The position numbers and the translations under genes were made by a program. This document shows positions 1 to 64,000 of a stretch of 64,000 bases of DNA, in pieces. This DNA is from a virus. Numbering within the stretch: position 1 is the stretch's first letter; every line of letters starts with the position of its first letter. The DNA lies in IMG/VR virus record IMGVR_UViG_3300048920_000015, positions 1-64,000 of that record; one strand, 5' to 3'. Under the pieces are notes generated by a model. That model had not been told where the DNA came from. It saw only the letters and a list, made by a program, of their open reading frames with translations, and did no database searches.

Positions 1-21
1 AAACAAACGACCATGCAACAA

Positions 22-114
22 CTATTTTGCCAATGCTTGAAAAATTAGTGCAACGATCAGGGCGGCAAAAACCATGCCAAGAATTACATGAAGAACTTTA
101 TCAGTGGTTTTCAT
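22..114 (-). CDS. tiny single-pass membrane peptide, 30 aa (MKTTDKVLHVILGMVFAALIVALIFQALAK)
   Basis: Hand-translated, below ORF-track cutoff. ATG lies 2 nt after the upstream stop (TAAAAATG). Hydrophobic core. Confidence 0.3.
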   Translation of the reverse strand: MKTTDKVLHVILGMVFAALIVALIFQALAK

Positions 115-116
115 TT

Positions 117-287
117 TTATACGTCCTTTGGTTCATAGGGCCAGCCTTGAGCGTCCCACGCTTTGAAACGCTTTTCTATGTCCTTGGCATGACGATTGCT
201 ATACACTTTGCCGCTTGTAAACTCTTTACCAAGCCTGCTAATGTGTATCGTCTTCCTGGCTCTGTTCACTTGCACATGAATTGCCAC
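117..287 (-). CDS. hypothetical basic protein, 56 aa, GTG start overlapping the upstream TAG
   Basis: 3' part of track ORF 117..380. GTG at 287 forms a TAGTG overlap with the stop of 287..727. No clear SD. Confidence 0.3.
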   Translation of the reverse strand: MAIHVQVNRARKTIHISRLGKEFTSGKVYSNRHAKDIEKRFKAWDAQGWPYEPKDV

Positions 288-727
288 TATGACAACAACC
301 CATTGACAAAGCCCATAAGAGCAGTGTAAGCACCTGCTGACTGGCAAGCGGACAAGGTGCCAGCTGCCAAAGCAATACAAGCGGCCTTGACAACTTTGAT
401 GCTTGCAGGGCCAGCACTATAGGCTTCAGCGTATTGAGTTGCTTTTGTTTGTTGTTGGCCTTCGATCAAATCACGAGCTACAACACTAGCCAGGGCACTA
501 CGCACAGCTTTGGTAACGTTGCGAGACTCGGCACCGTAGACAATATAGCCTTCACGACCACCAACCCAATCGAGGCGCATGATGTTATGGCCCTTCGCAT
601 TGGTTATGTAGCAACGGCGGTTGTGGCCGTTCATCTTCTCGCCTTGACCTTTGTGGGCGTAGTACAGGGCTTGACGGATTTTGCGAATCATGGTTGGGTG
701 AATCAAGCTAGTGCGAGTGATGGACAT
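287..727 (-). CDS. hypothetical protein, 146 aa, hydrophobic Ala/Gly-rich C-terminus
   Basis: Track ORF. AAGGAA RBS upstream. Promoter at 755..783. Confidence 0.6.
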   Translation of the reverse strand: MSITRTSLIHPTMIRKIRQALYYAHKGQGEKMNGHNRRCYITNAKGHNIMRLDWVGGREGYIVYGAESRNVTKAVRSALASVVARDLIEGQQQTKATQYAEAYSAGPASIKVVKAACIALAAGTLSACQSAGAYTALMGFVNGLLS

Positions 728-754
728 TTGAGCTATTCCTTTTAGTGTGTAGGC

Positions 755-783
755 ATTTTATCAATGGGCGCCTGACATTGCAA
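755..783 (-). promoter_or_regulatory. sigma70-type promoter TTGCAA-17-TAAAAT
   Basis: -35 at 778..783 and -10 at 755..760 read on the minus strand, in the gap upstream of 287..727. Confidence 0.5.
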
Positions 784-801
784 GCCCCATTAATTAAAAA
801 T

Positions 802-987
802 CTACAGTTGATCTTTTGCCCATTCTGTGGCCCTACTCAAAGACAGAAACGTCCTGTCATAGCTTACGGGAGTATCTACACCATCATGCGAAATTACAAC
901 CTTATACCGCCCATCATCCAGCTTGTACACTGTGACAGTTCGGTCGTACTCATTGTAAAACGCTGCGTACTTTATAACGGCTTTCAT
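802..987 (-). CDS. hypothetical protein, 61 aa
   Basis: Track ORF. AAGGTGA RBS. Fits the minus-strand gene series. Confidence 0.55.
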   Translation of the reverse strand: MKAVIKYAAFYNEYDRTVTVYKLDDGRYKVVISHDGVDTPVSYDRTFLSLSRATEWAKDQL

Positions 988-1020
988 AATGTCACCTTAT
1001 TCGCCTTGTGAGTTTGCATT

Positions 1021-1686
1021 CTAAACTTGTTCTAACACACTTGCAAGCGGTTTTCGGTCAAGACATACAGCCTTTTCGAATTCGAATGTCAATTGTGTGC
1101 GACCAACAACGACAAACTCTTCAGGCACTTCATAGGTGCAAATCACAGCACCTTTGCTACTCATTGCGGTCAACCACCTGTCGTTATAAATCCAACGACG
1201 AAGCATGTTCAAGTCAAGGAAGCCGAAGCGGTGACCACTAGGCTCGCCGTAATAGCTGAAGATTGCTCGTTTATGGTTATAGCTTTCAAGGTTGCTCTTA
1301 TAGAGGGAATCCCCATCAATGGTTGGGTGACTATCATCACAAGGTAAGTTGCACTCAAACCACACATTGTTATACATGCCTTGACCGTCCCTTGTTTCAA
1401 CCCGGACAACTTTCAAGGTTTTAGGGCCGACACTCTCAAGCTTGATAGAGCCAATCATAACGGCACCATCTACGCTACCTTTCACCTTTTCAGCGTTTGC
1501 AAGGTCGATCAATTCAACCTGCATTTTCTGGCGATTAAAGATCATGTTTGCACCTTTATAGGTGAGATAACCTTTAGGGTTACCAACGATATGACCAAGA
1601 CAGTTTCGGATGAAGTAGCGTTCCATGGTGATAATCCTGTAGCGGTTTGTGTGAGCCCATTCTATCAGGTTGAATGGGCCTTGCAA
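1021..1686 (-). CDS. hypothetical protein, up to 221 aa (start TTG 1686 or ATG 1626)
   Basis: Track ORF with no recognisable motif. Start is ambiguous. Confidence 0.6.
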   Translation of the reverse strand: MQGPFNLIEWAHTNRYRIITMERYFIRNCLGHIVGNPKGYLTYKGANMIFNRQKMQVELIDLANAEKVKGSVDGAVMIGSIKLESVGPKTLKVVRVETRDGQGMYNNVWFECNLPCDDSHPTIDGDSLYKSNLESYNHKRAIFSYYGEPSGHRFGFLDLNMLRRWIYNDRWLTAMSSKGAVICTYEVPEEFVVVGRTQLTFEFEKAVCLDRKPLASVLEQV

Positions 1687-1694
1687 GCTCTATT

Positions 1695-2039
1695 TTACAC
1701 TTCAGTGTAAACAGACGATGGGTGATAGGTGGCGAGATATTGTTCAAGCGTGGTATATTTCCAGCTTGCACCACGTAGCGACCACGATGGGAATTCGTTG
1801 AACATGCCTTGATAGGTGCCTTCTGCCAACTGCCAGCCCGTGCCACACTGTGTAGGCTGATTTGTCTTGTAGTTGCCGGTAAACTTGAAACCGCCCAAAT
1901 CAAGTTGGAAACTCACAACCTTAGAACCTTCGGCGTCCGTGTAGAAGCCATAAGTGCCGCTCTTAGCGATGAACACACGAAAGCCAGAAGCTTTGATGTT
2001 CTTTGCCAGTTCGCTGGTAGCTTCGATTTTCCAAGACAT
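1695..2039 (-). CDS. hypothetical protein, 114 aa
   Basis: Track ORF trimmed to the ATG 7 nt after AAGGAA. Promoter at 2089..2116. Confidence 0.6.
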   Translation of the reverse strand: MSWKIEATSELAKNIKASGFRVFIAKSGTYGFYTDAEGSKVVSFQLDLGGFKFTGNYKTNQPTQCGTGWQLAEGTYQGMFNEFPSWSLRGASWKYTTLEQYLATYHPSSVYTEV

Positions 2040-2088
2040 TTGCAATTTCCTTTCAAGTTGTGAGGCTTGTTTGCCTCTTGTGTGGTCA

Positions 2089-2116
2089 ATTCTACAGTGT
2101 TGGTTTTGTCTGTCAA
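2089..2116 (-). promoter_or_regulatory. sigma70-type promoter TTGACA-16-TAGAAT
   Basis: tgtcaa at 2111..2116 and attcta at 2089..2094 on plus, which is consensus on minus. Confidence 0.65.
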
Positions 2117-2123
2117 CACCCTT

Positions 2124-2492
2124 TTAAAGATTTTTGTAAAATGTTTCATTCTTATAGCAAGCGGCGCCGCTCGAAGTTTGAAACATACTAGGGTACCAAT
2201 CAACTCCCCATAGTGTCAATTGGGCCTGTAACATCCTTGTGTAGTTGTTACCTTGGGCATGGGGCGCAGTTTGCTTATAATAGACTTCACCGTCTGGCTG
2301 TATAATAACACCACTCAACCCACTATCTGGCGCATTAGAGCCAAACAAAACTATACGGTAAAAGCCCTTGTGATCCTTGTACAGCTTGATTTGCTTGCCG
2401 TCTGGCGTGTCTTCAGACTTGACAAGTCTTTCTAAACCAGTGGTGGAACACTGATTAAGCGCGTTATAAATAGTGGAATTCATGCGAAACAA
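2124..2492 (-). CDS. hypothetical protein, 122 aa
   Basis: Track ORF in the minus series. Confidence 0.6.
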   Translation of the reverse strand: MFRMNSTIYNALNQCSTTGLERLVKSEDTPDGKQIKLYKDHKGFYRIVLFGSNAPDSGLSGVIIQPDGEVYYKQTAPHAQGNNYTRMLQAQLTLWGVDWYPSMFQTSSGAACYKNETFYKNL

Positions 2493-2503
2493 TCCGAAAG
2501 AGT

Positions 2504-2539
2504 GGCGCCATTCCTAGGGGTTGGCGCCTTTTTGTTGTT
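2504..2539. terminator. 7-bp GC hairpin (GGCGCCA/TGGCGCC); the T-run follows on the plus strand only
   Basis: Stem 2504..2510 / 2522..2528, then tttttgttgtt on plus. Lies between two minus-strand genes. Confidence 0.4.
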
Positions 2540-3230
2540 AGCCTTTGGCGATTAGCTCGACTGTCTTAGCCGCTGTACCGTGTGCACGAAACCCGATAAT
2601 GTAGTCTCGCTTCGAAAGCTGGCACAGACCACAAGTTAAGCAAGTCACCTTATCGCTGTTTTCGGCGGGACAAATCACCACCTTGTTACCAGCTGGCGTA
2701 TAGCTAACCTTTTCTGTATCACGTGGCATAAGCACGACAACGGGAGCAATGTCAAGCGCTTTTAGCCTATCAGCATGATTAATGTCATTGCCGCTAAGGT
2801 TGATTGTGAAACCATTGCGGTTGGCGTAGGCTACTGCATCTTTGTTTACTTGCGCTGTAATAGGATTTGACAGCATGTCGTAATGTGTGTAGGTGAATCC
2901 ACGTTTACCGGCGTTAGCGTGTACCAGTTGTTTCAGCATTGTCAAGTCAATTTGTTCACCCAACCCGTTCAAATCACCGGCTTGATTGTGACGCCACAGG
3001 CTGCCACGAGCAATGCGTTTTACGTCTTTGAGGAATTCGCCCCACTCTTTAGCATTCTTGCTAGAGCCCTCATCCAGTTTACGCCAGTGCATACCAGTTG
3101 GGCCATACTTGGCATAACAGCCTTTGAGCTTGATAGGGCAAGCGTCTGGGCATGTAGCACTGTTAGAAGTGCTAACAGGGATAGGACCAGTCTTAGAGTT
3201 GCTAGATACAGGATTAAGGACGTAAAACAT
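2538..3230 (-). CDS. conserved Cys-rich phage protein, 230 aa (resembles the mycobacteriophage GP88-type family; from memory)
   Basis: N-terminal SKTGPxxVSTSxxxTCPxxCPxxxxGCYA and C-terminal CLTCGLC motifs. Function unknown. Confidence 0.55.
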   Translation of the reverse strand: MFYVLNPVSSNSKTGPIPVSTSNSATCPDACPIKLKGCYAKYGPTGMHWRKLDEGSSKNAKEWGEFLKDVKRIARGSLWRHNQAGDLNGLGEQIDLTMLKQLVHANAGKRGFTYTHYDMLSNPITAQVNKDAVAYANRNGFTINLSGNDINHADRLKALDIAPVVVLMPRDTEKVSYTPAGNKVVICPAENSDKVTCLTCGLCQLSKRDYIIGFRAHGTAAKTVELIAKG

Positions 3231-3263
3231 TTTGCTATACCTTTTGTGCGTTTCAATAGGAGA

Positions 3264-3291
3264 ATTATAGACTTTCTGTACAGTGTGTCAA
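3264..3291 (-). promoter_or_regulatory. sigma70-type promoter TTGACA-16-TATAAT
   Basis: Perfect hexamers on the minus strand upstream of 2538..3230. Confidence 0.7.
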
Positions 3292-3677
3292 GGCTTAAAA
3301 CTGATGATTTTCCACACAATCAAAAAGACAAGAACACAAAACAACTTGATATGCCATCTTTTGTAGCGGCGTGGCTTGTACTGCATTTTACGCTTGACAT
3401 TGATAACTTTCGGTGGTTTACAATACCTTCCTGTGGCCTTGTCTAGCGCTTCCTTGGCCTTTGCTTCACGAACGTCTAGAGCTTCATGGCAGTCTAGATA
3501 AGTATCGTATTCCATTTGATCAAGCTCATAAGCTTTCTCAAGCTCCGCCCTCAAGTCATAGATTAAGTCAACCTCAGTTGCACCACGACCTAGAATTCGT
3601 CTATGAAGTGGGGCCACCTTGACAATGGGCTTCTTTGGTGGTGTGGGTTCCCTTGGCGCCCTTCTGATAGCAGCCAT
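3288..3677 (-). CDS. hypothetical protein, 129 aa, C-terminal TM helix
   Basis: Track ORF 3288..3755 trimmed to M27. That ATG abuts the stop of 3679..3795. Confidence 0.5.
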   Translation of the reverse strand: MAAIRRAPREPTPPKKPIVKVAPLHRRILGRGATEVDLIYDLRAELEKAYELDQMEYDTYLDCHEALDVREAKAKEALDKATGRYCKPPKVINVKRKMQYKPRRYKRWHIKLFCVLVFLIVWKIISFKP

Positions 3678-3678
3678 A

Positions 3679-3795
3679 TCAGAATTTAACACACCACTTG
3701 CCAGCCTCTTTATACAGCTTGCAAGGGATTTGAAACCAGTGGGCAAGCTCGGCACAGTTGAATGCGGCTTCTACAGTGGAATACTCTTGAGTCAT
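3679..3795 (-). CDS. hypothetical mini-protein, 38 aa
   Basis: Track ORF 3679..3864 trimmed, because the promoter at 3836..3864 occupies its 5' part. AGAGG RBS before M24. Confidence 0.35.
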   Translation of the reverse strand: MTQEYSTVEAAFNCAELAHWFQIPCKLYKEAGKWCVKF

Positions 3796-3835
3796 GATGC
3801 AGCCTCTTGAAGTGTGTTGTGTTTCGATATGGAGA

Positions 3836-3864
3836 ATTCTACAGTTACGAAAAAGCCCCGTCAA
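3836..3864 (-). promoter_or_regulatory. sigma70-type promoter TTGACG-17-TAGAAT, nested in the terminator at 3849..3886
   Basis: -35 sits in the terminator loop. -10 lies just past the T-run. Confidence 0.65.
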
Positions 3865-3886
3865 GCGTTTATTTGCTTGCGGGGCC
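3849..3886 (-). terminator. rho-independent terminator (GCCCCG/CGGGGC stem plus T5)
   Basis: Stem 3855..3860 / 3880..3885 with TTTTT on minus. Directly after the stop of 3892..4122. Confidence 0.55.
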
Positions 3887-3891
3887 TTCTT

Positions 3892-4122
3892 TTAGTCGTC
3901 GTATTGTGTCTGTAGACTTGTGATAAAGTTTTCTGTCATGAAAGCTTGCATGCAAAGGCTAAACGGATCATCCCTTGGATAGCGTACAGAAAAGCTAACT
4001 GCATAACCTTGCAGACCACCAATAGCACAGTAAAGGTTTTCCGCTTCATTATAGCTTACCCCAAGGGACTTGGCTACATAACTCATTGCTTCGCCTTCGC
4101 TGACAAATGATTTAACTTGCAT
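3892..4122 (-). CDS. hypothetical protein, 76 aa
   Basis: Track ORF trimmed to MQVK, 10 nt after GGAGG. Confidence 0.55.
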   Translation of the reverse strand: MQVKSFVSEGEAMSYVAKSLGVSYNEAENLYCAIGGLQGYAVSFSVRYPRDDPFSLCMQAFMTENFITSLQTQYDD

Positions 4123-4123
4123 G

Positions 4124-4264
4124 TTATGCAGCCTCCGACCAGTTGCCCCATGCAGCGGTCCCGCGACGGCCAGACCGACGGCCAATCTCGGCTTTGCGGG
4201 CTTGTTTCTTAGCCGCCTGGAACTGGTAGTCTTTGCCGAATTCTTGAGCTTTTACAGTACGCAT
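4124..4264 (-). CDS. small basic protein, 46 aa (MRTVKAQEFGKDYQFQAAKKQARKAEIGRRSGRRGTAAWGNWSEAA); paralogue of 8785..8931
   Basis: Hand-translated, below track cutoff. AGAAGGG RBS. Shares EFGK...RRSGRxG with a second ORF. Confidence 0.45.
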   Translation of the reverse strand: MRTVKAQEFGKDYQFQAAKKQARKAEIGRRSGRRGTAAWGNWSEAA

Positions 4265-4365
4265 TGTGTAACCCTTCTATCAAGGCTTGATTGCCTGCTA
4301 TACAGTCTCGACCGACTTTCGCCTATAAAGCCAAGACTGTATAACAAACGCTCTAGCTGTGAAGC

Positions 4366-4665
4366 TTATTTAAAGAACATCTTGCGACCGCCAATCGACA
4401 GCGAAACGATAGTTTCGGTGTTGACATTACGGAATTGCTCTTTACCGTCTTTGTCTTTTTCGTTCAATACGATAGTAACGTATTTTTCGAAGTGGCTGGC
4501 ATTGTTGTGGCCGTCATGACCCTCAACCTTGCGAACGTGACCATTCAAGGTACGTTGTTCGCCATTCTTTTTGACAAAGGTGACGCCAAAAAACTTGGCA
4601 CCGTTGTTGTGAATCATTTGAGCGATAGCCTTAGATACAGCGTCAGTGCGAACGATGGTAGCCAT
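4366..4665 (-). CDS. hypothetical protein, 99 aa
   Basis: Track ORF. AGAGGG RBS. Confidence 0.65.
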   Translation of the reverse strand: MATIVRTDAVSKAIAQMIHNNGAKFFGVTFVKKNGEQRTLNGHVRKVEGHDGHNNASHFEKYVTIVLNEKDKDGKEQFRNVNTETIVSLSIGGRKMFFK

Positions 4666-4697
4666 TTTGTAGCCCTCTTTACGTTTGGTGTGTGCCC

Positions 4698-4726
4698 ATT
4701 TTGGGCGGTTTTATTTAGATTGTCAA
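4698..4726 (-). promoter_or_regulatory. weak sigma70-type promoter TTGACA-17-CAAAAT
   Basis: Consensus -35 immediately after the stop of 4727..4873. Poor -10. Confidence 0.35.
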
Positions 4727-4873
4727 CTATAGATCACGAGAATTTTGCCAATTACTTGAGGCGTTTGCGCTCTCTTCATCAATGTCATACAATTCTATGG
4801 CGACATCATCGTCATAATCTGTATGAATAAACTCTTCGTCGTCATCCGGGGGATCAAGCATCCAGTCAGCCAA
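4727..4873 (-). CDS. small highly acidic protein, 48 aa, TTG start (MADWMLDPPDDDEEFIHTDYDDDVAIELYDIDEE...)
   Basis: Hand-translated. GGAGG lies 5 nt before the TTG. Promoter at 4900..4927. Confidence 0.4.
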   Translation of the reverse strand: MADWMLDPPDDDEEFIHTDYDDDVAIELYDIDEESANASSNWQNSRDL

Positions 4874-4899
4874 TTAAACCTCCTTTGCTTGTGTGGCCC

Positions 4900-4927
4900 A
4901 TTCTACAGGGAAGGGCCACCATGTCAA
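4900..4927 (-). promoter_or_regulatory. sigma70-type promoter TTGACA-16-TAGAAT
   Basis: Consensus hexamers on the minus strand. Confidence 0.65.
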
Positions 4928-4934
4928 GCGTTTA

Positions 4935-5636
4935 TTAGACGATACGTTTAACTTTGTGTTGATCGGCCAGACCATAGTCGAGCATGGCGATATCCGTTTG
5001 AACGTTGGTCAATTCCTTTTGAAGTTCGGCAATCTGGCGTTCGATGTCTGCTTTCTTCTTGGCTTGTGCCTCAAGCTCAGACAGGAACTCACTTACAGCA
5101 CGCGGCTTGCTGATTTCATCCTTGTCAACCTTGACAACGTGGTTAAGGTCAAGGTCTGCGTAATCATCTTTGTCAGTGAGCTTGTGGAAACTAGGCGACA
5201 TTGATTCATCATCGTAACGAAACACCCAAAAAGACGGCGTATCCCGGCGGGTATAGCGTACAACGTCACCAACTTTCAAACCATTACGGAAAGCGGGAGT
5301 CTTGCGGTTTACAAGGGTATCATCCCACTTAGTTTTAATCAACCCAATGAGTTGTTCCAACTGCACCAAACGATTAAGGCCATAAGCCCCACGCCATTTG
5401 TTGGAGTTGCGGCTAAACGCTGTCGAAGCGTCGCCACCTTCAGGGCATGGCACAGGGTAGGTGTAGTTCCCGCTGTACATGGCAGTTTGGCGAATAAGGT
5501 TTTCTTTAACCTCGCTCATCTGGCTTTCATAGCTACCCGCTGCCGACGCGAAACGGTCGCTGTTAGGGTCAAGCTTCAAACGGGTTACGTTCAAGATGAA
5601 ACCGGCTTCTTGTGCTGGGGTTTGCTTAGTAGTCAT
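4935..5636 (-). CDS. hypothetical protein, 233 aa, C-terminal coiled coil
   Basis: Track ORF. Promoter at 5686..5713. Confidence 0.65.
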   Translation of the reverse strand: MTTKQTPAQEAGFILNVTRLKLDPNSDRFASAAGSYESQMSEVKENLIRQTAMYSGNYTYPVPCPEGGDASTAFSRNSNKWRGAYGLNRLVQLEQLIGLIKTKWDDTLVNRKTPAFRNGLKVGDVVRYTRRDTPSFWVFRYDDESMSPSFHKLTDKDDYADLDLNHVVKVDKDEISKPRAVSEFLSELEAQAKKKADIERQIAELQKELTNVQTDIAMLDYGLADQHKVKRIV

Positions 5637-5685
5637 TATTGCCCATTACCTTAGCCCGCCTGGGGCATTTCGTTTGTGTGGGGTC

Positions 5686-5713
5686 ATCTTAGCAAATCCT
5701 GATAACCCGTCAA
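5686..5713 (-). promoter_or_regulatory. sigma70-type promoter TTGACG-16-TAAGAT
   Basis: Read on the minus strand upstream of 4935..5636. Confidence 0.55.
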
Positions 5714-5819
5714 CAACTATTTTCAATATTTTTTGAAATTCTTTTCAGAGCGCTTTCTATCCAGCCAGCGCGTGCGGCTAGGCGTGCGAATAACACTAGA
5801 AAATATTTCTGTCAAGGGG

Positions 5820-5847
5820 TTGCATTCGCTGTTCAAGTTGGTAGAAT
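5820..5847 (+). promoter_or_regulatory. orphan plus-strand sigma70-type promoter TTGCAT-16-TAGAAT
   Basis: Hexamers read on plus. No plus-strand ORF follows it. A minus-strand TTGACA at 5810..5815 sits back to back with it. Confidence 0.5.
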
Positions 5848-5975
5848 CATACACAGCAGGAACGACAGCCCAAGGGCCAGACACTGGAGTATAAGACGGG
5901 GAGGGTGGGCGTCATTCTGGTAATACGAATGCTTCTCGACTCCCGATATGAATGAGATTGATTGTCAACTGCATT

Positions 5976-5990
5976 TGAGAATGATTCTCA
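5976..5990. promoter_or_regulatory. perfect 7-1-7 palindrome TGAGAATgATTCTCA, Fur-box-like
   Basis: Differs from the Fur 7-1-7 unit TGATAATnATTATCA at one symmetric position per half-site. Confidence 0.35.
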
Positions 5991-6011
5991 ATCGTATTCA
6001 GTGGGGCAGTG

Positions 6012-6040
6012 ACGTGCTACACCAAAAACTTGTAGCACGT
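6012..6040. other. perfect 10-bp inverted repeat ACGTGCTACA(n9)TGTAGCACGT
   Basis: Read directly. No adjacent T-run on either strand. Confidence 0.6.
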
Positions 6041-6083
6041 CTGTAGCCCTAGATTTCTACCTGAAAGTCTCTATATACATCTC

Positions 6084-6149
6084 TATAAAAATCTGTCCGG
6101 GGATTTGGCCCCATAAAAATCTATCCGTTTCTCTGTAAAAAGCTGGCCG
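6084..6149. repeat. three direct copies of a 16-bp motif T(A/G)T(A/G)AAAA(T/G)CT(G/A)(T/G)CCG
   Basis: Copies at 6084..6099, 6112..6127 and 6134..6149. A fourth copy lies at 6421..6436. Confidence 0.7.
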
Positions 6150-6159
6150 TTTCTCCAGC
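6136..6159 (-). terminator. weak terminator-like hairpin (GCTGG/CCAGC plus T5) after 6163..6384
   Basis: Only a 5-bp stem. Overlaps the third 16-bp motif copy. Confidence 0.3.
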
Positions 6160-6162
6160 TTA

Positions 6163-6384
6163 TCACCAGTCGAAGATGCTGCCTACCACGTCCACGGCAG
6201 CACCGGCTGCATCCTCAATCAGAGAGCCAGTTGCGTAGCCTACAGCCACACCAACAGCAACGTCGAGCACAGTTTCAATGAAGTCTGTATCACGGCTAGA
6301 GCAAGAGTACGAGGTGCACTTGCCACTACGATAATCAGACACGAAGGTACGACCGCAAGAGTTGCAACGAAGTTTGTAAGCCAT
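6163..6384 (-). CDS. small protein, 73 aa: N-terminal zinc ribbon (CNSC...CTSYSC) plus Gly/Ala/Val-rich C-terminus
   Basis: Track ORF trimmed to MAYKLRCNSCG after AAGGAG. Confidence 0.55.
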   Translation of the reverse strand: MAYKLRCNSCGRTFVSDYRSGKCTSYSCSSRDTDFIETVLDVAVGVAVGYATGSLIEDAAGAAVDVVGSIFDW

Positions 6385-6413
6385 TATGTTTCTCCTTGTG
6401 AGTTGATGTGCGT

Positions 6414-6442
6414 ATCTTACTGTGAAAATCTGTCCGTGTCTA
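6414..6442 (-). promoter_or_regulatory. possible promoter TAGACA-17-TAAGAT whose spacer contains the 16-bp motif
   Basis: Weak -35. The fourth motif copy (6421..6436) fills the spacer. Confidence 0.35.
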
Positions 6443-6452
6443 CATGCCAACC

Positions 6453-6507
6453 AAACCTTTTCCAGAAAATCCGCCTAGCGAAACCTTTTGGCGAATACCC
6501 TGCCGCC
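6453..6507. repeat. two direct ~25-bp repeats, each starting AAACCTTTT
   Basis: Copies begin at 6453 and 6481. Confidence 0.6.
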
Positions 6508-6510
6508 GTA

Positions 6511-6576
6511 AAAGTAAGCTGGAAAGTAACCCGGAGCAAAAAGTAAGGACAAAAGTAAGCCCCACCTTAAAGTAAG
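6511..6576. repeat. five direct AAAGTAAG (one AAAGTAAC) octamers with alternating 12/17-bp spacing (29-bp super-unit)
   Basis: Starts at 6511, 6523, 6540, 6552 and 6569. Confidence 0.75.
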
Positions 6577-6595
6577 GCAGGGCTTGAGGGTGTTG

Positions 6596-6670
6596 CTACT
6601 TGAATATACACCAGATAACAAAACCCCAGAACGTCAGGTATGCAATCAGTCTGATAGTTTCGTTGTCCAT
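6596..6670 (-). CDS. tiny membrane peptide, 24 aa (MDNETIRLIAYLTFWGFVIWCIFK)
   Basis: Hand-translated. GAGGAGAG RBS. Follows 6681..6896 directly. Confidence 0.3.
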   Translation of the reverse strand: MDNETIRLIAYLTFWGFVIWCIFK

Positions 6671-6680
6671 TACTCTCTCC

Positions 6681-6896
6681 TCACATCTCGTTGATTATTA
6701 CTGGTGCCACTGCGAAGCAGCACATACCAGTAAGGAACACAATTACGATCATGAACCAGTTGCCAATTAAGTCAGCTCGGCTCTCAGCCCCAAGTGTTAT
6801 CATCTCGTAACCACCCTCACAGGCTGCCCAGACGCACAGGAAACCAAAGACAATCACGATTAGCACTAGGATGCCGCCCAAAAGTTTCATGCCCAA
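6681..6896 (-). CDS. small membrane protein, 71 aa, 2 TM
   Basis: Track ORF with two long hydrophobic stretches. Confidence 0.55.
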   Translation of the reverse strand: MGMKLLGGILVLIVIVFGFLCVWAACEGGYEMITLGAESRADLIGNWFMIVIVFLTGMCCFAVAPVIINEM

Positions 6897-7096
6897 ATCC
6901 CCATGATGATTGCAATAATCACACTCACCACCATCACGATCCCGGCAGCCCCGCCAATGTAGGGAACGAACGCTGGAACCTTGGTCTTAAGCTGTCCTTT
7001 AGCTTTGTCTTCATAATTACAGAAGCTGTCGATCATCAGCATGATCAGGTAGATCACCAACGCGGTCATAGCAATCTTTGCAAATAGTAATGTCAT
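6887..7096 (-). CDS. small membrane protein, 69 aa, 2 TM
   Basis: Track ORF. Overlaps its neighbours by 4-10 nt. Confidence 0.55.
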   Translation of the reverse strand: MTLLFAKIAMTALVIYLIMLMIDSFCNYEDKAKGQLKTKVPAFVPYIGGAAGIVMVVSVIIAIIMGIWA

Positions 7097-7278
7097 TCTT
7101 TACCTCCTTCAATGTATTGTTTGAGTGCAGTAAGGGAAGCAAACTCTTCACTGCGAATCTTGCCACCACACCCACGGGGGCGGTAATGCCAGTGGTTGTC
7201 CTCACGGTAAATCCGACCAAGCTCTTTCTTGTGCCACTTCACCCGGATGTACTCTTCTTTCTGCTCATAATTAATCAT
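7093..7278 (-). CDS. hypothetical protein, 61 aa
   Basis: Track ORF 7093..7377 trimmed to MINYEQ. ATGATTAA overlap with the upstream stop. Confidence 0.5.
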   Translation of the reverse strand: MINYEQKEEYIRVKWHKKELGRIYREDNHWHYRPRGCGGKIRSEEFASLTALKQYIEGGKE

Positions 7279-8398
7279 ACTTCGCCTTTTGATAGATAGT
7301 TGCAGTGTAGAACGCCTCGGTTTGATCCTTGGCTGCGGCACGATCATAGTAGCCCTGACGGCTCTCTTGCTTGGCAAATTTGTTCTTTACACGGTCAGGA
7401 CAGTCACGACGACCCATCCGGTAGCCAGTATAGTGGTTCACACGCTTGATCATTTTGTTCAGGTCTTTGTACTCTTCAGGCAGTTCACCAGCTCGGCGTG
7501 AAGTGATCTTAACTGTGTTGTTCTCAGTGCTTAGAGCGGCAACAGGATCACTATACTTCCACTTAACCTGCCCGCCATGATGTTCACCATCATTGAAACA
7601 CTCTTCCTGTACTGTGGTTGCGAACAACCCAACCCATTGAGAATCACGCAAAACTTCCTTGTCATCATCACGGAAGTTGACGCTCTTCAGTGACAGGTAT
7701 GAACTGTAGTAACCCAACTGGCGCTGGTCAACAACAACATCGTACAGCATCCGGTGCTGGGTCCACTCCAGCTTCACCATACCAACAAATTGAACCTCAC
7801 CCTGCTCAGAGCCATGTTGTCGCATCTTCACCCAATCCCCCGGCTTCAAATCTTTGATCTTCAAGGCTTCCTCCACCTTTTCAATCTCCTTGACAACCTT
7901 GGTGTATTCTGGTGCGTTGATGGGCAACAGGATGTGACAACCCTCACGTCCCCAGACACATTCATCCATGATTTCACCGTTGATGATGGTACAGGTTTGG
8001 ATTAGAGTTGACAGGTTGCCGGTTGGAATCTCCACAGTGAAGCCGCGTGGATCATGAAGACGGAACACCTTGTTCTCTGTGGTCCAGCGAGTGGCGTCTT
8101 GACCAACCTTGAACCCTTTCATTGGCACGTTGTCGTAGATGCCAACCTCACCAGCAGTCTCAGCTTCTCGGAGTTCTTGGATGTAGTGGCCTTGATCATT
8201 TTTCACTGGGTTGCCAGCAGCATCACGTACATACTCATATCGTGCTGGAACGTTGGCCCAGTTCTGACCAGTCTTCATCATCTTGGAGGTTGCACTATCT
8301 GGAGTGCCATCACGCTTCAGGTGGTAAGGGCACATGTAAGCCAAGTCACCACGACCTACAGCTTTTACTGCCCAGATTTTGTCAGCGATGTTGATCAT
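7271..8398 (-). CDS. hypothetical protein, 375 aa
   Basis: Track ORF trimmed to MINIADK, because the promoter at 8431..8458 lies inside the longer ORF. GGAG RBS. Confidence 0.7.
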   Translation of the reverse strand: MINIADKIWAVKAVGRGDLAYMCPYHLKRDGTPDSATSKMMKTGQNWANVPARYEYVRDAAGNPVKNDQGHYIQELREAETAGEVGIYDNVPMKGFKVGQDATRWTTENKVFRLHDPRGFTVEIPTGNLSTLIQTCTIINGEIMDECVWGREGCHILLPINAPEYTKVVKEIEKVEEALKIKDLKPGDWVKMRQHGSEQGEVQFVGMVKLEWTQHRMLYDVVVDQRQLGYYSSYLSLKSVNFRDDDKEVLRDSQWVGLFATTVQEECFNDGEHHGGQVKWKYSDPVAALSTENNTVKITSRRAGELPEEYKDLNKMIKRVNHYTGYRMGRRDCPDRVKNKFAKQESRQGYYDRAAAKDQTEAFYTATIYQKAKYD

Positions 8399-8430
8399 TA
8401 TTTGTTGCTCCGTTGTTGGTTGATGTGCCC

Positions 8431-8458
8431 ATTGTACAGGATATAGGGTGCCGGTCAA
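8431..8458 (-). promoter_or_regulatory. sigma70-type promoter TTGACC-16-TACAAT
   Basis: Read on the minus strand. Confidence 0.6.
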
Positions 8459-8493
8459 CCCTTTGGGTTAATATTTTCACTTTATTTTACCCA

Positions 8494-8518
8494 AAGAAAA
8501 AGCCCGCCGAAGCGGGCC
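8494..8518 (-). terminator. rho-independent terminator (GCCCGC-TTCG-GCGGGC plus T5)
   Basis: UUCG tetraloop hairpin 3 nt after the stop of 8521..8718. Confidence 0.7.
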
Positions 8519-8520
8519 TG

Positions 8521-8718
8521 TCAATACCACATTTGTGTACGTTCGTGCATAGCCAAGCGAAGTTCATTGATACGAGCTTCTAGCCACATTCTTCGTCTCG
8601 GGATTGTACAAGTCCTTAGACACTCCCTGAAATCGGCAAGCTTAACTTTGAGAATCCTGATCTGTTCTTTGGCGTAGTACGCTTCCAGTGCAGCAGGTGT
8701 ATTTAGATCAGCCATCAT
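8521..8718 (-). CDS. hypothetical protein, 65 aa
   Basis: Track ORF. AAGGAG RBS. Confidence 0.55.
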   Translation of the reverse strand: MMADLNTPAALEAYYAKEQIRILKVKLADFRECLRTCTIPRRRMWLEARINELRLAMHERTQMWY

Positions 8719-8753
8719 TGGCTCCTTATGTTAAGAACTCCTTCTCTACACTA

Positions 8754-8782
8754 ATTATACACCCTTTGTCAAGACCTGTCCA
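8754..8782 (-). promoter_or_regulatory. sigma70-type promoter TGGACA-17-TATAAT
   Basis: Perfect -10 with a 5/6 -35. Confidence 0.45.
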
Positions 8783-8784
8783 GC

Positions 8785-8931
8785 TTAATCGTCGTCCTGA
8801 ATGTCAGCAGGTTTAGCCTCCCAAACACCACGACCAGACTTGCGACGGTCACGACTTTTACGATCTTCCTTGCGGTGTTCACGCTTGGCTTTTTCGTATT
8901 CCCAGCTCTTGCCGAACTCTTCTACTTTCAT
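8785..8931 (-). CDS. small basic protein, 48 aa (MKVEEFGKSWEYEKAKREHRKEDRKSRDRRKSGRGVWEAKPADIQDDD); paralogue of 4124..4264
   Basis: Hand-translated, below track cutoff. Begins 5 nt after the stop of 8937..9164. Confidence 0.45.
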   Translation of the reverse strand: MKVEEFGKSWEYEKAKREHRKEDRKSRDRRKSGRGVWEAKPADIQDDD

Positions 8932-8936
8932 TTCCT

Positions 8937-9164
8937 TCACACTACATCCCCTTCTACTGGTAGATTACGCTTAACTTCTAGAACCACTTCAATGTCACCA
9001 CTAATACGCTTATAGTCTTCCAAGCTCACAGACATGTCAGCCCAGTAGGCTGCCAAGACTCCACGTGTGAAGTTAGCGTGTGCAATGGCGTCTCTGTAAG
9101 TCTGTGCCGTCACAATCAACCTGTAGAAGCTATCGATGTAACGTAGCTTTTTATCTGTTGTCAA
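8937..9164 (-). CDS. hypothetical protein, 75 aa
   Basis: Track ORF. Confidence 0.55.
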   Translation of the reverse strand: MTTDKKLRYIDSFYRLIVTAQTYRDAIAHANFTRGVLAAYWADMSVSLEDYKRISGDIEVVLEVKRNLPVEGDVV

Positions 9165-9376
9165 ACTTTACCTCCAAGCGTTGTAAACAAACGATGGGTA
9201 GGCGTGATGCCTTCCATTTCCAAACGTTTGTTGATTCGAAATTGAATCAAATCATCAGCATTCTGCTCACCCATGTTGGCACGAACAGTGTCCTGACAAT
9301 CCCAGTGACACTTTAACAGGCCATCGAATACTTGTCCATCAATCATTGGGAGGTTACAGCCGGGGCAATTCGCCAT
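9161..9376 (-). CDS. hypothetical Cys-rich protein, 71 aa (CPGC...CHWDC)
   Basis: Track ORF with a putative Zn-binding pair of Cys motifs. Confidence 0.55.
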   Translation of the reverse strand: MANCPGCNLPMIDGQVFDGLLKCHWDCQDTVRANMGEQNADDLIQFRINKRLEMEGITPTHRLFTTLGGKV

Positions 9377-9377
9377 A

Positions 9378-9707
9378 TCAGTTACTCTTTGTGCAGATAG
9401 CGTCAGTGCCTACAAGACGGCTGAAGTATCGTTGGGATTCAGGGTAGACGTATGCTTGTTCAACAACGTCCCATTTGCTACCAATCTTCACGTTGCCAGC
9501 CCGAGAGCGGGAACAGCTCAGACGTTGGTCTTGCCAGAGATAACCGCTCTCCACTTCACGGAGATTCACCTTGCTGTTGGTTTTGGAGCGTAGTGATACA
9601 CTCTCAACAACCATCGTGGTGCGTTTCTCGCTTAACAGCTTGGCCTCTTCACAGCCAGTGAGGGCGAGTGTAGCCATCATCAGTACAGCAGTCAACAGTT
9701 TTTTCAC
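9378..9707 (-). CDS. lipoprotein, 109 aa
   Basis: Signal peptide MKKLLTAVLMMATLALTG|C with lipobox L-T-G-C. Confidence 0.7.
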   Translation of the reverse strand: MKKLLTAVLMMATLALTGCEEAKLLSEKRTTMVVESVSLRSKTNSKVNLREVESGYLWQDQRLSCSRSRAGNVKIGSKWDVVEQAYVYPESQRYFSRLVGTDAICTKSN

Positions 9708-9910
9708 AGGTTGTGCTCCAATTGAGTTGCAAAATTGAGGGATTCTTGGGCTTCGTTGGCCATCTTCAGAAACTCTTCAGCCAACTGGCGATCACGTGCG
9801 TTGTGGTAACACTGGAATTCAACACTGCCAGCAGCCCTCAGTGCACGTTCGAGTTTAGCCAGTGTACGTTTTAGGTCTTCAATGATCACATCCTTTGGAT
9901 ATACCATCAC
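9704..9910 (-). CDS. hypothetical protein, 68 aa
   Basis: Track ORF with 4-nt overlaps on both sides. Confidence 0.55.
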   Translation of the reverse strand: MMVYPKDVIIEDLKRTLAKLERALRAAGSVEFQCYHNARDRQLAEEFLKMANEAQESLNFATQLEHNL

Positions 9911-10305
9911 TTTTTACCCTCAATTCGTTTGATTGCTTTGTCGAAGATGTTACGGCCAGCCTTCAGGCCAACCACACCCAGAGATTCAAACTGGTTCTTC
10001 ATTTGGTTTGCAGCGTGGCAGCAAGCTACCACGTTACCCTTCACATAACCTTTGGAGCCGTCGATACGGTCAATGGTGAAGTCCGACAGACGCAGCTCAC
10101 CATTCTCTTCCTTGCCGGTGCTCTTGGTCAAACCGATGCCGGTGTAGTAGCAACGCTTGGCAGACAGCAGGTTCTTCATCGAAGCGATGGTGAGATTGAA
10201 CTCAATGCCACGCTTCTTGGCGTTCTCTGCCTTCCAGACCAGATGCTTCGCAGCATACAGGTCGAACTCGTTTGGAGTCATGTTGAACGGACGTTTTACA
10301 GCCAT
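9907..10305 (-). CDS. HNH endonuclease, 132 aa
   Basis: TIDRIDGSKGYVKGNVVACCHAANQMK matches the DRID..GY..GNV....N..K HNH signature. Trimmed to MAVKRPF. Confidence 0.65.
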   Translation of the reverse strand: MAVKRPFNMTPNEFDLYAAKHLVWKAENAKKRGIEFNLTIASMKNLLSAKRCYYTGIGLTKSTGKEENGELRLSDFTIDRIDGSKGYVKGNVVACCHAANQMKNQFESLGVVGLKAGRNIFDKAIKRIEGKK

Positions 10306-10306
10306 G

Positions 10307-10447
10307 TTATTTGATCCCCAACTGAACGCAGACGACAGTGATAAGAACGGCACCGATTGCCGAGACGATGATACCAGCAGGTTGCTTGTTAGGCAACAAC
10401 ATTGTTACGAGCAAAGCCCAGAGAATGCAGAGGCAGATGGAAACCAT
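10307..10447 (-). CDS. small membrane protein, 46 aa, 2 TM
   Basis: Hand-translated (MVSICLCILWALLVTMLLPNKQPAGIIVSAIGAVLITVVCVQLGIK). AAGGAG RBS. Confidence 0.45.
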   Translation of the reverse strand: MVSICLCILWALLVTMLLPNKQPAGIIVSAIGAVLITVVCVQLGIK

Positions 10448-10463
10448 TGTGTAACTCCTTTGA

Positions 10464-10757
10464 TTATGCGCGTTTCATTTCTTTGATGGTGAAGAATTTA
10501 CCATGCTCTTTGTTCTCAGTCAAGAACTTTCGAGCCAACAGCGCGATGAAATCGTTGCTGATCTTGTAGTCGTTGCCGTAGGTTTTAATCATCGACTCCC
10601 AACGGATACGGTTACAAACCAACCAAGCAGAACTTTTCTTTACACCGCTGTTGATCAGCTCAAGTGTAAACTTTTCGAAGAGTGGGTAGAACTCAGGATT
10701 GAGTTACAGCCAGTCATTGAATTGCTCAGTCAGAGTGCGGCCATCTTTTGCAAGCAT
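10464..10757 (-). pseudogene. 96-codon ORF interrupted by an in-frame TAA at 10704..10706 (MLAKDGRTLTEQFNDWL*LNPEFYPLFEKFTLELINSG...KEMKRA)
   Basis: Re-read base by base. The ATG overlaps the upstream TGA (TGATG). 17 codons precede the TAA. 79 open codons follow it in the same frame, with no start codon near their beginning. Confidence 0.5.
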
Positions 10758-11701
10758 CAGTATGTTTCTCCGTTGTAAGGTTTAAGCAAATGTTGGTTCT
10801 TGTTGAACCTTTCGATGTAGTCATTCTCGCCCAGTTCGTTGTACAGGTCAAGCACTTTCGAGTAATTTTCCCAAGCGTACTCACGGAACCAACCACTGGT
10901 GATACTTGTGCACACCTTCATAAGAGCCATCTCAAAGCTCCAGCGAGCCGAAGGCCCACCCTCCTTACCCAAGCCATGAGGAATCTGCGAACGCTCAAGA
11001 GCGAGCACACAGGACTCTTCATAGACACCGTAAAGGCGAGTCAACTCACTCACGGACATGAACTTCTCTTTGGAAGTCATCACCTCAGAGCCTTCTTTCA
11101 TGTAGAAGGTGTAAGCAGGCACACCCATGACCAAGGCCACAGCCAAGTGGATGCTGTCATGATCGTACACATACTGAACACCATCACCATTGAAGAAGTC
11201 TTTGGAACTGACGTTCAGCTTAGGGTGAGCGTAGTCGTAGGACTCTTTCTCACGCAGCTTCAGAATCTCACGGTTGCGTTCGATCCACTTGATAGGTTGA
11301 CCGCCATTAACCTTGTGACGCAGGAAGTGAATGTCCTGCATAGTCTTCAGGAAGTGCGGACTGTTCCGCTTGTACTTGTGGCTTTCCTTGATCAATAGAA
11401 GATCAAGGTTGCTTGCCGTCACTGGAATCTGCCAGTTGATGGCGTTGTACTCGTTCAGCAGAATCTCAGCAGATGTACCCGGCCAAGCCAGCTCAAACTC
11501 GTAGTTCATGCCGTCTTTGCCACGTGCGTGGTAATACTTCCCGCCGTCAGTTGGGACGGCGAATTGCAGGCGACCTTTGTGGTGTCGATGCCACAGGCGG
11601 AATTGATCCAGAGTGCAGATGAAATCCCAATCAACACACTTGCGTTGGGACTCCAGCTCAGGGTTGTTCGCTACTAGAGCACGGCTACCGATAAGCAACA
11701 T
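10757..11701 (-). CDS. 314-aa protein with a possible Pol-beta-type nucleotidyltransferase N-terminus (IGS-x17-DWD)
   Basis: Track ORF. The G-S...D-x-D spacing resembles minimal NTases. Otherwise unknown. Confidence 0.65.
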   Translation of the reverse strand: MLLIGSRALVANNPELESQRKCVDWDFICTLDQFRLWHRHHKGRLQFAVPTDGGKYYHARGKDGMNYEFELAWPGTSAEILLNEYNAINWQIPVTASNLDLLLIKESHKYKRNSPHFLKTMQDIHFLRHKVNGGQPIKWIERNREILKLREKESYDYAHPKLNVSSKDFFNGDGVQYVYDHDSIHLAVALVMGVPAYTFYMKEGSEVMTSKEKFMSVSELTRLYGVYEESCVLALERSQIPHGLGKEGGPSARWSFEMALMKVCTSITSGWFREYAWENYSKVLDLYNELGENDYIERFNKNQHLLKPYNGETY

Positions 11702-11713
11702 GGTGAATCTCCT

Positions 11714-12391
11714 TTAGACAGGTTTAAGGCCAGCACGACGCATAACCCGGATGTAGTTAGCAGCTTGTGCTTCAAGCTCTTTGATTTGTTGGTTGACATT
11801 CTGCCAGTTGGAGACAGCTTCGTCAAGCGATACTTCTGGCTCAGGCGTAGTAGTGACTTTCTGCTCGGCAACATGCTCGATGTCGTCTACGTGTGCATCC
11901 CAGTCATCTTGATTTGGGAAGTCAACCACGAAGTCATCCCCGCTGGTGCGTACAATCATACCAATATCACCCACTTTAACCTCGCCAGCGCCATAAGCTG
12001 GTTCTTCAGAAATCATGCGAACACGATCACCAATCTTGAAGGGACGATCTTCCCCGGTGACAATCACATCGGTTTTATTCACAGCATCATACTCACCACT
12101 GCTATTGCGAATGACGCCCAGCTTTGTTTGCGATGTGTCTTGCACTCGGCCAGTATAAACCTCACCGTCTCGGTAACGGTAGGTGACGATGTGGCCGCGT
12201 TGGAACTCTTCAAGTTGAACGCTGGTACGGTGATCCAATTTGAAGTTGTCACTGTCGAAAGTGATGTCAGGGTGGCCCTCAAGCCGGATATTGCGGCCAT
12301 GGACCCAGCTCACCTTTTTGATGTCACCTTCGTTAACGCGCATCCAGCTACCAGAGGTACGAACAACCATATCACCGATCTTGAAAGCCAT
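11714..12391 (-). CDS. hypothetical protein, 225 aa, with three SH3/Tudor-like FKIGD-type repeats and a C-terminal coiled coil
   Basis: Trimmed to MAFKIGD (GAGGA RBS, downstream of the promoter at 12422..12450). Internal repeats FKIGDMVVR / FQRGHIVTY / FKIGDRVRM. Confidence 0.65.
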   Translation of the reverse strand: MAFKIGDMVVRTSGSWMRVNEGDIKKVSWVHGRNIRLEGHPDITFDSDNFKLDHRTSVQLEEFQRGHIVTYRYRDGEVYTGRVQDTSQTKLGVIRNSSGEYDAVNKTDVIVTGEDRPFKIGDRVRMISEEPAYGAGEVKVGDIGMIVRTSGDDFVVDFPNQDDWDAHVDDIEHVAEQKVTTTPEPEVSLDEAVSNWQNVNQQIKELEAQAANYIRVMRRAGLKPV

Positions 12392-12421
12392 GTTTGAATC
12401 CTCGTTTGTTTGTGTGGCGCC

Positions 12422-12450
12422 ATGATACGAAAAAGCCTCGAGGCTGTCAA
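12422..12450 (-). promoter_or_regulatory. sigma70-type promoter TTGACA-17-TATCAT, nested in a terminator
   Basis: -35 sits in the loop of hairpin 12435..12459. -10 lies past the T-run. Confidence 0.6.
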
Positions 12451-12459
12451 CCCCGAGGC
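12430..12459 (-). terminator. rho-independent terminator (GCCTCG/CGAGGC plus T5)
   Basis: Follows the stop of 12467..12718. Confidence 0.55.
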
Positions 12460-12466
12460 TCAATCT

Positions 12467-12718
12467 TTAGCAGCTTTGCGAACTGGCGTTCCAGCCAGCA
12501 GTGGTGTAGTAACGGGAGCCGTGATCCTCTACATACTTCTCAGAGTAGTAGGTTCCGCCCATGCCATAACCACCAATGTCCAGATCGAACTCAAGGCCGT
12601 GTTCATCAGCGATGCTCTCAGCTTCGTACACAAGCTTTTGGGCTTGCTCAAGCAGGACAGCAATCTCGTTCAGCTTCTCACGCTTTACAGCGTCTTCACT
12701 CCACATCAGATGTTCCAT
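12467..12718 (-). CDS. W-x-SS-x-C family paralogue A, 83 aa (ends AGWNASSQSC)
   Basis: Track ORF. Shares a helical N-terminus, the L/IxFDLxxGG core and the C-terminal motif with three neighbours. Confidence 0.65.
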   Translation of the reverse strand: MEHLMWSEDAVKREKLNEIAVLLEQAQKLVYEAESIADEHGLEFDLDIGGYGMGGTYYSEKYVEDHGSRYYTTAGWNASSQSC

Positions 12719-13113
12719 CCGAAGTCATAGCCATACTGTGCAGACTGTTCCCACTCAGAGCAAGAGCCAGACGCTTCCCACAGGCTTGCTGGGGTGTATG
12801 TGTTGCTGTCGCCATCACGGTCAGTGAAGGTGAAAGGCAGTTCAGCCGATTCGGCGGTTTCCGAAGCCCACTCTTTGATGAACTCTTCCAGACCGTCAAC
12901 ATCGAAGTCCAGAGCGCCGTCTTCAGGTAGGTTCTGGAGAACCAGAGCCAGTTTTGCAAGGTTGTCCAGCTCATTGTCAGACAGACCTTCCAGAGTGTGG
13001 CTGGTGTAGCTGTAGGCCGAACCGTTGTGGTAGGTGCCTTCGATCAGTTGGGACACCAGAATAACACCAGCGGCCAGTTCAACTTGAGCTTGATTCGTAA
13101 CAGTGCGAGTCAT
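12706..13113 (-). CDS. W-x-SS-x-C family paralogue D, 135 aa (internal LWEASGSC plus a 17-aa extension)
   Basis: Track ORF. Contains ELPFTFTDRDGD...LWEASGSCSEW. Confidence 0.6.
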   Translation of the reverse strand: MTRTVTNQAQVELAAGVILVSQLIEGTYHNGSAYSYTSHTLEGLSDNELDNLAKLALVLQNLPEDGALDFDVDGLEEFIKEWASETAESAELPFTFTDRDGDSNTYTPASLWEASGSCSEWEQSAQYGYDFGWNI

Positions 13114-13136
13114 TTCATTTCTCCTTTGTGGGTTAA

Positions 13137-13592
13137 TTAGCAGTACATAGAACTGGAATCCCAGTCCACAGCATCGATAAGTCGGAAGTCGTTGGTGGTG
13201 CCGCCCACTTTGATGTTGGCTGGAATGTCGTACTTCTTGGCAACAGCCAGAATCTCAGACAGAGTACCTTGAACGCTCTCAGTCAGTTGAGCGACCAAAG
13301 CCACAGCTTCTTGGCGGCCTTTGTTGTAGGCTTCAAGGTCAGCTTTGTACGGGCCGTTGATGTAGGCAATCACCTCTTCAACGGTATACTCAGCAGGAGT
13401 CAGCTCAAAGCTGTACTCATCGTAGCCCATACGCTCAGCGTCAACATAGACGTCGTCGATGTAGCGACCACTCTCACCATAGGTCTGTACTTCCTGACGC
13501 TCAACCTCAACACGGGTTGCACCTTCAAGGGTCAGTTGACCGTGACGAACAGCTTCAGCGATCCACAGCAGATTGGTTAGTGCGTATGTCAT
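13137..13592 (-). CDS. W-x-SS-x-C family paralogue C, 151 aa (ends VDWDSSSMYC)
   Basis: Track ORF. Contains KKYDIPANIKVGGTT...DWDSSSMYC. Confidence 0.65.
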   Translation of the reverse strand: MTYALTNLLWIAEAVRHGQLTLEGATRVEVERQEVQTYGESGRYIDDVYVDAERMGYDEYSFELTPAEYTVEEVIAYINGPYKADLEAYNKGRQEAVALVAQLTESVQGTLSEILAVAKKYDIPANIKVGGTTNDFRLIDAVDWDSSSMYC

Positions 13593-14092
13593 TTATTTTC
13601 CTCCAGATATTTGATTGCGTTTTGTAGTACGTGGAGCTTATCGTACACCAAGCCTAGCATCATGTTGCAGTTTACACATAGGAGTCCACGCACTTTACCA
13701 GTGTCGTGGCAATGATCCACGTGAAACACTCCTTTGCCACCTGCCTCAGTCGTTTCACAAATCCTACACTTAAAATTCTGTCTTTGCAGCATATCAGTGT
13801 ACTCTCCAAATGTCATGCCGTAGTTCTTTTGTAGGTATTGACACTTCCTTCGTTCGTACTCTTTGGTACGACGAGCTTCATCCCACTCAGACTCTCTGGC
13901 AACCCTTTGAGATTGCTTCTTGACTTTATACTCAGGTTTCTTTGCGTATTCAGCTTGCCTTGCCGTCCAACAAGTCTTACAGATATACCTCCTGCTTTTC
14001 TGCATGGAGGGTGTCCAATTCTGATCTGTTAAAGATACAAGACAAACTTTGCATTCAGGATTCAACCTTGGCGGCTGTTTCCTACCAGCCAT
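13589..14092 (-). CDS. recombination endonuclease VII-like nuclease, 167 aa
   Basis: HVDHCHDTGKVRGLLCVNCNMMLG matches the Endonuclease_7 signature. N-terminal Cys pairs. Confidence 0.75.
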   Translation of the reverse strand: MAGRKQPPRLNPECKVCLVSLTDQNWTPSMQKSRRYICKTCWTARQAEYAKKPEYKVKKQSQRVARESEWDEARRTKEYERRKCQYLQKNYGMTFGEYTDMLQRQNFKCRICETTEAGGKGVFHVDHCHDTGKVRGLLCVNCNMMLGLVYDKLHVLQNAIKYLEENK

Positions 14093-14505
14093 TAAGCCTT
14101 TTTACCACCATCTTTCAGGCGATTTTCGACCTTATGATCCTCTCGATTCGCATTGTAGTACAGCTTGTCGATGATCGCACCAGCCAAGTCCCAACCTTCA
14201 TGCCCAGCAAGGTCGAATGCACGGATGATGGCATCTGCCAGTTCAACCTCAGCCATTGGGCGCTCTTTCAAGTGGTCGTCCATCAGACCCTTGCGGACAC
14301 CTTCAACAGCTTCGCTCACTTCAGAGTGAACCAGAGCCAGCTTAGACAGCACCAGAGTTACATCCCCTTTAGGGTGAGCAACACCTGTCTGGATGTTCTT
14401 CCACCAACCAGCGTCTACGTTACCACGATAGATGATCTGTTGCAAGTGGGTCAACGAATCCATGATTCGTGCTACTTCAAATACTTCTGCGTTGTTGATG
14501 CTCAT
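14092..14505 (-). CDS. MazG-like nucleoside triphosphate pyrophosphohydrolase, 137 aa
   Basis: All-alpha EVSEAVEGVRK...EVELADAIIRAFDLA (E..E..E...ELAD) motif pattern. Confidence 0.7.
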   Translation of the reverse strand: MSINNAEVFEVARIMDSLTHLQQIIYRGNVDAGWWKNIQTGVAHPKGDVTLVLSKLALVHSEVSEAVEGVRKGLMDDHLKERPMAEVELADAIIRAFDLAGHEGWDLAGAIIDKLYYNANREDHKVENRLKDGGKKA

Positions 14506-14720
14506 GAGTTGGCAGCACTTTGCATAGCGTTGTAGAAAGCCATCTGAGCACGATCAATCGACTCAGAGTCACCCTCAATCTCAAAACCAAGAGACTTGGC
14601 AGAGGCTTTAGCCTCGCTAACAGCGGCATTACTCAGTGCACGGAGCCAATCAAATTCTGTTTGAGTCTCGATTGTCAGTGTGATAGGCGAGAACAGTGGT
14701 TTACTTTTTACGATTTTCAT
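14502..14720 (-). CDS. hypothetical protein, 72 aa
   Basis: Track ORF. Confidence 0.55.
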   Translation of the reverse strand: MKIVKSKPLFSPITLTIETQTEFDWLRALSNAAVSEAKASAKSLGFEIEGDSESIDRAQMAFYNAMQSAANS

Positions 14721-14739
14721 TTTGAAACCTCCTTAAAAA

Positions 14740-14925
14740 TTAGCAGTTAGAAGAATTCCAGCTATAGCCGGGTTCATATTCGTGAGTGGTGTTGTAGTTA
14801 CGACCACCTTCCAGCTCCAGATCAAACGGGATGCTGTACTCATCCGACAGTTGACGGGCTTGAGCATGTAAGCTTTGGATTTGATCCAGAATCAGGGCGA
14901 TACGGTCAACAGCATACTGCGACAT
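14740..14925 (-). CDS. W-x-SS-x-C family paralogue B, 61 aa (ends YSWNSSNC)
   Basis: Track ORF. Contains EYSIPFDLELEGG...WNSSNC. Confidence 0.6.
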   Translation of the reverse strand: MSQYAVDRIALILDQIQSLHAQARQLSDEYSIPFDLELEGGRNYNTTHEYEPGYSWNSSNC

Positions 14926-14927
14926 AG

Positions 14928-15161
14928 TTACTCTCCTTTAACGTCTTTGAGGGTTGCGAAGGTGTAGCCTTTCCCGTCCTGAACGATCAGTGGGAATGTG
15001 CGGAAGCCCAACATACCAAGCTCATCGAGCACGTCCATCAGGTCTGACATTGTGTAGTCCTGATCAAGCTGGTAGTAGGTGAACTCGATGTTGCGAGACT
15101 TTAGCACAGCTTTCGCTTGTTCACAAGACCCACATTGTGTTTTACCGTAAATTGTTACCAT
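14928..15161 (-). CDS. glutaredoxin/NrdH-like redoxin, 77 aa
   Basis: MVTIYGKTQCGSCEQAK gives a CxxC in thioredoxin-fold context. Lies near the RNR genes. Confidence 0.7.
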   Translation of the reverse strand: MVTIYGKTQCGSCEQAKAVLKSRNIEFTYYQLDQDYTMSDLMDVLDELGMLGFRTFPLIVQDGKGYTFATLKDVKGE

Positions 15162-15304
15162 TAATAGTGTTCCTCATCGTCAACAAATGGATATTCATCA
15201 TCCCAATCATCATCACTACCACCTTCATCAGATTGGTCAGCACCACACTCAGGACAAATCACTTCGTCCCAGTCCACCCGCTCTCCGCAGTCCCAGCAAT
15301 ACAT
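15161..15304 (-). CDS. zinc-ribbon mini-protein with acidic tail, 47 aa (MYCWDCGERVDWDEVICPECGADQSDEGGSDDDWDDEYPFVDDEEHY)
   Basis: Hand-translated. TAATG overlaps at both ends. Confidence 0.45.
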   Translation of the reverse strand: MYCWDCGERVDWDEVICPECGADQSDEGGSDDDWDDEYPFVDDEEHY

Positions 15305-15645
15305 TATGTCTTACCCTCCTTCACCAATTCCTTCACTTTGAAATCACGGTCACGCAGAGTCGAATACCATTGTTCGTGGTATTGAACCCTCATGCGTTGC
15401 AATTGTGCAATCATTCCGTCCAGCTTGTCAAGCCGTTTCTTGAACTGTTTCTCACCCCGAGCATCGAAGTCCAGATTGACAGGGCGACCGCCGCAGTCAC
15501 GAATCTGAATATCGCCAGAGATGTATGGATCGTGCTTGACAGTCCATTCGTCCAAGTCTTTAACACGTGGTGTCTCGACAGTGCAAACCATACTGCCAGT
15601 TTCACCGGCGTCTTCCGTTAGGAAGCGTTTCTCCGTGTGACGCAT
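15304..15645 (-). CDS. hypothetical protein, 113 aa
   Basis: Track ORF. Confidence 0.6.
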   Translation of the reverse strand: MRHTEKRFLTEDAGETGSMVCTVETPRVKDLDEWTVKHDPYISGDIQIRDCGGRPVNLDFDARGEKQFKKRLDKLDGMIAQLQRMRVQYHEQWYSTLRDRDFKVKELVKEGKT

Positions 15646-15681
15646 AACAAAAATCCCTCGCTACCGTTTCTGATAGGAGGG
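15646..15681 (-). terminator. terminator-like hairpin (10 bp with one bulge) plus ATTTTTGTT; it sequesters the GAGGGA RBS of 15304..15645
   Basis: Stem 15655..15681. The -10 of the promoter at 15682..15710 abuts its 5' arm. Confidence 0.5.
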
Positions 15682-15710
15682 ATTCTACTCTTAGGATGGA
15701 GGGCCGTCAA
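15682..15710 (-). promoter_or_regulatory. sigma70-type promoter TTGACG-17-TAGAAT
   Basis: Overlaps the last codons of 15691..16050. Confidence 0.6.
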
Positions 15711-16050
15711 GTCCTTTCTTGTACGAATCGAAAGCAATTCGTGTGACAGCTTGCGTGTACTCACGTGTCACTAGGTTCTTCGTCAGAGCTTGGCTGTTGT
15801 AAGCGATAAGCTCCGCACCCATTTCAGTCTCAAACTGCCCCTGAAGGGTAGCCAGATTCTCAAGGTCACGTGTGTCCTCAGCGGTATCAAGGAACGTGGC
15901 GTAGACGCGATCCTGAGCCGGTGTGAGGTGGATAGTGAAGTCAGGTGCAACGGTATCATCAGTCAGGACAAGAGTCGCCCCAGTGTTGTCTACGGTTGTA
16001 ACAAGGCTACCACCAGTTGCAAGCACGGTTGTGTTGATTACAGGTGTCAT
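15691..16050 (-). CDS. hypothetical protein, 119 aa
   Basis: Track ORF. Confidence 0.6.
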   Translation of the reverse strand: MTPVINTTVLATGGSLVTTVDNTGATLVLTDDTVAPDFTIHLTPAQDRVYATFLDTAEDTRDLENLATLQGQFETEMGAELIAYNSQALTKNLVTREYTQAVTRIAFDSYKKGLDGPPS

Positions 16051-16592
16051 GTGTTTCTCCTAATCCCGAGATGAATTTTACTGACATGCTGTCGGGATAT
16101 ACCAAACATGGCAGCTATTTTAGATTGTGAGAGTTGACTTTTCAAGGTTTTAATCTCTTCAATCTGAACCTCAGATAGTTTACAAGCTGGGTTAGACTCA
16201 CCCGAGGCAGAGTAGTTCCTACCTTGCGAATGCATGTGATAAGTATTCTCTTTTGGAGTACACCACTCAAGATTGCAAACATTATTGTTTGTTCGGTCGT
16301 TATCAATATGGTTGATAACCTCCTTGCCTTCTACCTTGTCAATAAAATGCTCAGCGACAAGCCGGTGTACCTTCCACACGACATTACGGCCTTGATCTTG
16401 TAGGGTTACCTTACAGTATCCAGCACTATCTGTAGTAGCTTTTAGTGGTCGCCCTCTAAGATTCTTAGTTACAAGTCTACTACAAGCAACCGTGCGATCT
16501 TTCGACCGCACGTTACCCATATTACTGACTTGATAGAAAGATTCGTATCCCTTTACATCAACCCAAGCCTCGATCACTGGCAAACCTCGCAC
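16047..16592 (-). CDS. free-standing HNH homing endonuclease, 181 aa (NUMOD4-like, HNH_3-like and C-terminal HTH regions)
   Basis: WVDVKGYESFYQVSNMGNVRS, HRLVAEHFI...INHIDNDRTNNNVCNLEW and SQSKIAAMFGISRQHVSKI. Overlaps the nrdA 3' end by 19 nt. Confidence 0.8.
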   Translation of the reverse strand: MRGLPVIEAWVDVKGYESFYQVSNMGNVRSKDRTVACSRLVTKNLRGRPLKATTDSAGYCKVTLQDQGRNVVWKVHRLVAEHFIDKVEGKEVINHIDNDRTNNNVCNLEWCTPKENTYHMHSQGRNYSASGESNPACKLSEVQIEEIKTLKSQLSQSKIAAMFGISRQHVSKIHLGIRRNT

Positions 16593-18304
16593 ACTTCCAC
16601 TCTAACAATGTCACCACTACCTCTCATGCTATAGATGTAATACAGAGACAAGATGTTTGGATCGTTGAATGCAATCCTGTGAATCTTGCCGATGTACTCT
16701 GGTGTATCGTTAGAGGTAAAGTAGAGGTTGATACTTTGCCCTTGGTCGATCCACGGTTGACGTTGAGAACACAGACGCAGGTGATCTTCCATTGGAATCT
16801 CAAATCCTGTTCTGAATACAGCTTTCTCTTCGTCGGCCAGCCATGTTACATGTTGGACAGAACCTTTACGCTCGTTCATATCCTTGACGCATTGACTGAT
16901 ATCCAATCCTTTCTTCTTGATCAGTTCCAACAGCACTTTGTTGATGCGGAAGAACTCACCACCAGCGGATTGTTTGGTGAAGCACATGGCAACGTCCAGA
17001 CCAATACCCTCAGAAGCTCCTGCCATCAACTCAGCGGTTGATTTGGTAGGTGGCATCATCAGCATTGTGGCGTTACGTTGTCCAAGCCCTGTGCAGCCGT
17101 CAGGCTCTCCCAGAGTGACAGCCAGCCAAGAGTTGGCAGCGGTAGCATCTTTGAAGATTCCACGGAAGATTTTGGTGTTCAACATCATAGCTTCCATGCT
17201 CGAAACAGACAACATCTCAGCCTGCAACAAAGTGTGGAAACCTAGAACCCCAGAACCCAAGGCACGGAAGTCTTTTGTGAACTTGTAAATCTTCTGCATA
17301 GCACGCTTGTCCATCGGCGTCATTTCATCCATGCACTCCAGATACTCAGAGATGTTACAGTCACTCATAACTTGACCAACAAACACCAAGTGTTCAGGCC
17401 AACTACGGTAAAGTTCCAAGTTGTAGTTCAGGATTACACAACTGAATGTGTACTCATGGTTTGCTGGCAAGTTTGTCTCTTGGCAAAGGTTGCTAGCTCT
17501 TGCACGTAGTCCAGCACGTTTAAATGCTTTAGCCAGCTTACGGTTCATCTTATCAATGAACGAGAAGTATCCTTTACCACGTGGCATCTTAATACCAAGC
17601 ATCTTAGCAAACTTGCGAAGGGCTTCAGGGTCTTCAGCGTTCATCTGGTCTGTAAACTCATCGTCAATCAACCAGCCAACGTTATTACTCTCTGTGCGTT
17701 CGTACAGGAAGTCTGCAACCTTATCAAAATCCCCATGTTGAGGACGTAGGCTGTAAGCACACGATCCACGGCGTGGCCCTTGAGCTACCTCTTCCATAAC
17801 GTTGATGATGTCACGTACCAGCGGCATAAGCCCCTGAGAACGTCCACCACGAATCTTGTCACCCTCGGCAGGCCAGTCATCAAGGCAGTAGCTTGTGCCA
17901 TGGCTGTGCTTCGTCAGGATAGCAGCTTCTGTGAGAAAGTCGTAACGGTCAAACAGGTTGTTGCCAACGTTACCACCAGCACAGCTTACAGTAGTTCCGC
18001 GTTTACGGATACCGCCGTTTGCCAGCAGTGGTGTAGAGGGGCTAATGAAGCCGTCCCACATAGTCTGGAAGAATGCGTCTTCCCATGTTTTGCCCGCCCA
18101 GTAAGGGTTTGTATTCCACCACTCAGGGTACACTTCAGGAGCGTGCTTTGCCATAGCTTGAGCTACACTTCTGAAGCGGCTCTTTACTGTTTCGTTGTTG
18201 TACGAATACTTGTCGTAGAACAACTGGATACCTCCGGTAGTGTACCACGGTGGGCACACTCCGTCTTCAATTTGTTGCTTTCTTAGTGCAGAGTAGTCAA
18301 TCAT
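16574..18304 (-). CDS. nrdA: ribonucleotide reductase large subunit (class I, no ATP-cone), 576 aa
   Basis: SNLCQETNLP (NLCxE active site), GSGVLGFH, PPTKSTA, and a C-terminal CEVC pair. Confidence 0.9.
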   Translation of the reverse strand: MIDYSALRKQQIEDGVCPPWYTTGGIQLFYDKYSYNNETVKSRFRSVAQAMAKHAPEVYPEWWNTNPYWAGKTWEDAFFQTMWDGFISPSTPLLANGGIRKRGTTVSCAGGNVGNNLFDRYDFLTEAAILTKHSHGTSYCLDDWPAEGDKIRGGRSQGLMPLVRDIINVMEEVAQGPRRGSCAYSLRPQHGDFDKVADFLYERTESNNVGWLIDDEFTDQMNAEDPEALRKFAKMLGIKMPRGKGYFSFIDKMNRKLAKAFKRAGLRARASNLCQETNLPANHEYTFSCVILNYNLELYRSWPEHLVFVGQVMSDCNISEYLECMDEMTPMDKRAMQKIYKFTKDFRALGSGVLGFHTLLQAEMLSVSSMEAMMLNTKIFRGIFKDATAANSWLAVTLGEPDGCTGLGQRNATMLMMPPTKSTAELMAGASEGIGLDVAMCFTKQSAGGEFFRINKVLLELIKKKGLDISQCVKDMNERKGSVQHVTWLADEEKAVFRTGFEIPMEDHLRLCSQRQPWIDQGQSINLYFTSNDTPEYIGKIHRIAFNDPNILSLYYIYSMRGSGDIVRVEVCEVCQ

Positions 18305-19359
18305 TCAATTTCTCCAGTTTCAATATATCCACGAATAAAGCCAGATTCGTCCCAGCCGCTTTCATACTCCATACCCATACCCGGAGTAAAGAAGTCAACC
18401 ATCTTGTACGAGTCAGTGCCCAATTCAAACCACTTAGTGATAGGAGAAGTTGCATCAGGGAATGGAAGGTCCAATCCAAGACGTTCTGCAAACACGTTAA
18501 GTCTTACTTTGATGTAGTTCTTGAAGTCCTCTTTGGTCATGCCATTAAGTGTGTCTTCAAGGAATGCAAGATCAATGATCAAACACTCATGTTCGTAGGC
18601 GTATTGAATTGCCTTGTAAATCTGCTCAACACGTACAGTGTCTTCACGTAGAGGGCGTCCCAACTCTTTGTAGTGTTGGTTGATTGCCCAAGCAGCAGCG
18701 AATCCATGCAAGTCTTCGTCAATAGCAGATTGGTTAGTACCACGAACAGTTACAGCGATTTTGTTATAACCATTAGTTTGGAAGCTCTTCAGGATTGCAA
18801 AGTTTGCAAACAACAGGGCTGTTTCAGTCATCGAGAATACAATAACAGACAACAGTCTATCTTCACCGCTCAGTACCTTTTCAAGCCATTCAACACGTGC
18901 AGCCAACTCAGGGTTAGCAGCATAGGCACGGTAGTGCTCATCTGTGTCAAGACCAAGTTGCACATTAAGTTGGTTGTAGAAGCGGGCATGTACTTGCAAT
19001 TCGAAAGCAGCAAATGCTGCTGCCATTGCCTTAGCTTCAGGCGTTGGGAACACTCGGATAAACAAACCGTTCCAGAACTCTTCACCAACGATTAACTCAT
19101 ACTTGAGGAACAGTTGCAATACAAACTTAACAGCGTGAAGTTGTGCAGGGGTTAGATCGAACAGAAGTTGCATACGATCAAGCTCAACTTTCATTTCGGT
19201 GTTTGTCCAGAATTGCTTGTCAAACTGTTGGTCTGCAAACTCCAAGAATTGTGGGTAGACGGTAGCATAACTATCTGTTTCAGTCATGATACGTGTCTTT
19301 GCGTTAAAGTCGAACGGCAGTCCCATTACTACCGCTTCTAGTTCAATTTCACCTTGCAC
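18301..19359 (-). CDS. nrdB: ribonucleotide reductase small subunit, 352 aa
   Basis: Di-iron ligand motifs FELQVHARFY, TETALLF and IDEDLHG. Adjacent to nrdA. GTG start after AAGGAA. Confidence 0.85.
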   Translation of the reverse strand: MQGEIELEAVVMGLPFDFNAKTRIMTETDSYATVYPQFLEFADQQFDKQFWTNTEMKVELDRMQLLFDLTPAQLHAVKFVLQLFLKYELIVGEEFWNGLFIRVFPTPEAKAMAAAFAAFELQVHARFYNQLNVQLGLDTDEHYRAYAANPELAARVEWLEKVLSGEDRLLSVIVFSMTETALLFANFAILKSFQTNGYNKIAVTVRGTNQSAIDEDLHGFAAAWAINQHYKELGRPLREDTVRVEQIYKAIQYAYEHECLIIDLAFLEDTLNGMTKEDFKNYIKVRLNVFAERLGLDLPFPDATSPITKWFELGTDSYKMVDFFTPGMGMEYESGWDESGFIRGYIETGEIE

Positions 19360-19361
19360 TT

Positions 19362-19706
19362 TTATTCCTTAATATCAGTTGGAGATAGAGTACCTTGATA
19401 ATTCATTTGACGTAGGGTGTGACGCAAGCTCTTATCTTTTGTGGCTTCGATTTGAGCCTCCATGCTTGCACAACCAGTTGCCAGCCACGCTTTATCGGTA
19501 CGTTCGAAGCCTTCAACACGAATGCCGTAGTACTCAATGTTGTTGATTGTTCTGTGGTTGCAGGCTACAAGTTCGTAACCAAGTTCCACTTCAAATCCGT
19601 TTGTTTGAAGGATTGCTTCAAACACTTTCTTGTTTTGTGTGTCGTAGGCTTCTTTAAAGCCATCAACCATCATTAGATCATGAAAACTCAGGGCGTAATC
19701 AGCCAT
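19362..19706 (-). CDS. hypothetical protein, 114 aa
   Basis: Track ORF trimmed to MADYAL (AGAGG RBS). Confidence 0.55.
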   Translation of the reverse strand: MADYALSFHDLMMVDGFKEAYDTQNKKVFEAILQTNGFEVELGYELVACNHRTINNIEYYGIRVEGFERTDKAWLATGCASMEAQIEATKDKSLRHTLRQMNYQGTLSPTDIKE

Positions 19707-20610
19707 TGGACACCTCTTCATATTTGTTGCAAACGTTATTCGGAATCAGCTGTCTGTGCTGCACCCATCCGATGAAATTACCAGACCAGAAGTTACCACT
19801 TCTGTCTACATGCGTTATACCCTCTTGCCAAGGCTCTGACTGATTATGCCAGTGCTCGTTGTATGGGCGCTCCATTGGGGACGCCTGATGCTCGAATGGG
19901 CTGGCATGTACCGGCTCACTCTCTACAAGGCGCTTATACACCATCTGAGCCTTCTCCAGTGTATCATCCAGCTTACGGTAACTCACTTGAGCGCAGCAGC
20001 TAGAAGAGATTGCTAGAGCTTCTTGCAGAGTTACACCACACTTCGGTGTCCAATACCCACTGTTGAAGTATGGAACGTGCCACTCGCCCGGTTTCAATTC
20101 AAACGGTGTGCTGTTCTGTAGAGCTTCCCACATCAAACGAGCAAGCTCTTTGATTTCAGGTTGTGCGTCTTCGTGGTTTCGAAGCCAAAAGAAGTTGTCC
20201 ATGCAAGTAGCAGTCATAACAGTTTTCATCGTCTGGAATGGTTCAAGGATACGGTTTGTCGCTTGCTTGTGTAGACCTACGTCAGTCAATGCCCCAGCAA
20301 CGTTTGCCGCATACTTGGCAGCTTTCAACCAAAGGTACTTGGCAGAGTAGGTGAGAGCATCAGACAGAGCTTCTTTGGCTTGCATCCCCGCTTGGTTTTT
20401 ACCCCAATGGATAGGCATAGCCGGGTTCTCTTCAACTTGACTGATGATAGTCGCAACGGGAATAGCCCGAGAGGAAGCAGCATTCCGTGAGAACAGACGA
20501 TGGGTCATGAACTCCCCGTGAATGAAGCGTGGATACTCCAACTCCCACGTAACGATCATCTGACCATTAGGCGCGGTGGAGTGAGCAATGATTTTTGCTG
20601 AAATTGTCAT
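19699..20610 (-). CDS. thyX: FAD-dependent thymidylate synthase ThyX, 303 aa
   Basis: ThyX signature THRLFSRNAASSRA (RHRxxSxxxxSxR-like). Confidence 0.85.
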   Translation of the reverse strand: MTISAKIIAHSTAPNGQMIVTWELEYPRFIHGEFMTHRLFSRNAASSRAIPVATIISQVEENPAMPIHWGKNQAGMQAKEALSDALTYSAKYLWLKAAKYAANVAGALTDVGLHKQATNRILEPFQTMKTVMTATCMDNFFWLRNHEDAQPEIKELARLMWEALQNSTPFELKPGEWHVPYFNSGYWTPKCGVTLQEALAISSSCCAQVSYRKLDDTLEKAQMVYKRLVESEPVHASPFEHQASPMERPYNEHWHNQSEPWQEGITHVDRSGNFWSGNFIGWVQHRQLIPNNVCNKYEEVSNG

Positions 20611-20621
20611 TAATTCTCCTT

Positions 20622-20656
20622 ATAAAACAAAGGGAAACCTTTTTACGGGTTTCCCT
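20622..20656 (-). terminator. strong hairpin (AGGGAAACC/GGTTTCCCT) plus TTTGTTTTAT, between a promoter and the thyX RBS
   Basis: Stem 20631..20656. Confidence 0.6.
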
Positions 20657-20683
20657 TGTTGGTGATTGCCTGTGTAGGAGGTT

Positions 20684-20713
20684 ATTATACCCCGACTTGC
20701 GACCTTGAGTCAA
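20684..20713 (-). promoter_or_regulatory. sigma70-type promoter TTGACT-18-TATAAT
   Basis: -10 overlaps the stop codon of 20685..21326. Confidence 0.55.
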
Positions 20714-21326
20714 CAAATTTCCCACGCAAAAGCAGTTCAAGTTGAGACAGAACACCGAAGGCTTCGTGGGCCTTGTGCACCAGACTCGACTCTGGGTCTA
20801 CACACTCAAGTGCTGGCAAGCCTTCAACGACACGCTGCATGATGTAGTCAGAGCGGTGACGACTGGCTGCGGCAGCCAGAGCAATCTCAGGGTTGTCCAG
20901 ATTCTGCCAGTCATGATCTTTGTAGCCTTTGGCAGTTTGTGCCCAAGTCATAACCTTCGCCACTTCACGTAGAGCAAGTGGGAAGCCATCGTCAACCAAT
21001 TCTACACGAACCTTACCAAGCTTGCGAGTACCAAGTTCGGGACGATACATGCCAAGCTCTTCAGCAGGACGTTCAGTCTGTTCTTTGGCTGGCTTGACGA
21101 TCAGTGGATGTTTAGTAACTTCAACAATACCTACATCACCTTCTTCAAAGAACTCAAACTTATCATCACGGAAGAAGTAGGCAACACTTACATCGTCATC
21201 ACGGTAAGATTCACGACGAATTAGTGGTGTTCCGATTGGCAGGTCACGCCACTTACGCATGAGAACAGCATGGGAGCCGTTAGGTTGTGCAAACATCTCA
21301 TCAATAGTCAGTGCTCTTACGCTCAT
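20685..21326 (-). CDS. 213-aa protein; C-terminal half resembles the dATP/dGTP diphosphohydrolase N-terminal (DUF5664-type) domain
   Basis: LALREVAKVMTWAQTAKGYKDHDWQN...AAASRHRSDY fits the KY..NW...A..RH pattern as I remember it. Confidence 0.55.
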   Translation of the reverse strand: MSVRALTIDEMFAQPNGSHAVLMRKWRDLPIGTPLIRRESYRDDDVSVAYFFRDDKFEFFEEGDVGIVEVTKHPLIVKPAKEQTERPAEELGMYRPELGTRKLGKVRVELVDDGFPLALREVAKVMTWAQTAKGYKDHDWQNLDNPEIALAAAASRHRSDYIMQRVVEGLPALECVDPESSLVHKAHEAFGVLSQLELLLRGKFVDSRSQVGV

Positions 21327-21520
21327 TCATCTTTCTCCAAAACTGCTGTGATGGGTTCGTCAAGTTCAAGTGCATCCTCAAGGATGGCCTTTGCAGTTGC
21401 AATCTTGATCAACAGGATCATCAACTGCTCAGGGGTATCGCCATGCTCATTCAGAAGCCCCTGTACGAACTTGTGAAGCTCTTCAGGGCTTACCAGCTCC
21501 ATAGCATTAACTGTGCTCAT
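21323..21520 (-). CDS. hypothetical acidic protein, 65 aa
   Basis: Track ORF. Confidence 0.55.
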   Translation of the reverse strand: MSTVNAMELVSPEELHKFVQGLLNEHGDTPEQLMILLIKIATAKAILEDALELDEPITAVLEKDE

Positions 21521-21675
21521 ACTTGTTCCTCCAGATTGCTCTCAAGCCCGAGAAGGATCACTTTAAGAATGTCTACAGCCTTTTCAGGGTTGTCTGGGAA
21601 ACGTTCCTGTAGGATGTCGAGGACATCAAAGGCTGCTGTAGCCTGCTCAACACTAAGCTTGAAATCGTGCTTCAT
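21517..21675 (-). CDS. hypothetical protein, 52 aa
   Basis: Track ORF trimmed to MKHDFKL after AAGGAG. Confidence 0.45.
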   Translation of the reverse strand: MKHDFKLSVEQATAAFDVLDILQERFPDNPEKAVDILKVILLGLESNLEEQV

Positions 21676-21892
21676 TTTGTTCTCCTTTCTCATTAATCTT
21701 GTTGAAGTAGCGGCGGATCGTGTAACCACGCCCAATACTCCACACTGTACAGCCAACAGTGGCGACAGTTGCGGAGATTACAGGGTTTGACCACAGGGAT
21801 AGGCAACCCATCGTAATGAGCCAGCTTCCCACCATTCCAACACCAGTGTTTGTCATTGTCTCTTTGAGAGACTGTTTCTTCGTTTGTGCCAT
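21653..21892 (-). CDS. small membrane protein, 79 aa, 2 TM
   Basis: Track ORF trimmed to MAQTKKQ after GGAGG. Confidence 0.5.
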   Translation of the reverse strand: MAQTKKQSLKETMTNTGVGMVGSWLITMGCLSLWSNPVISATVATVGCTVWSIGRGYTIRRYFNKINEKGEQNEARFQA

Positions 21893-21942
21893 AAAGCCCT
21901 CCAATGAAAGAAGGGCCATCTTACGATAGCCCCTCTCTGGTG

Positions 21943-22716
21943 TCAAGCGTATTTTTTGGTGAGGAAGTCCAGAGAGACAGGGCATGGCAAGCCAAAGCCG
22001 TCTTCCACTTCATTGAGCACCATGATACCACGGAAGTGTTGGTTTCCTTGGTGGCCTTTGTACGCTTCATCGTGAGGGTAACATGCACCGTTGATGATGC
22101 CAATACGGTATTTCCCGTCAAGCTGGTTGTCAGCAATTGCAATGTCCAGAACTTGCTTGTGACCAACTACGAAAGAAGAGCCAACAGCCTTCAGTTGTGC
22201 GGCAGCATTACCAGCACGTGGACGCCCGTTCATTGGGTTGACCAAGTAGTGGACATAGTAGATGCCGTCAATGCAAACTGGTTTCAAGTAAGGGGCAACT
22301 TCCCAACCGTATTGCTCCAGACCGAGTGTAGCCAAACCAACAAGGCCGTACAACTCTGGATTGTCGTTGGCGTAACGGTCAAACCGATCTTCGTGATTCC
22401 CCGGACAAAATACCATCTTAGGGCTGTAAACCTTTTTCTTGTTGGCACGTTGTTGCTCCTGTAGTGCGATGATTGGAGCCATCAGCTTGACCATACCCTC
22501 ATGACCAGCTTTAACGTCATCAATAACGCGGCGGCCTTCCATCACTTTCTTTCCCTTGTCATAGCTGGAAAGGCTTGGGAAGTCCCAGTGGTCGCCAATG
22601 TGGACAATGACATCTGGCTTCTTTTCAGCAATATACTGACCGATGTAACCCATGTACTCCAAGCTTTCTTCTGGCTTTGCCTGTGTGTCTGCGATGATGA
22701 TGTGTTTCTTACTCAT
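21943..22716 (-). CDS. calcineurin-like metallophosphoesterase, 257 aa
   Basis: IIADTQ, VHIGDHWD and PGNHEDR match the D-x-H / GD / GNHE phosphoesterase motifs. Confidence 0.75.
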   Translation of the reverse strand: MSKKHIIIADTQAKPEESLEYMGYIGQYIAEKKPDVIVHIGDHWDFPSLSSYDKGKKVMEGRRVIDDVKAGHEGMVKLMAPIIALQEQQRANKKKVYSPKMVFCPGNHEDRFDRYANDNPELYGLVGLATLGLEQYGWEVAPYLKPVCIDGIYYVHYLVNPMNGRPRAGNAAAQLKAVGSSFVVGHKQVLDIAIADNQLDGKYRIGIINGACYPHDEAYKGHQGNQHFRGIMVLNEVEDGFGLPCPVSLDFLTKKYA

Positions 22717-23063
22717 ACTTTCTCCTCTGGTTTCCACAATTTGGCGAATTTCAATACGTTCGGAACTGCATCAGATTCAACTGGCAGAACAACTAGGCAA
22801 CTACCCTTACCACCACAGATGGTGTTTTCATGACCTTCGTGATGTGTCAGGGTGTCTTTGATTTTGTCGTACTCCTTTCGGTTAACACGCAACACAACTT
22901 TTCTGAATGAGTTGTGGAACCAATCGTAGTAAGTGTCATCTTCACTAAATGGAAAGTTACCTTCGACAAACTTGGAGTGAGCATTTAAGATGCTGTGTGC
23001 TACCAGAGTTGGCACCATGTAGTCTGGTGCCTCGTCTAGAATAGCGATGTACATCTTCTTCAT
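22713..23063 (-). CDS. hypothetical protein, 116 aa (weak PTH2-like impression only)
   Basis: Track ORF. No firm motif. Confidence 0.55.
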   Translation of the reverse strand: MKKMYIAILDEAPDYMVPTLVAHSILNAHSKFVEGNFPFSEDDTYYDWFHNSFRKVVLRVNRKEYDKIKDTLTHHEGHENTICGGKGSCLVVLPVESDAVPNVLKFAKLWKPEEKV

Positions 23064-23275
23064 ACTTGCACCTCAGTGAAAATGGACCACTCTTTAATAC
23101 GCATATCGCCTCGTGGGTCACACTGACGCTCTGTGCCGAAACCATCATCCATTGAGATATCGTCAAGGGTGCATTCGATTGCATCTGCTATATGCTCCGC
23201 AATACCTTCATCCTCTTCGACAACTTCAATCAGGCGTTTAAGCACGATCAGTAAATTTGTTTGCACTTCTGTCAT
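23060..23275 (-). CDS. hypothetical acidic protein, 71 aa
   Basis: Track ORF. Confidence 0.55.
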   Translation of the reverse strand: MTEVQTNLLIVLKRLIEVVEEDEGIAEHIADAIECTLDDISMDDGFGTERQCDPRGDMRIKEWSIFTEVQV

Positions 23276-23826
23276 TTCCCCTCCTTCAATAATTGAACCA
23301 CCTGTTCCCGTCTCTCTTTGACCAGACGTGCAGGAACCTCACCTCTTTCGGTGATCCACGATTTTACCTCATTTGCTGTTCCTTTGCAAATGGTAATTGC
23401 TTCTTTTTCGATTGCTGCGTCTTCGTGGCTCATGCCTTGACGCTCGGCCAGAGTCTTAATCTTGTGACAAGGTTTGCACAGGAATGCTAGGTCTTCTTTG
23501 CGGACAAACACAATGCCCTCAACAAACTTTTGGATATCGCTCACCTTCTTTAGCGAGTGTTCACCCGTCTTGTGGTCAACTTCCATGTTCTTCAGGATGT
23601 GTTCTTTGCCACAGATTTCACAAACCCCGCCCCAAACTTTTGGACGCCCTTTGCGGAGCTTCACGTTTGGGTTGGTGATCATCTTGCGAGCAGACTTGAC
23701 AAACTCCAACTTCACTGGATTCTTCGACCAGAGGTATCGCCGGATTCCGCCACGAATCCAGCTTAGATATGCCGACTCTGTTTTCCAAATCTCAGGGTAC
23801 TCTTCCCAAGGCTTGTATTCACTCAT
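23272..23826 (-). CDS. HNH endonuclease, 184 aa
   Basis: CEICGKEH...EVDHKTGEH...CKPCHKIKT (Cys pairs flanking the H-N-H core). Confidence 0.7.
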   Translation of the reverse strand: MSEYKPWEEYPEIWKTESAYLSWIRGGIRRYLWSKNPVKLEFVKSARKMITNPNVKLRKGRPKVWGGVCEICGKEHILKNMEVDHKTGEHSLKKVSDIQKFVEGIVFVRKEDLAFLCKPCHKIKTLAERQGMSHEDAAIEKEAITICKGTANEVKSWITERGEVPARLVKERREQVVQLLKEGK

Positions 23827-24860
23827 AGGGCGATGCCCAACTTGTCAAGCAGGTCACTTACGATGATGCGGTCATCTTTCCAACGACGCATGAAAGCACA
23901 GTCGAAATACATCTGCATGATTTCAACAGCATCTTTGTTCTGCATTTGACCCATGTGATCCATATACACAACTGGTTCAGGATACCAGAGTTTGTATTGG
24001 TTGTACACGGCAGTCATTGCTTCTTTGTCGTTCTTCGCATCTTTCAGAATGTTGAAGGCTGCGACTTCACCAAACGTGACACTCTTACCCGATTTGTCTT
24101 GCTGAATCTTCCACAGGTCACAGCCGTGGTAGTTGTCCACAGAATCGCCGTAGAGAGCTTGGTAATACAACCACATACGACCAGTGCCCTTGATGCCTTT
24201 ACCCTCTTTGTGCAGCTCTCCAAAGCCTTTGATGTAGATAGGCTTGGTCATCTTCTGAGGGTTGAACAGCCATCCAGTACATTGCAGGGCATCTTTATCC
24301 TCGGTCACCTGAATGATTCGGGCCTTAGCCAAGTGTCCGTCATATGCACGGATAGAGGACATGTCGTCCACTTCCTGATCGTTGACAACGATGGCTTGCA
24401 ATTCACCAATCATGTAAGAGCGCAACTCTTTCAGTTGCAATGGACGGATTGTTCCGTCACGGTTCTCCTTGTACTTCCCGCCAAGCTTACTTTGTCCAGC
24501 CCACTTACCACACGTTGCGACATGAGTCATTGGAAGTGGAATAAAATCACGGAAGTTGTTCTCACCGCCAATGTAAATCTCGTTGGAAGTGATGCCAAGT
24601 CTTGTTTGATGTCCTTTAATCATTTCACGAATCAGGCTCTTGCCATAGCTTGAGTGGCGAGCTTCTTGTACGTCAGTAATGGTGTACATGTCCTCAGTGT
24701 GTGGCGTGTCCTTTAGGAAGGCACGGAACGCTGTACGGTTATCCCAATGCTCAATCACACCCTTCTCGATGTGTTGTGTGGAGATTGTCTTTGTCTCGTT
24801 TGCTGCGGCTGCTTTGTATGCAATGCTGTCTGCGTCGAATACTAGAATGTCCTCGCTCAA
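23823..24860 (-). CDS. T7 gp6-like 5'-3' exonuclease / flap endonuclease, 345 aa, TTG start
   Basis: ILVFDADSIAYKA, KYKENR, EVDD, TEDKD and GDSVDNYHG follow the order of FEN acidic motifs. GGAGG lies 7 nt before the TTG. Confidence 0.75.
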   Translation of the reverse strand: MSEDILVFDADSIAYKAAAANETKTISTQHIEKGVIEHWDNRTAFRAFLKDTPHTEDMYTITDVQEARHSSYGKSLIREMIKGHQTRLGITSNEIYIGGENNFRDFIPLPMTHVATCGKWAGQSKLGGKYKENRDGTIRPLQLKELRSYMIGELQAIVVNDQEVDDMSSIRAYDGHLAKARIIQVTEDKDALQCTGWLFNPQKMTKPIYIKGFGELHKEGKGIKGTGRMWLYYQALYGDSVDNYHGCDLWKIQQDKSGKSVTFGEVAAFNILKDAKNDKEAMTAVYNQYKLWYPEPVVYMDHMGQMQNKDAVEIMQMYFDCAFMRRWKDDRIIVSDLLDKLGIAL

Positions 24861-24878
24861 TTTATTTCCTCCAAATAG

Positions 24879-24899
24879 CAAAAAGGCGCCGAAGCGCCA
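24879..24899 (-). terminator. rho-independent terminator (GGCGC-TTCG-GCGCC plus T5)
   Basis: After the stop of 24911..25174. Confidence 0.6.
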
Positions 24900-24910
24900 G
24901 TTTGTTTAAA

Positions 24911-25174
24911 TCAGTATTGAGACTCTTGCGTATCAACTTTTGCCTTTCGGCCAGTTACTCGCAGGTATGTCTCTTCAAGCTCGCGTTGAGCTTCTGTACG
25001 CTCATCAAAGGCGTCTGCTACGTGGAGCTTGGCAGAGGCTTGAAGAAGGGCGATAGCTTTCTTATCGAAGCCCACAGCCTTTGCATCTTCCTTGATTTGC
25101 TTGATGTCTTCTTTGTGTGCTAGAGAGTTAAGCTCTTCAGTGACAAACTTGTCAAATAGTTCAAACTCGGTCAT
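24911..25174 (-). CDS. hypothetical protein, 87 aa
   Basis: Track ORF. AAGGAG RBS. Confidence 0.6.
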   Translation of the reverse strand: MTEFELFDKFVTEELNSLAHKEDIKQIKEDAKAVGFDKKAIALLQASAKLHVADAFDERTEAQRELEETYLRVTGRKAKVDTQESQY

Positions 25175-25245
25175 TGTTTCTCCTTACAAGGTTGCTTGGT
25201 TTGATTCGTAGAGTTGCGGGGCATAAGCCCCGCAGTTCATACAGA

Positions 25246-26244
25246 TCAAAATGGTACGTCGTCATCGAAGTCTTCGTCTTCCTTCACAGGAGCCGAAGGA
25301 GCAATACCCGTTACAGGTTTTGCAGCTTCTTGTGGTGCAGCTTGGGTGTTGCCACCCTCCAACGCTTCCAGCTCACCTTTCAGGATAGAGCCTTCGTAGT
25401 TGTTAGCACGCTTGATGTGGTTCTTGATGCAAACACGCAGTTGCTTCACAGCTTCTGGATCGTTTGCAGCGTACAGGTTCACACCGTACAGAGTACCTTC
25501 TGGAGCTTCAGGCAGTGGAACACCTTCTGGCACCATACCAACCAGCTTAACTACTTCAGTAAAGTAGGAAGTGCCAGCGGTTTTACCCGGCTTCATGAAC
25601 ACTTGGAATTGGAACTGTGCAACCTTACCCAGCAACTCACCGATGCGGTTTTTGGTGAACAGACCATTCGCGTCCAGCAGTCCACAGGCGTCAGCCAGTT
25701 TGTGCAGTCCGTTGTTCTTGGCGAAAGCCCAAGTAGTTTTACCACCACCAAGATCGTGTTTGGTTTCACGAATGTTGTATGGCGATGCAACGATTTTGGT
25801 CTTGTCACCCGGCAGAGTGAACTCACGGTTCAGCAAAAGACGCAGTGGTTGCGGGTTGCTATTGCCGAAGAACTTGCCTTTGTCAACCATCACTTGTGGG
25901 AAGTCAATGGTAACTGCCATTTGCTGCACTGGTTTTTGAGGCCAGCACTTCAGACGGGCAGGCTTACCCTTGTCATCGAAACCATCTTTGAAGTACGTCG
26001 CAGGCTTTTCAGCGATTGCGGCAGCTTCAGCAGCGGCGTCACCAGTGAACACTTGTTCAGCGTCTTCCAGATTCTGCTCACCGAGGTCGATGATACCCGA
26101 AATCACGCCCGGTACAGAACGCGCTTTGTCTTGGGTCTTTGCCATTTCAATGACGTGGCTGTTCAGGCCATCCCAGTCAACTTCGCGCTTTTGTCCGCCA
26201 GCGGTTTGAGTAGTGGTAGTTGTTACGAAAGTAAAGCCAGTCAT
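25246..26244 (-). CDS. putative ssDNA-binding protein, 332 aa, with a host-SSB-like C-terminal tip EDEDFDDDVPF
   Basis: The acidic tail ending D-D-D-V-P-F mirrors the E. coli SSB tip DFDDDIPF. Sits in the replisome module where T7 gp2.5 would be expected. Confidence 0.6.
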   Translation of the reverse strand: MTGFTFVTTTTTQTAGGQKREVDWDGLNSHVIEMAKTQDKARSVPGVISGIIDLGEQNLEDAEQVFTGDAAAEAAAIAEKPATYFKDGFDDKGKPARLKCWPQKPVQQMAVTIDFPQVMVDKGKFFGNSNPQPLRLLLNREFTLPGDKTKIVASPYNIRETKHDLGGGKTTWAFAKNNGLHKLADACGLLDANGLFTKNRIGELLGKVAQFQFQVFMKPGKTAGTSYFTEVVKLVGMVPEGVPLPEAPEGTLYGVNLYAANDPEAVKQLRVCIKNHIKRANNYEGSILKGELEALEGGNTQAAPQEAAKPVTGIAPSAPVKEDEDFDDDVPF

Positions 26245-26329
26245 GTGTATCTCCTATCTTAAAACCCACTATTGGGCGATGTGGGGTCACTTGACCCCAG
26301 TATTAACGGCTGATCTGTCCTTACGACTA

Positions 26330-26458
26330 TCAGGCCGAAACTTTTACGTTGCCACGTCCACGCTTACGGCTCTTAGGTGCAGACACCTTGAAAGCTTTGT
26401 GACCAGCGGATTGGGTAACGCCTTGAGCGTGTGCTTGCTCATAGAAAATCTTTGCCAT
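26330..26458 (-). CDS. small basic protein, 42 aa (MAKIFYEQAHAQGVTQSAGHKAFKVSAPKSRKRGRGNVKVSA)
   Basis: Hand-translated. GGAGGG RBS 6 nt upstream. Confidence 0.45.
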   Translation of the reverse strand: MAKIFYEQAHAQGVTQSAGHKAFKVSAPKSRKRGRGNVKVSA

Positions 26459-26470
26459 GTTGTACCCTCC

Positions 26471-26914
26471 TTATCGAATTTCTTTGGTAGCAGCGTATTG
26501 GAAGATGCGAACACCTTTACGCTTACCGCCGAGCGCAGCCTTCAGTTCACGTGCAAAATCACGATCAGCAGTGGTTGCGTAGATTTCATCTTCAGCGTTC
26601 AGGACGCCATAGATAACCTTGTTTGGCAGAATTTCTTCAATGCCAACTTCAACAGGCGACTCTTCTACCAGAATCACTGGAGCCTCAACAACCACTTTCT
26701 TCTCGACAGCTTTTGGGGCTTCAACAAGGTCGTAGTGATCGGGAAGCAGATACTGAGTTTTACCCTGCTCATCACGGAAGAGCGACCAGACGCCACGGGG
26801 ATGGTTACCGAAGTCTTGACCTTCAGAAGTAGCCAGAGAGCCTGCTTTGAAACCATGATCATAAGTTTTTGTGTTGTGAATTCGAACAACAACACCTTTG
26901 GAAACTGAACCCAT
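26471..26914 (-). CDS. hypothetical protein, 147 aa
   Basis: Track ORF. Promoter at 26944..26972. Confidence 0.6.
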   Translation of the reverse strand: MGSVSKGVVVRIHNTKTYDHGFKAGSLATSEGQDFGNHPRGVWSLFRDEQGKTQYLLPDHYDLVEAPKAVEKKVVVEAPVILVEESPVEVGIEEILPNKVIYGVLNAEDEIYATTADRDFARELKAALGGKRKGVRIFQYAATKEIR

Positions 26915-26943
26915 TTGAATCCTCCTTCATATATTGAATGCGT

Positions 26944-26972
26944 ATATTACAACGCTTCTTCGTTTGTGTCAA
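26944..26972 (-). promoter_or_regulatory. sigma70-type promoter TTGACA-17-TAATAT
   Basis: Overlaps the 3' end of 26947..27132. Confidence 0.55.
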
Positions 26973-27132
26973 CCATTAATTCCACTTGATCATGTTCCAA
27001 TCGTTGCGTGATTCCGCGTTGGTTCACGTAGATGAACGTACCCATGACTTCAGCTGAGCTGACACGCTTTACGATTTCTCCTAAAGCGTACATGTGGTAG
27101 CTGTCTTTCTTGATGACGCGGTATCGGCTCAC
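26947..27132 (-). CDS. hypothetical protein, 61 aa
   Basis: Track ORF. Confidence 0.55.
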   Translation of the reverse strand: MSRYRVIKKDSYHMYALGEIVKRVSSAEVMGTFIYVNQRGITQRLEHDQVELMVDTNEEAL

Positions 27133-27419
27133 GCCAGCAACTCTTTGAAGCGTTCAGCCACTCGACCGAGACGGGAGTGCGATTCTTCAGCGGATGCCAG
27201 AAGCTTTTGACGCTTCTCGATTTCAGCTTCGTGATCAGCTTTTTGGCTGGCGATCTGAGCTTGTGCAGCTTCCAGATTGGCTTGAGCCTGAGTGAAGCCA
27301 GCCAGAGCATCGTTCATCAATTGCTCAGGGGTTTTGCCTTTCTTGCTGGAGAACATACCAGTGAAGTCAAAAGCCGAAGTGGATGCGGTGCCAACAGTTG
27401 GTTCGTTACGCTGAGTCAT
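27129..27419 (-). CDS. hypothetical coiled-coil protein, 96 aa
   Basis: Track ORF trimmed to MTQRNE (GGAGG RBS, downstream of the promoter at 27451..27479). Confidence 0.55.
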   Translation of the reverse strand: MTQRNEPTVGTASTSAFDFTGMFSSKKGKTPEQLMNDALAGFTQAQANLEAAQAQIASQKADHEAEIEKRQKLLASAEESHSRLGRVAERFKELLA

Positions 27420-27450
27420 TGTGTTTCCTCCGTTGTGTTTGATGAGGTGG

Positions 27451-27479
27451 ATTGTAGAGACATCCTTGTCGCATGTCAA
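27451..27479 (-). promoter_or_regulatory. sigma70-type promoter TTGACA-17-TACAAT
   Basis: In the gap after the DNA polymerase gene. Confidence 0.65.
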
Positions 27480-27486
27480 CCCCAAA

Positions 27487-29787
27487 TCAGTGAATATCAG
27501 AATATCTTTGGCCAAATTGTGTTTGGCAACCAAGCTTACGGCGAAGGTTGTAATCCTTGTTCACCTTCTCTACAGCATCCTCAATGATCTTAGAGATGGC
27601 CGCACGGTTCTTCTCACTGTCACCAAGGCAAATGATGCATTCGTCGTGGAAAGAGCCTGTCAGAGTCTTACGACCAAACATCTCAAGCATGGCCGTCAGG
27701 ATGTTATCAACCCACATGTCAAAGAAGTACGATCCAGTGCCTTGAGCTAGAGTCGAGAAGCGGTCAGCCTCAGAACGCAAGCTGTAGCAGAACCCGTTGA
27801 TTGGGTTGATCAGCCACTTATTACCGCGTGCATCTTTGAACACCACCTGCTCTTCTGCAATGGCCTTTACAGACCAGTTCAGTTCCCAGTAAGCGGTGTG
27901 CAGCTTCTTACCAGTCTCAAGGTCTACACCAGCAGCTTGAGCGATCTTGGCAGCACCAGCGTTGTACACAGAAGCATAGTTGGTTGTCTTACCGTTCTTA
28001 CGACCTTTCTTCACGTGAGCTGGGTGAGAGCCTTTCGGGTCAGCCATGAACGCATCGAAGTCAGCTTGACTAATCATCATAGCTGTCAAAGCCATGAGGA
28101 TGTGTGGGTCAAAACCGTCAGCCTGCATCGTAGCAACATACTCAGGGTCATGTGGCAACATGAAGTGGTGCTTCACACGGTCTTCCAGAGAAGACATGTC
28201 AGAACCAGCTAGAATCTTTTTGATGCCAGCAATCAAACTACCACGGATATCATAACCATAAGGCTTGTCCACACCCGGAAGGTTTACCAGTTCACGGTGC
28301 TTAACTCGCAGAGTGTTTGTGAAGCCACCAATACGAGCCTTCAACCACTTACCATCAACCATGTCACGGAAGAAACCTTTCAACACGTTACGGCGGTTCT
28401 CAGCAACCTTGTAGTGTGCATACACCTTAATCGCTGGCACTTCCTCAGCCAGATCAATCAGAGAGTGGCACAACTCCTTACCGTCATCACCACCAACCGA
28501 GATTTGTGGTATTGCACGTTCTTCAGGACGGCTATTCTTCCAGTGTTCCCACTGTCTGTGATTGGCTTTCCCTTGTGGCTTGCTTGCGATCCAAGCATTG
28601 AAAGCCACTTCGTCTTTCTCGTACTTGAACGACTGAGGAACCCAGCCTTTCGAGAACAGGAAGTCTTTCACCTGTGCCGGACTACCCGGATTAGGTTCTT
28701 CGTTCTTGTTCCACACACGATAGGCTTGCTTACCTTCAACCAGTGCGTCTTCCTTGTCGATGTAAACCAAAGGCTTGCCAGTTTCAGGGTCAACCTCGCC
28801 AGCCTCAAGCTGTCGCATGGTTTCATCCCAACGTACCCAATGACTGTTACGCTCGCCATTCTTCTTGAATGGGTCAGCTTTAGGCTCAGTCTTCTTAACG
28901 TACTTTGGAACCTTCGGCATCACTTCGATCAAGCCTTGACGTGCTTCCAGCACAACTGCTTCCAACTTGTCAAGTGCTGCACGGCAATGCTCAACATCAA
29001 CCTCCCAGCGAGTGTCCTCCTGAAGTGCTACACAGTCCATCTTGAACATCAGGAATGTGAGAATACTGTCAATTGCAGACTCGACAGTGCGGCCAATCAT
29101 ATTGTCAATAGGAATCCACTCATCAGGACTGATGCGAGTGCCACCAACGTTCAACACCTTCTCAAGATTGCCTTTCTTGTCACGGATTTCTTGCCCGTTG
29201 TCAATTAAACCTTGGGCAATGGTGTACATATCAACCAGACGCTCTTTGTGGTCTTCCCACAGAGCAACGTTGATCTTAACGTCTTCTGCACAACGGTGTT
29301 CCATACGATCAAGGAACGTTTCAAGGCTTTCGTCTTCGCCCTGTTCCCAACTGTCAATCGCTGGCTTTGCAATGCCGTAGTCATCGAAGAAGCTATCCAA
29401 ACCGTGCATATTACGATCAGGACTCAAGTACCACGAAAGTGCAAGTGTGTCAATAACCATCAGCTTATCAAGGTCAACACCTTGGGCTTTTAACTCTTCA
29501 GACAGCAAGAGCTTTACAAGCTTGGCGTCATAACCAATACCGTTGTGCATCACAACTGGGATGTTGTTGTCAATGTGGTATTTGAAGAAAGCTACCACTT
29601 GGCCTTTGTAGTCGCGTCCAGAACGATCAAGCTTATCCCGGCGAATAGTCGCCTCAATGAAAGCCCCTTCCAGCTTTGGGCTTTTCATCTTGTAGGACAT
29701 AACGTGCATTGTGGTTACGGTATCGAGCAAGCCGTCAGCTTCAAAGTCGCAGACAGATGCCAGATTCCAGTTAGTAATTTGTTTCAT
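27487..29787 (-). CDS. family A DNA polymerase with 3'-5' exonuclease domain, 766 aa
   Basis: Exo I DFEADGL. Pol motif A DMSSLEDRV, motif B KTTNYASVYNAG and motif C GSFHDECI. Trimmed to MKQITNW after AAGGAG. Confidence 0.9.
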   Translation of the reverse strand: MKQITNWNLASVCDFEADGLLDTVTTMHVMSYKMKSPKLEGAFIEATIRRDKLDRSGRDYKGQVVAFFKYHIDNNIPVVMHNGIGYDAKLVKLLLSEELKAQGVDLDKLMVIDTLALSWYLSPDRNMHGLDSFFDDYGIAKPAIDSWEQGEDESLETFLDRMEHRCAEDVKINVALWEDHKERLVDMYTIAQGLIDNGQEIRDKKGNLEKVLNVGGTRISPDEWIPIDNMIGRTVESAIDSILTFLMFKMDCVALQEDTRWEVDVEHCRAALDKLEAVVLEARQGLIEVMPKVPKYVKKTEPKADPFKKNGERNSHWVRWDETMRQLEAGEVDPETGKPLVYIDKEDALVEGKQAYRVWNKNEEPNPGSPAQVKDFLFSKGWVPQSFKYEKDEVAFNAWIASKPQGKANHRQWEHWKNSRPEERAIPQISVGGDDGKELCHSLIDLAEEVPAIKVYAHYKVAENRRNVLKGFFRDMVDGKWLKARIGGFTNTLRVKHRELVNLPGVDKPYGYDIRGSLIAGIKKILAGSDMSSLEDRVKHHFMLPHDPEYVATMQADGFDPHILMALTAMMISQADFDAFMADPKGSHPAHVKKGRKNGKTTNYASVYNAGAAKIAQAAGVDLETGKKLHTAYWELNWSVKAIAEEQVVFKDARGNKWLINPINGFCYSLRSEADRFSTLAQGTGSYFFDMWVDNILTAMLEMFGRKTLTGSFHDECIICLGDSEKNRAAISKIIEDAVEKVNKDYNLRRKLGCQTQFGQRYSDIH

Positions 29788-29799
29788 TCTTCTCTCCTT

Positions 29800-29835
29800 A
29801 AAACGACGAAAGGGATCATACCTAAGCATGATCCC
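29800..29835 (-). terminator. 8-bp hairpin GGGATCAT/ATGATCCC plus TTTCGTCGTTTT; its 3' arm contains the -10 of the next promoter
   Basis: Stem 29812..29835, after the primase-helicase stop. Confidence 0.45.
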
Positions 29836-29844
29836 CCTTGTCAA
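29815..29844 (-). promoter_or_regulatory. sigma70-type promoter TTGACA-18-TATGAT
   Basis: Upstream of the DNA polymerase gene. Confidence 0.55.
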
Positions 29845-29849
29845 CCTAC

Positions 29850-31787
29850 TTAGTATTTAGGCTGGTAGTCAGAATTGTCATTCTCATCACCACGCATCTC
29901 GTACTCATGACGCTTGTCTGGGTTACGATCAAGGAAGTCTTCCAAGTCGTGAACCGTGTGAGTCGCGTTGTCGTAGTAGTATTTCCCTGCGTTTGGAGAT
30001 GTGTTACCAGTCCAACGACACTTGGTCATCTTCATGTTGGTGATGTTACGCTCAATCTCGTTTTCAGCTTCCTTGTTACGTGTGAACAACAGGTTACAGG
30101 CAGCCGATTTGAAGATTGCAGAAGAGCCTTGGAAGTCTTCTTCGAACAGATCAGCACCAGCAGAGTTAGCCTTGCTGCCACCAGCACTCTTACGAACGTG
30201 GTTGATCAGGATGAAGCTTACGTCATGGGATTTCACCATGCCTTTCAGCCACTTCATGAACACGGCTTGCTCTTCGTTGCTCATACCATCCATGATGTCT
30301 TGGAGAGGGTCAATGATGATCACCTTGCACTCACATGCAATGATCAGGTTCATGATCTTCTCTTTGATGTCGTCCAGAGAGCCATCACGCTCTTCAATCA
30401 AGTGCCAGCGATGAGAGCCATCTTCCTTGAAGAACAAGTCTTGTGCAGCCTTCTCAGCCTCTTCAGAGTTGAAGAACTCGATCTTCTGAGCATCAGTCAT
30501 CAGGTCAATTTTCTTGCCGATGTGGCGAGAAAGCATCTTGTTCCCGTACTGTGCACAATCACTCTCAAGCGACAGAACACCCGGCTTGTGTGGACTATTG
30601 AAAATCCAGTGATAGACACATTCGTCTACGTGCGTGGACTTACCAGTACCAGATGCCGACCCCAAGTTTACGATAACCTTCAGTGGAATACCACCGCCCA
30701 TCATCGCCTCAACACGGTGCATGTAACGTGGCAACGGAATCTTTGGAATCACAGCCGCTGCTTTCATCAGTTTCATTAGGCTACCAGAGCCTACAATACC
30801 TGATGGAGTGTAAGGCACAGCCTTATAGAACTCTTGAACGAATGTGAACTCCTTGTTGACCGCTACACCTTTGTCCTTGTCCCACATGTAGCTGTTTGGG
30901 TCTTTCATGGACATTTCCATGACGTATGCCTTACCTTTCGGTAGAGCTTTACAGACTAGCTCTGTGGCTTTACGTCCGGCTTCATCGTTGTCCATACACA
31001 CGATGATACGTTCAAAGCGGTTGAACCACTCGTACTGCATCACAATCTGCTTCTCACAGCCAGTCTCACCAATTGTTGGAGACACAACCGGAGTTGGATC
31101 ATAAGACGTGCCGTTCTTGGCGTTGGAGCGTGCGTTCTGGTCAGCCAGCATCTGGAATGCGGACAGTTGGTCAACTTCACCACCAACGATCAAGCAATAC
31201 TTACCACGCTGACGGATGAACTTGAATTGACCGAACAACTGACACTCACGACCTGTCTCACCCAACGCTCCTTTAAAGTCTTTAGGGTGTTGACGACGCT
31301 TGTAGCCAGTGAGGATAAACCCGTGGTCATTCTCAGCCTCCGCTGTGGTTGGGTAGTACTGAACGTTTACCTGACCTGTCTGAGTGTCAAACTCATGACG
31401 GACACCAAATGCTGCTGTGGTGTCTTTGCGAATACCGCGATACCCTTTCGAGTCCGTTGAAGTCACTTCTTTCATCTTTGCATGGATTTCATCGTTAAAC
31501 TCAGCACCCACTATATTGTACTCCTGCTCTTCTACAACACCATTTTCTTCCAGCCATTCCTCAGAAGGAATAGTGAAACCACCACAACCACCAAAGCAAT
31601 GGGCGCCTTTGTGGCGCCCAACATCGTCACACCCATATACCATCAGGTTGTCACCAGAGCGATCCATGCCCTTTTCTTCACACTTCGGACAGCCGACCTT
31701 TCCATATGTGTACAGGTCGATTCCATATTTTTCCGCGATTTCAAGACTTGTCAAGCTGCTCGGGCCTCCGTGTAAGTTTGTTGCCAT
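29850..31787 (-). CDS. T7 gp4-like bifunctional primase-helicase, 645 aa (alternative TTG start at 31754)
   Basis: Zn finger CPKCEE...CFGGCGG, a TOPRIM region, Walker A GSASGTGKST and DnaB-like motifs. The TTG at 31754 has a GGAGG upstream and a TTGA overlap with the upstream stop. Confidence 0.9.
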   Translation of the reverse strand: MATNLHGGPSSLTSLEIAEKYGIDLYTYGKVGCPKCEEKGMDRSGDNLMVYGCDDVGRHKGAHCFGGCGGFTIPSEEWLEENGVVEEQEYNIVGAEFNDEIHAKMKEVTSTDSKGYRGIRKDTTAAFGVRHEFDTQTGQVNVQYYPTTAEAENDHGFILTGYKRRQHPKDFKGALGETGRECQLFGQFKFIRQRGKYCLIVGGEVDQLSAFQMLADQNARSNAKNGTSYDPTPVVSPTIGETGCEKQIVMQYEWFNRFERIIVCMDNDEAGRKATELVCKALPKGKAYVMEMSMKDPNSYMWDKDKGVAVNKEFTFVQEFYKAVPYTPSGIVGSGSLMKLMKAAAVIPKIPLPRYMHRVEAMMGGGIPLKVIVNLGSASGTGKSTHVDECVYHWIFNSPHKPGVLSLESDCAQYGNKMLSRHIGKKIDLMTDAQKIEFFNSEEAEKAAQDLFFKEDGSHRWHLIEERDGSLDDIKEKIMNLIIACECKVIIIDPLQDIMDGMSNEEQAVFMKWLKGMVKSHDVSFILINHVRKSAGGSKANSAGADLFEEDFQGSSAIFKSAACNLLFTRNKEAENEIERNITNMKMTKCRWTGNTSPNAGKYYYDNATHTVHDLEDFLDRNPDKRHEYEMRGDENDNSDYQPKY

Positions 31788-32095
31788 ACAGACGTGCTAC
31801 CCGGCGTACCACCGCTTGGTGGAGTGCCATCACCACCGCCAGTTGGAGGTTTAGGGTTTGGCTTCTCTTTGTCACGTGCACGGGCTTTTGCCCCATGAAC
31901 CATACCACGATACTTATCTTCGAAAGACTCGCTCACAGGTAGGCTCAGCATGAAGCTGCCGTTCTCAATCTTGGACATGGAGAACTGTTCCATCCCAGAT
32001 GAGAATGCAAAGTCAATCGCACTGTGTCTGTGCAGGAAGTTCAGCATGATGATGTTGCCATTCATCGTCGGCGGCAGCAAATCTTCTGGTTTCAT
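31751..32095 (-). CDS. hypothetical protein, 114 aa, Pro/Gly-rich C-terminus
   Basis: Track ORF. AAAGGAG RBS. Confidence 0.55.
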   Translation of the reverse strand: MKPEDLLPPTMNGNIIMLNFLHRHSAIDFAFSSGMEQFSMSKIENGSFMLSLPVSESFEDKYRGMVHGAKARARDKEKPNPKPPTGGGDGTPPSGGTPGSTSVWQQTYTEARAA

Positions 32096-32211
32096 TCGTT
32101 ATCACTCCTTTTGTGCTTACGTTTGCGACGGTATTTGGTACGGTCACGTTCTACTTTCGGGATATTGACTCGACGGTTAGGCCCAGCCAAAGGGTTGCGT
32201 ATCTTAGTCAA
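32092..32211 (-). CDS. possible very basic mini-protein, 39 aa, TTG start (..VERDRTKYRRKRKHKRSDNE)
   Basis: 3' part of track ORF 32092..32385. Fills the 32095-32204 gap. Weak RBS. Confidence 0.25.
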   Translation of the reverse strand: MTKIRNPLAGPNRRVNIPKVERDRTKYRRKRKHKRSDNE

Positions 32212-32416
32212 CGATAATCTTCCTGATCCATTGATGGGTGGCTGCGTCAACCTCGTACTGATCGTGGCTGGTCGCGTTCTCGATGTGGATAATGTAAACC
32301 TGTCCACCAACCCCACCACTTGATGATTGGACACGAACAGACTGAGTAGAGTCACGGGCTTGCACTCTTTTCTCAAGCTCATCACACATGTTCAAAATCT
32401 GACCTTCTGTAATCAT
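32204..32416 (-). CDS. hypothetical protein, 70 aa
   Basis: Track ORF trimmed to MITEGQ (AGGAGAG RBS, downstream of the promoter at 32443..32470). Confidence 0.55.
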   Translation of the reverse strand: MITEGQILNMCDELEKRVQARDSTQSVRVQSSSGGVGGQVYIIHIENATSHDQYEVDAATHQWIRKIIVD

Positions 32417-32442
32417 TGTCTCTCTCCTGTTGGTGAGCGTGC

Positions 32443-32470
32443 ATTGTACATCACCTTTTACTATTGTCAA
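32443..32470 (-). promoter_or_regulatory. sigma70-type promoter TTGACA-16-TACAAT
   Basis: Read on the minus strand. Confidence 0.65.
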
Positions 32471-32484
32471 GCCCTCACAAATAG

Positions 32485-32512
32485 AAAACCCCCATGACCG
32501 AAGCCACAGGGG
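32485..32512 (-). terminator. rho-independent terminator: 10-bp stem (3 G-U pairs) with UUCG tetraloop, plus TTTTCTATTT
   Basis: CCCCTGTGGC-TTCG-GTCATGGGGG on the minus strand. Confidence 0.7.
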
Positions 32513-32874
32513 TTTAATGGGGGTTCATGCTAACGACAGCTCGGTGCATTGCCAGCGTCCGTCACACAGATACGTCTCAACGTGTATCCAAGATTTGGAG
32601 AAGCTTTGTAGCGATACTGGTTAAAACTTTAAAAGGTTGAAGTGGCTCGAAAGCCCTTAATCTTTTAGCTTTGCAGCTTTCCTATTTGAGCTTTGATCTT
32701 AGTCAGTGCGTTGGTTCGGCGCCGTATAGCGACGGTCGCCAAACAATCAAATGCGATTGATTTTAGATTACTAATCCAATAATAGGCTCCCCAGATATAC
32801 CCCCGAGGAATGGGTTGCGTGAATTTAGGCAATTCGTCGCAGCATGAGAAACTTGTTACGCTAGACAGAGGCTG

Positions 32875-33492
32875 TTAAGCCTCGATCAAAGTCTTGGCGT
32901 TAGCCTCAGACAGAGCGAAGTCAACCTCAAACAAGAAGCCGTTGATGTCAGCTTCCAGCTTCAAGATCACAGCTTCCAGACCGTTAGGGTCAAGTGGGGC
33001 GGTGACGTTCGAAGCGGTGTATGGCTTGCTGATAGCTTCCAGCTCTTCTTCTGTAGCTTTGCGTTCCTTACCAACAGCAGCTTGGAGCATGGTGTCGATA
33101 CGGCCCTGCATTTGAACGTTGTTACGTTCAACAACAGAACGTGCTTGGTTCAACTGCTGGGTTAGTACAGACAACAGAGCACGCTCTTTGTCGATGCTAC
33201 CCTTACGCTCAATGGCCTCAGCCACGGTCAACTCTTTCCCGTTGATGGTGACAGTAGCCACAGCATTCGAACGGATGATTGCCGTCTTGACTGCTTGACG
33301 GCGAGCGATCAGGTCAGTAACCGATTGCAGGTTTGCCCTCAACTGGTTTTGAGCAGTCTGGAGGTCTTGACCATTGGTGGTTTTGCCACCAACAGTAACT
33401 GTTACGAATACGGCCTGTCGAGTGGCTTTCTCGATACGGTCGTTCAGGGATTTTACTTCAGCCAAAGCGCGTGTAATGGAAATCTGTGCCAT
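32875..33492 (-). CDS. hypothetical coiled-coil protein, 205 aa
   Basis: Track ORF trimmed to MAQISITRALAE (AAGGAG RBS, promoter at 33524..33552). Confidence 0.65.
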   Translation of the reverse strand: MAQISITRALAEVKSLNDRIEKATRQAVFVTVTVGGKTTNGQDLQTAQNQLRANLQSVTDLIARRQAVKTAIIRSNAVATVTINGKELTVAEAIERKGSIDKERALLSVLTQQLNQARSVVERNNVQMQGRIDTMLQAAVGKERKATEEELEAISKPYTASNVTAPLDPNGLEAVILKLEADINGFLFEVDFALSEANAKTLIEA

Positions 33493-33523
33493 TTGTTTCT
33501 CTCCTTTGATATTTGATTTGAGA

Positions 33524-33552
33524 AGTGTAACAGCGATTTTACTCGCTGTCAA
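33524..33552 (-). promoter_or_regulatory. sigma70-type promoter TTGACA-17-TACACT
   Basis: Overlaps the 3' end of 33539..33778. Confidence 0.6.
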
Positions 33553-33778
33553 CCACTAATTGAGCTTTGAATAGGTAATCTTGCGTGGAGCCATCTGCCA
33601 GATAGAAGTGGACGCCACCGTTGGAGCAGTCAACGGTCATACACTCTGCAACGTCCCAACCCACGATCTTGGCGATGTGGGGCAGAAGGACAGCATCATT
33701 GAACTGAAGGCAGAAAACATCAACCTCATCCCAGCTCGCCCACGATGAACAGAACTGATGCTCGATACCCTTACTCAT
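33539..33778 (-). CDS. hypothetical protein, 79 aa
   Basis: Track ORF. Confidence 0.55.
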   Translation of the reverse strand: MSKGIEHQFCSSWASWDEVDVFCLQFNDAVLLPHIAKIVGWDVAECMTVDCSNGGVHFYLADGSTQDYLFKAQLVVDSE

Positions 33779-34113
33779 GCCAGAGCCTCCTTGTTGAGCA
33801 CTTTGTACATTGTGTTGCGAGTTTCGATGTAAACTTCACCATCGACCTCAACAACCTGCTTGACAGTAGAGGTGCGGACACGATCACCATCAAGGAAGAT
33901 GCCACGAGAGTCGTTGAAGATATGGCCGTGGGCCACGGTCGAGCCGGGGAACATCTCAGTGTCGAAACGACTGAAACGCATCTCAGCTACAAACTTATCC
34001 GCTGGCAGAGCGTCTTCAGTCAGGATACGCCACGAAGAATCACCGAAGACCTCTTTCACCAGATTTACATCACCAGAGTTGATCAAGTCTTCCAGATTTA
34101 TTGCACCGTGCAT
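33775..34113 (-). CDS. hypothetical protein, 112 aa
   Basis: Track ORF. Confidence 0.6.
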   Translation of the reverse strand: MHGAINLEDLINSGDVNLVKEVFGDSSWRILTEDALPADKFVAEMRFSRFDTEMFPGSTVAHGHIFNDSRGIFLDGDRVRTSTVKQVVEVDGEVYIETRNTMYKVLNKEALA

Positions 34114-34121
34114 AAAGCCTC

Positions 34122-34442
34122 CTATTTGGCGTTGTTCAGGATTGCAAAAGGGTTGTCGTCAATCCATATAGACACTTTGATGCCCTTGCTTTCCATGTAT
34201 GTTTGTTTTGCTTGACCGGAAGTGTAGTACACCTTGAAGCCTCTGTCAACTAGAAATTTCAAATCTTCTGGGTAGGTTGTTGGAGTCCTCCATGTGCACA
34301 CAACTACATGATAGCCACCCTTCTCAAGTGCCAACATAACCTGTAGCCAAAGAGTTTCATTGTCACTAATCGTCTCATCAAAGTCGAAAGCAACGATCTT
34401 AGGTTCAAGGCACTGGAACTCTTGCCTCTCCCATCCGCTCAC
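34122..34442 (-). CDS. HAD-superfamily phosphatase-like protein, 106 aa
   Basis: Motif I VAFDFDET (DxDxT) and C-terminal WIDDNP (DD). Confidence 0.55.
   Translation of the reverse strand: MSGWERQEFQCLEPKIVAFDFDETISDNETLWLQVMLALEKGGYHVVVCTWRTPTTYPEDLKFLVDRGFKVYYTSGQAKQTYMESKGIKVSIWIDDNPFAILNNAK
34221..34249 (-). promoter_or_regulatory. possible internal promoter TTGACA-17-TACACT
   Basis: Same hexamers as 33524..33552, but inside the HAD-like gene. Confidence 0.4.
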
Positions 34443-34633
34443 TGAAACCTCAACATAGCAGTTTCCAGTTGACGAACAATACCATCACTCGACACTTGAC
34501 GCAAGACTCGCAGGGCGAACTCACTGCTAGTCTCATGAACTGCTGGATGCATATTGTAACCCAAATCCTGCAACACAGATGTACGCTCGCTAACACGCAG
34601 AGCTTTGAATGCCGCCATCAGTTCGTTGTTCAT
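34439..34633 (-). CDS. hypothetical protein, 64 aa
   Basis: Track ORF trimmed to MNNELMAAF. ATGA overlap with the upstream stop. Confidence 0.5.
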   Translation of the reverse strand: MNNELMAAFKALRVSERTSVLQDLGYNMHPAVHETSSEFALRVLRQVSSDGIVRQLETAMLRFQ

Positions 34634-34842
34634 TTGTATTCTCCATTCCTGTACTTCATGATCAAGTGCATTCTTTGGCACTCATAACCAATGGGAATTC
34701 CCACTGAACCTTTCAACACCTTACCATTTCCACCAGCCCTGATGCAAGCCATTTTCTGATCATCATAGTGGTTGACCCTAACGATGAACATAGAGCCAAA
34801 CATCAAAACTGCAAACAATACTAACCCGATTGTAAATTTCAC
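34630..34842 (-). CDS. small membrane/secreted protein, 70 aa, N-terminal TM
   Basis: Track ORF. MKFTIGLVLFAVLMFGSMFIV. Confidence 0.55.
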   Translation of the reverse strand: MKFTIGLVLFAVLMFGSMFIVRVNHYDDQKMACIRAGGNGKVLKGSVGIPIGYECQRMHLIMKYRNGEYK

Positions 34843-35270
34843 ACATGAACCCTGTAGGCAAGCTTAACCCGACGACGCGGTTTGTAAGAGTGGTCATGCA
34901 CGATTCCATCGATGATTGCAAGGGCGTGTCCTGATACAAACACCCAATAGCGACCTTCAGGGTAACGCTTCAAGAAGTTCCCAATTGTCATGTGATGCTC
35001 AGTGTCTTTGGTTCCCCACAGCTTGTCCATTTTCGTTTTAGGGCAGAGAGCCACTGCGTTGTCACAATGCTTCCACGAAGGACCACCACGAGATGGGCGC
35101 TTGAACATCTTACGTAAATGAGTGCGGGCGGCCTCATAAGGGGCACCCCAAACCTCACAGAAAGATATCACTGTGCAGTCATTAGTCTCTTTAAGACGCT
35201 TACGCTCTGCCATGTACTTTGGGTAGCTGTAGTGGAACGGTTCAGCCTTTACGATTGCCTCTTCAGTCAT
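34839..35270 (-). CDS. hypothetical protein, 143 aa (possible Cys-His peptidase-like: NDC...GHA)
   Basis: Track ORF. Motif reading is tentative. Confidence 0.6.
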   Translation of the reverse strand: MTEEAIVKAEPFHYSYPKYMAERKRLKETNDCTVISFCEVWGAPYEAARTHLRKMFKRPSRGGPSWKHCDNAVALCPKTKMDKLWGTKDTEHHMTIGNFLKRYPEGRYWVFVSGHALAIIDGIVHDHSYKPRRRVKLAYRVHV

Positions 35271-35391
35271 CCATCAAGTCCTCAATGATATAGTCGCCAA
35301 GTGTTTTGTTGTGTCCGTCTTTACTGTCTTCCTCAGTGCAGCCCAGAATCATACACGAAGACAGGATACAGATCAAGATAAATTTTTTCAT
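35263..35391 (-). CDS. mini-lipoprotein, 42 aa (MKKFILICILSSCMILG|CTEEDSKDGH...)
   Basis: Hand-translated. AGGAG RBS. Lipobox I-L-G-C. 8-nt overlap with the next gene. Confidence 0.5.
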   Translation of the reverse strand: MKKFILICILSSCMILGCTEEDSKDGHNKTLGDYIIEDLMDD

Positions 35392-35722
35392 ATTCACTCC
35401 TAATGGTTGGCACATATTTTGCCCTATCCAAAATCAGTTTCGTATTGTCGAGACAAACCCATCCCAAGACTCGCCATACGAATTTAATCGCCTAAGACGT
35501 GTCTTTGGGTTTGTCCCTGTGCTATCCAAAATTCAGATCGCAAGCCGGCATCATGTGATGCTGTGTCTTAACAGACACGACTGAGAGCCTTCCCTCTATA
35601 GAGGTCATCGCTGTACTGTTCTCTCATTCAACCTCAGCAGCCCCAACAGCTTACCTCTTCATAGGGCGTGTTTCCGCAGGTCGGTGAGTGAGGCTTTCGC
35701 CCGACATGTCTCCCCTGCGACG
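35392..35722 (-). promoter_or_regulatory. 330-nt non-coding structured leader between promoter 35729..35756 and the first minus-strand gene
   Basis: No ORF. Nested 5' hairpin with a GGC-GAAA-GCC tip (35675..35719). 10-bp long-range inverted repeat 35452..35461 / 35506..35515. Hairpin 35563..35578. Palindrome 35593..35604. Direct repeats CTATCCAAAAT at 35424 and 35522. Confidence 0.5.
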
Positions 35723-35728
35723 TGATGA

Positions 35729-35756
35729 ATCGTAACACAGAAACTTTTTCTGTCAA
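35729..35756 (-). promoter_or_regulatory. sigma70-type promoter TTGACA-16-TACGAT, back to back with the plus-strand promoter
   Basis: The two -35 boxes form the palindrome TGTCAAgggtgTTGACA (35751..35767). Confidence 0.5.
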
Positions 35757-35761
35757 GGGTG

Positions 35762-35789
35762 TTGACAGCTTTCTAGATTCCTGTAGACT
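35762..35789 (+). promoter_or_regulatory. sigma70-type promoter TTGACA-16-TAGACT driving the plus-strand cassette
   Basis: Read on the plus strand, 35 nt upstream of the AAAGGAG RBS. Confidence 0.65.
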
Positions 35790-35823
35790 GCGAACCCTCA
35801 AAACACACAAAGGAGATTCAAAA

Positions 35824-36174
35824 ATGTCTAAAGTTACTATCGCTACTGCTGTACTCGCTGGTCTGGCTATCTCTGACCGTCTGCAAGAGCTGACCATCGT
35901 TGATGATGTGCTCTTCGAAGAAGTGGGCAATCTGGCAGGTGCTCTGGGTGCTGTAATGCAACTGATAGAGCAAGTTGACGTTGCCACCGGCATCGTACTG
36001 TCTGCTGTTGAGGCTTCTGATCAAGCCACTGCACTGAAGGGTTTGACAGCTATCAAAGCTGTAACTTCTGATCTGGTTTCTGATCAGGACAAGGTTAACG
36101 CTGCTTTGGGTATGACTGAAGAAGAGCAAGCAATCTTCGCTCTGATGGCTGCCCTCGGGATGATGAAACGCTGA
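35824..36174 (+). CDS. acidic Ala/Val/Leu-rich helical protein, 116 aa, unknown function, apparently highly expressed
   Basis: Track ORF trimmed to MSKVTIAT. Has a strong promoter, AAAGGAG RBS, major-codon bias (ctg/cgt/ggt/gct) and its own terminator. Confidence 0.7.
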   Translation: MSKVTIATAVLAGLAISDRLQELTIVDDVLFEEVGNLAGALGAVMQLIEQVDVATGIVLSAVEASDQATALKGLTAIKAVTSDLVSDQDKVNAALGMTEEEQAIFALMAALGMMKR

Positions 36175-36181
36175 AGCAACT

Positions 36182-36207
36182 AGCCCCTCGATCAAGAGGG
36201 GCATTTT
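36182..36207 (+). terminator. rho-independent terminator (GCCCCTC/GAGGGGC plus ATTTT)
   Basis: 8 nt after the stop of 35824..36174. Confidence 0.6.
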
Positions 36208-36230
36208 ACGCCAATTTTAAGGAGATTTAA

Positions 36231-37373
36231 ATGACTGAACGTTCTCTAGCTCGCGTTGTTCTGATTGACCAGCTTTTGCCAATCGAAGGTGCTGACCGAA
36301 TTGAACTGGCGCTCATCGGCGGATGGCAAGTCGTTGTGCAGAAGGGTTTGTACGAACCAGCTCTGACGAAGGCTGTCTACTTCGAAGTGGATTCTTTGCT
36401 TGACACGGAACGTCCATACTTCGCTGATGCTGCAAACTGGAGTTCTAAACTGCTCCACAGCATTGATGGTCGAACTCATGCACGTGTCAAAACCATGAAG
36501 CTGCGTAAGCAACTCTCGCAGGGCTACATGATCCCGTTGACTGAGACTGGCTTGACTGCTCAGGTTGGTGACGATCTTACCAAGGCTCTCGGCGTTGTCA
36601 AGTACGAGAAGGCTGAAGAAGCCAGCATGAATAACACTGGTGGCATGGGCGTCAAGACTGGTGTTTCTACGTTGGGCTTTCCAAAGTTCATCCCGAAGAC
36701 TGACCAAACACGTGTGCAAAACATTACCAACCTGTACTTGAAGGCTGTTGCCGATGGAGAAGAATTTGAGGAATCTTTCAAGCTTGACGGAAGCTCTCTT
36801 ACTGCGTTTGTTCGTGACGGCGTGGCTGGTGTGGCTAGCCGTAACGTGGGCTTTCGGATGGAAGACGAAAAGCGTGGCTTCCTTTCTACTCTTTCTCGCT
36901 TCGTTAGCCATGTGCGGAGTCGTGGTCTACGTGCTGCAAAGTGGGAGCGTGTAATCAAGAAAGACGATAACTCTTTCACACAGATGGCTACTGAAGCTGG
37001 CTTGATTGAAGCTATTCGTCGTGACGGTCGAAACCTTGCCATTCAGGGTGAGATGTGTGGACCGTCTATCCAAAAGAACTTTGAGGGTTTGGACAAGAAC
37101 ACATTCTTCTGCTACGATGTGTTCCTGATTGACGAACAGCGCTACATGTTGCCAGAGGAACGCATCAAGTTCTGCACTGATCAAGGCGTAAAACACGTTC
37201 CAGTAAACTACACTGGTCCGCTGAAAGCCCCAACAGTTGCCGAAGTTTTGGCACGTGCAGATGGCCCAAGCGGCTTGAAAGGTAAGTTCCGTGAAGGCTT
37301 CGTTTACAAGAGCACTAAGCGTGACTTCTCGTTCAAAGCCATCAGCAACGCTTACCTGTTGAAGGAGGAATAA
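36231..37373 (+). CDS. ATP-dependent RNA ligase, Rnl5/DRB0094-like with N-terminal OB-like domain, 380 aa
   Basis: Motif I FKLDGSS (KxDG), SRN, AIQGEMCGPSIQ, and REGFVYKS...SFKAIS. N-terminal LPIEGADRIELALIGGWQVVVQKG. Confidence 0.75.
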   Translation: MTERSLARVVLIDQLLPIEGADRIELALIGGWQVVVQKGLYEPALTKAVYFEVDSLLDTERPYFADAANWSSKLLHSIDGRTHARVKTMKLRKQLSQGYMIPLTETGLTAQVGDDLTKALGVVKYEKAEEASMNNTGGMGVKTGVSTLGFPKFIPKTDQTRVQNITNLYLKAVADGEEFEESFKLDGSSLTAFVRDGVAGVASRNVGFRMEDEKRGFLSTLSRFVSHVRSRGLRAAKWERVIKKDDNSFTQMATEAGLIEAIRRDGRNLAIQGEMCGPSIQKNFEGLDKNTFFCYDVFLIDEQRYMLPEERIKFCTDQGVKHVPVNYTGPLKAPTVAEVLARADGPSGLKGKFREGFVYKSTKRDFSFKAISNAYLLKEE

Positions 37374-37510
37374 TGGTTATCAAAGATCGTTTGAATACAA
37401 CTTGCAGTAAGTGTAAATCTGGGGTGTTCGTAGAACTCTCAGTCACCTACACTTGCCGAGTAGTGTGCTCTCACTGCAAAGCAATCTTTGACAGGTTTGA
37501 AACCAAATAG
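37373..37510 (+). CDS. zinc-ribbon mini-protein, 45 aa (CSKC...CSHC)
   Basis: Hand-translated. TAATG overlap with the ligase stop. The GGAGG inside the ligase 3' end serves as RBS. Confidence 0.5.
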   Translation: MVIKDRLNTTCSKCKSGVFVELSVTYTCRVVCSHCKAIFDRFETK

Positions 37511-37518
37511 GGGGTTGT

Positions 37519-37710
37519 ATGGTTCAAGTTGTACAGGCTGCACCAGCTAAGCGTTGTACTTGCTATCACTGTGGTAGTGTTCTTGAGTACAACTACCATG
37601 ACATTACTGAAGAGTATGTACGTGATTATACTGGTAGTGGCGACACTTACTATCGTATCATCTGCCCAGTTTCTTCACTGAAGAACAACGTCTCACGCTG
37701 GAAGAAATAG
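37519..37710 (+). CDS. Cys-containing mini-protein, 63 aa (CTCYHC...CP)
   Basis: Track ORF. GGGGG RBS. Confidence 0.55.
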   Translation: MVQVVQAAPAKRCTCYHCGSVLEYNYHDITEEYVRDYTGSGDTYYRIICPVSSLKNNVSRWKK

Positions 37711-37715
37711 CAGGC

Positions 37716-37758
37716 AAACAAAAGGCCCGGAGCATCACTGCTTACGGGCCTTCATTCT
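37716..37758. terminator. bidirectional terminator at the convergence point (GGCCCG/CGGGCC, T-rich on both sides)
   Basis: Stem 37724..37729 / 37745..37750. Overlaps the stop of 37735..38058. Confidence 0.6.
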
Positions 37759-38058
37759 TTCTCTAACATCATCAATGTCACGTTTAATCCCTTTAACGTC
37801 ATCGTCCAGCAAGTCGGTTTTCTTGTTGCTGATGAACTGCAAAGCAGTTAGTTGTTCTTGCAGATTATTAATCTTCGACTCATACTTCCTATCAATGGCC
37901 GAAAGCTGTCTCTGATAATCCTGCTTCGTTACTTCCAACTCTAACTGACCTGTTTTATTATTGTACACAGGGAAGGCCAGTAGACAAATGCAAACAAGGA
38001 GAGCTGCCAGAAGACCACCAACGGCAGTAATTAGAGGCCATTCCGTTTTCCTTGTCAT
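37735..38058 (-). CDS. type II membrane protein with coiled coil, 107 aa
   Basis: Track ORF. N-terminal TM followed by a heptad-rich region. Last gene of the lysis region. Confidence 0.6.
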   Translation of the reverse strand: MTRKTEWPLITAVGGLLAALLVCICLLAFPVYNNKTGQLELEVTKQDYQRQLSAIDRKYESKINNLQEQLTALQFISNKKTDLLDDDVKGIKRDIDDVRERMKARKQ

Positions 38059-38072
38059 GTTTACACCTTCTT

Positions 38073-38372
38073 TTATTTCTTGCTTGTAGACCTGTCCTCA
38101 AGTTTGTCCATTACACGCTCTAGATACTTGTTAGTGATTTGTTGTTCACTACGGAGACTTGTGATCTTAGTATCCATTTCGGCAGACAATCTGTTGATTG
38201 CAGAGTTTAGTTTGTCTTCTGTTACAGTGGTTGCTTGAAGTGTGTAAAGTCTGTCATCAAGTTTGTTGATTTGAGACTGTTGATATCCAACAACCCCCAC
38301 ACAAATCATTAGCAAAGCCCCTGCTACATAGTTGAGTACGGCCTTGACCATATCATTTGTTGAGGTTGCCAT
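38073..38372 (-). CDS. type II membrane protein with coiled coil, 99 aa
   Basis: Track ORF. Same architecture as 37735..38058. Confidence 0.6.
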   Translation of the reverse strand: MATSTNDMVKAVLNYVAGALLMICVGVVGYQQSQINKLDDRLYTLQATTVTEDKLNSAINRLSAEMDTKITSLRSEQQITNKYLERVMDKLEDRSTSKK

Positions 38373-38646
38373 AAATTTTCTCCTGCTGTTCTAACCAATC
38401 TTTGTACGACTGGATTCTGTTATTGCATTTCCATACTTCATATGTGTTGGTCACATAAGCGTGAGCCAATGCACGAACAGTGTCTTCCGTAACACGTTCT
38501 GGTTTGCACAGTTCCAAGTATTCACTTGGAGGGTGTAGCACAACCGTCTTTGTCACCGTAACAGTAGGCTTGGTCGAGCAAGCGCATAGTGTCAGGACTA
38601 AGGCGATCATCATCAGCAAAGCTCTGAGGCTTCGTAGGAGCTGCAT
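38353..38646 (-). CDS. o-spanin (outer-membrane lipoprotein), 97 aa, overlapped architecture
   Basis: Signal peptide ...LVLTLCA|C lipobox. Starts inside the 3' end of the i-spanin gene in another frame. Confidence 0.65.
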   Translation of the reverse strand: MQLLRSLRALLMMIALVLTLCACSTKPTVTVTKTVVLHPPSEYLELCKPERVTEDTVRALAHAYVTNTYEVWKCNNRIQSYKDWLEQQEKIYGNLNK

Positions 38647-38932
38647 TAGCTTTCTCCTTGATAGTCAGTGTGGGTAGGGCATTGATCGAGTCTCCAGTGT
38701 CCTTCTGGCTATCCTCTAAGGCTTTCTGATTGGCGTAATACTTGTTCAGGCTGTCAACCGTGACCAAACAGGACTCTTCAGCATCTTCCTTAGCCTTGAG
38801 ATTCGTCTCAGCGGCTGTCTTGTATGTGAACACTTCCAATTCCATCTTCTGCAACTGGTTGTATTCGTAATATGCGAAGCCACCACAGGCAACAACAATC
38901 ATAAGCAAAATACCAATGATGTAGTTAACCAT
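38522..38932 (-). CDS. i-spanin, 136 aa (N-terminal TM plus periplasmic coiled coil)
   Basis: MVNYIIGILLMIVVACGGFAYY TM followed by a charged helical region. Its position follows the holin. Confidence 0.6.
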   Translation of the reverse strand: MVNYIIGILLMIVVACGGFAYYEYNQLQKMELEVFTYKTAAETNLKAKEDAEESCLVTVDSLNKYYANQKALEDSQKDTGDSINALPTLTIKEKANAAPTKPQSFADDDRLSPDTMRLLDQAYCYGDKDGCATPSK

Positions 38933-39155
38933 GACAGTGGCCCTCATGTTCCATGTCTTCTAGTTGTTCGTTGCCAAACTTACCAATAGCCCAGATGGTT
39001 CCGAATACAGCAGCGTTACCTACAAGCACAGGAGTGGTTAGCGAGCCAGAAAATACGCCAAGAACAGCGAATGCTGCTGTGGCAACTGCAATCATAGCGT
39101 TTGTAGCCATGACGTAAGAAGACATGTGCTCCTTCAGGTGTGCTTTGATAGTCAT
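38925..39155 (-). CDS. holin / pinholin candidate, 76 aa, 2 TM
   Basis: Two TM helices, a charged C-terminus and several N-terminal Met codons. Directly downstream of a SAR endolysin. Confidence 0.55.
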   Translation of the reverse strand: MTIKAHLKEHMSSYVMATNAMIAVATAAFAVLGVFSGSLTTPVLVGNAAVFGTIWAIGKFGNEQLEDMEHEGHCHG

Positions 39156-39706
39156 TATCTTGCTCCAGACATTACGTCAATAAAGTCGCCATCTTTGTAG
39201 GAATCAAAAATCCTGTTTGCTTCATCAATGGCCTGTTTGTTATTACCGAGGCAGACTTCCATTTCAGCCTTCCTACGGTTTGTCAATCCTGCGACAGTCT
39301 TACCACCAGCTTTGTTATACCTCATCAAGAACTGACAAGCTTGAACTGGCTTACCTTCGTTGAGAAGTTTAAGTGGTGTTCCTCTTTGCCAAGTTCCTTC
39401 ACCCACGTTGTACACAAAGGAAGTGAATGCAGCCTCTTGACCAACGGTCATTTCAACTTTTACATACTTCTTCATCTTAGCGTTATAATTGACCAGCTCT
39501 TTTGCAAGTTCGTCAGTACATTGATCGTCTGTTTTTGGTTTAACTCTGTCAACATTGTTAGTGTTGCCATAGCATTGTGTCCAAACACCAACAATGTCTT
39601 TGTATGCGACATTCTCTTTTCCCTCCCAAGGGGCAATCAAAGTGCCCCCGGCAAGGATCAGAGATGCCGATAGTCCAACAGCGGCTAGCCTCTGTTTAAT
39701 ACTCAT
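39155..39706 (-). CDS. SAR endolysin, GH24 lysozyme, 183 aa
   Basis: E-x8-D-x5-T catalytic triad (WEGKENVAYKDIVGVWT). N-terminal weakly hydrophobic Gly/Ala-rich signal-anchor-release segment. Confidence 0.8.
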   Translation of the reverse strand: MSIKQRLAAVGLSASLILAGGTLIAPWEGKENVAYKDIVGVWTQCYGNTNNVDRVKPKTDDQCTDELAKELVNYNAKMKKYVKVEMTVGQEAAFTSFVYNVGEGTWQRGTPLKLLNEGKPVQACQFLMRYNKAGGKTVAGLTNRRKAEMEVCLGNNKQAIDEANRIFDSYKDGDFIDVMSGAR

Positions 39707-39719
39707 TTATAGTCTCCTA

Positions 39720-41192
39720 TTAATTACCAATGGCAACCCAATAGACAAGTGCCGGAGAGAAATATCCACTGTTGATCGTAGCTTGAGTTTTGTCGTTAAA
39801 ACCAAATGTCAAGATAGAGTCTGTTCCAAGGTTGTAACCAAAACCACCAAAAGTAGCCAACCCAATAAACCCAATTGTTGGGAATGGGATTGGGAAAGTA
39901 ATCCCAACACCACCATTAGCTGGTGCAGTTGTAGAACCCCATTGAATAATCAAACCACTCGGAAGCTTCTGATAGCCATTCTGACCAATAAGAGATGTGA
40001 AATCTAGATTACCAGATACACCAAAAACATCCCTTGTAGACAAGTTTCCAAGTCCAAGGTTGTTTCTTGCAGATTGGGTGTTAGTCAGATCAGAGAAGTT
40101 ATTTGCTGTTAGAAGTACAGCAGACGAATTCAAAACAGATGCAGAACCCAGTCCAAGGTTTGTCCTTGCAGCAGCGGTGTTAGTAAGTCCAGCCAAGTTT
40201 TCAGATTTTAGGGACAAAGAAGCAAGTGGTGTGATCGCTGTAGATGTTAGTCCAAGGTTTGTCCTTGCAGCAGATGGGAACGTTACGTCTGATAGATTCT
40301 GACCTGCTCTGAGAAAGTAGTTCTCAGGCTGGGTTGCAGTTGAGGTGATCCCGAGGTTTGTCCTTGCGATACCAGCGTTAGCAACTTCGCTAAGGTTATT
40401 AGCAACCTGAAAGAAAGTTCCGATATTTTGAGTTGCGGAAGTGCCAAGTCCAAGGTTATTTCTTGCTACTGCTGGATCACCAAGACCTGCCAAGTTACCA
40501 CTCTTTTTAAGGTATACAGTAGCAGCCTTAAGTGGTGTGAGTGCAGTTAGATCATCCAAACCACCCTCGGTCAGACCTGTAGTTGAAAGCTTAACAACCC
40601 CAGACACAGATTCTGTAGCCTGATTGAGAAGAGAAGCCACTTGTCCGAGTCTTACAGCGTGCTCTGGTTGTGTTGCCAATGCAACGCTGAAAACCTGAGT
40701 AGAGCTACCATTCAAACCTGCGAACCTTGTATCAGATTCTGATTTAGAGTAAACAGATAGGTTAGTTCTGGCTCCTGCCAAGTTCCCGATGCCAGATAGT
40801 GTTTGATAATTTGTAATATGAGTTGCCAACGCCGCAGAAACAACAGCAACACTTCCGTAAGTTTCAAAAGCTACAGCCCAAAACAAATTGTTCAGGGAGT
40901 TAGATGGGTCTTTGTTTGTGTTTGTTTGCAGGCATTTATAGATCACGCCGTCAGAGCCTTGAGTATAACTCAACAGCCCTTGGTACTCAGTTCCAGAGTC
41001 CCACTCAGGGACTCCATGTTGACTAAAATGAGCGATGGCTTGGTCTTGTCTGTTATCAACCCAGTTTTGGTATTCGTATGGTGGTAGCTGAACTACCCAC
41101 CCAATGTTCACTTTTGTGCTACCTGGGTTTATTTTTGTACCACCGTTGGCCCAAATGTTACTAAGGCCAGCGGGTTTCGTAATGTTAGCCAT
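39720..41192 (-). CDS. tail fibre protein 1, 490 aa, with six A-R-T/N-N-L-G-L repeats
   Basis: N-terminus homologous to fibre 2 (GW..E/Q..P...W.NW..NRQDQ..A......PEWD..TEY). Repeated ARTNLGL motif. Confidence 0.8.
   Translation of the reverse strand: MANITKPAGLSNIWANGGTKINPGSTKVNIGWVVQLPPYEYQNWVDNRQDQAIAHFSQHGVPEWDSGTEYQGLLSYTQGSDGVIYKCLQTNTNKDPSNSLNNLFWAVAFETYGSVAVVSAALATHITNYQTLSGIGNLAGARTNLSVYSKSESDTRFAGLNGSSTQVFSVALATQPEHAVRLGQVASLLNQATESVSGVVKLSTTGLTEGGLDDLTALTPLKAATVYLKKSGNLAGLGDPAVARNNLGLGTSATQNIGTFFQVANNLSEVANAGIARTNLGITSTATQPENYFLRAGQNLSDVTFPSAARTNLGLTSTAITPLASLSLKSENLAGLTNTAAARTNLGLGSASVLNSSAVLLTANNFSDLTNTQSARNNLGLGNLSTRDVFGVSGNLDFTSLIGQNGYQKLPSGLIIQWGSTTAPANGGVGITFPIPFPTIGFIGLATFGGFGYNLGTDSILTFGFNDKTQATINSGYFSPALVYWVAIGN
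40015..40775. repeat. imperfect DNA repeats encoding the ARTNLGL units of fibre 1
   Basis: For example, gtccaaggtttgtccttgcagcag recurs near 40151 and 40250, with variants near 40042, 40350 and 40447. Confidence 0.6.
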
Positions 41193-41213
41193 TATTTAAA
41201 TCCTCTTTAAGTT

Positions 41214-41558
41214 TCACTGTTGAGCATCTGGGGCCTTTGGTCTCAACCCAGATACTGGGAATCCCTCAACCTCTGGGTAAACCCTCAAGCTTTTGCGGTA
41301 CTCTCTCCAAGCTCTAACTGAGCCAGTTCCGTCGCCATCCTGAGCTTTGTTAAGCTCAATGTCCGCACGTGTTAGTTCAGAATCTCTCCAGTACCTCTCA
41401 ATTGCAATTAGAGATTCTACAGATTGCTCTGGATTGAGGTGCTTATACACCTCACATTCTTCCATAGCTACAAAGTCTTTGGTGATTAGGTAGTCCTGAG
41501 ACCCATCTAATTCAAATGCAAAGACTTCATTGGTTTCTTTGTTTTTGTAGTATTTCAT
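41214..41558 (-). CDS. tail fibre assembly chaperone (Tfa-like), 114 aa
   Basis: WRDSELTRADIELNKAQDGD...AWREYRKSLRVYPE is typical of Tfa proteins. Sits between the two fibre genes. Confidence 0.7.
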   Translation of the reverse strand: MKYYKNKETNEVFAFELDGSQDYLITKDFVAMEECEVYKHLNPEQSVESLIAIERYWRDSELTRADIELNKAQDGDGTGSVRAWREYRKSLRVYPEVEGFPVSGLRPKAPDAQQ

Positions 41559-43243
41559 TATCTAAGCTCCCACCAAGAGTTGAGTGTCAAAGAAGCTGTA
41601 ACATTATATGTAGCCCCTACTGGAATGATTACAGTACTTGCACCATGTGTCTGACCACTAGGAGAATCCCCAGCCCCAAAGACAAATGCTGTTCCGCCAT
41701 TAACAGACACAGAGATTGGGGCAAACGCCCCGGCCCCTAGGCTACCGTATACAGCAATCATTATTGGTTTACCTGTACTATTGGTATAAGTGGTGCTCAA
41801 AGCACGACTGGCTGTCATATTTGTCCAAGTCTGACCAGACCCGATACCAGCACCACCAACAGTGGCCCATGCACCGCCCTGATACCCTTCGAATGTACTA
41901 ATATCACTGTTGTAACGTAGCATCCCGTTGGTTGGAGTTCCGGGCCTTGTGCCTGTGGCCCCAGATGGGATACTAGCAGCACCTGTAGCACTATCTTGTG
42001 GCACAACAGGAAGTGAAATGTTAGCAGTACCATCGAAAGACACTCCTTGGATAGTTCTTGCTGTAGCTAGTCTAGTGGCTGTCTCAGCATTTTTACCTGC
42101 GAGTTGAACGGGAAGCCTTGCTAGGGGTAGTGTGCCAGATGTCAAGTTATCTGCCACATCGGCGCCAATTGCAGACCTAAATGCAGCAGCAGTGGTAGAT
42201 GCAAGCACACCACGTGAGAAGCTTGTTAGGGTTGTCAGAGCAGTTGCCGAACTAGATGTAAAGTACGGAAGCTGGTCTGCTGCAAATGTTGTAAAACTCA
42301 AAGCAGAAAGACTAGCAGATAGTGGCTGTCTTGTGGCAAGTCCAGATGTTAGGTTGGACGCCACTGTTGCAGAACTATCAACTTCTAGGGTAGCCCTAGC
42401 AGCAGTAGCATCAGCATCGTCAAGTAGTGTACGAGAGAACACAGTGATATCTGTTGTAGCTACAGTAGAAGTACCTGTAAAATACGGCAGCTTGTTGGTG
42501 CTTGGTGTTAGGGTGGCAAGTGTTGTTAGTGTTGCATTAAGTGGCTGTCTTGTGGCAAGTCCAGCGGCTAGAGCAGCGTTAACATCAGTAGAACTATCAA
42601 CACCAAGCACCAATCTCGCAGCTACAGCATCTGTAGAGGAAATAAAACTACGACCAAAAGCTGTAAGGGTTGTGATACCCATAGCTGTTGTTCCTGTGAA
42701 GTATGGGAGTCCATTTGTTACAGCAGTTACACCAGACAAAGATGTCAAGTTAACGGAAGCCTGTTGTGCAGAGATTGTATCTCTTACAGAGCTGGCGTCA
42801 GTGTCATCTAGGATAGTTCTTGCAAAAGGAGACAAAGTTGTTGTAGACGCAGAATTTGTTCCTGTGAAGTATGGGAGTTGGTTTGCACCTGGGGTTAGGG
42901 AACCTAGTGCTGTGGAAGCAATAGAATAGTCAGAAAAAGCTTTTACCCAGTTTGTCAGAAGAACTGGATCAGAGTTAGTACTTGTCGCTGTTGCTTTATA
43001 TACAGTACCGTTACGTTGAACGTAAGACTTATTGATAATGTACTCTGTTGTGGCATCCCATTCTGGGAAACCCTTCTGTAGCATGTAAGCGATGTTCTGG
43101 TCTTGACGGTTTTCAAACCAGTTCCACCACTGGCGAGGTACCACTTCAACACCCCAACCTGCGCGAATCTTAGCGGAGTCTGGAGAAACAACGTCGCCAG
43201 CAACGGCCCAGATGTCCGTCATGTCGTATTTAATCAGGTCCAT
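41558..43243 (-). CDS. tail fibre protein 2, 561 aa, with four ~48-aa LPYFTG repeats
   Basis: Shared N-terminal domain. Repeats xxLPYFTGTxxxxxTxLTxFxRxxL. C-terminal ATARTIQGVSFDGTANISLPV. Confidence 0.8.
   Translation of the reverse strand: MDLIKYDMTDIWAVAGDVVSPDSAKIRAGWGVEVVPRQWWNWFENRQDQNIAYMLQKGFPEWDATTEYIINKSYVQRNGTVYKATATSTNSDPVLLTNWVKAFSDYSIASTALGSLTPGANQLPYFTGTNSASTTTLSPFARTILDDTDASSVRDTISAQQASVNLTSLSGVTAVTNGLPYFTGTTAMGITTLTAFGRSFISSTDAVAARLVLGVDSSTDVNAALAAGLATRQPLNATLTTLATLTPSTNKLPYFTGTSTVATTDITVFSRTLLDDADATAARATLEVDSSATVASNLTSGLATRQPLSASLSALSFTTFAADQLPYFTSSSATALTTLTSFSRGVLASTTAAAFRSAIGADVADNLTSGTLPLARLPVQLAGKNAETATRLATARTIQGVSFDGTANISLPVVPQDSATGAASIPSGATGTRPGTPTNGMLRYNSDISTFEGYQGGAWATVGGAGIGSGQTWTNMTASRALSTTYTNSTGKPIMIAVYGSLGAGAFAPISVSVNGGTAFVFGAGDSPSGQTHGASTVIIPVGATYNVTASLTLNSWWELR
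42190..42915. repeat. four tandem ~145-bp repeats encoding the LPYFTG modules
   Basis: The periodicity also shows in the antisense shadow ORF 42132..42929 (repeated VKYGS). Confidence 0.65.
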
Positions 43244-43253
43244 TTTTGTTCCT

Positions 43254-43988
43254 TTATGTAATTAGATTAGATAGGAATCCACCAACAGATGGATCATTCA
43301 GATCACCAGTACCCTGAGCACCGGGAAATCCATCTGTAGCAAAAACCCTTCCAGCTTGGAATTCAGAGTACGAATACTTCACGCCCGCTGGTTTTGGAAG
43401 TAGTGTGCCAGCGCCTCCTAGGTCAAACAACAGCCCACGTTCTACGTTGTTAAGAATCTTACCAATCCCGATTCTAACCTCAGCAGGCGCTGATTCTTCA
43501 ACTGTCACTTGAGAAGCACCGAACAAGAACTTGTAAGCAGTGATAACATCTTCTGGTCTGGCAAGTGTTCTATTCTTGATGATTTTCGCTTTTAGAATCA
43601 GCCTATACTCATCATCAGATGGTTGACGACTGATACCACGTGGAGCATCAAGAGAATACCACTGACCACCAACTGTAGGGTCAGTAGTGGAAGAGAAGGA
43701 TGCAGCTTGTGCCTCACCATCAAAACCAAAGTAGTAAAAGATGTCAGAGGTTACAAGGCCGCGTGGACGGCCTACAATCTCCCCAATAACATCAAGTTGT
43801 GCACCAACTGCTGTATCCAAAGAACGCAGTTGCATTGTATCTTGAATGACGTTTTGTAGCTCGACCTTGCCGGAGAGCAGAAGCTGTAGGTACTTGTCAT
43901 AAATTGTCTTGCCTTTAAATTGTTCTGTGACACGCGAGCGTGCCACATTCAAAAACTCTTCATTGACAAATGGATTGTATTCGCTCAC
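43254..43988 (-). CDS. baseplate / fibre-attachment protein (gpI / DUF2612-like by position), 244 aa
   Basis: Track ORF. Lies between the J-like baseplate protein and the fibre. Confidence 0.55.
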   Translation of the reverse strand: MSEYNPFVNEEFLNVARSRVTEQFKGKTIYDKYLQLLLSGKVELQNVIQDTMQLRSLDTAVGAQLDVIGEIVGRPRGLVTSDIFYYFGFDGEAQAASFSSTTDPTVGGQWYSLDAPRGISRQPSDDEYRLILKAKIIKNRTLARPEDVITAYKFLFGASQVTVEESAPAEVRIGIGKILNNVERGLLFDLGGAGTLLPKPAGVKYSYSEFQAGRVFATDGFPGAQGTGDLNDPSVGGFLSNLIT

Positions 43989-44001
43989 GTAGCCTCCAGA
44001 G

Positions 44002-45459
44002 TTAAACGACTGTCACAATGATGTTGTCAGCACTGATCACACCTACTTCATCATAACCAATCGTAATGTTTACCATGCCTGTTGGGCTTGGTGCTGTTCC
44101 AATTGTAAGGGAGTTGACTGTGAAGCCCGGCACACTGTTGATTGGAGTGTACAGACGGGAGTAGATCACGTCATCACCGATGAACTGGTTAGTGTCAGAG
44201 TAGTCAACAAGTTTTTGTTTGATCTGAGCATCCGCATCACCCGGCATTGTCCCAAGAGAGCTAATTGTCATCTCAACGTAAACAGGAACTTCAGTTGGTT
44301 GTTTGTACGAGATGCTGTGAAGGAATCCTTGACTATCAGCAATCTGCACAGTTGTATTCCCAACAGAAGGGATACCAGTTGGTTTGTTTTCCCAGATGGC
44401 TTGTGCAATGTCAGATGGAAGGCCACCAAGAACAATCGGCAAGAAGCTGTGAGCTGGAACTCCGAGGGAGTCAACAACACCTGTATCGTTCTCATAAACG
44501 ATTGCGTCAGTTACCCCAGCGACGTTTTTAAGTGCGTCGAGGATACCTTCGATGATGTTCTGAGATTGGAAGAACTTGCTGTTACGGAAACGTTCACGTA
44601 GTTCTTCGTCAGTCTCTGTAAGACGGCCTGTTGTGGCTCCTACAGGGTTGACGACAGAATCCCATCCAGAGATGGGTACAGAGATGGTGTCAATGGCTAG
44701 AGCTTCTTGTGGGTATGGCCCAACAATATCATCAACTACAATTCCAAGCTTCCTTACTTTCTGAACTTGCAGGTTCACGCTCACAGTGAAGTCAGCGATT
44801 TGGAAAGGATCAGTCCTAGTAATGTATAGTCTACCATTAGATTGGTATGTTGTAAAGGTGGAACCGAACAAAGTATCAACTTTATTTTGCAAACCATCCA
44901 TAATCGTCTGTGCAGTGTTACCGCTGGAAGGTGTTGTGAAGATAGCATCAAGATAGTTGATACCATCAGTGCTGTAACTGAAGCGGTAATCTGTGCTGTT
45001 AGCTACTGTTGTAGGGTACACACCGATACCAGATGCAGCATTCATACTCATTGTCACTGGGTTTAGGATAGAGAACACACGTTGAGTGCTGGAACTGTAA
45101 GCCTTGCCTTGTGGAGAGCTGATAATGATGTTCTGGTCACCTTCAAGGATTACTTGTGCTCGTGTGGATTGTGCAGGAAGGCGTGTGATACCGCTGAGAG
45201 CCACGATGTTATCTAGGGCTACACCGATAGCTGTTGTTGGGTTAAAGCTGTCAAACACTTGCTGTAGGGCTTCCCAGAGGGATGCTTCAGCGGGGGCGAT
45301 AACCCCAATCATACGTCCAAGAGCACCAACATCAGAAACGTCTACAACGTCACCAGCAGGAACAAGATCAGAGAAGATGGATGCGGCGTTTGTTTTGTAG
45401 TCTGTTAGAACGTCATCCAACGTTTTGATTTCCAGACCTTGGCGAGAAAGACCAGCCAT
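44002..45459 (-). CDS. baseplate J-like protein, 485 aa
   Basis: Size and position in the W-J-I order. Confidence 0.65.
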   Translation of the reverse strand: MAGLSRQGLEIKTLDDVLTDYKTNAASIFSDLVPAGDVVDVSDVGALGRMIGVIAPAEASLWEALQQVFDSFNPTTAIGVALDNIVALSGITRLPAQSTRAQVILEGDQNIIISSPQGKAYSSSTQRVFSILNPVTMSMNAASGIGVYPTTVANSTDYRFSYSTDGINYLDAIFTTPSSGNTAQTIMDGLQNKVDTLFGSTFTTYQSNGRLYITRTDPFQIADFTVSVNLQVQKVRKLGIVVDDIVGPYPQEALAIDTISVPISGWDSVVNPVGATTGRLTETDEELRERFRNSKFFQSQNIIEGILDALKNVAGVTDAIVYENDTGVVDSLGVPAHSFLPIVLGGLPSDIAQAIWENKPTGIPSVGNTTVQIADSQGFLHSISYKQPTEVPVYVEMTISSLGTMPGDADAQIKQKLVDYSDTNQFIGDDVIYSRLYTPINSVPGFTVNSLTIGTAPSPTGMVNITIGYDEVGVISADNIIVTVV

Positions 45460-45460
45460 A

Positions 45461-45826
45461 TTAACCTCCGATATTAATTGTGATAGGAAGGGACGCTGTG
45501 TTGTCAGTGACCCTAACTTGGAATGTCATTGTGTATCCACGGTCATTGGACACTGTAGATTTGAAAGAAAGGATTTCGATAACACCGGGATCAGCACCAA
45601 TCAAACCTTGGAAGATAAGGTCGATGGTGGATTTCTTTTTAACCTTAGTGAAGATTTGCTGGATGTAAGGCACGCCGATTGTGTTATCCAGAAACCACTC
45701 TCCGTAGAATGTATAAAGTGTGATTCGAAGTCTTTGAGCAACGACATCGGCCTGTAGTTGCGTAACAGGGCAAGCCCCGTTTTGGAAAACGAGGTCGCCT
45801 GTCAAAGTGTCGATAAGCAAGTCCAT
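45461..45826 (-). CDS. baseplate wedge protein (gp25/W-like), 121 aa
   Basis: Size and position upstream of the J-like gene. Confidence 0.55.
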   Translation of the reverse strand: MDLLIDTLTGDLVFQNGACPVTQLQADVVAQRLRITLYTFYGEWFLDNTIGVPYIQQIFTKVKKKSTIDLIFQGLIGADPGVIEILSFKSTVSNDRGYTMTFQVRVTDNTASLPITINIGG

Positions 45827-45834
45827 AAATCTCC

Positions 45835-46614
45835 TTAACCAGCCACAGGGCCAGAAGTACCAGAACCGGGAGTAACGCCGGAGTGGAAGTGTGTGTCGAA
45901 CAGCACGCCGTTGAAACGAGCTTGACCGCTGATTGTGTAGTTACCAGTCTGGTTGTAGTTTCCAGAGTGAACTACGTTGCCAGTGATGTTTGTCGTGTTG
46001 GCATTGATGTTCATTGTTGGGGTGTTGAGCGTGTAAGACTCTGTGGCGTTTACAACACCTGTCTTGCAGTTCACTGTAACAGCTTGCTCAGTATTAATAA
46101 TCAAGTTACCAGCCTGCTTCAAGATGATATTCACTTCAGTGCCAGAGGCGATGTTGTGAGCGATACACAAGTCTCTGTTAGAGTCGTGTGGATACTTACG
46201 CACTTGTGGGTTGTTCAAACTCTTACCGAACGGGAACAATCCGGGAATAGCAACAGCATCTTGGTCAGAAAACTTTCTGTAGTCGTTAGCAGTTGTTGGT
46301 TCTCCACTACCAATCTTGAAGTTGTCCATAGATCGTTGAGAGAAAATACACAACACTGTATCACCATTGTTAATTGGGAAACTGATTAGAGTAGTGCTGC
46401 TGCCCGGAAAGATCACTGGGATACCAAGCATCTGCATACCCGGTTCACCAGTGCCATCCTTAAGCAAGTTATTTACAGATGGGACTACATCCACTTTCTG
46501 TTGTTTATTGTCTTGATACACATTCACAATCTTGCAAGGCATAGCTGTGTAAATATCAGACATGTCAATCTTAAACTGTGTTCTAATGATGTCCATTAGA
46601 TCAATATCAATCAT
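45835..46614 (-). CDS. baseplate central spike (gpV / Mu gp45 / gp138-N-like), 259 aa
   Basis: N-terminal OB-like region (PCKIVNV...VDVVP...IPVIFPG). C-terminal beta-helix repeats and a THFH motif. Confidence 0.65.
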   Translation of the reverse strand: MIDIDLMDIIRTQFKIDMSDIYTAMPCKIVNVYQDNKQQKVDVVPSVNNLLKDGTGEPGMQMLGIPVIFPGSSTTLISFPINNGDTVLCIFSQRSMDNFKIGSGEPTTANDYRKFSDQDAVAIPGLFPFGKSLNNPQVRKYPHDSNRDLCIAHNIASGTEVNIILKQAGNLIINTEQAVTVNCKTGVVNATESYTLNTPTMNINANTTNITGNVVHSGNYNQTGNYTISGQARFNGVLFDTHFHSGVTPGSGTSGPVAG

Positions 46615-47534
46615 ACCAAATCCTCCGCTTGTACTTCAGAACAGAAGCATTCGACGTACCAATCATTACCACGGAAGTCTCCACTAAAGCGAGCAGTGTT
46701 CACACGGTAGAATCCAGTGATCCACTTAGACTCAAGCTTGACAATCTTACCGGGAACAATGTCAGTGTTGAGCAAAGCTTTAAACTGAACACCACGACGA
46801 CGTTTTTTATCCTTCTTAGGTTTACGGCCTGTTTCAGATGTATGAAATGGAAGGTCAATCAATCCTGTGTATGGGTTAATCACTGGAGCGAGTACAGTGT
46901 CTTTGGACAGCAGGCCGTTCTCTTCAGAGACGTTCAACACACCAGAGTTGATGTTGTATTCAAGGTTCTGTGCTTCACACAGCTTCATCAGCATCTCTCT
47001 AGGACTGCCCTTCAATCTCCAACCAAACACGATTGGGTTGTTCAAGTTGGTCCCAGTGTAAGCCCCACGTGCAACTCCAGGCATCTGTTCTCTAATCTCT
47101 TCAAGAACATCAGCAACTGTTTTACCCGGACTGACCATCTTAGCTAGCTGTTCATGGTTAAGGGCTGTGTAACCCTCACCAATCTTCAACTGTGTTACAT
47201 AGTCATTGCCACTTTTAACTGTGGAACTCTCTGTGACATTGCCTTGTACAAGCAAGTGAGCGCCGTTCTCTTTGTATCCAACGGACAGTGAAACTTCAAG
47301 GTAGTCACTTTCAAGGAGTTTGATCTGGTCATCGGATAGGTTGTAAATCTCAATTACGGCAGAGTTACCGTTGTTTCGTTTGTTATCAGCACTCTTGGAG
47401 ATATCAAAGCGAATCTCCCAAGGGTTTTCACTTAGCGCACCTTGAGAGTCAATCTTAGGGTTCTCAATCAACAACCCATTTCCTGTCTTGTAATCTCCGA
47501 CAGTTAGAGAGAATACCCTATCCTTCTGAGCCAT
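46611..47534 (-). CDS. baseplate hub-associated protein (gpD / Mu P-like by position), 307 aa
   Basis: Synteny only. Confidence 0.5.
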   Translation of the reverse strand: MAQKDRVFSLTVGDYKTGNGLLIENPKIDSQGALSENPWEIRFDISKSADNKRNNGNSAVIEIYNLSDDQIKLLESDYLEVSLSVGYKENGAHLLVQGNVTESSTVKSGNDYVTQLKIGEGYTALNHEQLAKMVSPGKTVADVLEEIREQMPGVARGAYTGTNLNNPIVFGWRLKGSPREMLMKLCEAQNLEYNINSGVLNVSEENGLLSKDTVLAPVINPYTGLIDLPFHTSETGRKPKKDKKRRRGVQFKALLNTDIVPGKIVKLESKWITGFYRVNTARFSGDFRGNDWYVECFCSEVQAEDLV

Positions 47535-47536
47535 GA

Positions 47537-47878
47537 TTAATCCTCGACGTTATAGACATAAAAGAGACTGAAGAACTCAGGCATGATGTCCGACTCTTCA
47601 GTGATTTTGTTTGAAATGGTCGAGTTAACTGGAAGAAGAATGAAGTAGCCAGTAAGGCCGTAATCCTCCAAGTTGTAGTCAACCATCATTGGATACTGAG
47701 GAACTAGGGCGTAACCAAGCAAAATAGGTGTCTGGTCTTCCATCCTCAAATCCATGTGCCACTGCGAACAGCGAGTGTTCCAGTAGAATGTAAATTGCCA
47801 AGATTGCCCTTCGATACTCAATCCATAACGATACTTCAAGTCCGTGTACAGAGGGAGTTCTACATAAACTGTTGACAT
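47537..47878 (-). CDS. tail/baseplate assembly protein, 113 aa
   Basis: Track ORF in the baseplate module. Confidence 0.5.
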   Translation of the reverse strand: MSTVYVELPLYTDLKYRYGLSIEGQSWQFTFYWNTRCSQWHMDLRMEDQTPILLGYALVPQYPMMVDYNLEDYGLTGYFILLPVNSTISNKITEESDIMPEFFSLFYVYNVED

Positions 47879-47888
47879 AGATCACCTC

Positions 47889-48680
47889 TTAGTTGTTTGT
47901 TGCGTTAACTGTTGTAGCCTTTGCAGCGGAAGCATCTTTCTTTGTATTGCTCTGTGGGGCGTTATCTGGCGGAACTTCAGTCTCTGCCTTCTTGGTTGTG
48001 GTCCCACTTTTACGACCTTTGTTAGCTGTCTTAATTTTAACAGCAACCTCTTTAAGGTCAGTAAAGACAACTTCCTCGATAGTCATATCAGGGAATACCC
48101 CTTCACCAGTAGTATCGTCTTCACGGAACGACAAATTTGTAAAGATGCAAGGTCCGTAAGTTTCAATAACGAAGTCATCAAGAAGTTCCAATACCTGAAA
48201 CTCTTCTCTGTTGTTTCGCATACTTACAAGTTCACGCTTGACAGCCCTAGCAGTCTTAGCCCTATTTTGTGGGGTTACAGTAGCTACAGGAATAGTGTCC
48301 TTTGTGAACTGTGCAATGACCTCTGGAAGTAGTTTGTTGATGGTGTCCTTGTTCTCAATAGTTACCGGAGTTACAGCACCACTGTTAGTTGTGTACTGCT
48401 TGTCAACAGGTTTGTACAGACCGTTCTCATCTACACTGATACTTCCGTTATCGAATGTAGCCAACTTGCCGAGGTTGTACGGACGGTTGATGTTGAAGTC
48501 AGCGTCAGTCAAAACCCCTGCAATGTTGATTACAAGGTTCTCATTTGTTGTGTGGTCGGAAACGTAGCCACCTGTGGCAACAGGATGCTTAGTCACGCTG
48601 GACTGGTAAGTCAGTCCATACTGAGTGATAGCATCAAACCACATAATATCTCCGTTACCTCTTCGAATAACAATCGACAT
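47889..48680 (-). CDS. tail protein downstream of the tape measure (Mu gpN / DNA-circulation-like position), 263 aa
   Basis: Synteny. N-terminal SSVTKHPVATGGYVSDH motif. Confidence 0.5.
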   Translation of the reverse strand: MSIVIRRGNGDIMWFDAITQYGLTYQSSVTKHPVATGGYVSDHTTNENLVINIAGVLTDADFNINRPYNLGKLATFDNGSISVDENGLYKPVDKQYTTNSGAVTPVTIENKDTINKLLPEVIAQFTKDTIPVATVTPQNRAKTARAVKRELVSMRNNREEFQVLELLDDFVIETYGPCIFTNLSFREDDTTGEGVFPDMTIEEVVFTDLKEVAVKIKTANKGRKSGTTTKKAETEVPPDNAPQSNTKKDASAAKATTVNATNN

Positions 48681-51046
48681 TATTGTCTCTCCGCTTGTTG
48701 TGCTCTGGCAGCCCCGAAAGCATCACGCAGGGCTTGCTTAGCTAGTTCTTGAACATGTGGAGCCATCTGCTGTGCAATCTCTTTAGCGTCAGAACCCGGA
48801 GGCGCTGTCACAGTTAGAGAGAGTCCGTTGATATTGATTGTTGGAGGTTTTGCATCCATAGGAATCATACCAACTGGCGATTGACTTCCAGCGTTTGTTT
48901 GTTGAGGCATCCCAGAGTTTTGTCTGTGAGCATCCATCCAACTTGCACCCGAATCAAGTGCACTGTTGAAACCATTCTTAAGCTTTGGAAGGTAGTATCT
49001 GGCAGGGGCAAAGAGTGGGTTATTATCGATCAACACTTGTTTTGGACCCGGTAGGTTCTCTACAGCCTGCTTCCAATCACCACGCATAAGTGCGGCGATT
49101 CTCTGCATAGCCCCTTCAATCATCTCAAGCTGTTCTCTCACTTTCTTCAGAGCTTCAAGGAACACATCGTTCATTGTCACGTCTTTGAAGTTGAGGTCAT
49201 TCATGACTGGTTCAAGTGCATAACCGATGTCGTCAATGGAAGCTTTCAGTCCGTCCCATGCCTGAGACATCTTGTCAATCTCTTCAATCGCACCCGGAGT
49301 TTCAGCTACAATCTTACCAAAGATGGAGTCACCACCATTGAAGTAGGTAGCCAAGTCATCCAATACAACGATCAAACCACCAACGGCAATAGCCACTTCA
49401 CCAAAAGGAAGAAGTAGAATACCGACAGCAGCTGCGAATGTTGCAAGAGCACCTTTAGTGACTCCCAACTTGTCAGCAAACATCTGCCAGTTCTCACCTA
49501 GGACACCAAGCAAGTGGATAAATGCAGTAACTGGTGTCATCAGGATTTGGAATGCTTCACCAAGACCTTCAATCAAAGGCTTAGCTCTTTCCAAAGCTTC
49601 AGCAGTTGTGTTGAAGAATGTCGCCATCCCTTTGTCAAAGCCCGCGTTAGAGAAGATTGTAACAGCAACTTCGAACTCACGGTTCATACGACCTTGAGCT
49701 ACACGTGTTGTTTCCAACGATCTTCTGTAAGCATCGTTCTTCTCAGACAGGTCTTTCATCAATCTACCAAGTTCTGGTAGGATTTTCTTAGGGTCAGCTT
49801 TACCCTTCTGCATCAGGTCGTTAAACTCTGCTACAGTTCCGTTCTTAGTTTGTCCAGAGTTCTTAGCAGCCTGAGCAAGCAAGGCCATACCGTTAGGCAT
49901 ACGTTCAGCGAACTGTTGACGTGCCTCTTCAGATTGAATCTTGTCCTTACCGAACATTTGACTCAAGGCAACCATACTACCCTTCATAGACTCTTTAGAA
50001 AGTCCGTGAACAGTACCGTATTGCATGATCCCACGGAACATGTCTTGGGTGCCTTTAACACCTACAGATGGTGCAGCAGCTTGGTAGATGCTGGAATACT
50101 GAGGTGCAACATCTCTGAAGTTAAGACCCATTTCTTTGGTCAAGTTCTTCAGGTAGTTGTTGTTGGAGTTGAAGTTCTCTTTACTCCCAGAGACGGCCTC
50201 CAAGCTGTTTGTAGCGGCTGTAACCTTCTGGTTGATATCGTTGATCTGGCTGATTGCGAACGCAGCTCCTAGACCCGGAATAGCGCCTCTGGCGAAGCCC
50301 ATAGCAGCAGACAAGCCACGCTCTCCCTGTCTGTAACCACCACGGCCACCCTCACGTCTGCCACGCTCACCGCCGAAGTCTCCACGTGCACCAACACGGA
50401 TAGAGAACTCGTGGGAAGCAATAGCAGCTCGGATTTCATTGATGAGGTGTTGTCTGTCAACAGCCAGTCTTACTTGTGGGTCTGCTACTCTGATTCTCAA
50501 CTTACCAGCAGCACGGCTTGCTCTTCTCAAGGCCCATCTTAGTTTGGTTAGAAGCTCACGTGTGTCAACTTCAACTTGTAGTTTGATTGGGTTTTCTTTG
50601 GCAGCTTTCTTAGTGGCAGCACGAAGTCTTTTCTCAAGGCCAAGCAGGTTCATCTTAATTGGAAGAACCATGCTCATCTGGCCCATCATAGTTTTGATGA
50701 ACTTCTTCTGACCCACCAGCTGGGAAACATCAAACTTAACGTTCTTCAGATTGATTGTAGTTTTGTCAAGGTAGTCTTGAATACGCTTACCCTGCATACG
50801 GAGAGCTTCTTCAGACACATCGACGTTCTTCAAACTAATCTTTGTGTTTGTGGCCTTCTCAATCTGACTGCGGAGCGATTTGCTATCAAGAGCAACCTTC
50901 ACTGTAAATTTCTTGTTGGCGAGCGTCGAAAGCTCGCGTAGCATATTAATTACGCCACCGAGCCTCTTTTCGAACGTAACCAGTGGACGGGCATCAACGT
51001 TAAACTTCAACGTACCCGTCAGGCGAGCAATTTCCTCTTGTAGCAT
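48680..51046 (-). CDS. tape measure protein, 788 aa
   Basis: Long helical protein with central Gly-rich and hydrophobic segments, directly after the frameshifted chaperone. Confidence 0.85.
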   Translation of the reverse strand: MLQEEIARLTGTLKFNVDARPLVTFEKRLGGVINMLRELSTLANKKFTVKVALDSKSLRSQIEKATNTKISLKNVDVSEEALRMQGKRIQDYLDKTTINLKNVKFDVSQLVGQKKFIKTMMGQMSMVLPIKMNLLGLEKRLRAATKKAAKENPIKLQVEVDTRELLTKLRWALRRASRAAGKLRIRVADPQVRLAVDRQHLINEIRAAIASHEFSIRVGARGDFGGERGRREGGRGGYRQGERGLSAAMGFARGAIPGLGAAFAISQINDINQKVTAATNSLEAVSGSKENFNSNNNYLKNLTKEMGLNFRDVAPQYSSIYQAAAPSVGVKGTQDMFRGIMQYGTVHGLSKESMKGSMVALSQMFGKDKIQSEEARQQFAERMPNGMALLAQAAKNSGQTKNGTVAEFNDLMQKGKADPKKILPELGRLMKDLSEKNDAYRRSLETTRVAQGRMNREFEVAVTIFSNAGFDKGMATFFNTTAEALERAKPLIEGLGEAFQILMTPVTAFIHLLGVLGENWQMFADKLGVTKGALATFAAAVGILLLPFGEVAIAVGGLIVVLDDLATYFNGGDSIFGKIVAETPGAIEEIDKMSQAWDGLKASIDDIGYALEPVMNDLNFKDVTMNDVFLEALKKVREQLEMIEGAMQRIAALMRGDWKQAVENLPGPKQVLIDNNPLFAPARYYLPKLKNGFNSALDSGASWMDAHRQNSGMPQQTNAGSQSPVGMIPMDAKPPTININGLSLTVTAPPGSDAKEIAQQMAPHVQELAKQALRDAFGAARAQQAERQ

Positions 51047-51056
51047 ATAGCCTCAC

Positions 51057-51685
51057 TTAGCTGTTATTGGCGTTGGCCTGTTGTTGCTGTTGGATACGTG
51101 CAACATCATCCATCTCAAACTTAGCATCAAGCAGTTCAATGATGTTGTAGATGTCCTCTACGTTGCAGATTGTTTGCAACTCAACGTAGGTTGGGAGTCC
51201 TCTAAGCTCGCTTGTTACGATCCTAAAGACTTCCCAATCTTGTGAGTAGCCCTCTTCAACTTTCCTCAGTCGAGGGTGTTGGTGATTAGCAACCTGTGGT
51301 TCCGCGTTAGAGGGTTGAGGTCCACTTACAGGACGCCGGAACCTAGCATCTGAAAAACCGATCCGTAGTTAAACTCCACAACTTCTTTTACCAACAGGAA
51401 CAGCTTGTCGTATTCACCAGCAAACTCTACGTTGAAGTTGATCGCCATATTACCTTTTGTAGCACCAGTAACAAGGGCGATGATCAAAGCTTCAGAGTTG
51501 TCGTCTAGGTTGTCGAACAGAATTTCAAGAGCTTTTGCAACGCTTGCTTCTTCACCTTGCAGAGCTGCGAACGAAGGTCCGAGAGTTTTGATAAGCTGCT
51601 TGCCAAGTTTCAAACCAACCATACCGTTGAAGTGAGTCAGAGTATAAACTTCACCTTTGATTGTAATTTCTTTTTGTTGAATCAT
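51057..51685 (-). CDS. tail assembly chaperone, -1 frameshift product (gpGT analogue), about 209 aa
   Basis: The -1 frame opens at 51368 and runs to a TAA at 51057..51059. It overlaps the last 41 nt of the G-like ORF. Confidence 0.5.
51326..51685 (-). CDS. tail assembly chaperone (gpG analogue), 119 aa
   Basis: Track ORF. Position between the tube genes and the tape measure. Confidence 0.7.
   Translation of the reverse strand: MIQQKEITIKGEVYTLTHFNGMVGLKLGKQLIKTLGPSFAALQGEEASVAKALEILFDNLDDNSEALIIALVTGATKGNMAINFNVEFAGEYDKLFLLVKEVVEFNYGSVFQMLGSGVL
51353..51359 (-). promoter_or_regulatory. candidate -1 slippery site G GUU UUU (C)
   Basis: It is the only homopolymeric run inside the 41-nt window where both frames are open. 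Imperfect X XXY YYZ. Confidence 0.4.
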
Positions 51686-51699
51686 TTTATATCTCCTAA

Positions 51700-52233
51700 T
51701 TAAGAAAAGTAACCAGCCACAGCTCCAAGGCCATCGTCAATAAGACCACCAACCTTGTCTGCTGCACCAGATAGAATGTCCGAGATGTCAATCCCGTTAG
51801 AGGCGTTACCACCAATGTTTCCAGAACCAACGACGAACGATAGAATTTCAATTTCCCATTTACGGGTTGTGATGCCTTCAGCATTGAAGCTTAGGTCAGG
51901 GAATGTGCGTAGGTATGCACTCGATGATGTGAATCGAGATGTACCAGAGGAATCTTTCAGGCTTACTTCAAGCAACCCAGAGTGGGCTTGTGCGTCTTGT
52001 AGGACGATGCTCGTAAAAACATCGTTAGCCACAGATGTTGGAAGTAGTTCTACTACGAGGGTGGAGTATCTGTCTGGGTTGTAGACACGTGTGTGCTGTC
52101 CACGGATTCCTCTATGGACGCTGAACACTTCAGATTTCCACTGAAGGTTGATACTCACGACACCGGGGATAATGTATCCGGCAACAATAATAGTAACACT
52201 GGATGGATCATACGTCAAGACAGAACCAGACAT
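51700..52233 (-). CDS. tail tube paralogue 3 (DUF3277-like), 177 aa
   Basis: Aligns with the two upstream paralogues (N-terminal Y.PS.V.I...G, central L..S..ND). Confidence 0.65.
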   Translation of the reverse strand: MSGSVLTYDPSSVTIIVAGYIIPGVVSINLQWKSEVFSVHRGIRGQHTRVYNPDRYSTLVVELLPTSVANDVFTSIVLQDAQAHSGLLEVSLKDSSGTSRFTSSSAYLRTFPDLSFNAEGITTRKWEIEILSFVVGSGNIGGNASNGIDISDILSGAADKVGGLIDDGLGAVAGYFS

Positions 52234-52242
52234 AAATACTCC

Positions 52243-52752
52243 TTAAATGATTTGGAAAGTTTTCAAAGCTGGTAGAACAGAAGCACCAAGACCAAGGATA
52301 GAACTCAGGTCTGTTTCGCCGTTACCGTTACCACCAATATTCACAAGTACGTCTGTAGCTGCGAAACGCCATGTACGGGTTTCTAGTTGGCTGGAGAAGA
52401 TGATGTCTGGCACCTCTTCGATCCAAGCTGTAGCAGCCATAAACATTGTGCTTCCACTTCCATCTTTAATGAACAGTGGGAATTTGCCCATCCCTGTAAC
52501 CTTGTCTACGTTCCAGAGAGTGGAGAGAATGTCGTTACCACTGGAAGACTGTGCTAGGGTGATTTCAACTCTCCAGCCAGTGTCAGGGGATTTAATTCGT
52601 GACATAGTTCCGTCCATTGCTCGGACAGTTGTCACTTGTTGTGTGTCTTTGGTGATTCTTACGAAAGTACCTTCAGCAAAGCCTGTAACAGAATACAGAC
52701 CAGCGATAGTGATAGACACATCACTTGGGGAATAGTTAAGCAGGCTGGACAT
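52243..52752 (-). CDS. tail tube paralogue 2 (DUF3277-like), 169 aa
   Basis: Track ORF trimmed to MSSLLNYSPSDVSITIAG after AGGAGG. Confidence 0.65.
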   Translation of the reverse strand: MSSLLNYSPSDVSITIAGLYSVTGFAEGTFVRITKDTQQVTTVRAMDGTMSRIKSPDTGWRVEITLAQSSSGNDILSTLWNVDKVTGMGKFPLFIKDGSGSTMFMAATAWIEEVPDIIFSSQLETRTWRFAATDVLVNIGGNGNGETDLSSILGLGASVLPALKTFQII

Positions 52753-52762
52753 TTTGTACCTC

Positions 52763-52801
52763 CTAAGAAAAAGAAAAGGGGCCGCCACGAATGGAAGCCC
52801 C
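52763..52801 (-). terminator. strong terminator (10-bp stem, UUCG loop, TTTTCTTTTTC) after the first tube gene
   Basis: GGGGCTTCCA-TTCG-TGGCGGCCCC on the minus strand. Confidence 0.7.
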
Positions 52802-52825
52802 TTAACGAATGTGTTGCGATTGCTA

Positions 52826-53350
52826 TTAAGCTTGAAGCCACTTAGCGGCGATAGTCCCGCCAAGGGTTTCGATTGTATTCTGATCTTCTGGAGTCAGGAT
52901 TGCGTTACCACCAGCATAGCCGTCAAGGTTGAAAGCTTGGATAACCCAGTCACGTGTCATCATACTGTTAGAGAAACCAGCGTTAGGACGAACACCAATG
53001 TAAGCATCATCAGAGAAGTAGATGGAACGGCCAGAGGCGTCCTTCACTTGAACCGAGAACAGTCCATCAGAGTTACGGCCATCGTTGTTAAACAACTGAG
53101 ACAGAACATCGTTAGAGGCAGAAGTTTGTTGCAGGCTAACTGTCAACGAGGCAGAGTTACTTGCGTTGAAGACACGTGTTCCTGTGTTGTCAGCACCAGT
53201 GTATAGTGCATAACGAGGGCTGGACCATTCGATGTTAACGATGGAGTCCTCAGAGTACCCGCTGATCTGGTGGGCAATACCAGTGCTCGATTGAGTGATG
53301 ATGATGCTAACATCATTCGGAGCAAACGTAGCAAGACGTTGTGTAGACAT
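52826..53350 (-). CDS. major tail tube protein candidate (paralogue 1, DUF3277-like), 174 aa
   Basis: Directly downstream of the sheath gene. Followed by a terminator. Confidence 0.7.
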   Translation of the reverse strand: MSTQRLATFAPNDVSIIITQSSTGIAHQISGYSEDSIVNIEWSSPRYALYTGADNTGTRVFNASNSASLTVSLQQTSASNDVLSQLFNNDGRNSDGLFSVQVKDASGRSIYFSDDAYIGVRPNAGFSNSMMTRDWVIQAFNLDGYAGGNAILTPEDQNTIETLGGTIAAKWLQA

Positions 53351-53380
53351 TGTGTTCTCCTAGTAAGGATGTAACCGCTA

Positions 53381-54664
53381 TTAAACGGTTACAGTTCCTG
53401 CGATTTTAACGAAGTGGATGGCACCAGCTAGACGTGCTTCAAATTTGATACCTTCGAAGATACGTTGTGCACGTGCGTTAGTAGTCAGAGTTAGAACGTC
53501 TGGCACTGTAACTGTTGGAGCTGGGCTTGGAGACAGACCACCAACACGGATACCGTCATTCAGTTGTCCACGAATCTCAGCTTCGATGATAGCGGCACCA
53601 GCGGCTGTGAAAGGAATTTTCTTGCTGTTAGCCATACGGCTCCACAGACGTTCCTTCATACGAGCTTCTAGCCAGTCAACAAAGATCATTACGTCGATCC
53701 ACTCCCCACCAAACATCTTAGCTCCGATTGTGCTGTTCAAGCCACCAACTGCTTCGTATGTAGATGCGTTCTTGTTGTGAATGTTTGTCGATTCAGTGTC
53801 GCTCAGAACACTAACAGTAACACCAGACAGGGACTTGTAAGCCCATGTGTTAGAACCCGGTTGCTCTTGAAGCTGGTAACCAACCCAAGCACATTCTGGG
53901 AACTCTGTGTCAGCAGTTGCACTGTACAGTCCGAAAGTACGTTGGTAGGCCAGAGCTTTCAGTTGAGAGAAGATGTCAGTTGTTCCTGTTGTCTTAATAG
54001 CAGAAGCCTGAGAAGATGTAGCGAATACTTTCTTCATTCCTTCAATCTGAGCAGCTACAGTCAGAATGTCAGCCTCAAGGTGAGACTCAATCATCACAGC
54101 ATACCAAGTGTTCTCCACTAGGGTAATTTCGTTGATTGTTGTTGCCCAAGACTCTACAGACGGGCTGTTAGCCTGAGACATGTTTGTAGACACTTTCAAA
54201 GAGTAGCCAATTGCAGAAGCTACAGTCAGAGAGCCGTCAAGGTTGTCAGTTACTGTAACACCAGTGATAGGAGTTACGTTGTAAGCAGTTTTAAGTCCAG
54301 CAGCGATCAAGATTGCAGTGTCGCTTCCGCTAGCCACATACGAGAAAGGTGTGTCGTTGATGGTCAAAGTGTAAGAACCGGTAGCAACTGTGCTTACGTT
54401 AACAGTGGAGCTTGGAACTAGTCTGCGTCCGATTGTAATGCGAGCTGGTGTTAGCCCTTGTCCAAACAACTTCTGAGCAGCAATGTACGCTGTGTCAGTT
54501 GGGCCAAAGTCATTTGCTACAGCAACTAGGCTGGAGTACGAACGTGCACGTTCAGCAAACTTAGTGTGTGCAGAGACGAACAGAGGTACGTTGAAGTTTG
54601 TTTGAGTAACAGCAGCGGTTTCGCGGCTGATGTTGATTTCAATAATATCCGTAAGAACGGTCAT
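53381..54664 (-). CDS. tail sheath protein (DUF3383-type), 427 aa
   Basis: Size and position upstream of the tube genes. The N-terminus resembles DUF3383 sheath proteins as I remember them. Confidence 0.7.
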   Translation of the reverse strand: MTVLTDIIEINISRETAAVTQTNFNVPLFVSAHTKFAERARSYSSLVAVANDFGPTDTAYIAAQKLFGQGLTPARITIGRRLVPSSTVNVSTVATGSYTLTINDTPFSYVASGSDTAILIAAGLKTAYNVTPITGVTVTDNLDGSLTVASAIGYSLKVSTNMSQANSPSVESWATTINEITLVENTWYAVMIESHLEADILTVAAQIEGMKKVFATSSQASAIKTTGTTDIFSQLKALAYQRTFGLYSATADTEFPECAWVGYQLQEQPGSNTWAYKSLSGVTVSVLSDTESTNIHNKNASTYEAVGGLNSTIGAKMFGGEWIDVMIFVDWLEARMKERLWSRMANSKKIPFTAAGAAIIEAEIRGQLNDGIRVGGLSPSPAPTVTVPDVLTLTTNARAQRIFEGIKFEARLAGAIHFVKIAGTVTV

Positions 54665-54674
54665 ACGTTATCTC

Positions 54675-55244
54675 CTAGGTAGGTAGAGTGACTTCAAAGT
54701 GAGTCGTGATTGTGTAATCTGGTGGTCGGTTTGCATCGTGATAAACACCAACACCTTCAAGGCCAGTGGCGTAATCCTGTTCAGTTGTGAACTGAGAAGC
54801 GTAGGCAAAAACAGCGTCAAGTTGGTAGATCATGTACATGTCTGTGTCCCTTGGAAGGGGCAGTCTTCGAAGTGTTGTAAGGTTGTAGAGAGACAATCTG
54901 TTCATTGCCTGCAACTCATAACCCCTACTAGACCTCAACTCAACTTGGAGTTGTTGTGCCATCTCGGCTACAGAGATTTGATCATCGTACTTACCAACAA
55001 ACTCAAATCTAACAGAAGCCTCATGGTCTTGAATCGTAGTTTGAATCAGCTTTGTTCCATCTTCACCAATGGTTGGCGTCGAGTTGTATTCTCGACCGCA
55101 AGGATTCAACTTCTTAACGTCGATAACGAGGTAAGGATTAGTTGGCTCACTAGCATTTGTAAACGCAAACAGGATGTTCCAGTCTGGGTGTAGGTCACTC
55201 ACGATGTTGTACAGAGAGTCTTCTAGGTCTTGATAGATGTTCAT
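54675..55244 (-). CDS. tail completion / neck protein, 189 aa
   Basis: Track ORF trimmed to MNIYQD (ATGA overlap). Synteny. Confidence 0.5.
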   Translation of the reverse strand: MNIYQDLEDSLYNIVSDLHPDWNILFAFTNASEPTNPYLVIDVKKLNPCGREYNSTPTIGEDGTKLIQTTIQDHEASVRFEFVGKYDDQISVAEMAQQLQVELRSSRGYELQAMNRLSLYNLTTLRRLPLPRDTDMYMIYQLDAVFAYASQFTTEQDYATGLEGVGVYHDANRPPDYTITTHFEVTLPT

Positions 55245-55609
55245 GTAAGCTCCACCCTCATGCACAAGGCTTTGTAGTGGTTAAGAACTCCCATGTCGTA
55301 ATCAATAACCTTCATAACTTCGTACAGATCACCTTTCCAATAGAATCGGTCAGCAGCATAGCCAGATGGCCCTTCCTTGCGTTGCCTCAGAGCAGCACCC
55401 TTCGTGTACACCTTAAGTGTTGCACGTGTTCTGTCAGCCTCTGGAAGCAGGTAGGTATCTGTGGATTTCAGTACCGGTTGTACGTTGCATACAACTTGAA
55501 CAATACTCTCAGCTCCGGGGCTAGGACGCCCACGGATGATAGTCTCAGCCTCACGGCGGATAATATCTAGAGTTGTGTGCCCAGTTAGGAGCAGTGGTGG
55601 ATTTCTCAT
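55241..55609 (-). CDS. head-tail joining protein, 122 aa
   Basis: Synteny. Confidence 0.5.
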   Translation of the reverse strand: MRNPPLLLTGHTTLDIIRREAETIIRGRPSPGAESIVQVVCNVQPVLKSTDTYLLPEADRTRATLKVYTKGAALRQRKEGPSGYAADRFYWKGDLYEVMKVIDYDMGVLNHYKALCMRVELT

Positions 55610-55618
55610 TTTATACTC

Positions 55619-56095
55619 CTATCGGTGAATGTGGAATTTAACCGACTCGATCATCTTGCCAGTGTCGATAAGTGGTGTGTCTCTACCACCCTTCCTTTTG
55701 ATCGTTGCAGCACTGTTACCACCAGCAGCGGCATACTGTTGGATACTAACTTTCATCAGTTCAGCAGTAATGTTTCCTAGTGACTTCAACAGTCTGATTG
55801 TTGCCGAGCTACCCTTGAGTACATCAAGGAAGACGGCCTTAATGCCTTTAGCCATGTAAAACTGATTCATGTTCTCAGAGAACGTATCAGACATGAAAGG
55901 TCTTTGTGGGTTGTGCACAGTACCGAATTCGTTATAAGCAGCTACAGTAGCTACAGGCAAGTTATGATTCTCGGGGCCATATCTGTCCTCTTCAAAGAAT
56001 CCAACTTCGACTTCCATACCGTCTAATTTGTCCAGCCTCTTTAGGAGAGCTGGGATTTTACTTTCAAGCTTAAAACTGAAGCCCATGACCACCAC
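55619..56095 (-). CDS. HK97 gp10-like head-tail component, 158 aa
   Basis: The ...EFGTVHNPQRPFMSDTF motif is typical of the gp10 family. Confidence 0.55.
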   Translation of the reverse strand: MVVMGFSFKLESKIPALLKRLDKLDGMEVEVGFFEEDRYGPENHNLPVATVAAYNEFGTVHNPQRPFMSDTFSENMNQFYMAKGIKAVFLDVLKGSSATIRLLKSLGNITAELMKVSIQQYAAAGGNSAATIKRKGGRDTPLIDTGKMIESVKFHIHR

Positions 56096-56549
56096 CTACA
56101 CCACAATGATTAAGCTGATCGTAGTTGTACTGCCAGTTGCCACAACCCAAACGGATTGGACGCTCAGTAGCCAACAAGACAGAGTTGTTATCACAGTTGA
56201 TACGGTTGTTGTGCATGTCCTCACGACTGATACCACCAGCATAAGGCATGGCCAAACTGATAGCTGCGTTAGGGTCTTTAAGCATCAATTCCAAGGCTCT
56301 GTAGAAGTTACTGAAGATGTCTCCACCATAAACCTCAATGTCGCCTGTACGTTCACGTGTGAAGCGAGACAGGGTAAACAGAAGTGTACGAGCAGCATCT
56401 AGCGTAGCACGGTTCTCATTGCCGTTATATTTGTCAAGGAAGTACTGATAATCTTCATCATGCAGTAGTTCCATATCGGGCCAAATGTCACCAACGTTCA
56501 AACGAACGCGATCAGTGGCAGAGCCAGCAGGATTGTTTGTATATGGCAT
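56070..56549 (-). CDS. head-tail connector / adaptor, 159 aa
   Basis: First gene after the capsid terminator. Synteny. Confidence 0.5.
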   Translation of the reverse strand: MPYTNNPAGSATDRVRLNVGDIWPDMELLHDEDYQYFLDKYNGNENRATLDAARTLLFTLSRFTRERTGDIEVYGGDIFSNFYRALELMLKDPNAAISLAMPYAGGISREDMHNNRINCDNNSVLLATERPIRLGCGNWQYNYDQLNHCGVGGGHGLQF

Positions 56550-56561
56550 TTGGTTCTCCTA

Positions 56562-56588
56562 AGCAAAGAAAGGGGCGCTCAGCGCCCC
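56562..56588 (-). terminator. rho-independent terminator (GGGGCGC/GCGCCCC plus TTTCTTTGCTT) after the major capsid gene
   Basis: Stem 56572..56588. Confidence 0.65.
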
Positions 56589-56594
56589 AGTCAA

Positions 56595-57650
56595 TTAGGC
56601 ACCAACGATGCCTTTGATTACCAACTGTGGACGGCGAAGCACGTTCAGGAAGTTGGACTCAGTTTGGATTTCGATCATCTGACCACGGTTGTCTCCGTAC
56701 TCGAAAGCGTACAGTTCTTGACCTTCGGTGTTAACGAAGTCGAAGTGGTCGGCTGGGCCGAAGTATTGAACGAAGTTATCGCTGCCCATGTCGCTTGGCA
56801 GGAAGTAGCATTCGTTTGCTGGGATGAAGCGGTTGCCTTCTGGATCAACACCACGGTATTCGATGTACGTGATGTTCCCGATTGTGAACTCGCGGTAACG
56901 AGCGTCATAACCGTTGGCAGTCATACGATCACGCAGGATTTGTGGAGACTGGCTGTAAGCCATCCAAAGCGCTTTAACGCTTGGGTGAGAAGTCAGCTTC
57001 TGGAAGAACTCTGGCGATGCAACAGCCCAGATTTCGCCACGTACAGAACCATCGTGGGCGTTGTCTTGCATTGCTGCAAACACTTGCTCAGTTTTGACGA
57101 TGATGTCAGTTGTAGCTACGTTCAGTTGGAAGTCAACAACAACACGGGTAGCACCAAATTCAGTGTACCAGTCGTAAGTTACGTTACCGTTAGGAGCGTA
57201 AGCAGTACCAGTACGGATGGTGTGCCAGATAGAGGCTTCGTGTGTAGCGGCCCAAGACTTACGGATAACTTCAAGCTTACGTGCACGCACGGCAGCAATT
57301 GTTTCCAGTTGGTCAACACCGAAAGCGCGTTTACCTTGGATATCGCGTGGAGTGATAGAGGCGTCCAGTGTGAAGTGAGGAATCGCAAATGCGTGCATTT
57401 TACGAGTCGGATCACTAATCACAGTGTGACGTGCACCACGGTGAATATCTTTGATCAGGCCGTAACCAGTCTTGATTTCTTCAACAGTGATGGTTTCTTG
57501 AGATGTTGTGTCTTTTGCGAAGATGCCCAATTGAGTTCCAAGGAACCAATCGTTAGGGACGATCATCAGCGGAGCGGACAGGTCAGTGTACTCGTAGTTG
57601 TTGTTAGCGTAGCTACGAACGGCCTGTTTAGCGAGTTGAACTTGAGACAT
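56595..57650 (-). CDS. major capsid protein, lambda gpE-like, 351 aa
   Basis: Size. Lies directly after a gpD-like gene. Strong codon bias. Followed by a terminator. Confidence 0.8.
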   Translation of the reverse strand: MSQVQLAKQAVRSYANNNYEYTDLSAPLMIVPNDWFLGTQLGIFAKDTTSQETITVEEIKTGYGLIKDIHRGARHTVISDPTRKMHAFAIPHFTLDASITPRDIQGKRAFGVDQLETIAAVRARKLEVIRKSWAATHEASIWHTIRTGTAYAPNGNVTYDWYTEFGATRVVVDFQLNVATTDIIVKTEQVFAAMQDNAHDGSVRGEIWAVASPEFFQKLTSHPSVKALWMAYSQSPQILRDRMTANGYDARYREFTIGNITYIEYRGVDPEGNRFIPANECYFLPSDMGSDNFVQYFGPADHFDFVNTEGQELYAFEYGDNRGQMIEIQTESNFLNVLRRPQLVIKGIVGA

Positions 57651-57662
57651 TGAGTCCTCCTA

Positions 57663-58049
57663 TTAAACGTTGTTGTAAGTTAGTTGATCAACAGCGAAGA
57701 TGTTCTTCGTTGCCAGCTTGTCAAAAGCAGTTTGTTTCTGGACATCAGTAGTAACGTCAGAACCAAAGATCAATGCTTTCTTACCAACTTTGGCATGACC
57801 GCGAGCCAGTACAAGTACGCGAGCGTATTCAGCAGCGGCAGGACGTGTCAAGTCGTCAATAAGAATGTATGTGGCGTCAGCCAGGGTTGCAGCTAGAACC
57901 AGTTTACCAGTGCTGTCAAGAACAGACCCAGTGATGGTTGCGTTAACAGCAGACTTCAGCAAAACTTCACGGGTAACGCCAGAACCAGCTTCTTCTTCGT
58001 ATACCAGCCAGTTGCTTAGACGTTGTACATCAGCAGCGTATTGTGCCAT
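57663..58049 (-). CDS. head decoration protein, lambda gpD-like, 128 aa
   Basis: Size and position between the scaffold and the major capsid gene. Confidence 0.6.
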   Translation of the reverse strand: MAQYAADVQRLSNWLVYEEEAGSGVTREVLLKSAVNATITGSVLDSTGKLVLAATLADATYILIDDLTRPAAAEYARVLVLARGHAKVGKKALIFGSDVTTDVQKQTAFDKLATKNIFAVDQLTYNNV

Positions 58050-58073
58050 TTGTAAATCTCCTATAGGGGTAAA

Positions 58074-58988
58074 TTACTTAACGCCGTAACGGGCTTTAAG
58101 GATTGCAGTAGTGCGGTCAACTTCTTCTTGCGATTCAGCACCAGCACCAGCAACGCCAGTTTCGGTCATCATTTCGGAAGCATCAACAGCGGAAGCCAGA
58201 GACTTCATTGTTTCAACGGTTGCAGCGAAAGCTTCGTCATCAAGAGCAGACAGAGACTTCAGTACAGCTTCTACTTTATCAGCAGACACTTTAGCAGAAG
58301 TAAGTGCAGCCTTACGGGCTTCAACTTTAGCGCTTGCAGCAGCAGCTTTGAAAACTTCTAGCTCAGCGTTGGCTGCTTTCAAGAGTTCAACTTGTGCGTC
58401 AAGAGACTTTTGGATTTCTGCAACAGCAGTCAAACCAGCAGCCTTCTCAATAGCAACGGCATCAGCCAAAGCTTCTAGGTGAGCAGATTTCAGGATTTGT
58501 TCCATTTGGGTAACTTCCTCATGTTTAATTTGTGTTTGTTCTGGGAGTGCTTTAAAGGCTTTCTCCAGCATTTCTTGATCGGCCATAAGGGCCAGAGTTT
58601 GTTCTGGAGTCAGAGCTGCTAGAGCCTTCTCCACGTCTTGGGCTTTGTACACAGACTTCATGAGTTTGATAGATTCAACCTTCTGGTCGATCCAATCTTT
58701 CTCATCAGTATCAGGATACTCTGTACGTCCGTAGCCCATAACAGAAGAAAGAACTTCTGCATCATCCCAGTAAAGTCCAAAGAACTTACGCAGGAATTCG
58801 GGGAACTGCATCTCAACGGTTACTGTTGTAGCCTTCTCGATTTGTTCTTGTGTGATGTTGTTTGTTGCTTTTGTAATAAGTGTTGTGACTCCATTAGCTG
58901 GACCACCTTGATGCTTACTAACAAGGGCAACGTGAGCACCTTCATGCTCAAACTTGATATCTGTTAGACGACGTTTTGCAATAGTCAT
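58074..58988 (-). CDS. scaffolding protein, 304 aa
   Basis: Ala/Glu/Lys-rich coiled coil between the protease and decoration genes. Confidence 0.6.
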   Translation of the reverse strand: MTIAKRRLTDIKFEHEGAHVALVSKHQGGPANGVTTLITKATNNITQEQIEKATTVTVEMQFPEFLRKFFGLYWDDAEVLSSVMGYGRTEYPDTDEKDWIDQKVESIKLMKSVYKAQDVEKALAALTPEQTLALMADQEMLEKAFKALPEQTQIKHEEVTQMEQILKSAHLEALADAVAIEKAAGLTAVAEIQKSLDAQVELLKAANAELEVFKAAAASAKVEARKAALTSAKVSADKVEAVLKSLSALDDEAFAATVETMKSLASAVDASEMMTETGVAGAGAESQEEVDRTTAILKARYGVK

Positions 58989-59437
58989 TCTAGTTCCTCG
59001 GCAACCGCCATAGCACCAATGGACACGCCATTGATTTCACCGGATTTAACACCTTGCCACAATCCTTCTCCAGTTTCAGTCTCAGGGAAGTGCCACCACT
59101 GCAACCATGTACCCTTCTGAACCTCAACACCGTTATCCAGTGTGAATGTAGCAGGAGAGATAAACGATTGAACAACGGTTGCTTCCGAGGTTTCAACTTG
59201 GTGGAAAAGGTTTGCAACACGGCAATGTTCGTTATAGTTGTCACAAGCCTTCTCAACTTCTTGGGCAGTATATGTGTCGCCATGTAGGTCAACAACATCT
59301 GGCTCAAGAACAACGAACAAAGCCTTTCGGTCTTCTTCGTCAAGAGACTTGGTAACTTCTACCTCAACTTTAGGAAGCTCTTGTGAGCCTCCAAAGTGTT
59401 TTTCAATTAGTTCTGCAAGTGCATCAACAAATTTCAT
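58985..59437 (-). CDS. prohead protease, XkdF-like, 150 aa
   Basis: EPDVVDLHGDTYTAQEVEKACDNYNEH...NLFH fits the XkdF-type pattern. Downstream of the portal gene. Confidence 0.6.
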   Translation of the reverse strand: MKFVDALAELIEKHFGGSQELPKVEVEVTKSLDEEDRKALFVVLEPDVVDLHGDTYTAQEVEKACDNYNEHCRVANLFHQVETSEATVVQSFISPATFTLDNGVEVQKGTWLQWWHFPETETGEGLWQGVKSGEINGVSIGAMAVAEELE

Positions 59438-59446
59438 CGTGACTCC

Positions 59447-60916
59447 TTATGCGTTATTTGCAGCAGCGTTGTCACGACCGGAAGACTTCTTAGATGCACC
59501 ATTACCACCACCTGCTGCCATTCCGTCACCTGCTTGGCTATCGCCTCCCATGATTTCTTCTTTGTCAACTGGTTCATCTGGTTTCTTAGGTGTTACCTTA
59601 ATGCTTTCACGAATCTTGTTAGCCATTGGACGGTCAAGTTCAAGAGCACCAACACTACCCATACGTTGAATTGCTTTGGAGAATTCATCCAAGTCAACTT
59701 CGTCAAGATCACCATACTGCAACTTAGGCAGTTCTTTAGCTGTCAGGATTTCTCCATTCAATGCAAAGAGTTGTGGGATAAGATCGTTGTTGAGTACGTC
59801 TTGAATCTCCTTCAGGCGGGCTTCAATAGCCATAGCCATAATGTTTGTTTTTGCACCAGCAAGTGAGTAAGAACCAACTTGATCCTGACCCATCTTCAAC
59901 ATGTCAGCAAACAACACCATCAGGATTTTGTTGTCCCAACGTTTAATGATTGCGTCTGTGTCGTACATCTTTCCACCTTGGGTAGAAGTCAGTTCGAACT
60001 TGAAGAGTGGTTGACGGCTTTCTGGGTCGAATGCTTGAGGCAAGATCAAACCAGACTGTTCGTTCATTTGGATGTTTCGGATAACGTTCTTGTAGTATTC
60101 GAAGATTGCCTTCTCACTATCAGATGCGTCTTCACTCATGTAGCGTGGTGGAAGATACAAGGTTGGCATACCGTTCATATCACGTGTGATACCAATAGCT
60201 TCTTGTTCTTCGATCTGTCTACGGAAGAGCCAAGCATTGTAGCAACCACGTAGAGGCGAGTTGCCTTCTGGGTTGTCACGCTTAGAGTCTACACGGAACA
60301 GCATGAATTTCTTGCGAGGGATTTGGATGATACCGTCAGAGTTCAAAGCTACGATGTTCGCATAACGATCACCGCCTTGAACTCCCGCTAGGTTCTGTTC
60401 CAGCCCGATTAGGTCACGACCGTCATCACTGAACACCCAACGGCTGATCGTGTCCTGAGAGCGAACTGGGAGCTTCTTGATGCCAACCTTGTTGTCATTG
60501 TAAGAAGAGCCAGCCTCAAAGGTACGACGACGATAAACCTTCTCGTTAACACAGAAGCCGTATGTGTACATGCTGGTAACTTCACGAATGAAGTCAGCAA
60601 AGCTGTGGTCCATGTCGTGGATAACGCTCTCAAGGAACTCTCCACGGGCTTTCATAGTTGCGTCAGGTTCAACACCCAAGTCAACACACCAATCAACACG
60701 GCTAATCATCATCTCAACAAGAGAGATGGCAGAGCGGATTGTTGCGTCTTGCCCCATTGTACGGTAAGTACGGCAGGCTTCAGGGAACCTCAGTTCACGT
60801 CTGTTTTCTTCTGCAATGTTACCGCCATATTGTTTGAGTCCAACTACACCGATTTCACCAAGACGGAGACGAGGCATAGGAGCAGCTACTTTTTCAATCT
60901 TAGTTCTCTTAGCCAT
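59447..60916 (-). CDS. portal protein, 489 aa
   Basis: Size and position immediately after the large terminase gene. Confidence 0.75.
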   Translation of the reverse strand: MAKRTKIEKVAAPMPRLRLGEIGVVGLKQYGGNIAEENRRELRFPEACRTYRTMGQDATIRSAISLVEMMISRVDWCVDLGVEPDATMKARGEFLESVIHDMDHSFADFIREVTSMYTYGFCVNEKVYRRRTFEAGSSYNDNKVGIKKLPVRSQDTISRWVFSDDGRDLIGLEQNLAGVQGGDRYANIVALNSDGIIQIPRKKFMLFRVDSKRDNPEGNSPLRGCYNAWLFRRQIEEQEAIGITRDMNGMPTLYLPPRYMSEDASDSEKAIFEYYKNVIRNIQMNEQSGLILPQAFDPESRQPLFKFELTSTQGGKMYDTDAIIKRWDNKILMVLFADMLKMGQDQVGSYSLAGAKTNIMAMAIEARLKEIQDVLNNDLIPQLFALNGEILTAKELPKLQYGDLDEVDLDEFSKAIQRMGSVGALELDRPMANKIRESIKVTPKKPDEPVDKEEIMGGDSQAGDGMAAGGGNGASKKSSGRDNAAANNA

Positions 60917-60917
60917 G

Positions 60918-62390
60918 TTATCCTCTGTAGAAAGCGAATGGGTTAGCTTGGGTCATAACTGGAACCGAGAATTCTGGAAGGTATTGTTCAGAAGAGAGTG
61001 CGTGGAAAGCATCAGATGTTGCGTCCACTTGGTCATCTTTGATATTCTTACTACCGTCGAACCTTTCGAGTTCAAGCAAGTAGTCCTTAGTCCAGTCGGC
61101 TTCAACAATCTCAACGTTGCCAGCTTCACATGTTGCAGCGAATGGGGCAAAGCGAGTGACCTTGGATTTGTTTGTCTGTTTCATACGAGCGTAGAACCCA
61201 TGATCAGCCAAGTCACGAATGAGTTGAGCAGCATAAGCTTTACCGGCAGCACCGGGGTCGCATGGAACAATGATTTGAACATCATCACCATCGTGCCTTG
61301 CAGTTTCCAGAATCAGTTCGAACACACCACCATGACGGCGACGATCACGAACAACATCTTCAACTGTAAAGATTCCCATCTTGTTGCGGCTCATCAAGAC
61401 ACCAGCAGTCCAGTCAGGGTTACGGTTGGTTTCAGATTCGACAGTACCACTGATATCCCATGCACGAACGCGCTTGATAGAAGCGATATCACGCTGAGTT
61501 ACCATGTTGCACCAGTTGGATTTGAAGTAGCCTGTGCCTTCAGCACGTGCTAGCCAGCTTCCATATAGCAGACGTTCTTTCTCAACACGACCAAGACCTT
61601 CCAGCCAACCTACATATTCAGGTTGAGCTTCACAGAGAACTGGGTTGTCGTAAACGTTAGCTGCAATAAACTTGAAGCTGATTGGTTTGATTTGTTTCTT
61701 ATGACCACGTGGTAGATCGGGATTACCATACTTCTCGTACAATTCATCCAGCGAATCTCCCCAGAGCATCTTACCGTCATTCTTGATGAAGTAGCGGATA
61801 ACACCGTCACGTTCAGGAATAGGGATGCCTGTGTCTGGATCAAGCCACCACTCCAACCAGTGACGCAGGAAAGAACCATAGTCAGGGTTACAAGTGATTT
61901 TCATGTGTGGCTTAACTTCAACACACTTAGGGTTACGCATACGAGATGTCAAGTATGTAACCATTGCCTCTTCGAACTGCTGACCTTCGTCAACTAGGAA
62001 TTGGGATACTTCCCAACCTTGAAAGTTGTCTTCGTCTTTTTGGTTTTCGAAGTGACGGAGGTAAACTTTAGCCCCGTTGGAGAAAAGGAAGTGGTGTTCT
62101 TTATCACGCCATCTTACCTTTGGGTCGATAAGCTTAAAGAGTTCTTCGGCCTTTTCATGAAGACCGCCCGGACCTTTAAGTTGTGGAGTTGTACGTCTTA
62201 CCATACAGCCCCGGAATGTTGGATACTGGATATGTTTAAGGAAGTCCATAACACCCAGATAACTTTTACCAGCTCCAGCAGCACCACCAAACACGGTAAT
62301 GTCAGCTTCGCTGTGCATGAAGTCGTATTGCTTTTGAGACTTAGGCCCGATAACGTTAGGGTCCAAGTCAAAGACCATATCGTCAGCCAT
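60918..62390 (-). CDS. terL: terminase large subunit, 490 aa
   Basis: Walker A FGGAAGAGKSY, Walker B LVDEGQ, and C-terminal nuclease acidic motifs. Confidence 0.85.
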   Translation of the reverse strand: MADDMVFDLDPNVIGPKSQKQYDFMHSEADITVFGGAAGAGKSYLGVMDFLKHIQYPTFRGCMVRRTTPQLKGPGGLHEKAEELFKLIDPKVRWRDKEHHFLFSNGAKVYLRHFENQKDEDNFQGWEVSQFLVDEGQQFEEAMVTYLTSRMRNPKCVEVKPHMKITCNPDYGSFLRHWLEWWLDPDTGIPIPERDGVIRYFIKNDGKMLWGDSLDELYEKYGNPDLPRGHKKQIKPISFKFIAANVYDNPVLCEAQPEYVGWLEGLGRVEKERLLYGSWLARAEGTGYFKSNWCNMVTQRDIASIKRVRAWDISGTVESETNRNPDWTAGVLMSRNKMGIFTVEDVVRDRRRHGGVFELILETARHDGDDVQIIVPCDPGAAGKAYAAQLIRDLADHGFYARMKQTNKSKVTRFAPFAATCEAGNVEIVEADWTKDYLLELERFDGSKNIKDDQVDATSDAFHALSSEQYLPEFSVPVMTQANPFAFYRG

Positions 62391-62410
62391 TGCCTGTCCT
62401 CATTTTTAGT

Positions 62411-62441
62411 TGAATAAAGGGCGTGGCCGAAGCCACATCCC
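62411..62441 (-). terminator. terminator-like hairpin (9 bp plus a bulge, UUCG loop, TTTATT) between the late promoter and terL
   Basis: GGGATGTGGC-TTCG-GCCACGCCC on the minus strand (62419..62441). Confidence 0.55.
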
Positions 62442-62478
62442 TGTTTTTCTGTTTAGAGACTTGCTCTCTATGTATATT

Positions 62479-62506
62479 ATTGTACATCGGAATTGACAGT
62501 TGTCAA
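62479..62506 (-). promoter_or_regulatory. sigma70-type promoter TTGACA-16-TACAAT; the only such promoter upstream of the 23-kb late operon
   Basis: Read on the minus strand, 89 nt upstream of the terL ATG. Confidence 0.65.
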
Positions 62507-62538
62507 CCCCTAAGCATAACATTTATTGAAAATAGATG

Positions 62539-62760
62539 TCAAGCAGTTTTCAAAGCTGTGATGACAGCGTTCAACTTAGTCTTGATTTCATTCACAAGTG
62601 TCAAAGCTGTAGGCAGGTCAGTAGCGTTTGGAGACGTTACAGCAGCAAGAGCGGCGATAGCAGCGGAGTTAGCAGTAGAGTCAGTGAAGGCTCCAGCTTT
62701 GATCCCTTCGATAAGACCAAGTTGGGCAATCAATGTATATTGTTGGTTTGCAGTAAGCAT
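62539..62760 (-). CDS. hypothetical Ala-rich protein, 73 aa
   Basis: Track ORF. Confidence 0.55.
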   Translation of the reverse strand: MLTANQQYTLIAQLGLIEGIKAGAFTDSTANSAAIAALAAVTSPNATDLPTALTLVNEIKTKLNAVITALKTA

Positions 62761-62777
62761 TTTAAAGTTTCCTTATA

Positions 62778-63596
62778 TTAAGGGCGCTCTTCCCAAATCA
62801 GGGAATAGACACCGGTAGCGGCAGCATTGCCAATGTTTTCAAGCCTCAAGTAGTATGTACCTGCTGCTAGTCCACGTTCTGTTGATGCAGCTCCGAGAAC
62901 TGTCTGCTGCTGTGCATTAGAGTTTGCAGCAACTACTCGGAAAAGTTCTACGATCGTGCCTCCTGTTGCTGTACCGCCAGAAGCGATAGTAACTTGAGGT
63001 GTGTAGAATGGAGACTTCCTAGTAGTCATACGGTTCTTACCAACTACTGGGATTGTATTGGAGTATGTCCCGGCGGGCGTTGCACCAGTATAAGCACTGA
63101 ATCGAATACTGCCTGCATCAACTGTCAAACTTTGTTCGAAAATTATGAAGTTGATTGGGGATGTAAATCGGATGTAGACGGACGCACCACTTGCAATGTT
63201 GAACTCGTAGAACGTTCGGAACTCTCTCCCTTCGAAGAAGCCTGTTTGTCCAGAGTCAACACGCAGACGGCGGTAGCCCTCTGTGTCAGATGTATACAAG
63301 TCTGGTGATAAGTCTACACGTTCAAATAGACCTGAACGACTGTCAACCAAAGTATCGCAATGGATCGGTCCAGTGGAGCCTCTGACCCACAGCTTAGAGG
63401 TTTTAGGGGAGAAGACATACTCTTTGCCGTGTTCGACTGTTACGGCTCCTGAATCGCTTGTAGGAATCGTGTCAGAGATTACCATGTAAAGTGTGGATGA
63501 GGTTTCATTACGAATTACTACAGACTGCCCAGCGGCGAAACCTGTTGCAGTATGCACGTCATAATAGGTCGTAGAATTTGGAAGGGTGATTTGCAT
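62778..63596 (-). CDS. hypothetical beta-rich protein, 272 aa
   Basis: Track ORF. AAGGAA RBS. No motif recognised. Confidence 0.65.
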   Translation of the reverse strand: MQITLPNSTTYYDVHTATGFAAGQSVVIRNETSSTLYMVISDTIPTSDSGAVTVEHGKEYVFSPKTSKLWVRGSTGPIHCDTLVDSRSGLFERVDLSPDLYTSDTEGYRRLRVDSGQTGFFEGREFRTFYEFNIASGASVYIRFTSPINFIIFEQSLTVDAGSIRFSAYTGATPAGTYSNTIPVVGKNRMTTRKSPFYTPQVTIASGGTATGGTIVELFRVVAANSNAQQQTVLGAASTERGLAAGTYYLRLENIGNAAATGVYSLIWEERP

Positions 63597-63620
63597 AATC
63601 CAATTCCTTTGTGGATTTCA

Positions 63621-63648
63621 GAAACGAGAAAACCCTCACAAGGAGGGT
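63621..63648 (-). terminator. terminator-like hairpin (CCCTC/GAGGG plus TTTTCTCGTTT) after the tRNA cluster
   Basis: Stem 63633..63647. Confidence 0.45.
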
Positions 63649-63713
63649 AATCTGACAAGACAGACTGCTTGGGTAGCACGTGGCTACATAGAGGTGGGTC
63701 AGTCGTCTGTGTT

Positions 63714-63789
63714 TGGTGAGTCAAAGAGGGAATCGAACCACTTCCTACTGCTCGTCGCAGTATGCACGGCCATTGTGCTACTCGGACTC
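63714..63789 (-). tRNA. tRNA-like sequence with encoded CCA; non-canonical (possible Arg-ACG remnant)
   Basis: GGTTCGATTCC T-loop, perfect D stem GCAC/GTGC, perfect anticodon stem TACTG/CAGTA. However the T stem pairs only 2-3 bp, there are extra nucleotides between the acceptor and D stems, and the loop CGACGAG lacks U33. Confidence 0.3.
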
Positions 63790-63796
63790 ATAAACT

Positions 63797-63872
63797 TGGT
63801 GCATTCTTGTGGTATCGAGCCACATCCTCTGGGTTTTCAATCCAGTGCTTCTACCTAGTTAGCTTAGAATGC
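63797..63872 (-). tRNA. tRNA-Phe (GAA), 76 nt with encoded CCA
   Basis: Hand-folded. Acceptor GCATTCT/AGAATGC. Anticodon loop TTGAAAA is identical to E. coli tRNA-Phe. T arm TGTGG-CTCGATA-CCACA. One A31-C39 mismatch. Confidence 0.85.
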
Positions 63873-63881
63873 ATACTTGAA

Positions 63882-63955
63882 TTTGAAGATACTCTCGCTG
63901 AATCGCAAGTCGGTGCACTACCGCTTGGGGTTGGGGTTTAACCACCATCTTCAAA
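63882..63955. other. 74-nt element closed by a 9-bp stem (TTTGAAGAT/ATCTTCAAA) occupying a tRNA-sized slot; not a cloverleaf
   Basis: Lies 9 nt from tRNA-Phe and 2 nt from tRNA-Gly. Internal 8-bp hairpin CAAGCGGT/ACCG-A-CTTG. Confidence 0.3.
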
Positions 63956-63957
63956 AT

Positions 63958-64000
63958 TGGTGCGGGATTAGGGAGTCGAACCCTAGTTCCTCGGGTGGAA
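63958..64000 (-). tRNA. tRNA, 3' part only (window edge); probably Gly (UCC)
   Basis: Perfect T arm TAGGG-TTCGACT-CCCTA, acceptor ATCCCGC-A-CCA, 4-nt variable loop. The visible loop xTTCCAC gives UCC with U33 and A37. Confidence 0.6.

Follow-up and report, generated by a model that had tools for sequence, protein, structure and literature searches.

A phage family of small proteins with a cysteine-ended tail and its linkage to a nucleotidyltransferase-like gene

The small-protein genes of the window and their family

In the window, by which we mean the whole 64-kb stretch of viral DNA that was analysed, four small genes (P1 to P4) lie on the minus strand together with the features listed in Table 1. 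All four ORFs were found where they had originally been predicted, with one amendment. For the first, proposed as 12467..12718, the reading frame and its end were correct and the start was not; translation most likely begins at 12706 (MWSEDAV...), because the ATG at this position shares bases with the TGA stop of the preceding gene (TGATG), 70 of the 80 P1 orthologues start at or after the corresponding Met, and a protein of 79 aa was also called independently on an identical contig.

Table 1. Features of the locus in the window, in order of position
Feature	Coordinates	Strand	Description
Partner (enzyme) gene	10757..11701	-	314 aa, DUF7277 + DUF7275
225-aa gene	11714..12391	-	PHROG 4317, no assigned function; between the array and the enzyme
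Terminator-like hairpin	12422..12461	-	13-bp stem, then a T-run; directly after the P1 stop codon
P1	12467..12706	-	79 aa, canonical family member
P2	12706..13113	-	135 aa, divergent member, PHROG 17937
P3	13137..13592	-	151 aa, ~90-aa N-terminal extension, PHROG 23943
Endonuclease VII-family gene	13589..14092	-	Pfam Endonuclease_7, E = 4.7e-24; between the MazG-like gene and P3
MazG-like pyrophosphatase gene	14092..14505	-	PHROG 5658, E = 2.7e-73; between P4 and P3
72-aa ORF	14502..14720	-	Helix + LGFEIEG, without Cys tail; possibly a degenerate relative
P4	14740..14925	-	61 aa, minimal member

As predicted, P1, P3 and P4 end in GWNASSQSC, VDWDSSSMYC and SWNSSNC, respectively, with the last residue encoded directly before the stop codon (TGC TAA) in all three, and P2 carries LWEASGSC followed by 17 further residues. 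P1 is built from a long N-terminal helix followed by LEFDLDIGGYGMGG, an acidic linker and the tail, and P4 has a short spacing between Trp and Cys. The exact C-terminal form W-x-[AS]-S-x(1-3)-C is present in P1, P3 and P4; P2 has an internal copy only (W-E-A-S-G-S-C-S-E-W-E-Q-S-A-Q), followed by a truncated terminal repeat that ends in GWNI. Because a six-frame scan of the 64-kb window for W[NDE][AS]S no more than 8 codons from the stop of an ORF longer than 30 aa returned only P1, P3 and P4, the tail motif is not a chance occurrence. An (I/L)xFxLxxGG core, which had been ascribed to all four proteins, was recognized in P1 (LEFDLDIGGYGMGG) and P4 (IPFDLELEGG) but not in P3 (IPANIKVGG) or P2 (LPFTFTDRDG). 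The 72-aa ORF was considered as a fifth member and was not counted (hhalign 19%, E = 1.2e-3).

The four genes are true paralogues, as judged with profiles built without the window genes and by hhalign comparison of each gene's orthologue profile with 148 family representatives. P1 matched the family profile at E = 1e-37, and P4 matched the P1-orthologue profile at E = 5e-6; the shared part that such profiles recognize is a long helix at the N-terminus with an h-x-F strand behind it. Against the 148 representatives, P4 scored 97.5% (E = 7e-12) and P3 93.5% (E = 2e-7), with the P3 alignment reaching the terminal Cys. P2 is a weaker, divergent member (68.9%, E = 4.5e-5), in which GWN aligns with the GWN of the family; its orthologues (n = 11) keep the pattern WE.SG.C(S)EWE.SA....GW[ND][IVL] up to the stop, and P3 orthologues keep a terminal DW[DN]SSSMYC. 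P1 (E = 1.8e-21) and P4 (E = 2e-5) match PHROG 899, and PHROG misses the paralogy because P2 and P3 are filed separately (17937 and 23943).

The proposed size of four members was too low, since the family comprises about a thousand clusters (987 at 50% identity, E ≤ 1e-3). It was found almost only in phage sequences; the cellular side yielded 5 matches in 185,579 species genomes, all of them on MAG contigs. The members are small and acidic (median pI 4.4), with strongly acidic linkers, and each paralogue has one Cys and lacks a CxxC motif. They are recognized by the ending W-x-[AS/P]-S-[SA]-x-x-C-COOH, or the shorter W-x-S-S-x-C. The terminal Cys after the Trp/Ser motif is the most conserved feature of the family: it is exact in 146 of the 148 best representatives, 119 of 122 unique locus ORFs finish in Cys (W-to-C spacing of 7 residues in 99 and 5 in 18), and the tail is near-invariant and strictly terminal among the P1 orthologues (n = 80). 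In some members, the motif is duplicated within one protein, e.g. WNSSGCEWESSGC...GWNSSSAHC, and gp077 of phage Acj9 is, like P2, a paralogue without the Cys tail. No homologue of the small proteins was found in the first 78 kb of T4; T4 tk.1, which gave a weak helix match (E = 0.09) and has no tail, was rejected.

The statement that the family cannot be placed also held, in that no characterised family was found in Pfam, NCBIfam, PADLOC, PHROG or the PDB (sequence and fold), and the tail is kept well beyond related phages. Searches of Pfam, NCBIfam and PADLOC gave nothing above noise, the PHROGs of the family (899 and others) are clusters without an assigned function, and Foldseek found no match for the P1 model in the PDB. 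In BFVD, the model matched only uncharacterised phage proteins of the same family. A PDB profile search with the family returned designed helical proteins only, matched through the helix, and these were discarded. AlphaFold2 predicted P1 (pLDDT 85.8) as one helix (residues 4-36) and a three-stranded sheet (39-42, 51-54 and 71-74). The conservation of the tail fits a C-terminus that is chemically or sterically special.

Near-obligatory pairing with a DUF7277+DUF7275 gene

The small genes and a DUF7277+DUF7275 gene form a near-obligatory two-gene module, in which one to six tandem copies precede a single DUF7277+DUF7275 gene on its own strand, at a distance of 0 to 1.6 kb. In the window, P1 ends at 12467, upstream of the enzyme gene, which starts at 11701 on the same strand. 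When loci were anchored on the enzyme, 69 of 80 had at least one family match, at a median gap of 482 nt, and all 131 matches were on the enzyme strand (126 upstream, 5 downstream). Most of the other enzyme-anchored loci have upstream ORFs with the same tail that were missed by the HMM; locus L083 has five tandem upstream copies that end in FW[IV]PSSM[ES]C. With the small proteins as anchor, in loci drawn with an alignment narrower than the whole family, the enzyme gene was downstream in 38 of 40 loci and in 38 of the 38 informative ones, the two remaining contigs ending less than 760 nt downstream. The same linkage was seen in phages RSP15, Tegunavirus, Marfa, LH01 and Acj9 and at loci L006 and L091, and the phages that carry the module include T4-like, Otagovirus, Phapecoctavirus and jumbo phages. 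Each of the other neighbour clusters is common to at most 22 of the 80 loci. This linkage across phage groups points to an undescribed two-part phage system.

The partner protein matches DUF7277 (E = 1e-19) and DUF7275 (E = 7e-72), with PF23942 and PF23940 exceeding the curated cut-offs, as well as PHROG 2141. Its N-terminal DUF7277 domain is nucleotidyltransferase-like, with the residues G5-S6, D24-x-D26 and E68; the first four of these do not vary among 34 diverse enzymes, and at least 90% of the sequences keep E68. DUF7275 is an all-helical C-terminal domain that carries an invariant Cys264. The AlphaFold2 model (pLDDT 83) has an N-terminal domain composed of both strands and helices. The leading Foldseek matches were CCA-adding enzymes, weak and none of them significant (best E = 0.09). 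Known nucleotidyltransferase models of Pfam gave no match, and PDB searches with profiles of the full-length protein and of its N-terminal domain were empty. Homologues in the GenBank records of phages REC and 16Q are named 'nucleotidyltransferase'. The G-S / D-x-D / E motif is a signature typical of Pol-beta-type nucleotidyltransferases, and from this motif, the predicted topology and the weak fold matches we regard the partner as putatively nucleotidyltransferase-like. It is present in more than 700 sequenced phages, among them RB69-like coliphages (Mosigvirus), phages of Acinetobacter, Klebsiella, Aeromonas and Pseudomonas, and jumbo phages.

Seven residues of the enzyme (Cys264, R150, Y157, H159, P160, S269 and R273) are 100% conserved in the 79 enzymes of the module set. 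All seven are replaced (Cys264 by Ile), with the putative catalytic residues kept, in the three short-form enzymes on which this comparison rests (n = 3), which come from Streptomyces, Gordonia and Vibrio phages and have no W-SS-C ORF within 3.5 kb. Because a short form exists without the small proteins, the enzyme must be active independently of them. It may act on RNA, given that some phages carry RNA ligase or tRNA genes close by.

The informative neighbour thus lies outside the interval first considered and is not one of the endonuclease VII, MazG-like and glutaredoxin genes that had been noted between the copies. The latter are present in the window (glutaredoxin, Pfam E = 2.9e-13, with P4 starting 2 nt past its stop codon), but they are lineage-specific. 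The endonuclease VII gene is missing from the syntenic locus of phage VCM; the MazG-like gene is not near the module in most other lineages and is context, not a conserved part; and the glutaredoxin gene adjoins the module in Otagovirus-like loci only. All three were therefore rejected as general functional partners. The 225-aa gene is likewise not shared beyond Otagovirus-like loci. In other phages, NAD-salvage or Sir2-like genes were observed close to the module. A sigma-70-like promoter (TTGACA-17-TATCAT) overlaps the hairpin that follows P1, and similar hairpins are enriched behind family ORFs (24 of 131, versus 98 of 1608 controls; odds ratio 3.5, p = 5e-6).

Possible roles of the tail and its partner

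We infer, with the chances somewhat short of even, that the small proteins are partners of the enzyme, most likely its substrates, through the Cys tail. As dedicated substrates or carriers, they would be held by the Trp, which may anchor the tail by docking into a conserved enzyme pocket, so that the Ser-Ser-x-x-Cys end is offered to the active site. The tail might be covalently modified there, by nucleotidylation or by another phosphoryl-linked group on Ser or Cys; activation at the carboxylate of the terminal Cys would be an alternative, and Cys264 of the enzyme may join in thiol-thiol chemistry with the terminal Cys. The tail may be a metal or thiol-chemistry site, as had been suggested, and the one observation that bears on this is the co-varying, invariant Cys264. 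P2 and Acj9 gp077 would not be substrates at the tail site, because they are without the Cys tail. Through their variable N-terminal helices and extensions, the paralogues could differ from one another in target or role during infection, and the hairpin after the last small gene could leave the small-protein transcripts in excess over those of the enzyme. Counting against a freely exposed substrate tail, GWNA is modelled by AlphaFold2 as a strand inside the small fold, albeit at a pLDDT of only ~70; the paralogues without a Cys tail and the short-form enzymes without small proteins likewise speak against the substrate reading.

A wider version of the substrate reading, which we put forward as a speculation that may well fail, is that the module represents a novel type of phage system for modifying or tagging proteins, acting on the Ser-Ser-x-x-Cys tail of diversified small proteins. 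The enzyme, with its catalytic-type Cys, would nucleotidylate the tail, activate its carboxylate or hold it in a thiol-linked intermediate, and the modified proteins or their conjugates would be directed at host targets in the infected cell. That the module lies with early accessory genes suggests a purpose in host takeover or counter-defence.

The gene order also resembles that of antitoxin-toxin pairs built on nucleotidyltransferases; in AbiE, MenAT and MntA-HepT, a small gene precedes the nucleotidyltransferase toxin gene on the same strand. The small acidic proteins could accordingly be regulators that bind, inhibit or gate the nucleotidyltransferase-like enzyme, with the Trp-anchored Cys tail serving unmodified as a pseudosubstrate or a metal-capping 'cysteine switch' and with host or phage RNA, for example, as the true substrate. 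The linkage and the co-variation of Cys264 fit binding as well as modification, the short-form enzymes work without small proteins, and the fold matches to CCA-adding enzymes and the nearby tRNA and RNA-ligase genes of some phages agree with an RNA substrate. We nevertheless consider regulation rather unlikely, since antitoxin genes, unlike the small genes, are seldom present in two to six diversified copies per enzyme or set apart from the toxin gene by a terminator-like hairpin, PADLOC and Pfam gave no match to AbiEii/DUF1814 or MNT families, and the internal duplication of the tail is hard to square with a single-site inhibitor.

Two further explanations were considered. The small proteins might be independent, acidic host-takeover or anti-defence proteins that act on host targets, for example as mimics of DNA or protein, and are merely co-inherited with the enzyme gene in one cassette. 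This we hold to be improbable, because the link to this one gene persists, in both directions of the test, where all other neighbours differ, and the enzyme residues that co-vary with the presence of the small proteins speak for a direct coupling; moreover, an invariant, exactly terminal Cys is not known from mimic proteins. The acidity of the proteins and their linkers, and N-terminal parts diversified as in an arms race, would nonetheless suit such a role, as would the early accessory-gene setting, with a MazG-like gene embedded here and NAD-salvage or Sir2-like genes near the module elsewhere; a part in counter-defence has been reported for MazG-like genes of phages (bioRxiv 10.1101/2022.06.09.495361). 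It is very improbable, finally, that the terminal Cys is a redox or metal site serviced by glutaredoxin, or that the proteins are lanthipeptide-like precursors of the AviCys type. The close spacing of P4 and the glutaredoxin gene speaks for the former, and yet this adjacency is confined to Otagovirus-like loci, each protein has a single Cys and no CxxC, and a link to glutaredoxin lacks support. AviCys-forming lantibiotic precursors have superficially similar tails, rich in Ser and with Cys at the end, and there are several 'precursor' copies per locus. Against this, LanB/C/M/D, radical-SAM and YcaO domains were absent among the neighbours scanned, the small proteins are predicted to fold as small domains, and the hydrophobic pattern that EpiD recognizes is not matched by their C-terminal triplet, [QSH]-[SNMT]-C.

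Both families have so far been annotated only as 'hypothetical protein'. Through their near-obligatory pairing they become a single system open to experiment, for which the tail (terminal Cys, Ser pair and Trp) and the enzyme (D-x-D motif and Cys264) offer clear points of attack. If the tail is modified or serves as a tag, the module would represent a new virus-encoded post-translational chemistry with no described counterpart; should the small proteins gate a nucleotidyltransferase directed at RNA, phages would be controlling host or phage RNA by a new regulatory logic. Many therapeutic-candidate phages bear the module, and RB69-like coliphages offer tractable genetics.

Comparison with known systems

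The two-part module appears to be undescribed. P1 and P4 match PHROG 899, and the partner matches PHROG 2141 with DUF7277+DUF7275, clusters that carry no assigned function, and a literature search on these PHROGs and DUFs, and on a C-terminal cysteine together with a phage nucleotidyltransferase, returned nothing relevant and no paper that links the two. AbiEi/AbiEii, MenA/MenT and MntA/HepT are alike in that a small gene precedes, on one strand, a gene with a signature of the Pol-beta type (G-S...D-x-D). They differ in that neither the enzyme nor the small proteins matched DUF1814/AbiEii, MNT, HEPN or AbiEi in Pfam and PADLOC, the module resides in phages rather than cells, it has up to six diversified small genes, and its Cys-terminal motif is absent from those systems.

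Phage nucleotidyltransferases of the NrdC.11/RlaP type, which produce cyclic dinucleotides as competitors (Ho et al., bioRxiv 10.1101/2022.06.09.495361), are phage-encoded enzymes of the Pol-beta type, to which the partner putatively belongs, and likewise lie in accessory regions with MazG-like pyrophosphatases nearby. The partner was rejected as a member of that family, as hhalign of T4 NrdC.11 gave a probability of 0.1% against the DUF7277/7275 alignment and RlaP matches only T4 NrdC.11, and a Cys-tailed partner family is not described by Ho et al. (bioRxiv 10.1101/2022.06.09.495361).

Thioredoxin- and glutaredoxin-fold proteins differ from the small proteins, which have a single Cys per paralogue, no Pfam match and another predicted fold. 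RiPP arrays, in which several LanA genes accompany one enzyme, resemble the module in their small genes, constant recognition element and intervening attenuator-like hairpin; however, the constant part of the module is the C-terminal tail, its body is variable, and its proteins are predicted to fold. No LanB, LanC, LanM, LanKC, LanD-type (HFCD) or other known RiPP enzymes were found by Pfam among the neighbours in the window, LH01, Acj9, L090 and L091.

Tags and carriers with an exact functional C-terminus are known in the ubiquitin-like/ThiS/MoaD proteins, in MccA and in scaffold peptides with a C-terminal Cys such as TglA. Our comparison with ubiquitin-like/ThiS/MoaD proteins and E1, with MccA and MccB of microcin C, and with TglA is an analogy only. 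In contrast to the ubiquitin-like and ThiS/MoaD proteins, P1 has a predicted fold that is not beta-grasp and a tail of SSxxC rather than GG, and the DUF7277/DUF7275 enzyme did not match an E1/ThiF-like partner in Pfam; MccA ends in N, whereas the small proteins end in ...SSxxC. What the module has in common with these tag and carrier systems is a final residue under strict conservation, a neighbouring enzyme (putatively nucleotide-using in the module) that contains a conserved Cys, and a gene order in which the small gene comes first.

The small ORFs and their family

The original prediction described four related ORFs, and the ORF listing contained all of them on the minus strand (P1 to P4 in the table). 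Three end in GWNASSQSC, DWDSSSMYC and SWNSSNC, with TGC TAA as the final codons each time, and the fourth, P2, carries LWEASGSC followed by 17 residues that end in GWNI, as had been reported. When all six frames of the window were scanned, no real-sized ORF apart from these genes had W[NDE][AS]S near its stop codon. P1 probably starts at 12706, giving a protein of 79 aa. The ATG at this position shares bases with the preceding gene's stop (TGATG), most P1 orthologues begin at or after this Met, and the gene was independently called as 79 aa on a contig of identical sequence.

The window belongs to a Pseudomonas phage of the Otagovirus group and, where the two align, is ~87% identical to phage VCM. 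The genes interleaved with the ORFs were also as predicted, encoding Endonuclease_7, MazG-like pyrophosphatase and glutaredoxin. At the corresponding position VCM has no Endonuclease VII-family gene, which therefore looks like a mobile insertion in the window. Atd1, a phage MazG-like enzyme, is reported to counter TIR-STING toxicity through (p)ppGpp depletion (bioRxiv 10.1101/2022.06.09.495361).

The claim that the four ORFs are paralogues held, with P2 as a divergent member. A profile built solely from database relatives of P1 recovered P4 (E=5e-6), matched P3 marginally and did not match P2 significantly. In a second test, per-gene orthologue profiles from related contigs were compared with 148 distant family representatives using hhalign, with the results given in the table. 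The GWN of the family aligned with the terminal GWN of P2, and P2 orthologues keep W-E-x-S-G-x-C-(S)-E-W-E-x-S-A and end in GW[ND][IVL]. On these grounds, P2 reads as a divergent family member with an internal motif copy and a truncated terminal motif. A 72-aa ORF tried as a further member was unsupported.

The small proteins form a very large family that is found almost exclusively in phage sequences and whose motif places its Cys as the very last residue. When 1.84 billion representatives were searched exhaustively with a profile, 987 clusters matched at E<=1e-3, of which 483 reached E<=1e-10, and word-indexed searches found relatives confined to phage-like contigs. Conservation of the Cys tail extended outside the window: 146 of the 148 best distant representatives end exactly in Cys, and the other two carry one extra residue. 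A canonical member has a long helix with AE-x-IADE at its end, an h-x-F strand, Y-G-M-G-G-x-[YF], and a variable acidic linker leading to G-W-x-[AS]-S-S-x-x-C. The universal feature is the Cys tail and not the Gly-rich loop, because 119 of 122 unique family ORFs from phage loci (median pI 4.4) end in Cys, whereas just 32 retain a YGMGG-like loop. In 99 of these ORFs the Trp-to-Cys spacing amounts to 7 residues, and in 18 to 5. Some members contain internal motif repeats, e.g. WNSSGCEWESSGC...GWNSSSAHC. One collected locus (L083) holds five tandem ORFs ending in FW[IV]PSSM[ES]C upstream of the enzyme gene described below; they share the tail and were missed by the family HMM, so the family is broader than the profile counts suggest.

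Pfam, NCBIfam and PADLOC contain no model for the family, and the matching PHROGs (899, 17937 and 23943) carry no function label, in agreement with the earlier remark that it could not be placed. The AlphaFold2 model of P1 was confident (pLDDT 85.8) and showed one long helix on a three-stranded sheet, with GWNA, which contains W72, as the third predicted strand. Foldseek found no PDB match for this model, and its BFVD matches were uncharacterised phage proteins only, RB69 ORF139c among them. In one metagenomic member of 153 aa (P0220), the N-terminal part matches UvrB residues 376-439 (E=2e-15); this sequence may have arisen through chimeric assembly or through fusion of a gene fragment.

Positions of the genes and sites discussed, by sequence
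Feature	Sequence	Position	Strand	Observation
P1	window	12467-12718; 12467-12706 from probable start	minus	
P2	window	12706-13113	minus	hhalign 68.9%, E=4.5e-5; divergent
P3	window	13137-13592	minus	hhalign 93.5%, E=2e-7; collinear up to terminal Cys
P4	window	14740-14925	minus	hhalign 97.5%, E=7e-12
72-aa ORF	window	14502-14720		hhalign 19%
Hairpin	window	12422-12461	minus	13-bp stem and T-run, directly 3' of P1 stop
DUF7277+DUF7275 gene	window	10757-11701	minus	
Endonuclease VII-family gene	window	13589-14092	minus	between MazG-like gene and P3
MazG-like pyrophosphatase gene	window	14092-14505	minus	embedded in array
NUMOD4/HNH_3 homing-endonuclease-like gene	window	16047-16592	minus	overlaps 3' end of ribonucleotide reductase large-subunit gene (16574-18304)
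ORF	window	9907-10353	minus	PHROG matches HNH endonuclease and Srd anti-sigma factor / sigma-70 decoy (E=5e-43 and 1e-18); no Pfam match
Five tandem ORFs	L083	4384-5999		
Short-form neighbour, Streptomyces phage	L092	4115-4453		
Short-form neighbours, Gordonia phage	L146	4283-4576; 4573-5043		
Short-form neighbour, Vibrio (KVP40-like) phage	L147	3202-3498		
tRNA/RNA ligase genes near enzyme	L093	4456-4603		
tRNA/RNA ligase genes near enzyme	L146	5536-7663		
tRNA/RNA ligase genes near enzyme	L092	1549-2208		
tRNA/RNA ligase genes near enzyme	L096	6563-7585		
e.2	T4 (L005)	67652-67960		
Extended enzyme frame	L113, L114	5839-7162		

Near-obligatory pairing with a downstream gene

Tandem family clusters recur among unrelated phages, with three copies in Mosigvirus LH01 (lh_137-139; tails WISSSQMC, WFSSSMSC and WVSSSYSC) and three in Acinetobacter phage Acj9. 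Just downstream of the cluster in LH01, Acj9, the window and one metagenomic contig, a gene (lh_135 in LH01) encodes a ~315-aa DUF7277+DUF7275 protein, here called the enzyme. We tested this linkage both ways, using 80 IMG/VR loci anchored on the enzyme and 40 anchored on the small protein, of which 28 contigs were absent from the enzyme-anchored set.

The 80 enzyme loci contained 131 family HMM matches at E<=0.01, every one on the strand of the enzyme, 126 upstream of its gene and 5 downstream. At least one match was present in 69 loci; upstream copies number 1 to 5 per locus, and the one closest to the enzyme start lies a median of 482 nt away from it. Most of the loci left empty by the HMM hold undetected upstream ORFs with the same tail, L083 being an example. 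When all same-strand ORFs within 4.5 kb of the enzyme gene were clustered by BLAST, the small-protein family was the sole widely common neighbour (68 loci; next cluster, 22). From the other side, a same-strand enzyme gene followed no more than 1.6 kb downstream in 38 of 40 small-protein-anchored loci, and the remaining two contigs stop less than 760 nt downstream. The same arrangement was seen in Ralstonia phage RSP15, a Tegunavirus, Klebsiella phage Marfa, Phapecoctavirus ESCO37 and Shewanella phage Thanatos-1; Stenotrophomonas phage IME-SM1 differs in that its family matches lie downstream of the enzyme gene. These results show that the family is paired near-obligatorily, and in fixed orientation, with one conserved enzyme-like gene.

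The enzyme has ~2200 homologues, and more than 700 phage records contain one. When 185,579 bacterial and archaeal species were scanned, each represented by a single genome, only five homologues turned up, all on MAG contigs and three with family members upstream. In LH01, which is RB69-like (L002), the module lies between an e.3-like gene and nudE; the corresponding T4 interval holds just e.2, so T4 appears to be without the module there, and neither gene was found within the 78 kb of T4 examined. In two loci (L113 and L114), the stop-free frame of the enzyme stays open for a further ~250 nt upstream, where it overlaps a family ORF read in a different frame; this could be a frameshift or fusion.

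Terminator-like hairpins within 75 nt downstream were enriched after family ORFs in the 80 loci (24/131 vs 98/1608 other ORFs; odds ratio 3.5, p=5e-6), and they often stand 3' of the final family copy ahead of the enzyme gene. The hairpin following P1 is a strong one and overlaps a TTGACA-17-TATCAT promoter-like site, with the -35 TTGACA in the loop and the -10 TATCAT downstream. This hairpin-with-TTGACA design is also present in related contigs (L009, L010, L013, L019 and L023). As pattern matches only, the hairpins are compatible with small proteins made in excess over the enzyme.

The partner enzyme and its co-varying residues

Four enzyme homologues of very different phages share 44-51% identity. 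In a set of 34 diverse N-terminal domains, positions G5, S6, D24 and D26 never vary, and conservation of E68 is 90% or higher. We take G5-S6/D24-x-D26/E68 to be the hG[GS]...D-x-D and third carboxylate pattern of Pol-beta-type nucleotidyltransferases, and two GenBank records name homologues 'nucleotidyltransferase'. The AlphaFold2 model (pLDDT 83) has an N-terminal domain mixing strands and helices and an all-helical C-terminal domain. Foldseek found nothing significant for it in the PDB, the six best weak matches (E 0.09-0.4, not significant) being CCA-adding enzymes, and PDB sequence-profile searches were empty. We therefore regard the nucleotidyltransferase assignment as probable but short of proof.

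T4 NrdC.11/RlaP-type phage enzymes were shown to make competitor cyclic dinucleotides (Ho et al., bioRxiv 10.1101/2022.06.09.495361); membership of this type was ruled out for the enzyme (hhalign relationship probability 0.1%). Several unrelated phages (Thanatos-1, Abscondus, Annadreamy and RSP15) have genes for tRNAs or RNA ligases adjoining that of the enzyme. This adjacency, which is inconsistent across the 80 loci, hints at an RNA-related activity.

Several enzyme positions, one of them a Cys, change with the presence or absence of the partner, the comparison being with three short-form enzymes. In 79 enzymes of the module-bearing set, Cys264 (within K-V-C-T-S-I-T-S-G-W-F-R) is 100% conserved, as are R150, Y157, H159, P160, S269 and R273. 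The short forms (251-263 aa), from Streptomyces phage Annadreamy, Gordonia phage Abscondus and Vibrio phage phi-pp2, retain the putative catalytic residues G5, S6, D24, D26, K105, H108, K119, H181, D182, H185, E228, E229, E236 and R237. All three have Ile at 264, the other six module-conserved positions are also changed, and neither a family-HMM match (E<=1) nor a tail-pattern ORF was found within 3.5 kb. In this small sample, the pattern is as expected if the Cys264 surface were a docking or reaction site for the Cys-tailed proteins. Each short form adjoins a ~100-155 aa small protein of another family, whose common C-terminus is R-Y-F...G-Y-Y-x-S...E-V-x-P-x-x-K-T-I-T-x-Y. This looks like a second pairing of enzyme and small partner, and the pattern suggests that the enzyme family generally works with a small protein partner.

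Possible roles of the module

We infer that the small proteins act as partners of the enzyme, which they would engage through their tail. Our tentative first choice is that they serve as its substrates or carriers. This reading is favoured because the residues that never vary on the Trp-anchored terminal peptide are nucleophiles, a single protein can contain the motif in duplicate, several diversified copies accompany a single enzyme, and hairpins stand between the small genes and the enzyme gene. A role as regulators or pseudosubstrates would fit the linkage as well as the substrate reading does, and the existence of the enzyme without Cys-tailed partners and the hints of an RNA connection speak for it; we judge it rather unlikely. 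That the small proteins are independent acidic effectors is disfavoured by the two-way linkage and by the residue co-variation with the enzyme, and we regard it as improbable. A glutaredoxin/redox or lanthipeptide role, which is without support outside the lineage of the window, seems very improbable.

A literature search found no paper mentioning either family or their pairing, and both are catalogued solely as DUFs or PHROGs without assigned function. The nearest analogies of the module are nucleotidyltransferase toxin-antitoxin pairs, E1-type tag activation and RiPP precursor arrays. Because each of these misses at least one testable defining feature in the module, we rate it as lying outside the known kinds, and it could yet prove to be a variant of one of the three.

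Follow-up and report, generated by a model that had tools for sequence, protein, structure and literature searches.

The locus described here raises the question of whether an RNA ligase and the small genes packed around it form a single RNA-repair machine, or whether they are independent units brought together at one site. It lies in a window of 64,000 nucleotides (positions 1 to 64,000 of the IMG/VR record IMGVR_UViG_3300048920_000015), and the source is a Pseudomonas phage of the genus Otagovirus (Otagovirus-like). The plus-strand unit at window 35762-37762 comprises a sigma70-type promoter, four genes encoding proteins of 116, 380, 45 and 63 aa (g1, the ligase, g3 and g4, respectively), and a shared convergent terminator. 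Its neighbours are minus-strand genes. The first-pass annotation had called this the only convincing plus-strand coding in the window, which holds in essence, since the remaining long plus-strand ORFs are shadows of minus-strand genes. Similarly, four antisense ORFs (35634-35993, 35818-36204, 36246-36911 and 36560-37042) and an antisense promoter-like site (36601-36574) were taken as shadows or chance. An identical public contig is available (100% identity over the 7143 bases compared), for which independent gene calls give the same four genes.

The boundaries of the unit were also described correctly, in that it has its own promoter and a bidirectional terminator. The cassette promoter (35762..35789, plus strand) reads TTGACA-16-TAGACT, with 10/12 matches. 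It stands back to back with a leftward sigma70-type promoter (35729..35756, minus strand; TTGACA-16-TACGAT with an upstream TG), found where the leftward early operon begins and kept in M5.1, VCM, phiPsa374 and PPSC2; together, their -35 boxes make up the palindrome TGTCAA-GGGTG-TTGACA (35751-35767). At the other end, the terminator (37722..37762) is common to the cassette and the late (lysis) operon that converges on it. Its hairpin (37722-37752) has T-rich tails on both strands and folds at -21.6 kcal/mol on the plus strand and -24.6 kcal/mol on the minus strand (folded stretches), and the minus-strand gene 37735-38058 has its stop codon within the terminator. The promoter scan found strong minus-strand sigma70-type promoters at 2-35.8 kb, left of the cassette in the region of the primase/helicase and DNA polymerase genes, and no strong sigma70-type promoter before any late gene at 36.7-62.4 kb. 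No Rfam family was matched over 34800-38200, and a consensus fold of the conserved leader yielded a single covarying pair from two lineages, which we found unconvincing.

The promoter, leader and ribosome-binding site 5' of g1 are kept as a unit in M5.1, phiPsa374, L009 and L015, and in VCM the same unit is joined straight onto the ligase. Moreover, g1 and the ligase are each preceded by the motif AAGGAGATTYAAA, for which the window has 4 matches vs 0.17 expected. Downstream of g1 lies a plus-strand hairpin (36183..36207; GCCCCTC / GAGGGGC, then ATTTT), in which a 7-bp GC-rich stem (36183-36202) is followed by ATTTTA; the stretch 36175-36230 folds at -16.8 kcal/mol. A hairpin of differing sequence is found at the equivalent site 3' of g1 in M5.1, phiPsa374, L009 and L015. 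The consensus terminator scan did not flag the hairpin because its T-run has only 4 T, and we regard it as probably a partial intrinsic terminator or an attenuator. Sequence inspection and the promoter scan revealed no promoter between this hairpin and the ligase. Lacking a separate promoter, the ligase, g3 and g4 would have to be expressed via read-through of the g1 hairpin, and g1 would then probably be made in excess. The ligase has a ribosome-binding site (AAGGAGATT) as strong as that of g1 and an above-median codon adaptation (CAI 0.596, rank 16/74), so for the claimed excess of g1 over the ligase it is the hairpin alone that speaks.

The first gene, g1 (35824..36174, plus strand), encodes an acidic orphan of 116 aa with a pI of 4.16, containing 16 D+E vs 7 K+R (net charge -9), 20 Ala and 13 Val. 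The strong ribosome-binding site (AAGGAG, 8 nt upstream) and major-codon bias noted at the outset were confirmed: the CAI is 0.651, rank 7/74 with this phage's capsid, decoration and major-tail genes as the reference, and the codon usage is capsid-like. The protein is probably made early and abundantly. Its 19 homologues all come from Otagovirus-like phage contigs and mostly share 46-60% identity, that is, fast divergence within a single phage lineage, and a profile search of 1.84 billion representative proteins returned just ~17 clusters, all of the same size. In agreement with the earlier failure to recognise a motif, nothing significant was found in Pfam, NCBIfam, PHROGs or PADLOC. The top match of a PDB profile search (E 0.08, spike heptad repeats) was discarded. 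The AlphaFold2 model is all-helical, with four helices, and Foldseek gave no PDB match with E < 0.8 and only its own family in BFVD; given the moderate confidence of the model (pLDDT 72.9), a structural analogue could be missed, especially if g1 acts as an oligomer. Conservation is highest over 13 hydrophobic residues at the N-terminus (K-VTIAxAVLAGLAI-SD), a short segment that is possibly signal-like or membrane-associating; a classical transmembrane protein was excluded, no 19-residue stretch exceeding a KD of 1.6. As regards a virion role, g1 does not appear in Table 1 of PMC9796965, which lists 22 virion proteins of phiPsa374. Besides the listed proteins, three further hits in that study lie outside the structural locus (PMC9796965).

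The second gene (36231..37373, plus strand; 380 aa) encodes an RNA ligase of the Rnl5 family, as first assigned. It scores 180.8 bits against TIGR02306 (RNA_lig_DRB0094), above the equivalog cut-off of 151.15, and matches phrog_968 (6e-130) and NgrRnl (5cot, E 1.6e-52; aligned from NgrRnl residue 4). An N-terminal OB domain (aa 7-103; PF21189, PHA02142 OB-fold, E 3.4e-18) precedes an adenylyltransferase domain (aa 178-371), with PF09414 matched at E 1.1e-21, and the Pfam search gave no match to PF09511 (Rnl1 type). The KxDG lysine and the nucleotidyltransferase motifs, on which the initial assignment depended, are all present: R4, D54, K124, R161, K184, D186, E274, Y295, E355 and K369 align to the NgrRnl active site. 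In motif I, F-K184-L-D186-G-S-S corresponds to NgrRnl K170-L-D172-G-S-S, the lysine nucleophile K184 being encoded at 36780-36782. E274, E355, K369 and R161 correspond to NgrRnl E227, E312, K326 and R149 (motif III Glu, motif IV Glu, motif V Lys and ATP gamma-phosphate Arg), for which catalytic and ATP-contact roles have been described (PMC7261155), and R4, D54 and K124 to the pyrophosphate-orienting OB residues Arg4, Asp53 and Lys121. By its sequence, the protein is an intact Rnl5-family RNA ligase with all catalytic residues kept. The annotation of its homologue in related phages as "RNA ligase" is already on record.

Rnl5 enzymes seal nicks with a 3'-OH RNA and a 5'-PO4 in duplexes, and their physiological role has been called uncharted (PMC5397189). 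For the cassette ligase, Mn2+- and ATP-dependent sealing of duplex nicks, with a requirement for ribonucleotides on the 3'-OH side, is predicted from homology. Bacterial viruses are known to be represented in the family (PMC5397189), and the ligase has the build of NgrRnl and DraRnl, with the OB domain at the N-terminus, the adenylyltransferase at the C-terminus and nothing past motif V; all ATP- and metal-contacting residues of NgrRnl are kept. Unlike NgrRnl, it is encoded by a phage, at an early locus of variable content, and belongs to a clade (phrog_968) known from sequence; it has Tyr295 in place of Phe248 and is ~40 aa longer. HMMER left residues 210-253 unaligned against ~11 NgrRnl residues, which implies a ~33-aa insertion between motifs I and III. 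A further parallel is T4 Rnl2 (gp24.1), likewise a second, dispensable nick-sealing ligase in a phage with an Rnl1-type ligase and polynucleotide kinase, and one for which no part in infection has been established (PMC5397189, discussion). [quoted passage not shown]

The two remaining genes had been described as one zinc-ribbon and one Cys-containing mini-protein. The former description fits g3 (37373..37510, plus strand; 45 aa), whose ATG overlaps the ligase stop (TAATG) and whose four cysteines (C11-x2-C14 ... C32-x2-C35) are invariant (4/4) across homologues of 41-93% identity. The latter needs qualification, as g4 (37519..37710, plus strand; 63 aa) itself falls in a zinc-ribbon family (phrog_2834, E 7.8e-19), the alignment of which has the pattern CxxC...CPxC. 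In the window g4, C15, C18 and C49 are kept, the fourth Cys is replaced by Ser52, and there is an extra Cys13, which might stand in for the missing residue. The two proteins were rejected as paralogues (no similarity, E 0.55), and no kinase or phosphoesterase signature was found in g1, g3 or g4 with Pfam, PHROGs and NCBIfam. The AlphaFold2 model of g4 is all-beta (pLDDT 81.5); Foldseek and a PDB profile search gave no analogue, only generic zinc-ribbon matches (eS27, Nop10, LysW, yippee) with E >= 0.2. The Foldseek comparisons proposed in the first-pass annotation and run here for g1 and g4 thus returned no convincing PDB analogue for either. g3 is present in 26 Pseudomonas-phage records, lying 5' of g4 in the window and in phiPsa374 and 3' of g4 in L016, and is absent from VCM and M5.1. 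g4 is present in 108 phage records, including the T4-like RB43 and RB16.

Among close relatives, the four genes assort independently. The phiPsa374 group has g1, g3 and g4 without the ligase; PPSC2 has g3 and g4 alone; VCM, Kremar and Psxphi15 have the ligase and g4; M5.1, COT4 and REC have g1, the ligase and g4; and the KIL phages have the ligase without g1, g3 or g4. In addition, L009, L010 and L014 carry extra small genes between the ligase and g4, and the order of g3 and g4 is reversed in L016. The four-gene order of the window was found only in Pyxpy01/02, at 75% nucleotide identity. Tight spacing and stop/start overlaps are seen between whichever genes adjoin in each phage and are not evidence of partnership. 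Mixed and matched in this way in related phages, the four genes are therefore unlike one RNA-repair machine.

As for the ligase and g4, the latter follows the former in ~12/16 Otagovirus-like ligase loci, as the next or near-next gene in most. In phiPMW, a phage of another genus (Plaisancevirus), one operon that ends at the lysis genes encodes both an Rnl5 ligase at 56% identity and, 1.3 kb away, a homologue of g4 at 45%. Rnl5 and g4 may have been linked over the long term, and some functional connection would therefore be possible. No zinc-ribbon ORF lies 3' of the distant Rnl5 homologues L019-L029, and outside the Otagovirus/phiPMW lineage no g4-like or zinc-ribbon neighbour was found beside Rnl5. 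GenBank phage searches, the figures of which are lower bounds, place Rnl5 in at least 333 phage records (at least 219 from Pseudomonas phages) and g4 in at least 40 Pseudomonas records. They also place g4 in at least 55 records from phages of Enterobacter, Cronobacter, Klebsiella, Escherichia and Citrobacter, with Rnl5 in at most 3 records per genus. g4 is missing from some 180 or more of the Rnl5-bearing Pseudomonas-phage records, and more than 50 records with g4 are without Rnl5. Relatives of g4 extend to T4-like phages without Rnl5, and the ligase is absent from the g4 context in RB43. A survey of g4 loci in IMG/VR, with a narrow alignment, returned close relatives only. Across genomes, the ligase, g1, g3 and g4 do not travel as a set, and the wider Rnl5 and g4 families are largely disjoint.

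The original proposal also drew on tRNA genes at 63714-64000 and on two unlinked phosphoesterases. The phage does carry tRNA genes, with a single one in the window (Arg-ACG, 63714-63789, minus strand) and 21 on the full contig. One of the phosphoesterases can be retained (21943-22737; PF00149, 25.9 bits; phrog_221, 6e-72). The other candidate (34122-34442) matches only a function-unassigned family, along with a weak phosphoheptose-isomerase-like match, and has no phosphoesterase signature. Outside the window, ~36 kb from the cassette and in a different operon, the same genome has a cluster encoding a P-loop kinase, an Rnl1/gp63-like ligase (phrog_562), a metallophosphoesterase and an HD hydrolase. 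The Rnl1-like ligase is found in all Otagovirus records among the matches listed, Rnl5 in some only, and in 2/2 genomes examined it is located in the kinase/phosphoesterase repair cluster. The source phage also encodes its own DNA ligase (PF01068). In T4, anticodon-loop repair is the task of Rnl1 and Pnkp. The cluster is the counterpart in this phage of T4 Pnkp and Rnl1 (gp63), which act against PrrC. The cassette differs from that pair in the type of its ligase, which is not Rnl1-like, and in carrying no enzyme for end healing. The cluster, with the 21 tRNAs, more plausibly serves repair after anticodon nucleases, a task that it suits far better than does Rnl5, a sealer of nicks in duplexes.

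These observations bear directly on the earlier idea of a dispersed system against anticodon nucleases, which would make the four genes one co-regulated RNA-repair or counter-defence operon: Rnl5 would reseal the cut tRNA, g3 and g4 would be cofactors, g1 an abundant helper, and the distant phosphoesterases would heal the ends. The promoter and terminator common to all four genes would fit, as would their tight packing with the ligase stop/g3 start overlap, the recurrence of g4 after the ligase and as its operon-mate in phiPMW, the gene order kept in Pyxpy01/02, and the heavy investment in tRNA biology that 21 tRNA genes represent. We nevertheless consider it quite improbable. Every partial gene combination exists, including g1, g3 and g4 without the ligase and the ligase by itself, as do the many records with Rnl5 or g4 only. 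Rnl5 enzymes require a nicked duplex (PMC5397189), and the cassette has neither a 5'-kinase nor a 2',3'-phosphatase. Of the two proposed healing enzymes, one (34122-34442) bears no phosphoesterase signature. Moreover, the window g4 has lost a zinc ligand, and a full kinase/Rnl1-like/phosphoesterase/HD module exists elsewhere, its Rnl1-like ligase being genus-wide in the records listed. We likewise give little credence to a partnership behind the adjacency of Rnl5 and g4 in Otagovirus and phiPMW, in which g4 (perhaps with g3) would target or regulate the nick-sealing ligase against a defence that nicks structured RNA, with g1 as a new abundant early inhibitor.

Two further readings assign the central role differently. 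If g1 were the functional core, it would be a new inhibitor, made early and in quantity, that acts on a host defence or enzyme as a sponge or as a mimic of DNA or protein, and the ligase and zinc ribbons would be unrelated passengers. This is conceivable, if doubtful: several phages keep a module of promoter, leader and hairpin particular to g1, whose codon usage is similar to that of capsid genes; the protein is acidic, small and helical, diverges quickly, is limited to one phage lineage, and is not in the listed phiPsa374 virion proteome. However, it has no match in PADLOC, Pfam, PHROG, PDB or BFVD, its net charge is modest beside that of classic DNA mimics, its absence from VCM, KIL and PPSC2 means that it is dispensable, and the conserved hydrophobic N-terminus could be signal-like or membrane-associating instead. 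Rnl5 might otherwise serve phage DNA metabolism, sealing nicks with a ribonucleotide-terminated 3' end in replicating or recombining phage DNA. DraRnl has been proposed to act in genome reassembly after irradiation, which is delayed by its deletion, and tolerates DNA as the 5'-PO4 strand and as the template strand (PMC5397189). The cassette adjoins the region that encodes primase/helicase and DNA polymerase, and RNA loop repair is already covered by the separate Rnl1-type pathway. We think a DNA role unlikely all the same, as the phage has its own DNA ligase and Rnl5 is missing from many sister phages whose replication genes are the same.

The locus may be likened to PeSL cassettes and T4-type hyperplastic regions (PMC2839356, PMC4122927) and to lambdoid 'morons', in which an early sigma70 promoter and a stem-loop surround small ORFs. 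As in PeSL cassettes, ORFs have come and gone among close relatives, and the junctions lie in conserved regulatory sequences; we infer recombination at the cassette's regulatory motifs. It differs in belonging to another phage lineage and in consisting of promoter, ORF and hairpin, not of a composite terminator-promoter motif; the comparison covers a handful of genomes, and the motif was counted in the window.

We therefore favour, with good but not full confidence, a mosaic early accessory locus with an optional Rnl5 ligase, not one machine. The cassette is a genuine transcription unit that occupies the space between two leftward operons, where the early one starts and the late one (lysis and tail) ends, and would probably be transcribed early by the host RNA polymerase, a timing suggested by its sequence. 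This mosaic locus would have been assembled from small units (a promoter, a leader with a ribosome-binding site, an ORF and sometimes a hairpin), gained, lost and re-joined at the conserved promoter and ribosome-binding sequences. By homology, the ligase would react with ATP via K184 and seal 3'-OH(RNA)/5'-PO4 nicks in duplex nucleic acid as an optional second RNA ligase of the phage, and it may play a role against an RNA-nicking defence. Broken tRNA loops would more plausibly be healed and sealed by the kinase/Rnl1-like/phosphoesterase/HD cluster, with the 21 tRNA genes. Finally, g1, g3 and g4 would be independent small early proteins, most likely host-takeover or anti-defence factors.

The biological role of virus nick-sealing RNA ligases (T4 Rnl2 and the Rnl5 family) is a long-standing open question, to which the locus itself gives no answer. 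If the Rnl5-g4 partnership were true, it would provide the first physiological role for phage Rnl5 enzymes and, by analogy, for T4 Rnl2. In most respects the locus is an ordinary one, with an annotated RNA ligase within a variable early accessory region. It is also a natural experiment, as close Pseudomonas syringae phages differ almost only in Rnl5, g1, g3 and g4 at one site, and all of them retain the separate Rnl1-type ligase (records listed). Set side by side on hosts whose defences are known, these phages could show what purpose a second RNA ligase serves, and whether g1 is a new early inhibitor.

The four plus-strand open reading frames of the cassette were present as the first-pass annotation had described them: g1 (35824-36174, 116 aa), the ligase (36231-37373, 380 aa), g3 (37373-37510, 45 aa) and g4 (37519-37710, 63 aa). 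The same four genes were found in independent gene calls on the public contig SRR35925636_5404 (95,351 bp), which is 100% identical to window 33231-40373 (7143 bases) and from which the parts of the genome beyond the window were read. Over the 2.3 kb around the cassette, identity to the Otagovirus (Pseudomonas phages) VCM, Kremar and Psxphi15 is about 90%. Plus-strand coding is essentially confined to the cassette, as the remaining long plus-strand ORFs of the window are shadows of minus-strand genes. The cassette promoter (TTGACA-16-TAGACT, 35762-35789, plus strand) and a promoter facing leftward (35756-35729, minus strand) stand back to back, their -35 boxes abutting as the palindrome TGTCAA-GGGTG-TTGACA. 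At the other end, gene 37735-38058 converges on the cassette, and its stop codon overlaps the terminal hairpin (37722-37752), which has T-rich tails on both strands. The cassette is real and well delimited.

Directly beyond this terminator, the minus strand carries a lysis module (37735-39706). It comprises an endolysin (39155-39706, Phage_lysozyme), a hydrophobic holin-like protein of 76 aa (38925-39155), a membrane protein of 141 aa (38522-38947) and a spanin-like protein of 97 aa (38353-38646) in which LTLCACS resembles a lipobox. Two more of its proteins (38073-38372 and 37735-38058, phrog_3899) are coiled coils with a membrane anchor.

Judged by its sequence, the ligase is an intact Rnl5-family enzyme, because its domains, scores and ATP- and metal-contacting residues all match; the earlier Rnl5-type call was correct. 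A PHA02142-type OB domain (aa 7-103) is followed by an RNA_ligase nucleotidyltransferase domain (aa 178-371). The protein matches phrog_968 "RNA ligase" at 6e-130 and, over both domains, the Naegleria gruberi RNA ligase NgrRnl (5COT) at 1.6e-52, and scores 180.8 bits against TIGR02306 RNA_lig_DRB0094 (curated cut-off 151.15). All the NgrRnl residues that contact ATP or the two metals (PMC7261155) are conserved. They are R4, D54 and K124 for the OB domain, then R161, then in motif I K184 with D186, in motif III E274, in motif IV E355 and in motif V K369. A Tyr takes the place of the adenine-stacking Phe of NgrRnl. The Rnl5 family is already known, and relatives of this ligase in GenBank already carry the annotation RNA ligase. 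Enzymes of the Rnl5 type close 3'-OH/5'-PO4 nicks in a duplex when the 3'-OH strand is RNA, and the sole in vivo phenotype given in the same report is radiation sensitivity with delayed genome reassembly in Deinococcus (PMC5397189). For this phage's ligase we lean towards the mending of duplex nucleic acid at ribonucleotide-terminated nicks.

The g1 protein has an acidic composition (pI 4.16, 16 D+E vs 7 K+R) in which Ala, Val and Leu abound. Its 19 homologues all come from phage-sized Otagovirus-like contigs, and a profile search against 1.84 billion representative proteins recovered only about 17 clusters, of equal length. The AlphaFold2 model has four helices at moderate confidence (pLDDT 72.9), and PDB, BFVD, Pfam, PHROGs, NCBIfam and PADLOC yielded no analogue. 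Conservation is strongest in the N-terminal segment K-VTIAxAVLAGLAI-SDRL, which falls short of transmembrane-helix length and could be signal-like. The g1 homologue gp091 does not appear among the tabulated virion proteins of phiPsa374. g1 is a lineage-specific, acidic helical protein, and probably an abundant one.

Every g3 homologue, even at 41% identity, retains both CxxC pairs, which marks g3 as a genuine zinc-ribbon gene. g4 falls in phrog_2834, a family of unknown function, and its all-beta model (pLDDT 81.5) resembles generic zinc ribbons only. Comparison ruled out that g3 and g4 are paralogues. The family is a four-cysteine zinc-ribbon one; in this phage only, however, g4 codon 52 (37672-37674) encodes Ser for the fourth zinc-ligand Cys of CPxC (CPVSS here vs CPVCS in a homologue of 92% identity). 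Cys13 may stand in for it, or the protein may be impaired. For g1, g3 and g4 we lean towards independent host-takeover or anti-defence roles.

The ribosome-binding site AAGGAGATT is identical for g1 and the ligase, and the motif AAGGAGATTYAAA lies upstream of both (four matches in the window vs 0.17 expected). In codon usage g1 resembles the capsid, decoration and tail-sheath genes of this phage: its CAI against them is 0.651 (rank 7/74), with the ligase at 0.596 (rank 16), g4 at 0.560 and g3 at 0.438. A plus-strand hairpin with a 7-bp GC-rich stem and a short T-run follows g1 (36183-36202; -16.8 kcal/mol for the folded stretch 36175-36230). Hairpins of differing sequence hold the same position after g1 in M5.1, phiPsa374 and the related loci L009 and L015, which argues that this hairpin is functional. 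This phage has no separate promoter for the ligase, g3 or g4, and their expression must rely on read-through past the hairpin; this dependence supports the earlier prediction that g1 would be made in excess.

Strong sigma70-type promoters on the minus strand (about 17, with at least 10/12 matches) were found only at 2-35.8 kb (2089-35756), and the scan found none before any gene of the virion/lysis block at 36.7-62.4 kb. The 2-35.8 kb stretch contains long replication-type genes, such as 27487-29844 and 29850-31787, whose homologues in relatives are annotated primase/helicase and KaiC. From this confinement, with no such promoter before late genes, we infer that the cassette would belong to an early class transcribed by the host polymerase; the distribution also suggests that late transcription may use a different signal. 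Another divergent promoter pair is located at 62479-62542, adjoining the terminase gene.

The leftward promoter is separated from the first gene in its direction by about 345 nt without a convincing ORF (35416-35760). A block of about 100 nt, especially 35640-35740 (CTTCATAGGGCGTGTT.CCG.AGGTCGGTGAGTG ... GACAT.TCTCCCCT.CGACG), is near-invariant in the window, M5.1, VCM, phiPsa374 and PPSC2 despite differing flanking genes. It contains three linked substitutions that could be compensatory (CGCAGG/CCTGCG vs CGTAGG/CCTACG). No Rfam match was found here. The sequence may act as an operator on the two diverging promoters, or it may encode a small RNA or form a structured 5' leader.

Gene content at this locus varies among relatives. 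The full set of g1, ligase, g3 and g4 is shared with Pyxpy01/02. M5.1, COT4 and REC have an extra 128-aa gene, g1, ligase and g4; VCM, Kremar and Psxphi15 an extra gene, ligase and g4; phiPsa374 and about ten sister phages an extra gene, g1, g3 and g4 without the ligase; PPSC2 a 67-aa gene, g3 and g4; and the KIL phages the ligase alone. Further small genes lie between ligase and g4 in the metagenomic relatives L009, L010 and L014, and in locus L016 g3 comes after g4 rather than before it. M5.1, phiPsa374, L009 and L015 share a conserved unit of promoter, leader and ribosome-binding site ahead of g1; in VCM, which lacks g1, this unit is joined straight to the ligase start codon. At the point of the back-to-back promoters, relatives instead have another promoter and a gene of 128-131 aa. 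These changes look like gain and loss by recombination in short conserved regulatory sequences, and the locus resembles the small-gene shuffling by PeSL promoter/stem-loop cassettes in hyperplastic regions of T4-type phages (PMC2839356, PMC4122927). Stop and start codons overlap or abut for ligase/g4 in M5.1 and VCM and for g3/g4 in phiPsa374; such overlap is no sign of partnership, because it is found between whichever genes adjoin.

The first-pass annotation had read the cassette as part of a dispersed RNA-repair system with three uncharacterised partners. This reading found no support, since the genes assort independently and an Rnl1-type repair cluster lies elsewhere. Rnl5 homologues were found in 333 phage records (219 Pseudomonas, many P. 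aeruginosa phages of ~92 kb among them), and g4 homologues in 108, just 40 from Pseudomonas phages. At least 55 T4-like phage records of Enterobacter, Cronobacter, Klebsiella, Escherichia and Citrobacter have g4, each genus having at most three Rnl5 records; Rnl5-g4 co-occurrence counts are lower bounds. The phiPsa374 group is without Rnl5 genome-wide: its host label, with 16 records in the g3 search, is not among hosts with at least eight ligase-search records. The RB43 homologue of g4 has small early genes around it, close to phoH and vs.1, and no ligase in its vicinity; no zinc-ribbon ORF was found downstream of the ligase in the distant Rnl5 loci L019-L029. That the Rnl5 and g4 families may be linked over the long term is hinted at only by phiPMW, from a different genus (Plaisancevirus; L006 1519-4189), where Rnl5 (56% identity) and a g4 homologue (45%) share one operon, 1.3 kb and four small genes apart; its end also abuts lysis genes. 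All told, the cassette genes are cargo that assorts independently at a hotspot, g4 and the terminator being its most constant elements.

The repair operon lies about 36 kb from the cassette on the identical contig, beyond the window (L031 4543-7714; L043 4337-8677). It encodes an HD phosphohydrolase (phrog_990), a metallophosphoesterase (phrog_547), an Rnl1/gp63-like ligase (phrog_562, 1.9e-64; T4 Rnl1 2c5u, E 0.003) with PF09511 in many homologues, a 138-aa protein of unknown function and a P-loop kinase (AAA_33; phrog_505 polynucleotide kinase). The 737-aa proteins of phrog_8238 match the kinase at the N-terminus and the Rnl1-like ligase at the C-terminus, which indicates that the two work together. 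Every Otagovirus record among the matches listed has the Rnl1-like gene, Rnl5-less ones included. Of the other parts claimed for a repair system, one tRNA gene rather than several was confirmed in the window, and one of two proposed phosphoesterases could be verified, the other not; the contig has 21 tRNA genes, Lys-UUU among them. In T4, the tRNA-Lys break made by PrrC is mended by Pnkp and Rnl1. By this analogy the kinase/Rnl1-like cluster, not the Rnl5 cassette, is the natural candidate for anticodon-nuclease counter-defence, and together with the 21 tRNA genes it equips the phage for tRNA repair and replacement in the manner of T4. Rnl5 is here an optional second ligase, as Rnl2 is a second ligase in T4.

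M5.1 also carries (L030 3850-6978, 8958-13335) TerD/TerC/TelA-like genes, a macrodomain protein, and a nicotinate phosphoribosyltransferase and a ribose-phosphate pyrophosphokinase (NAD salvage). NAPRTase, Pribosyltran and Macro genes are also found on this phage's contig (L031). The NAD-salvage and Macro genes are possible counter-measures to NAD-depleting defences.

The locus is best described as a mosaic early accessory cassette with an optional Rnl5 nick-sealing ligase, g1 and two zinc-ribbon mini-proteins. As phages that carry or lack its genes occur naturally, the part played by a nick-sealing RNA ligase in a phage can be put to the test.
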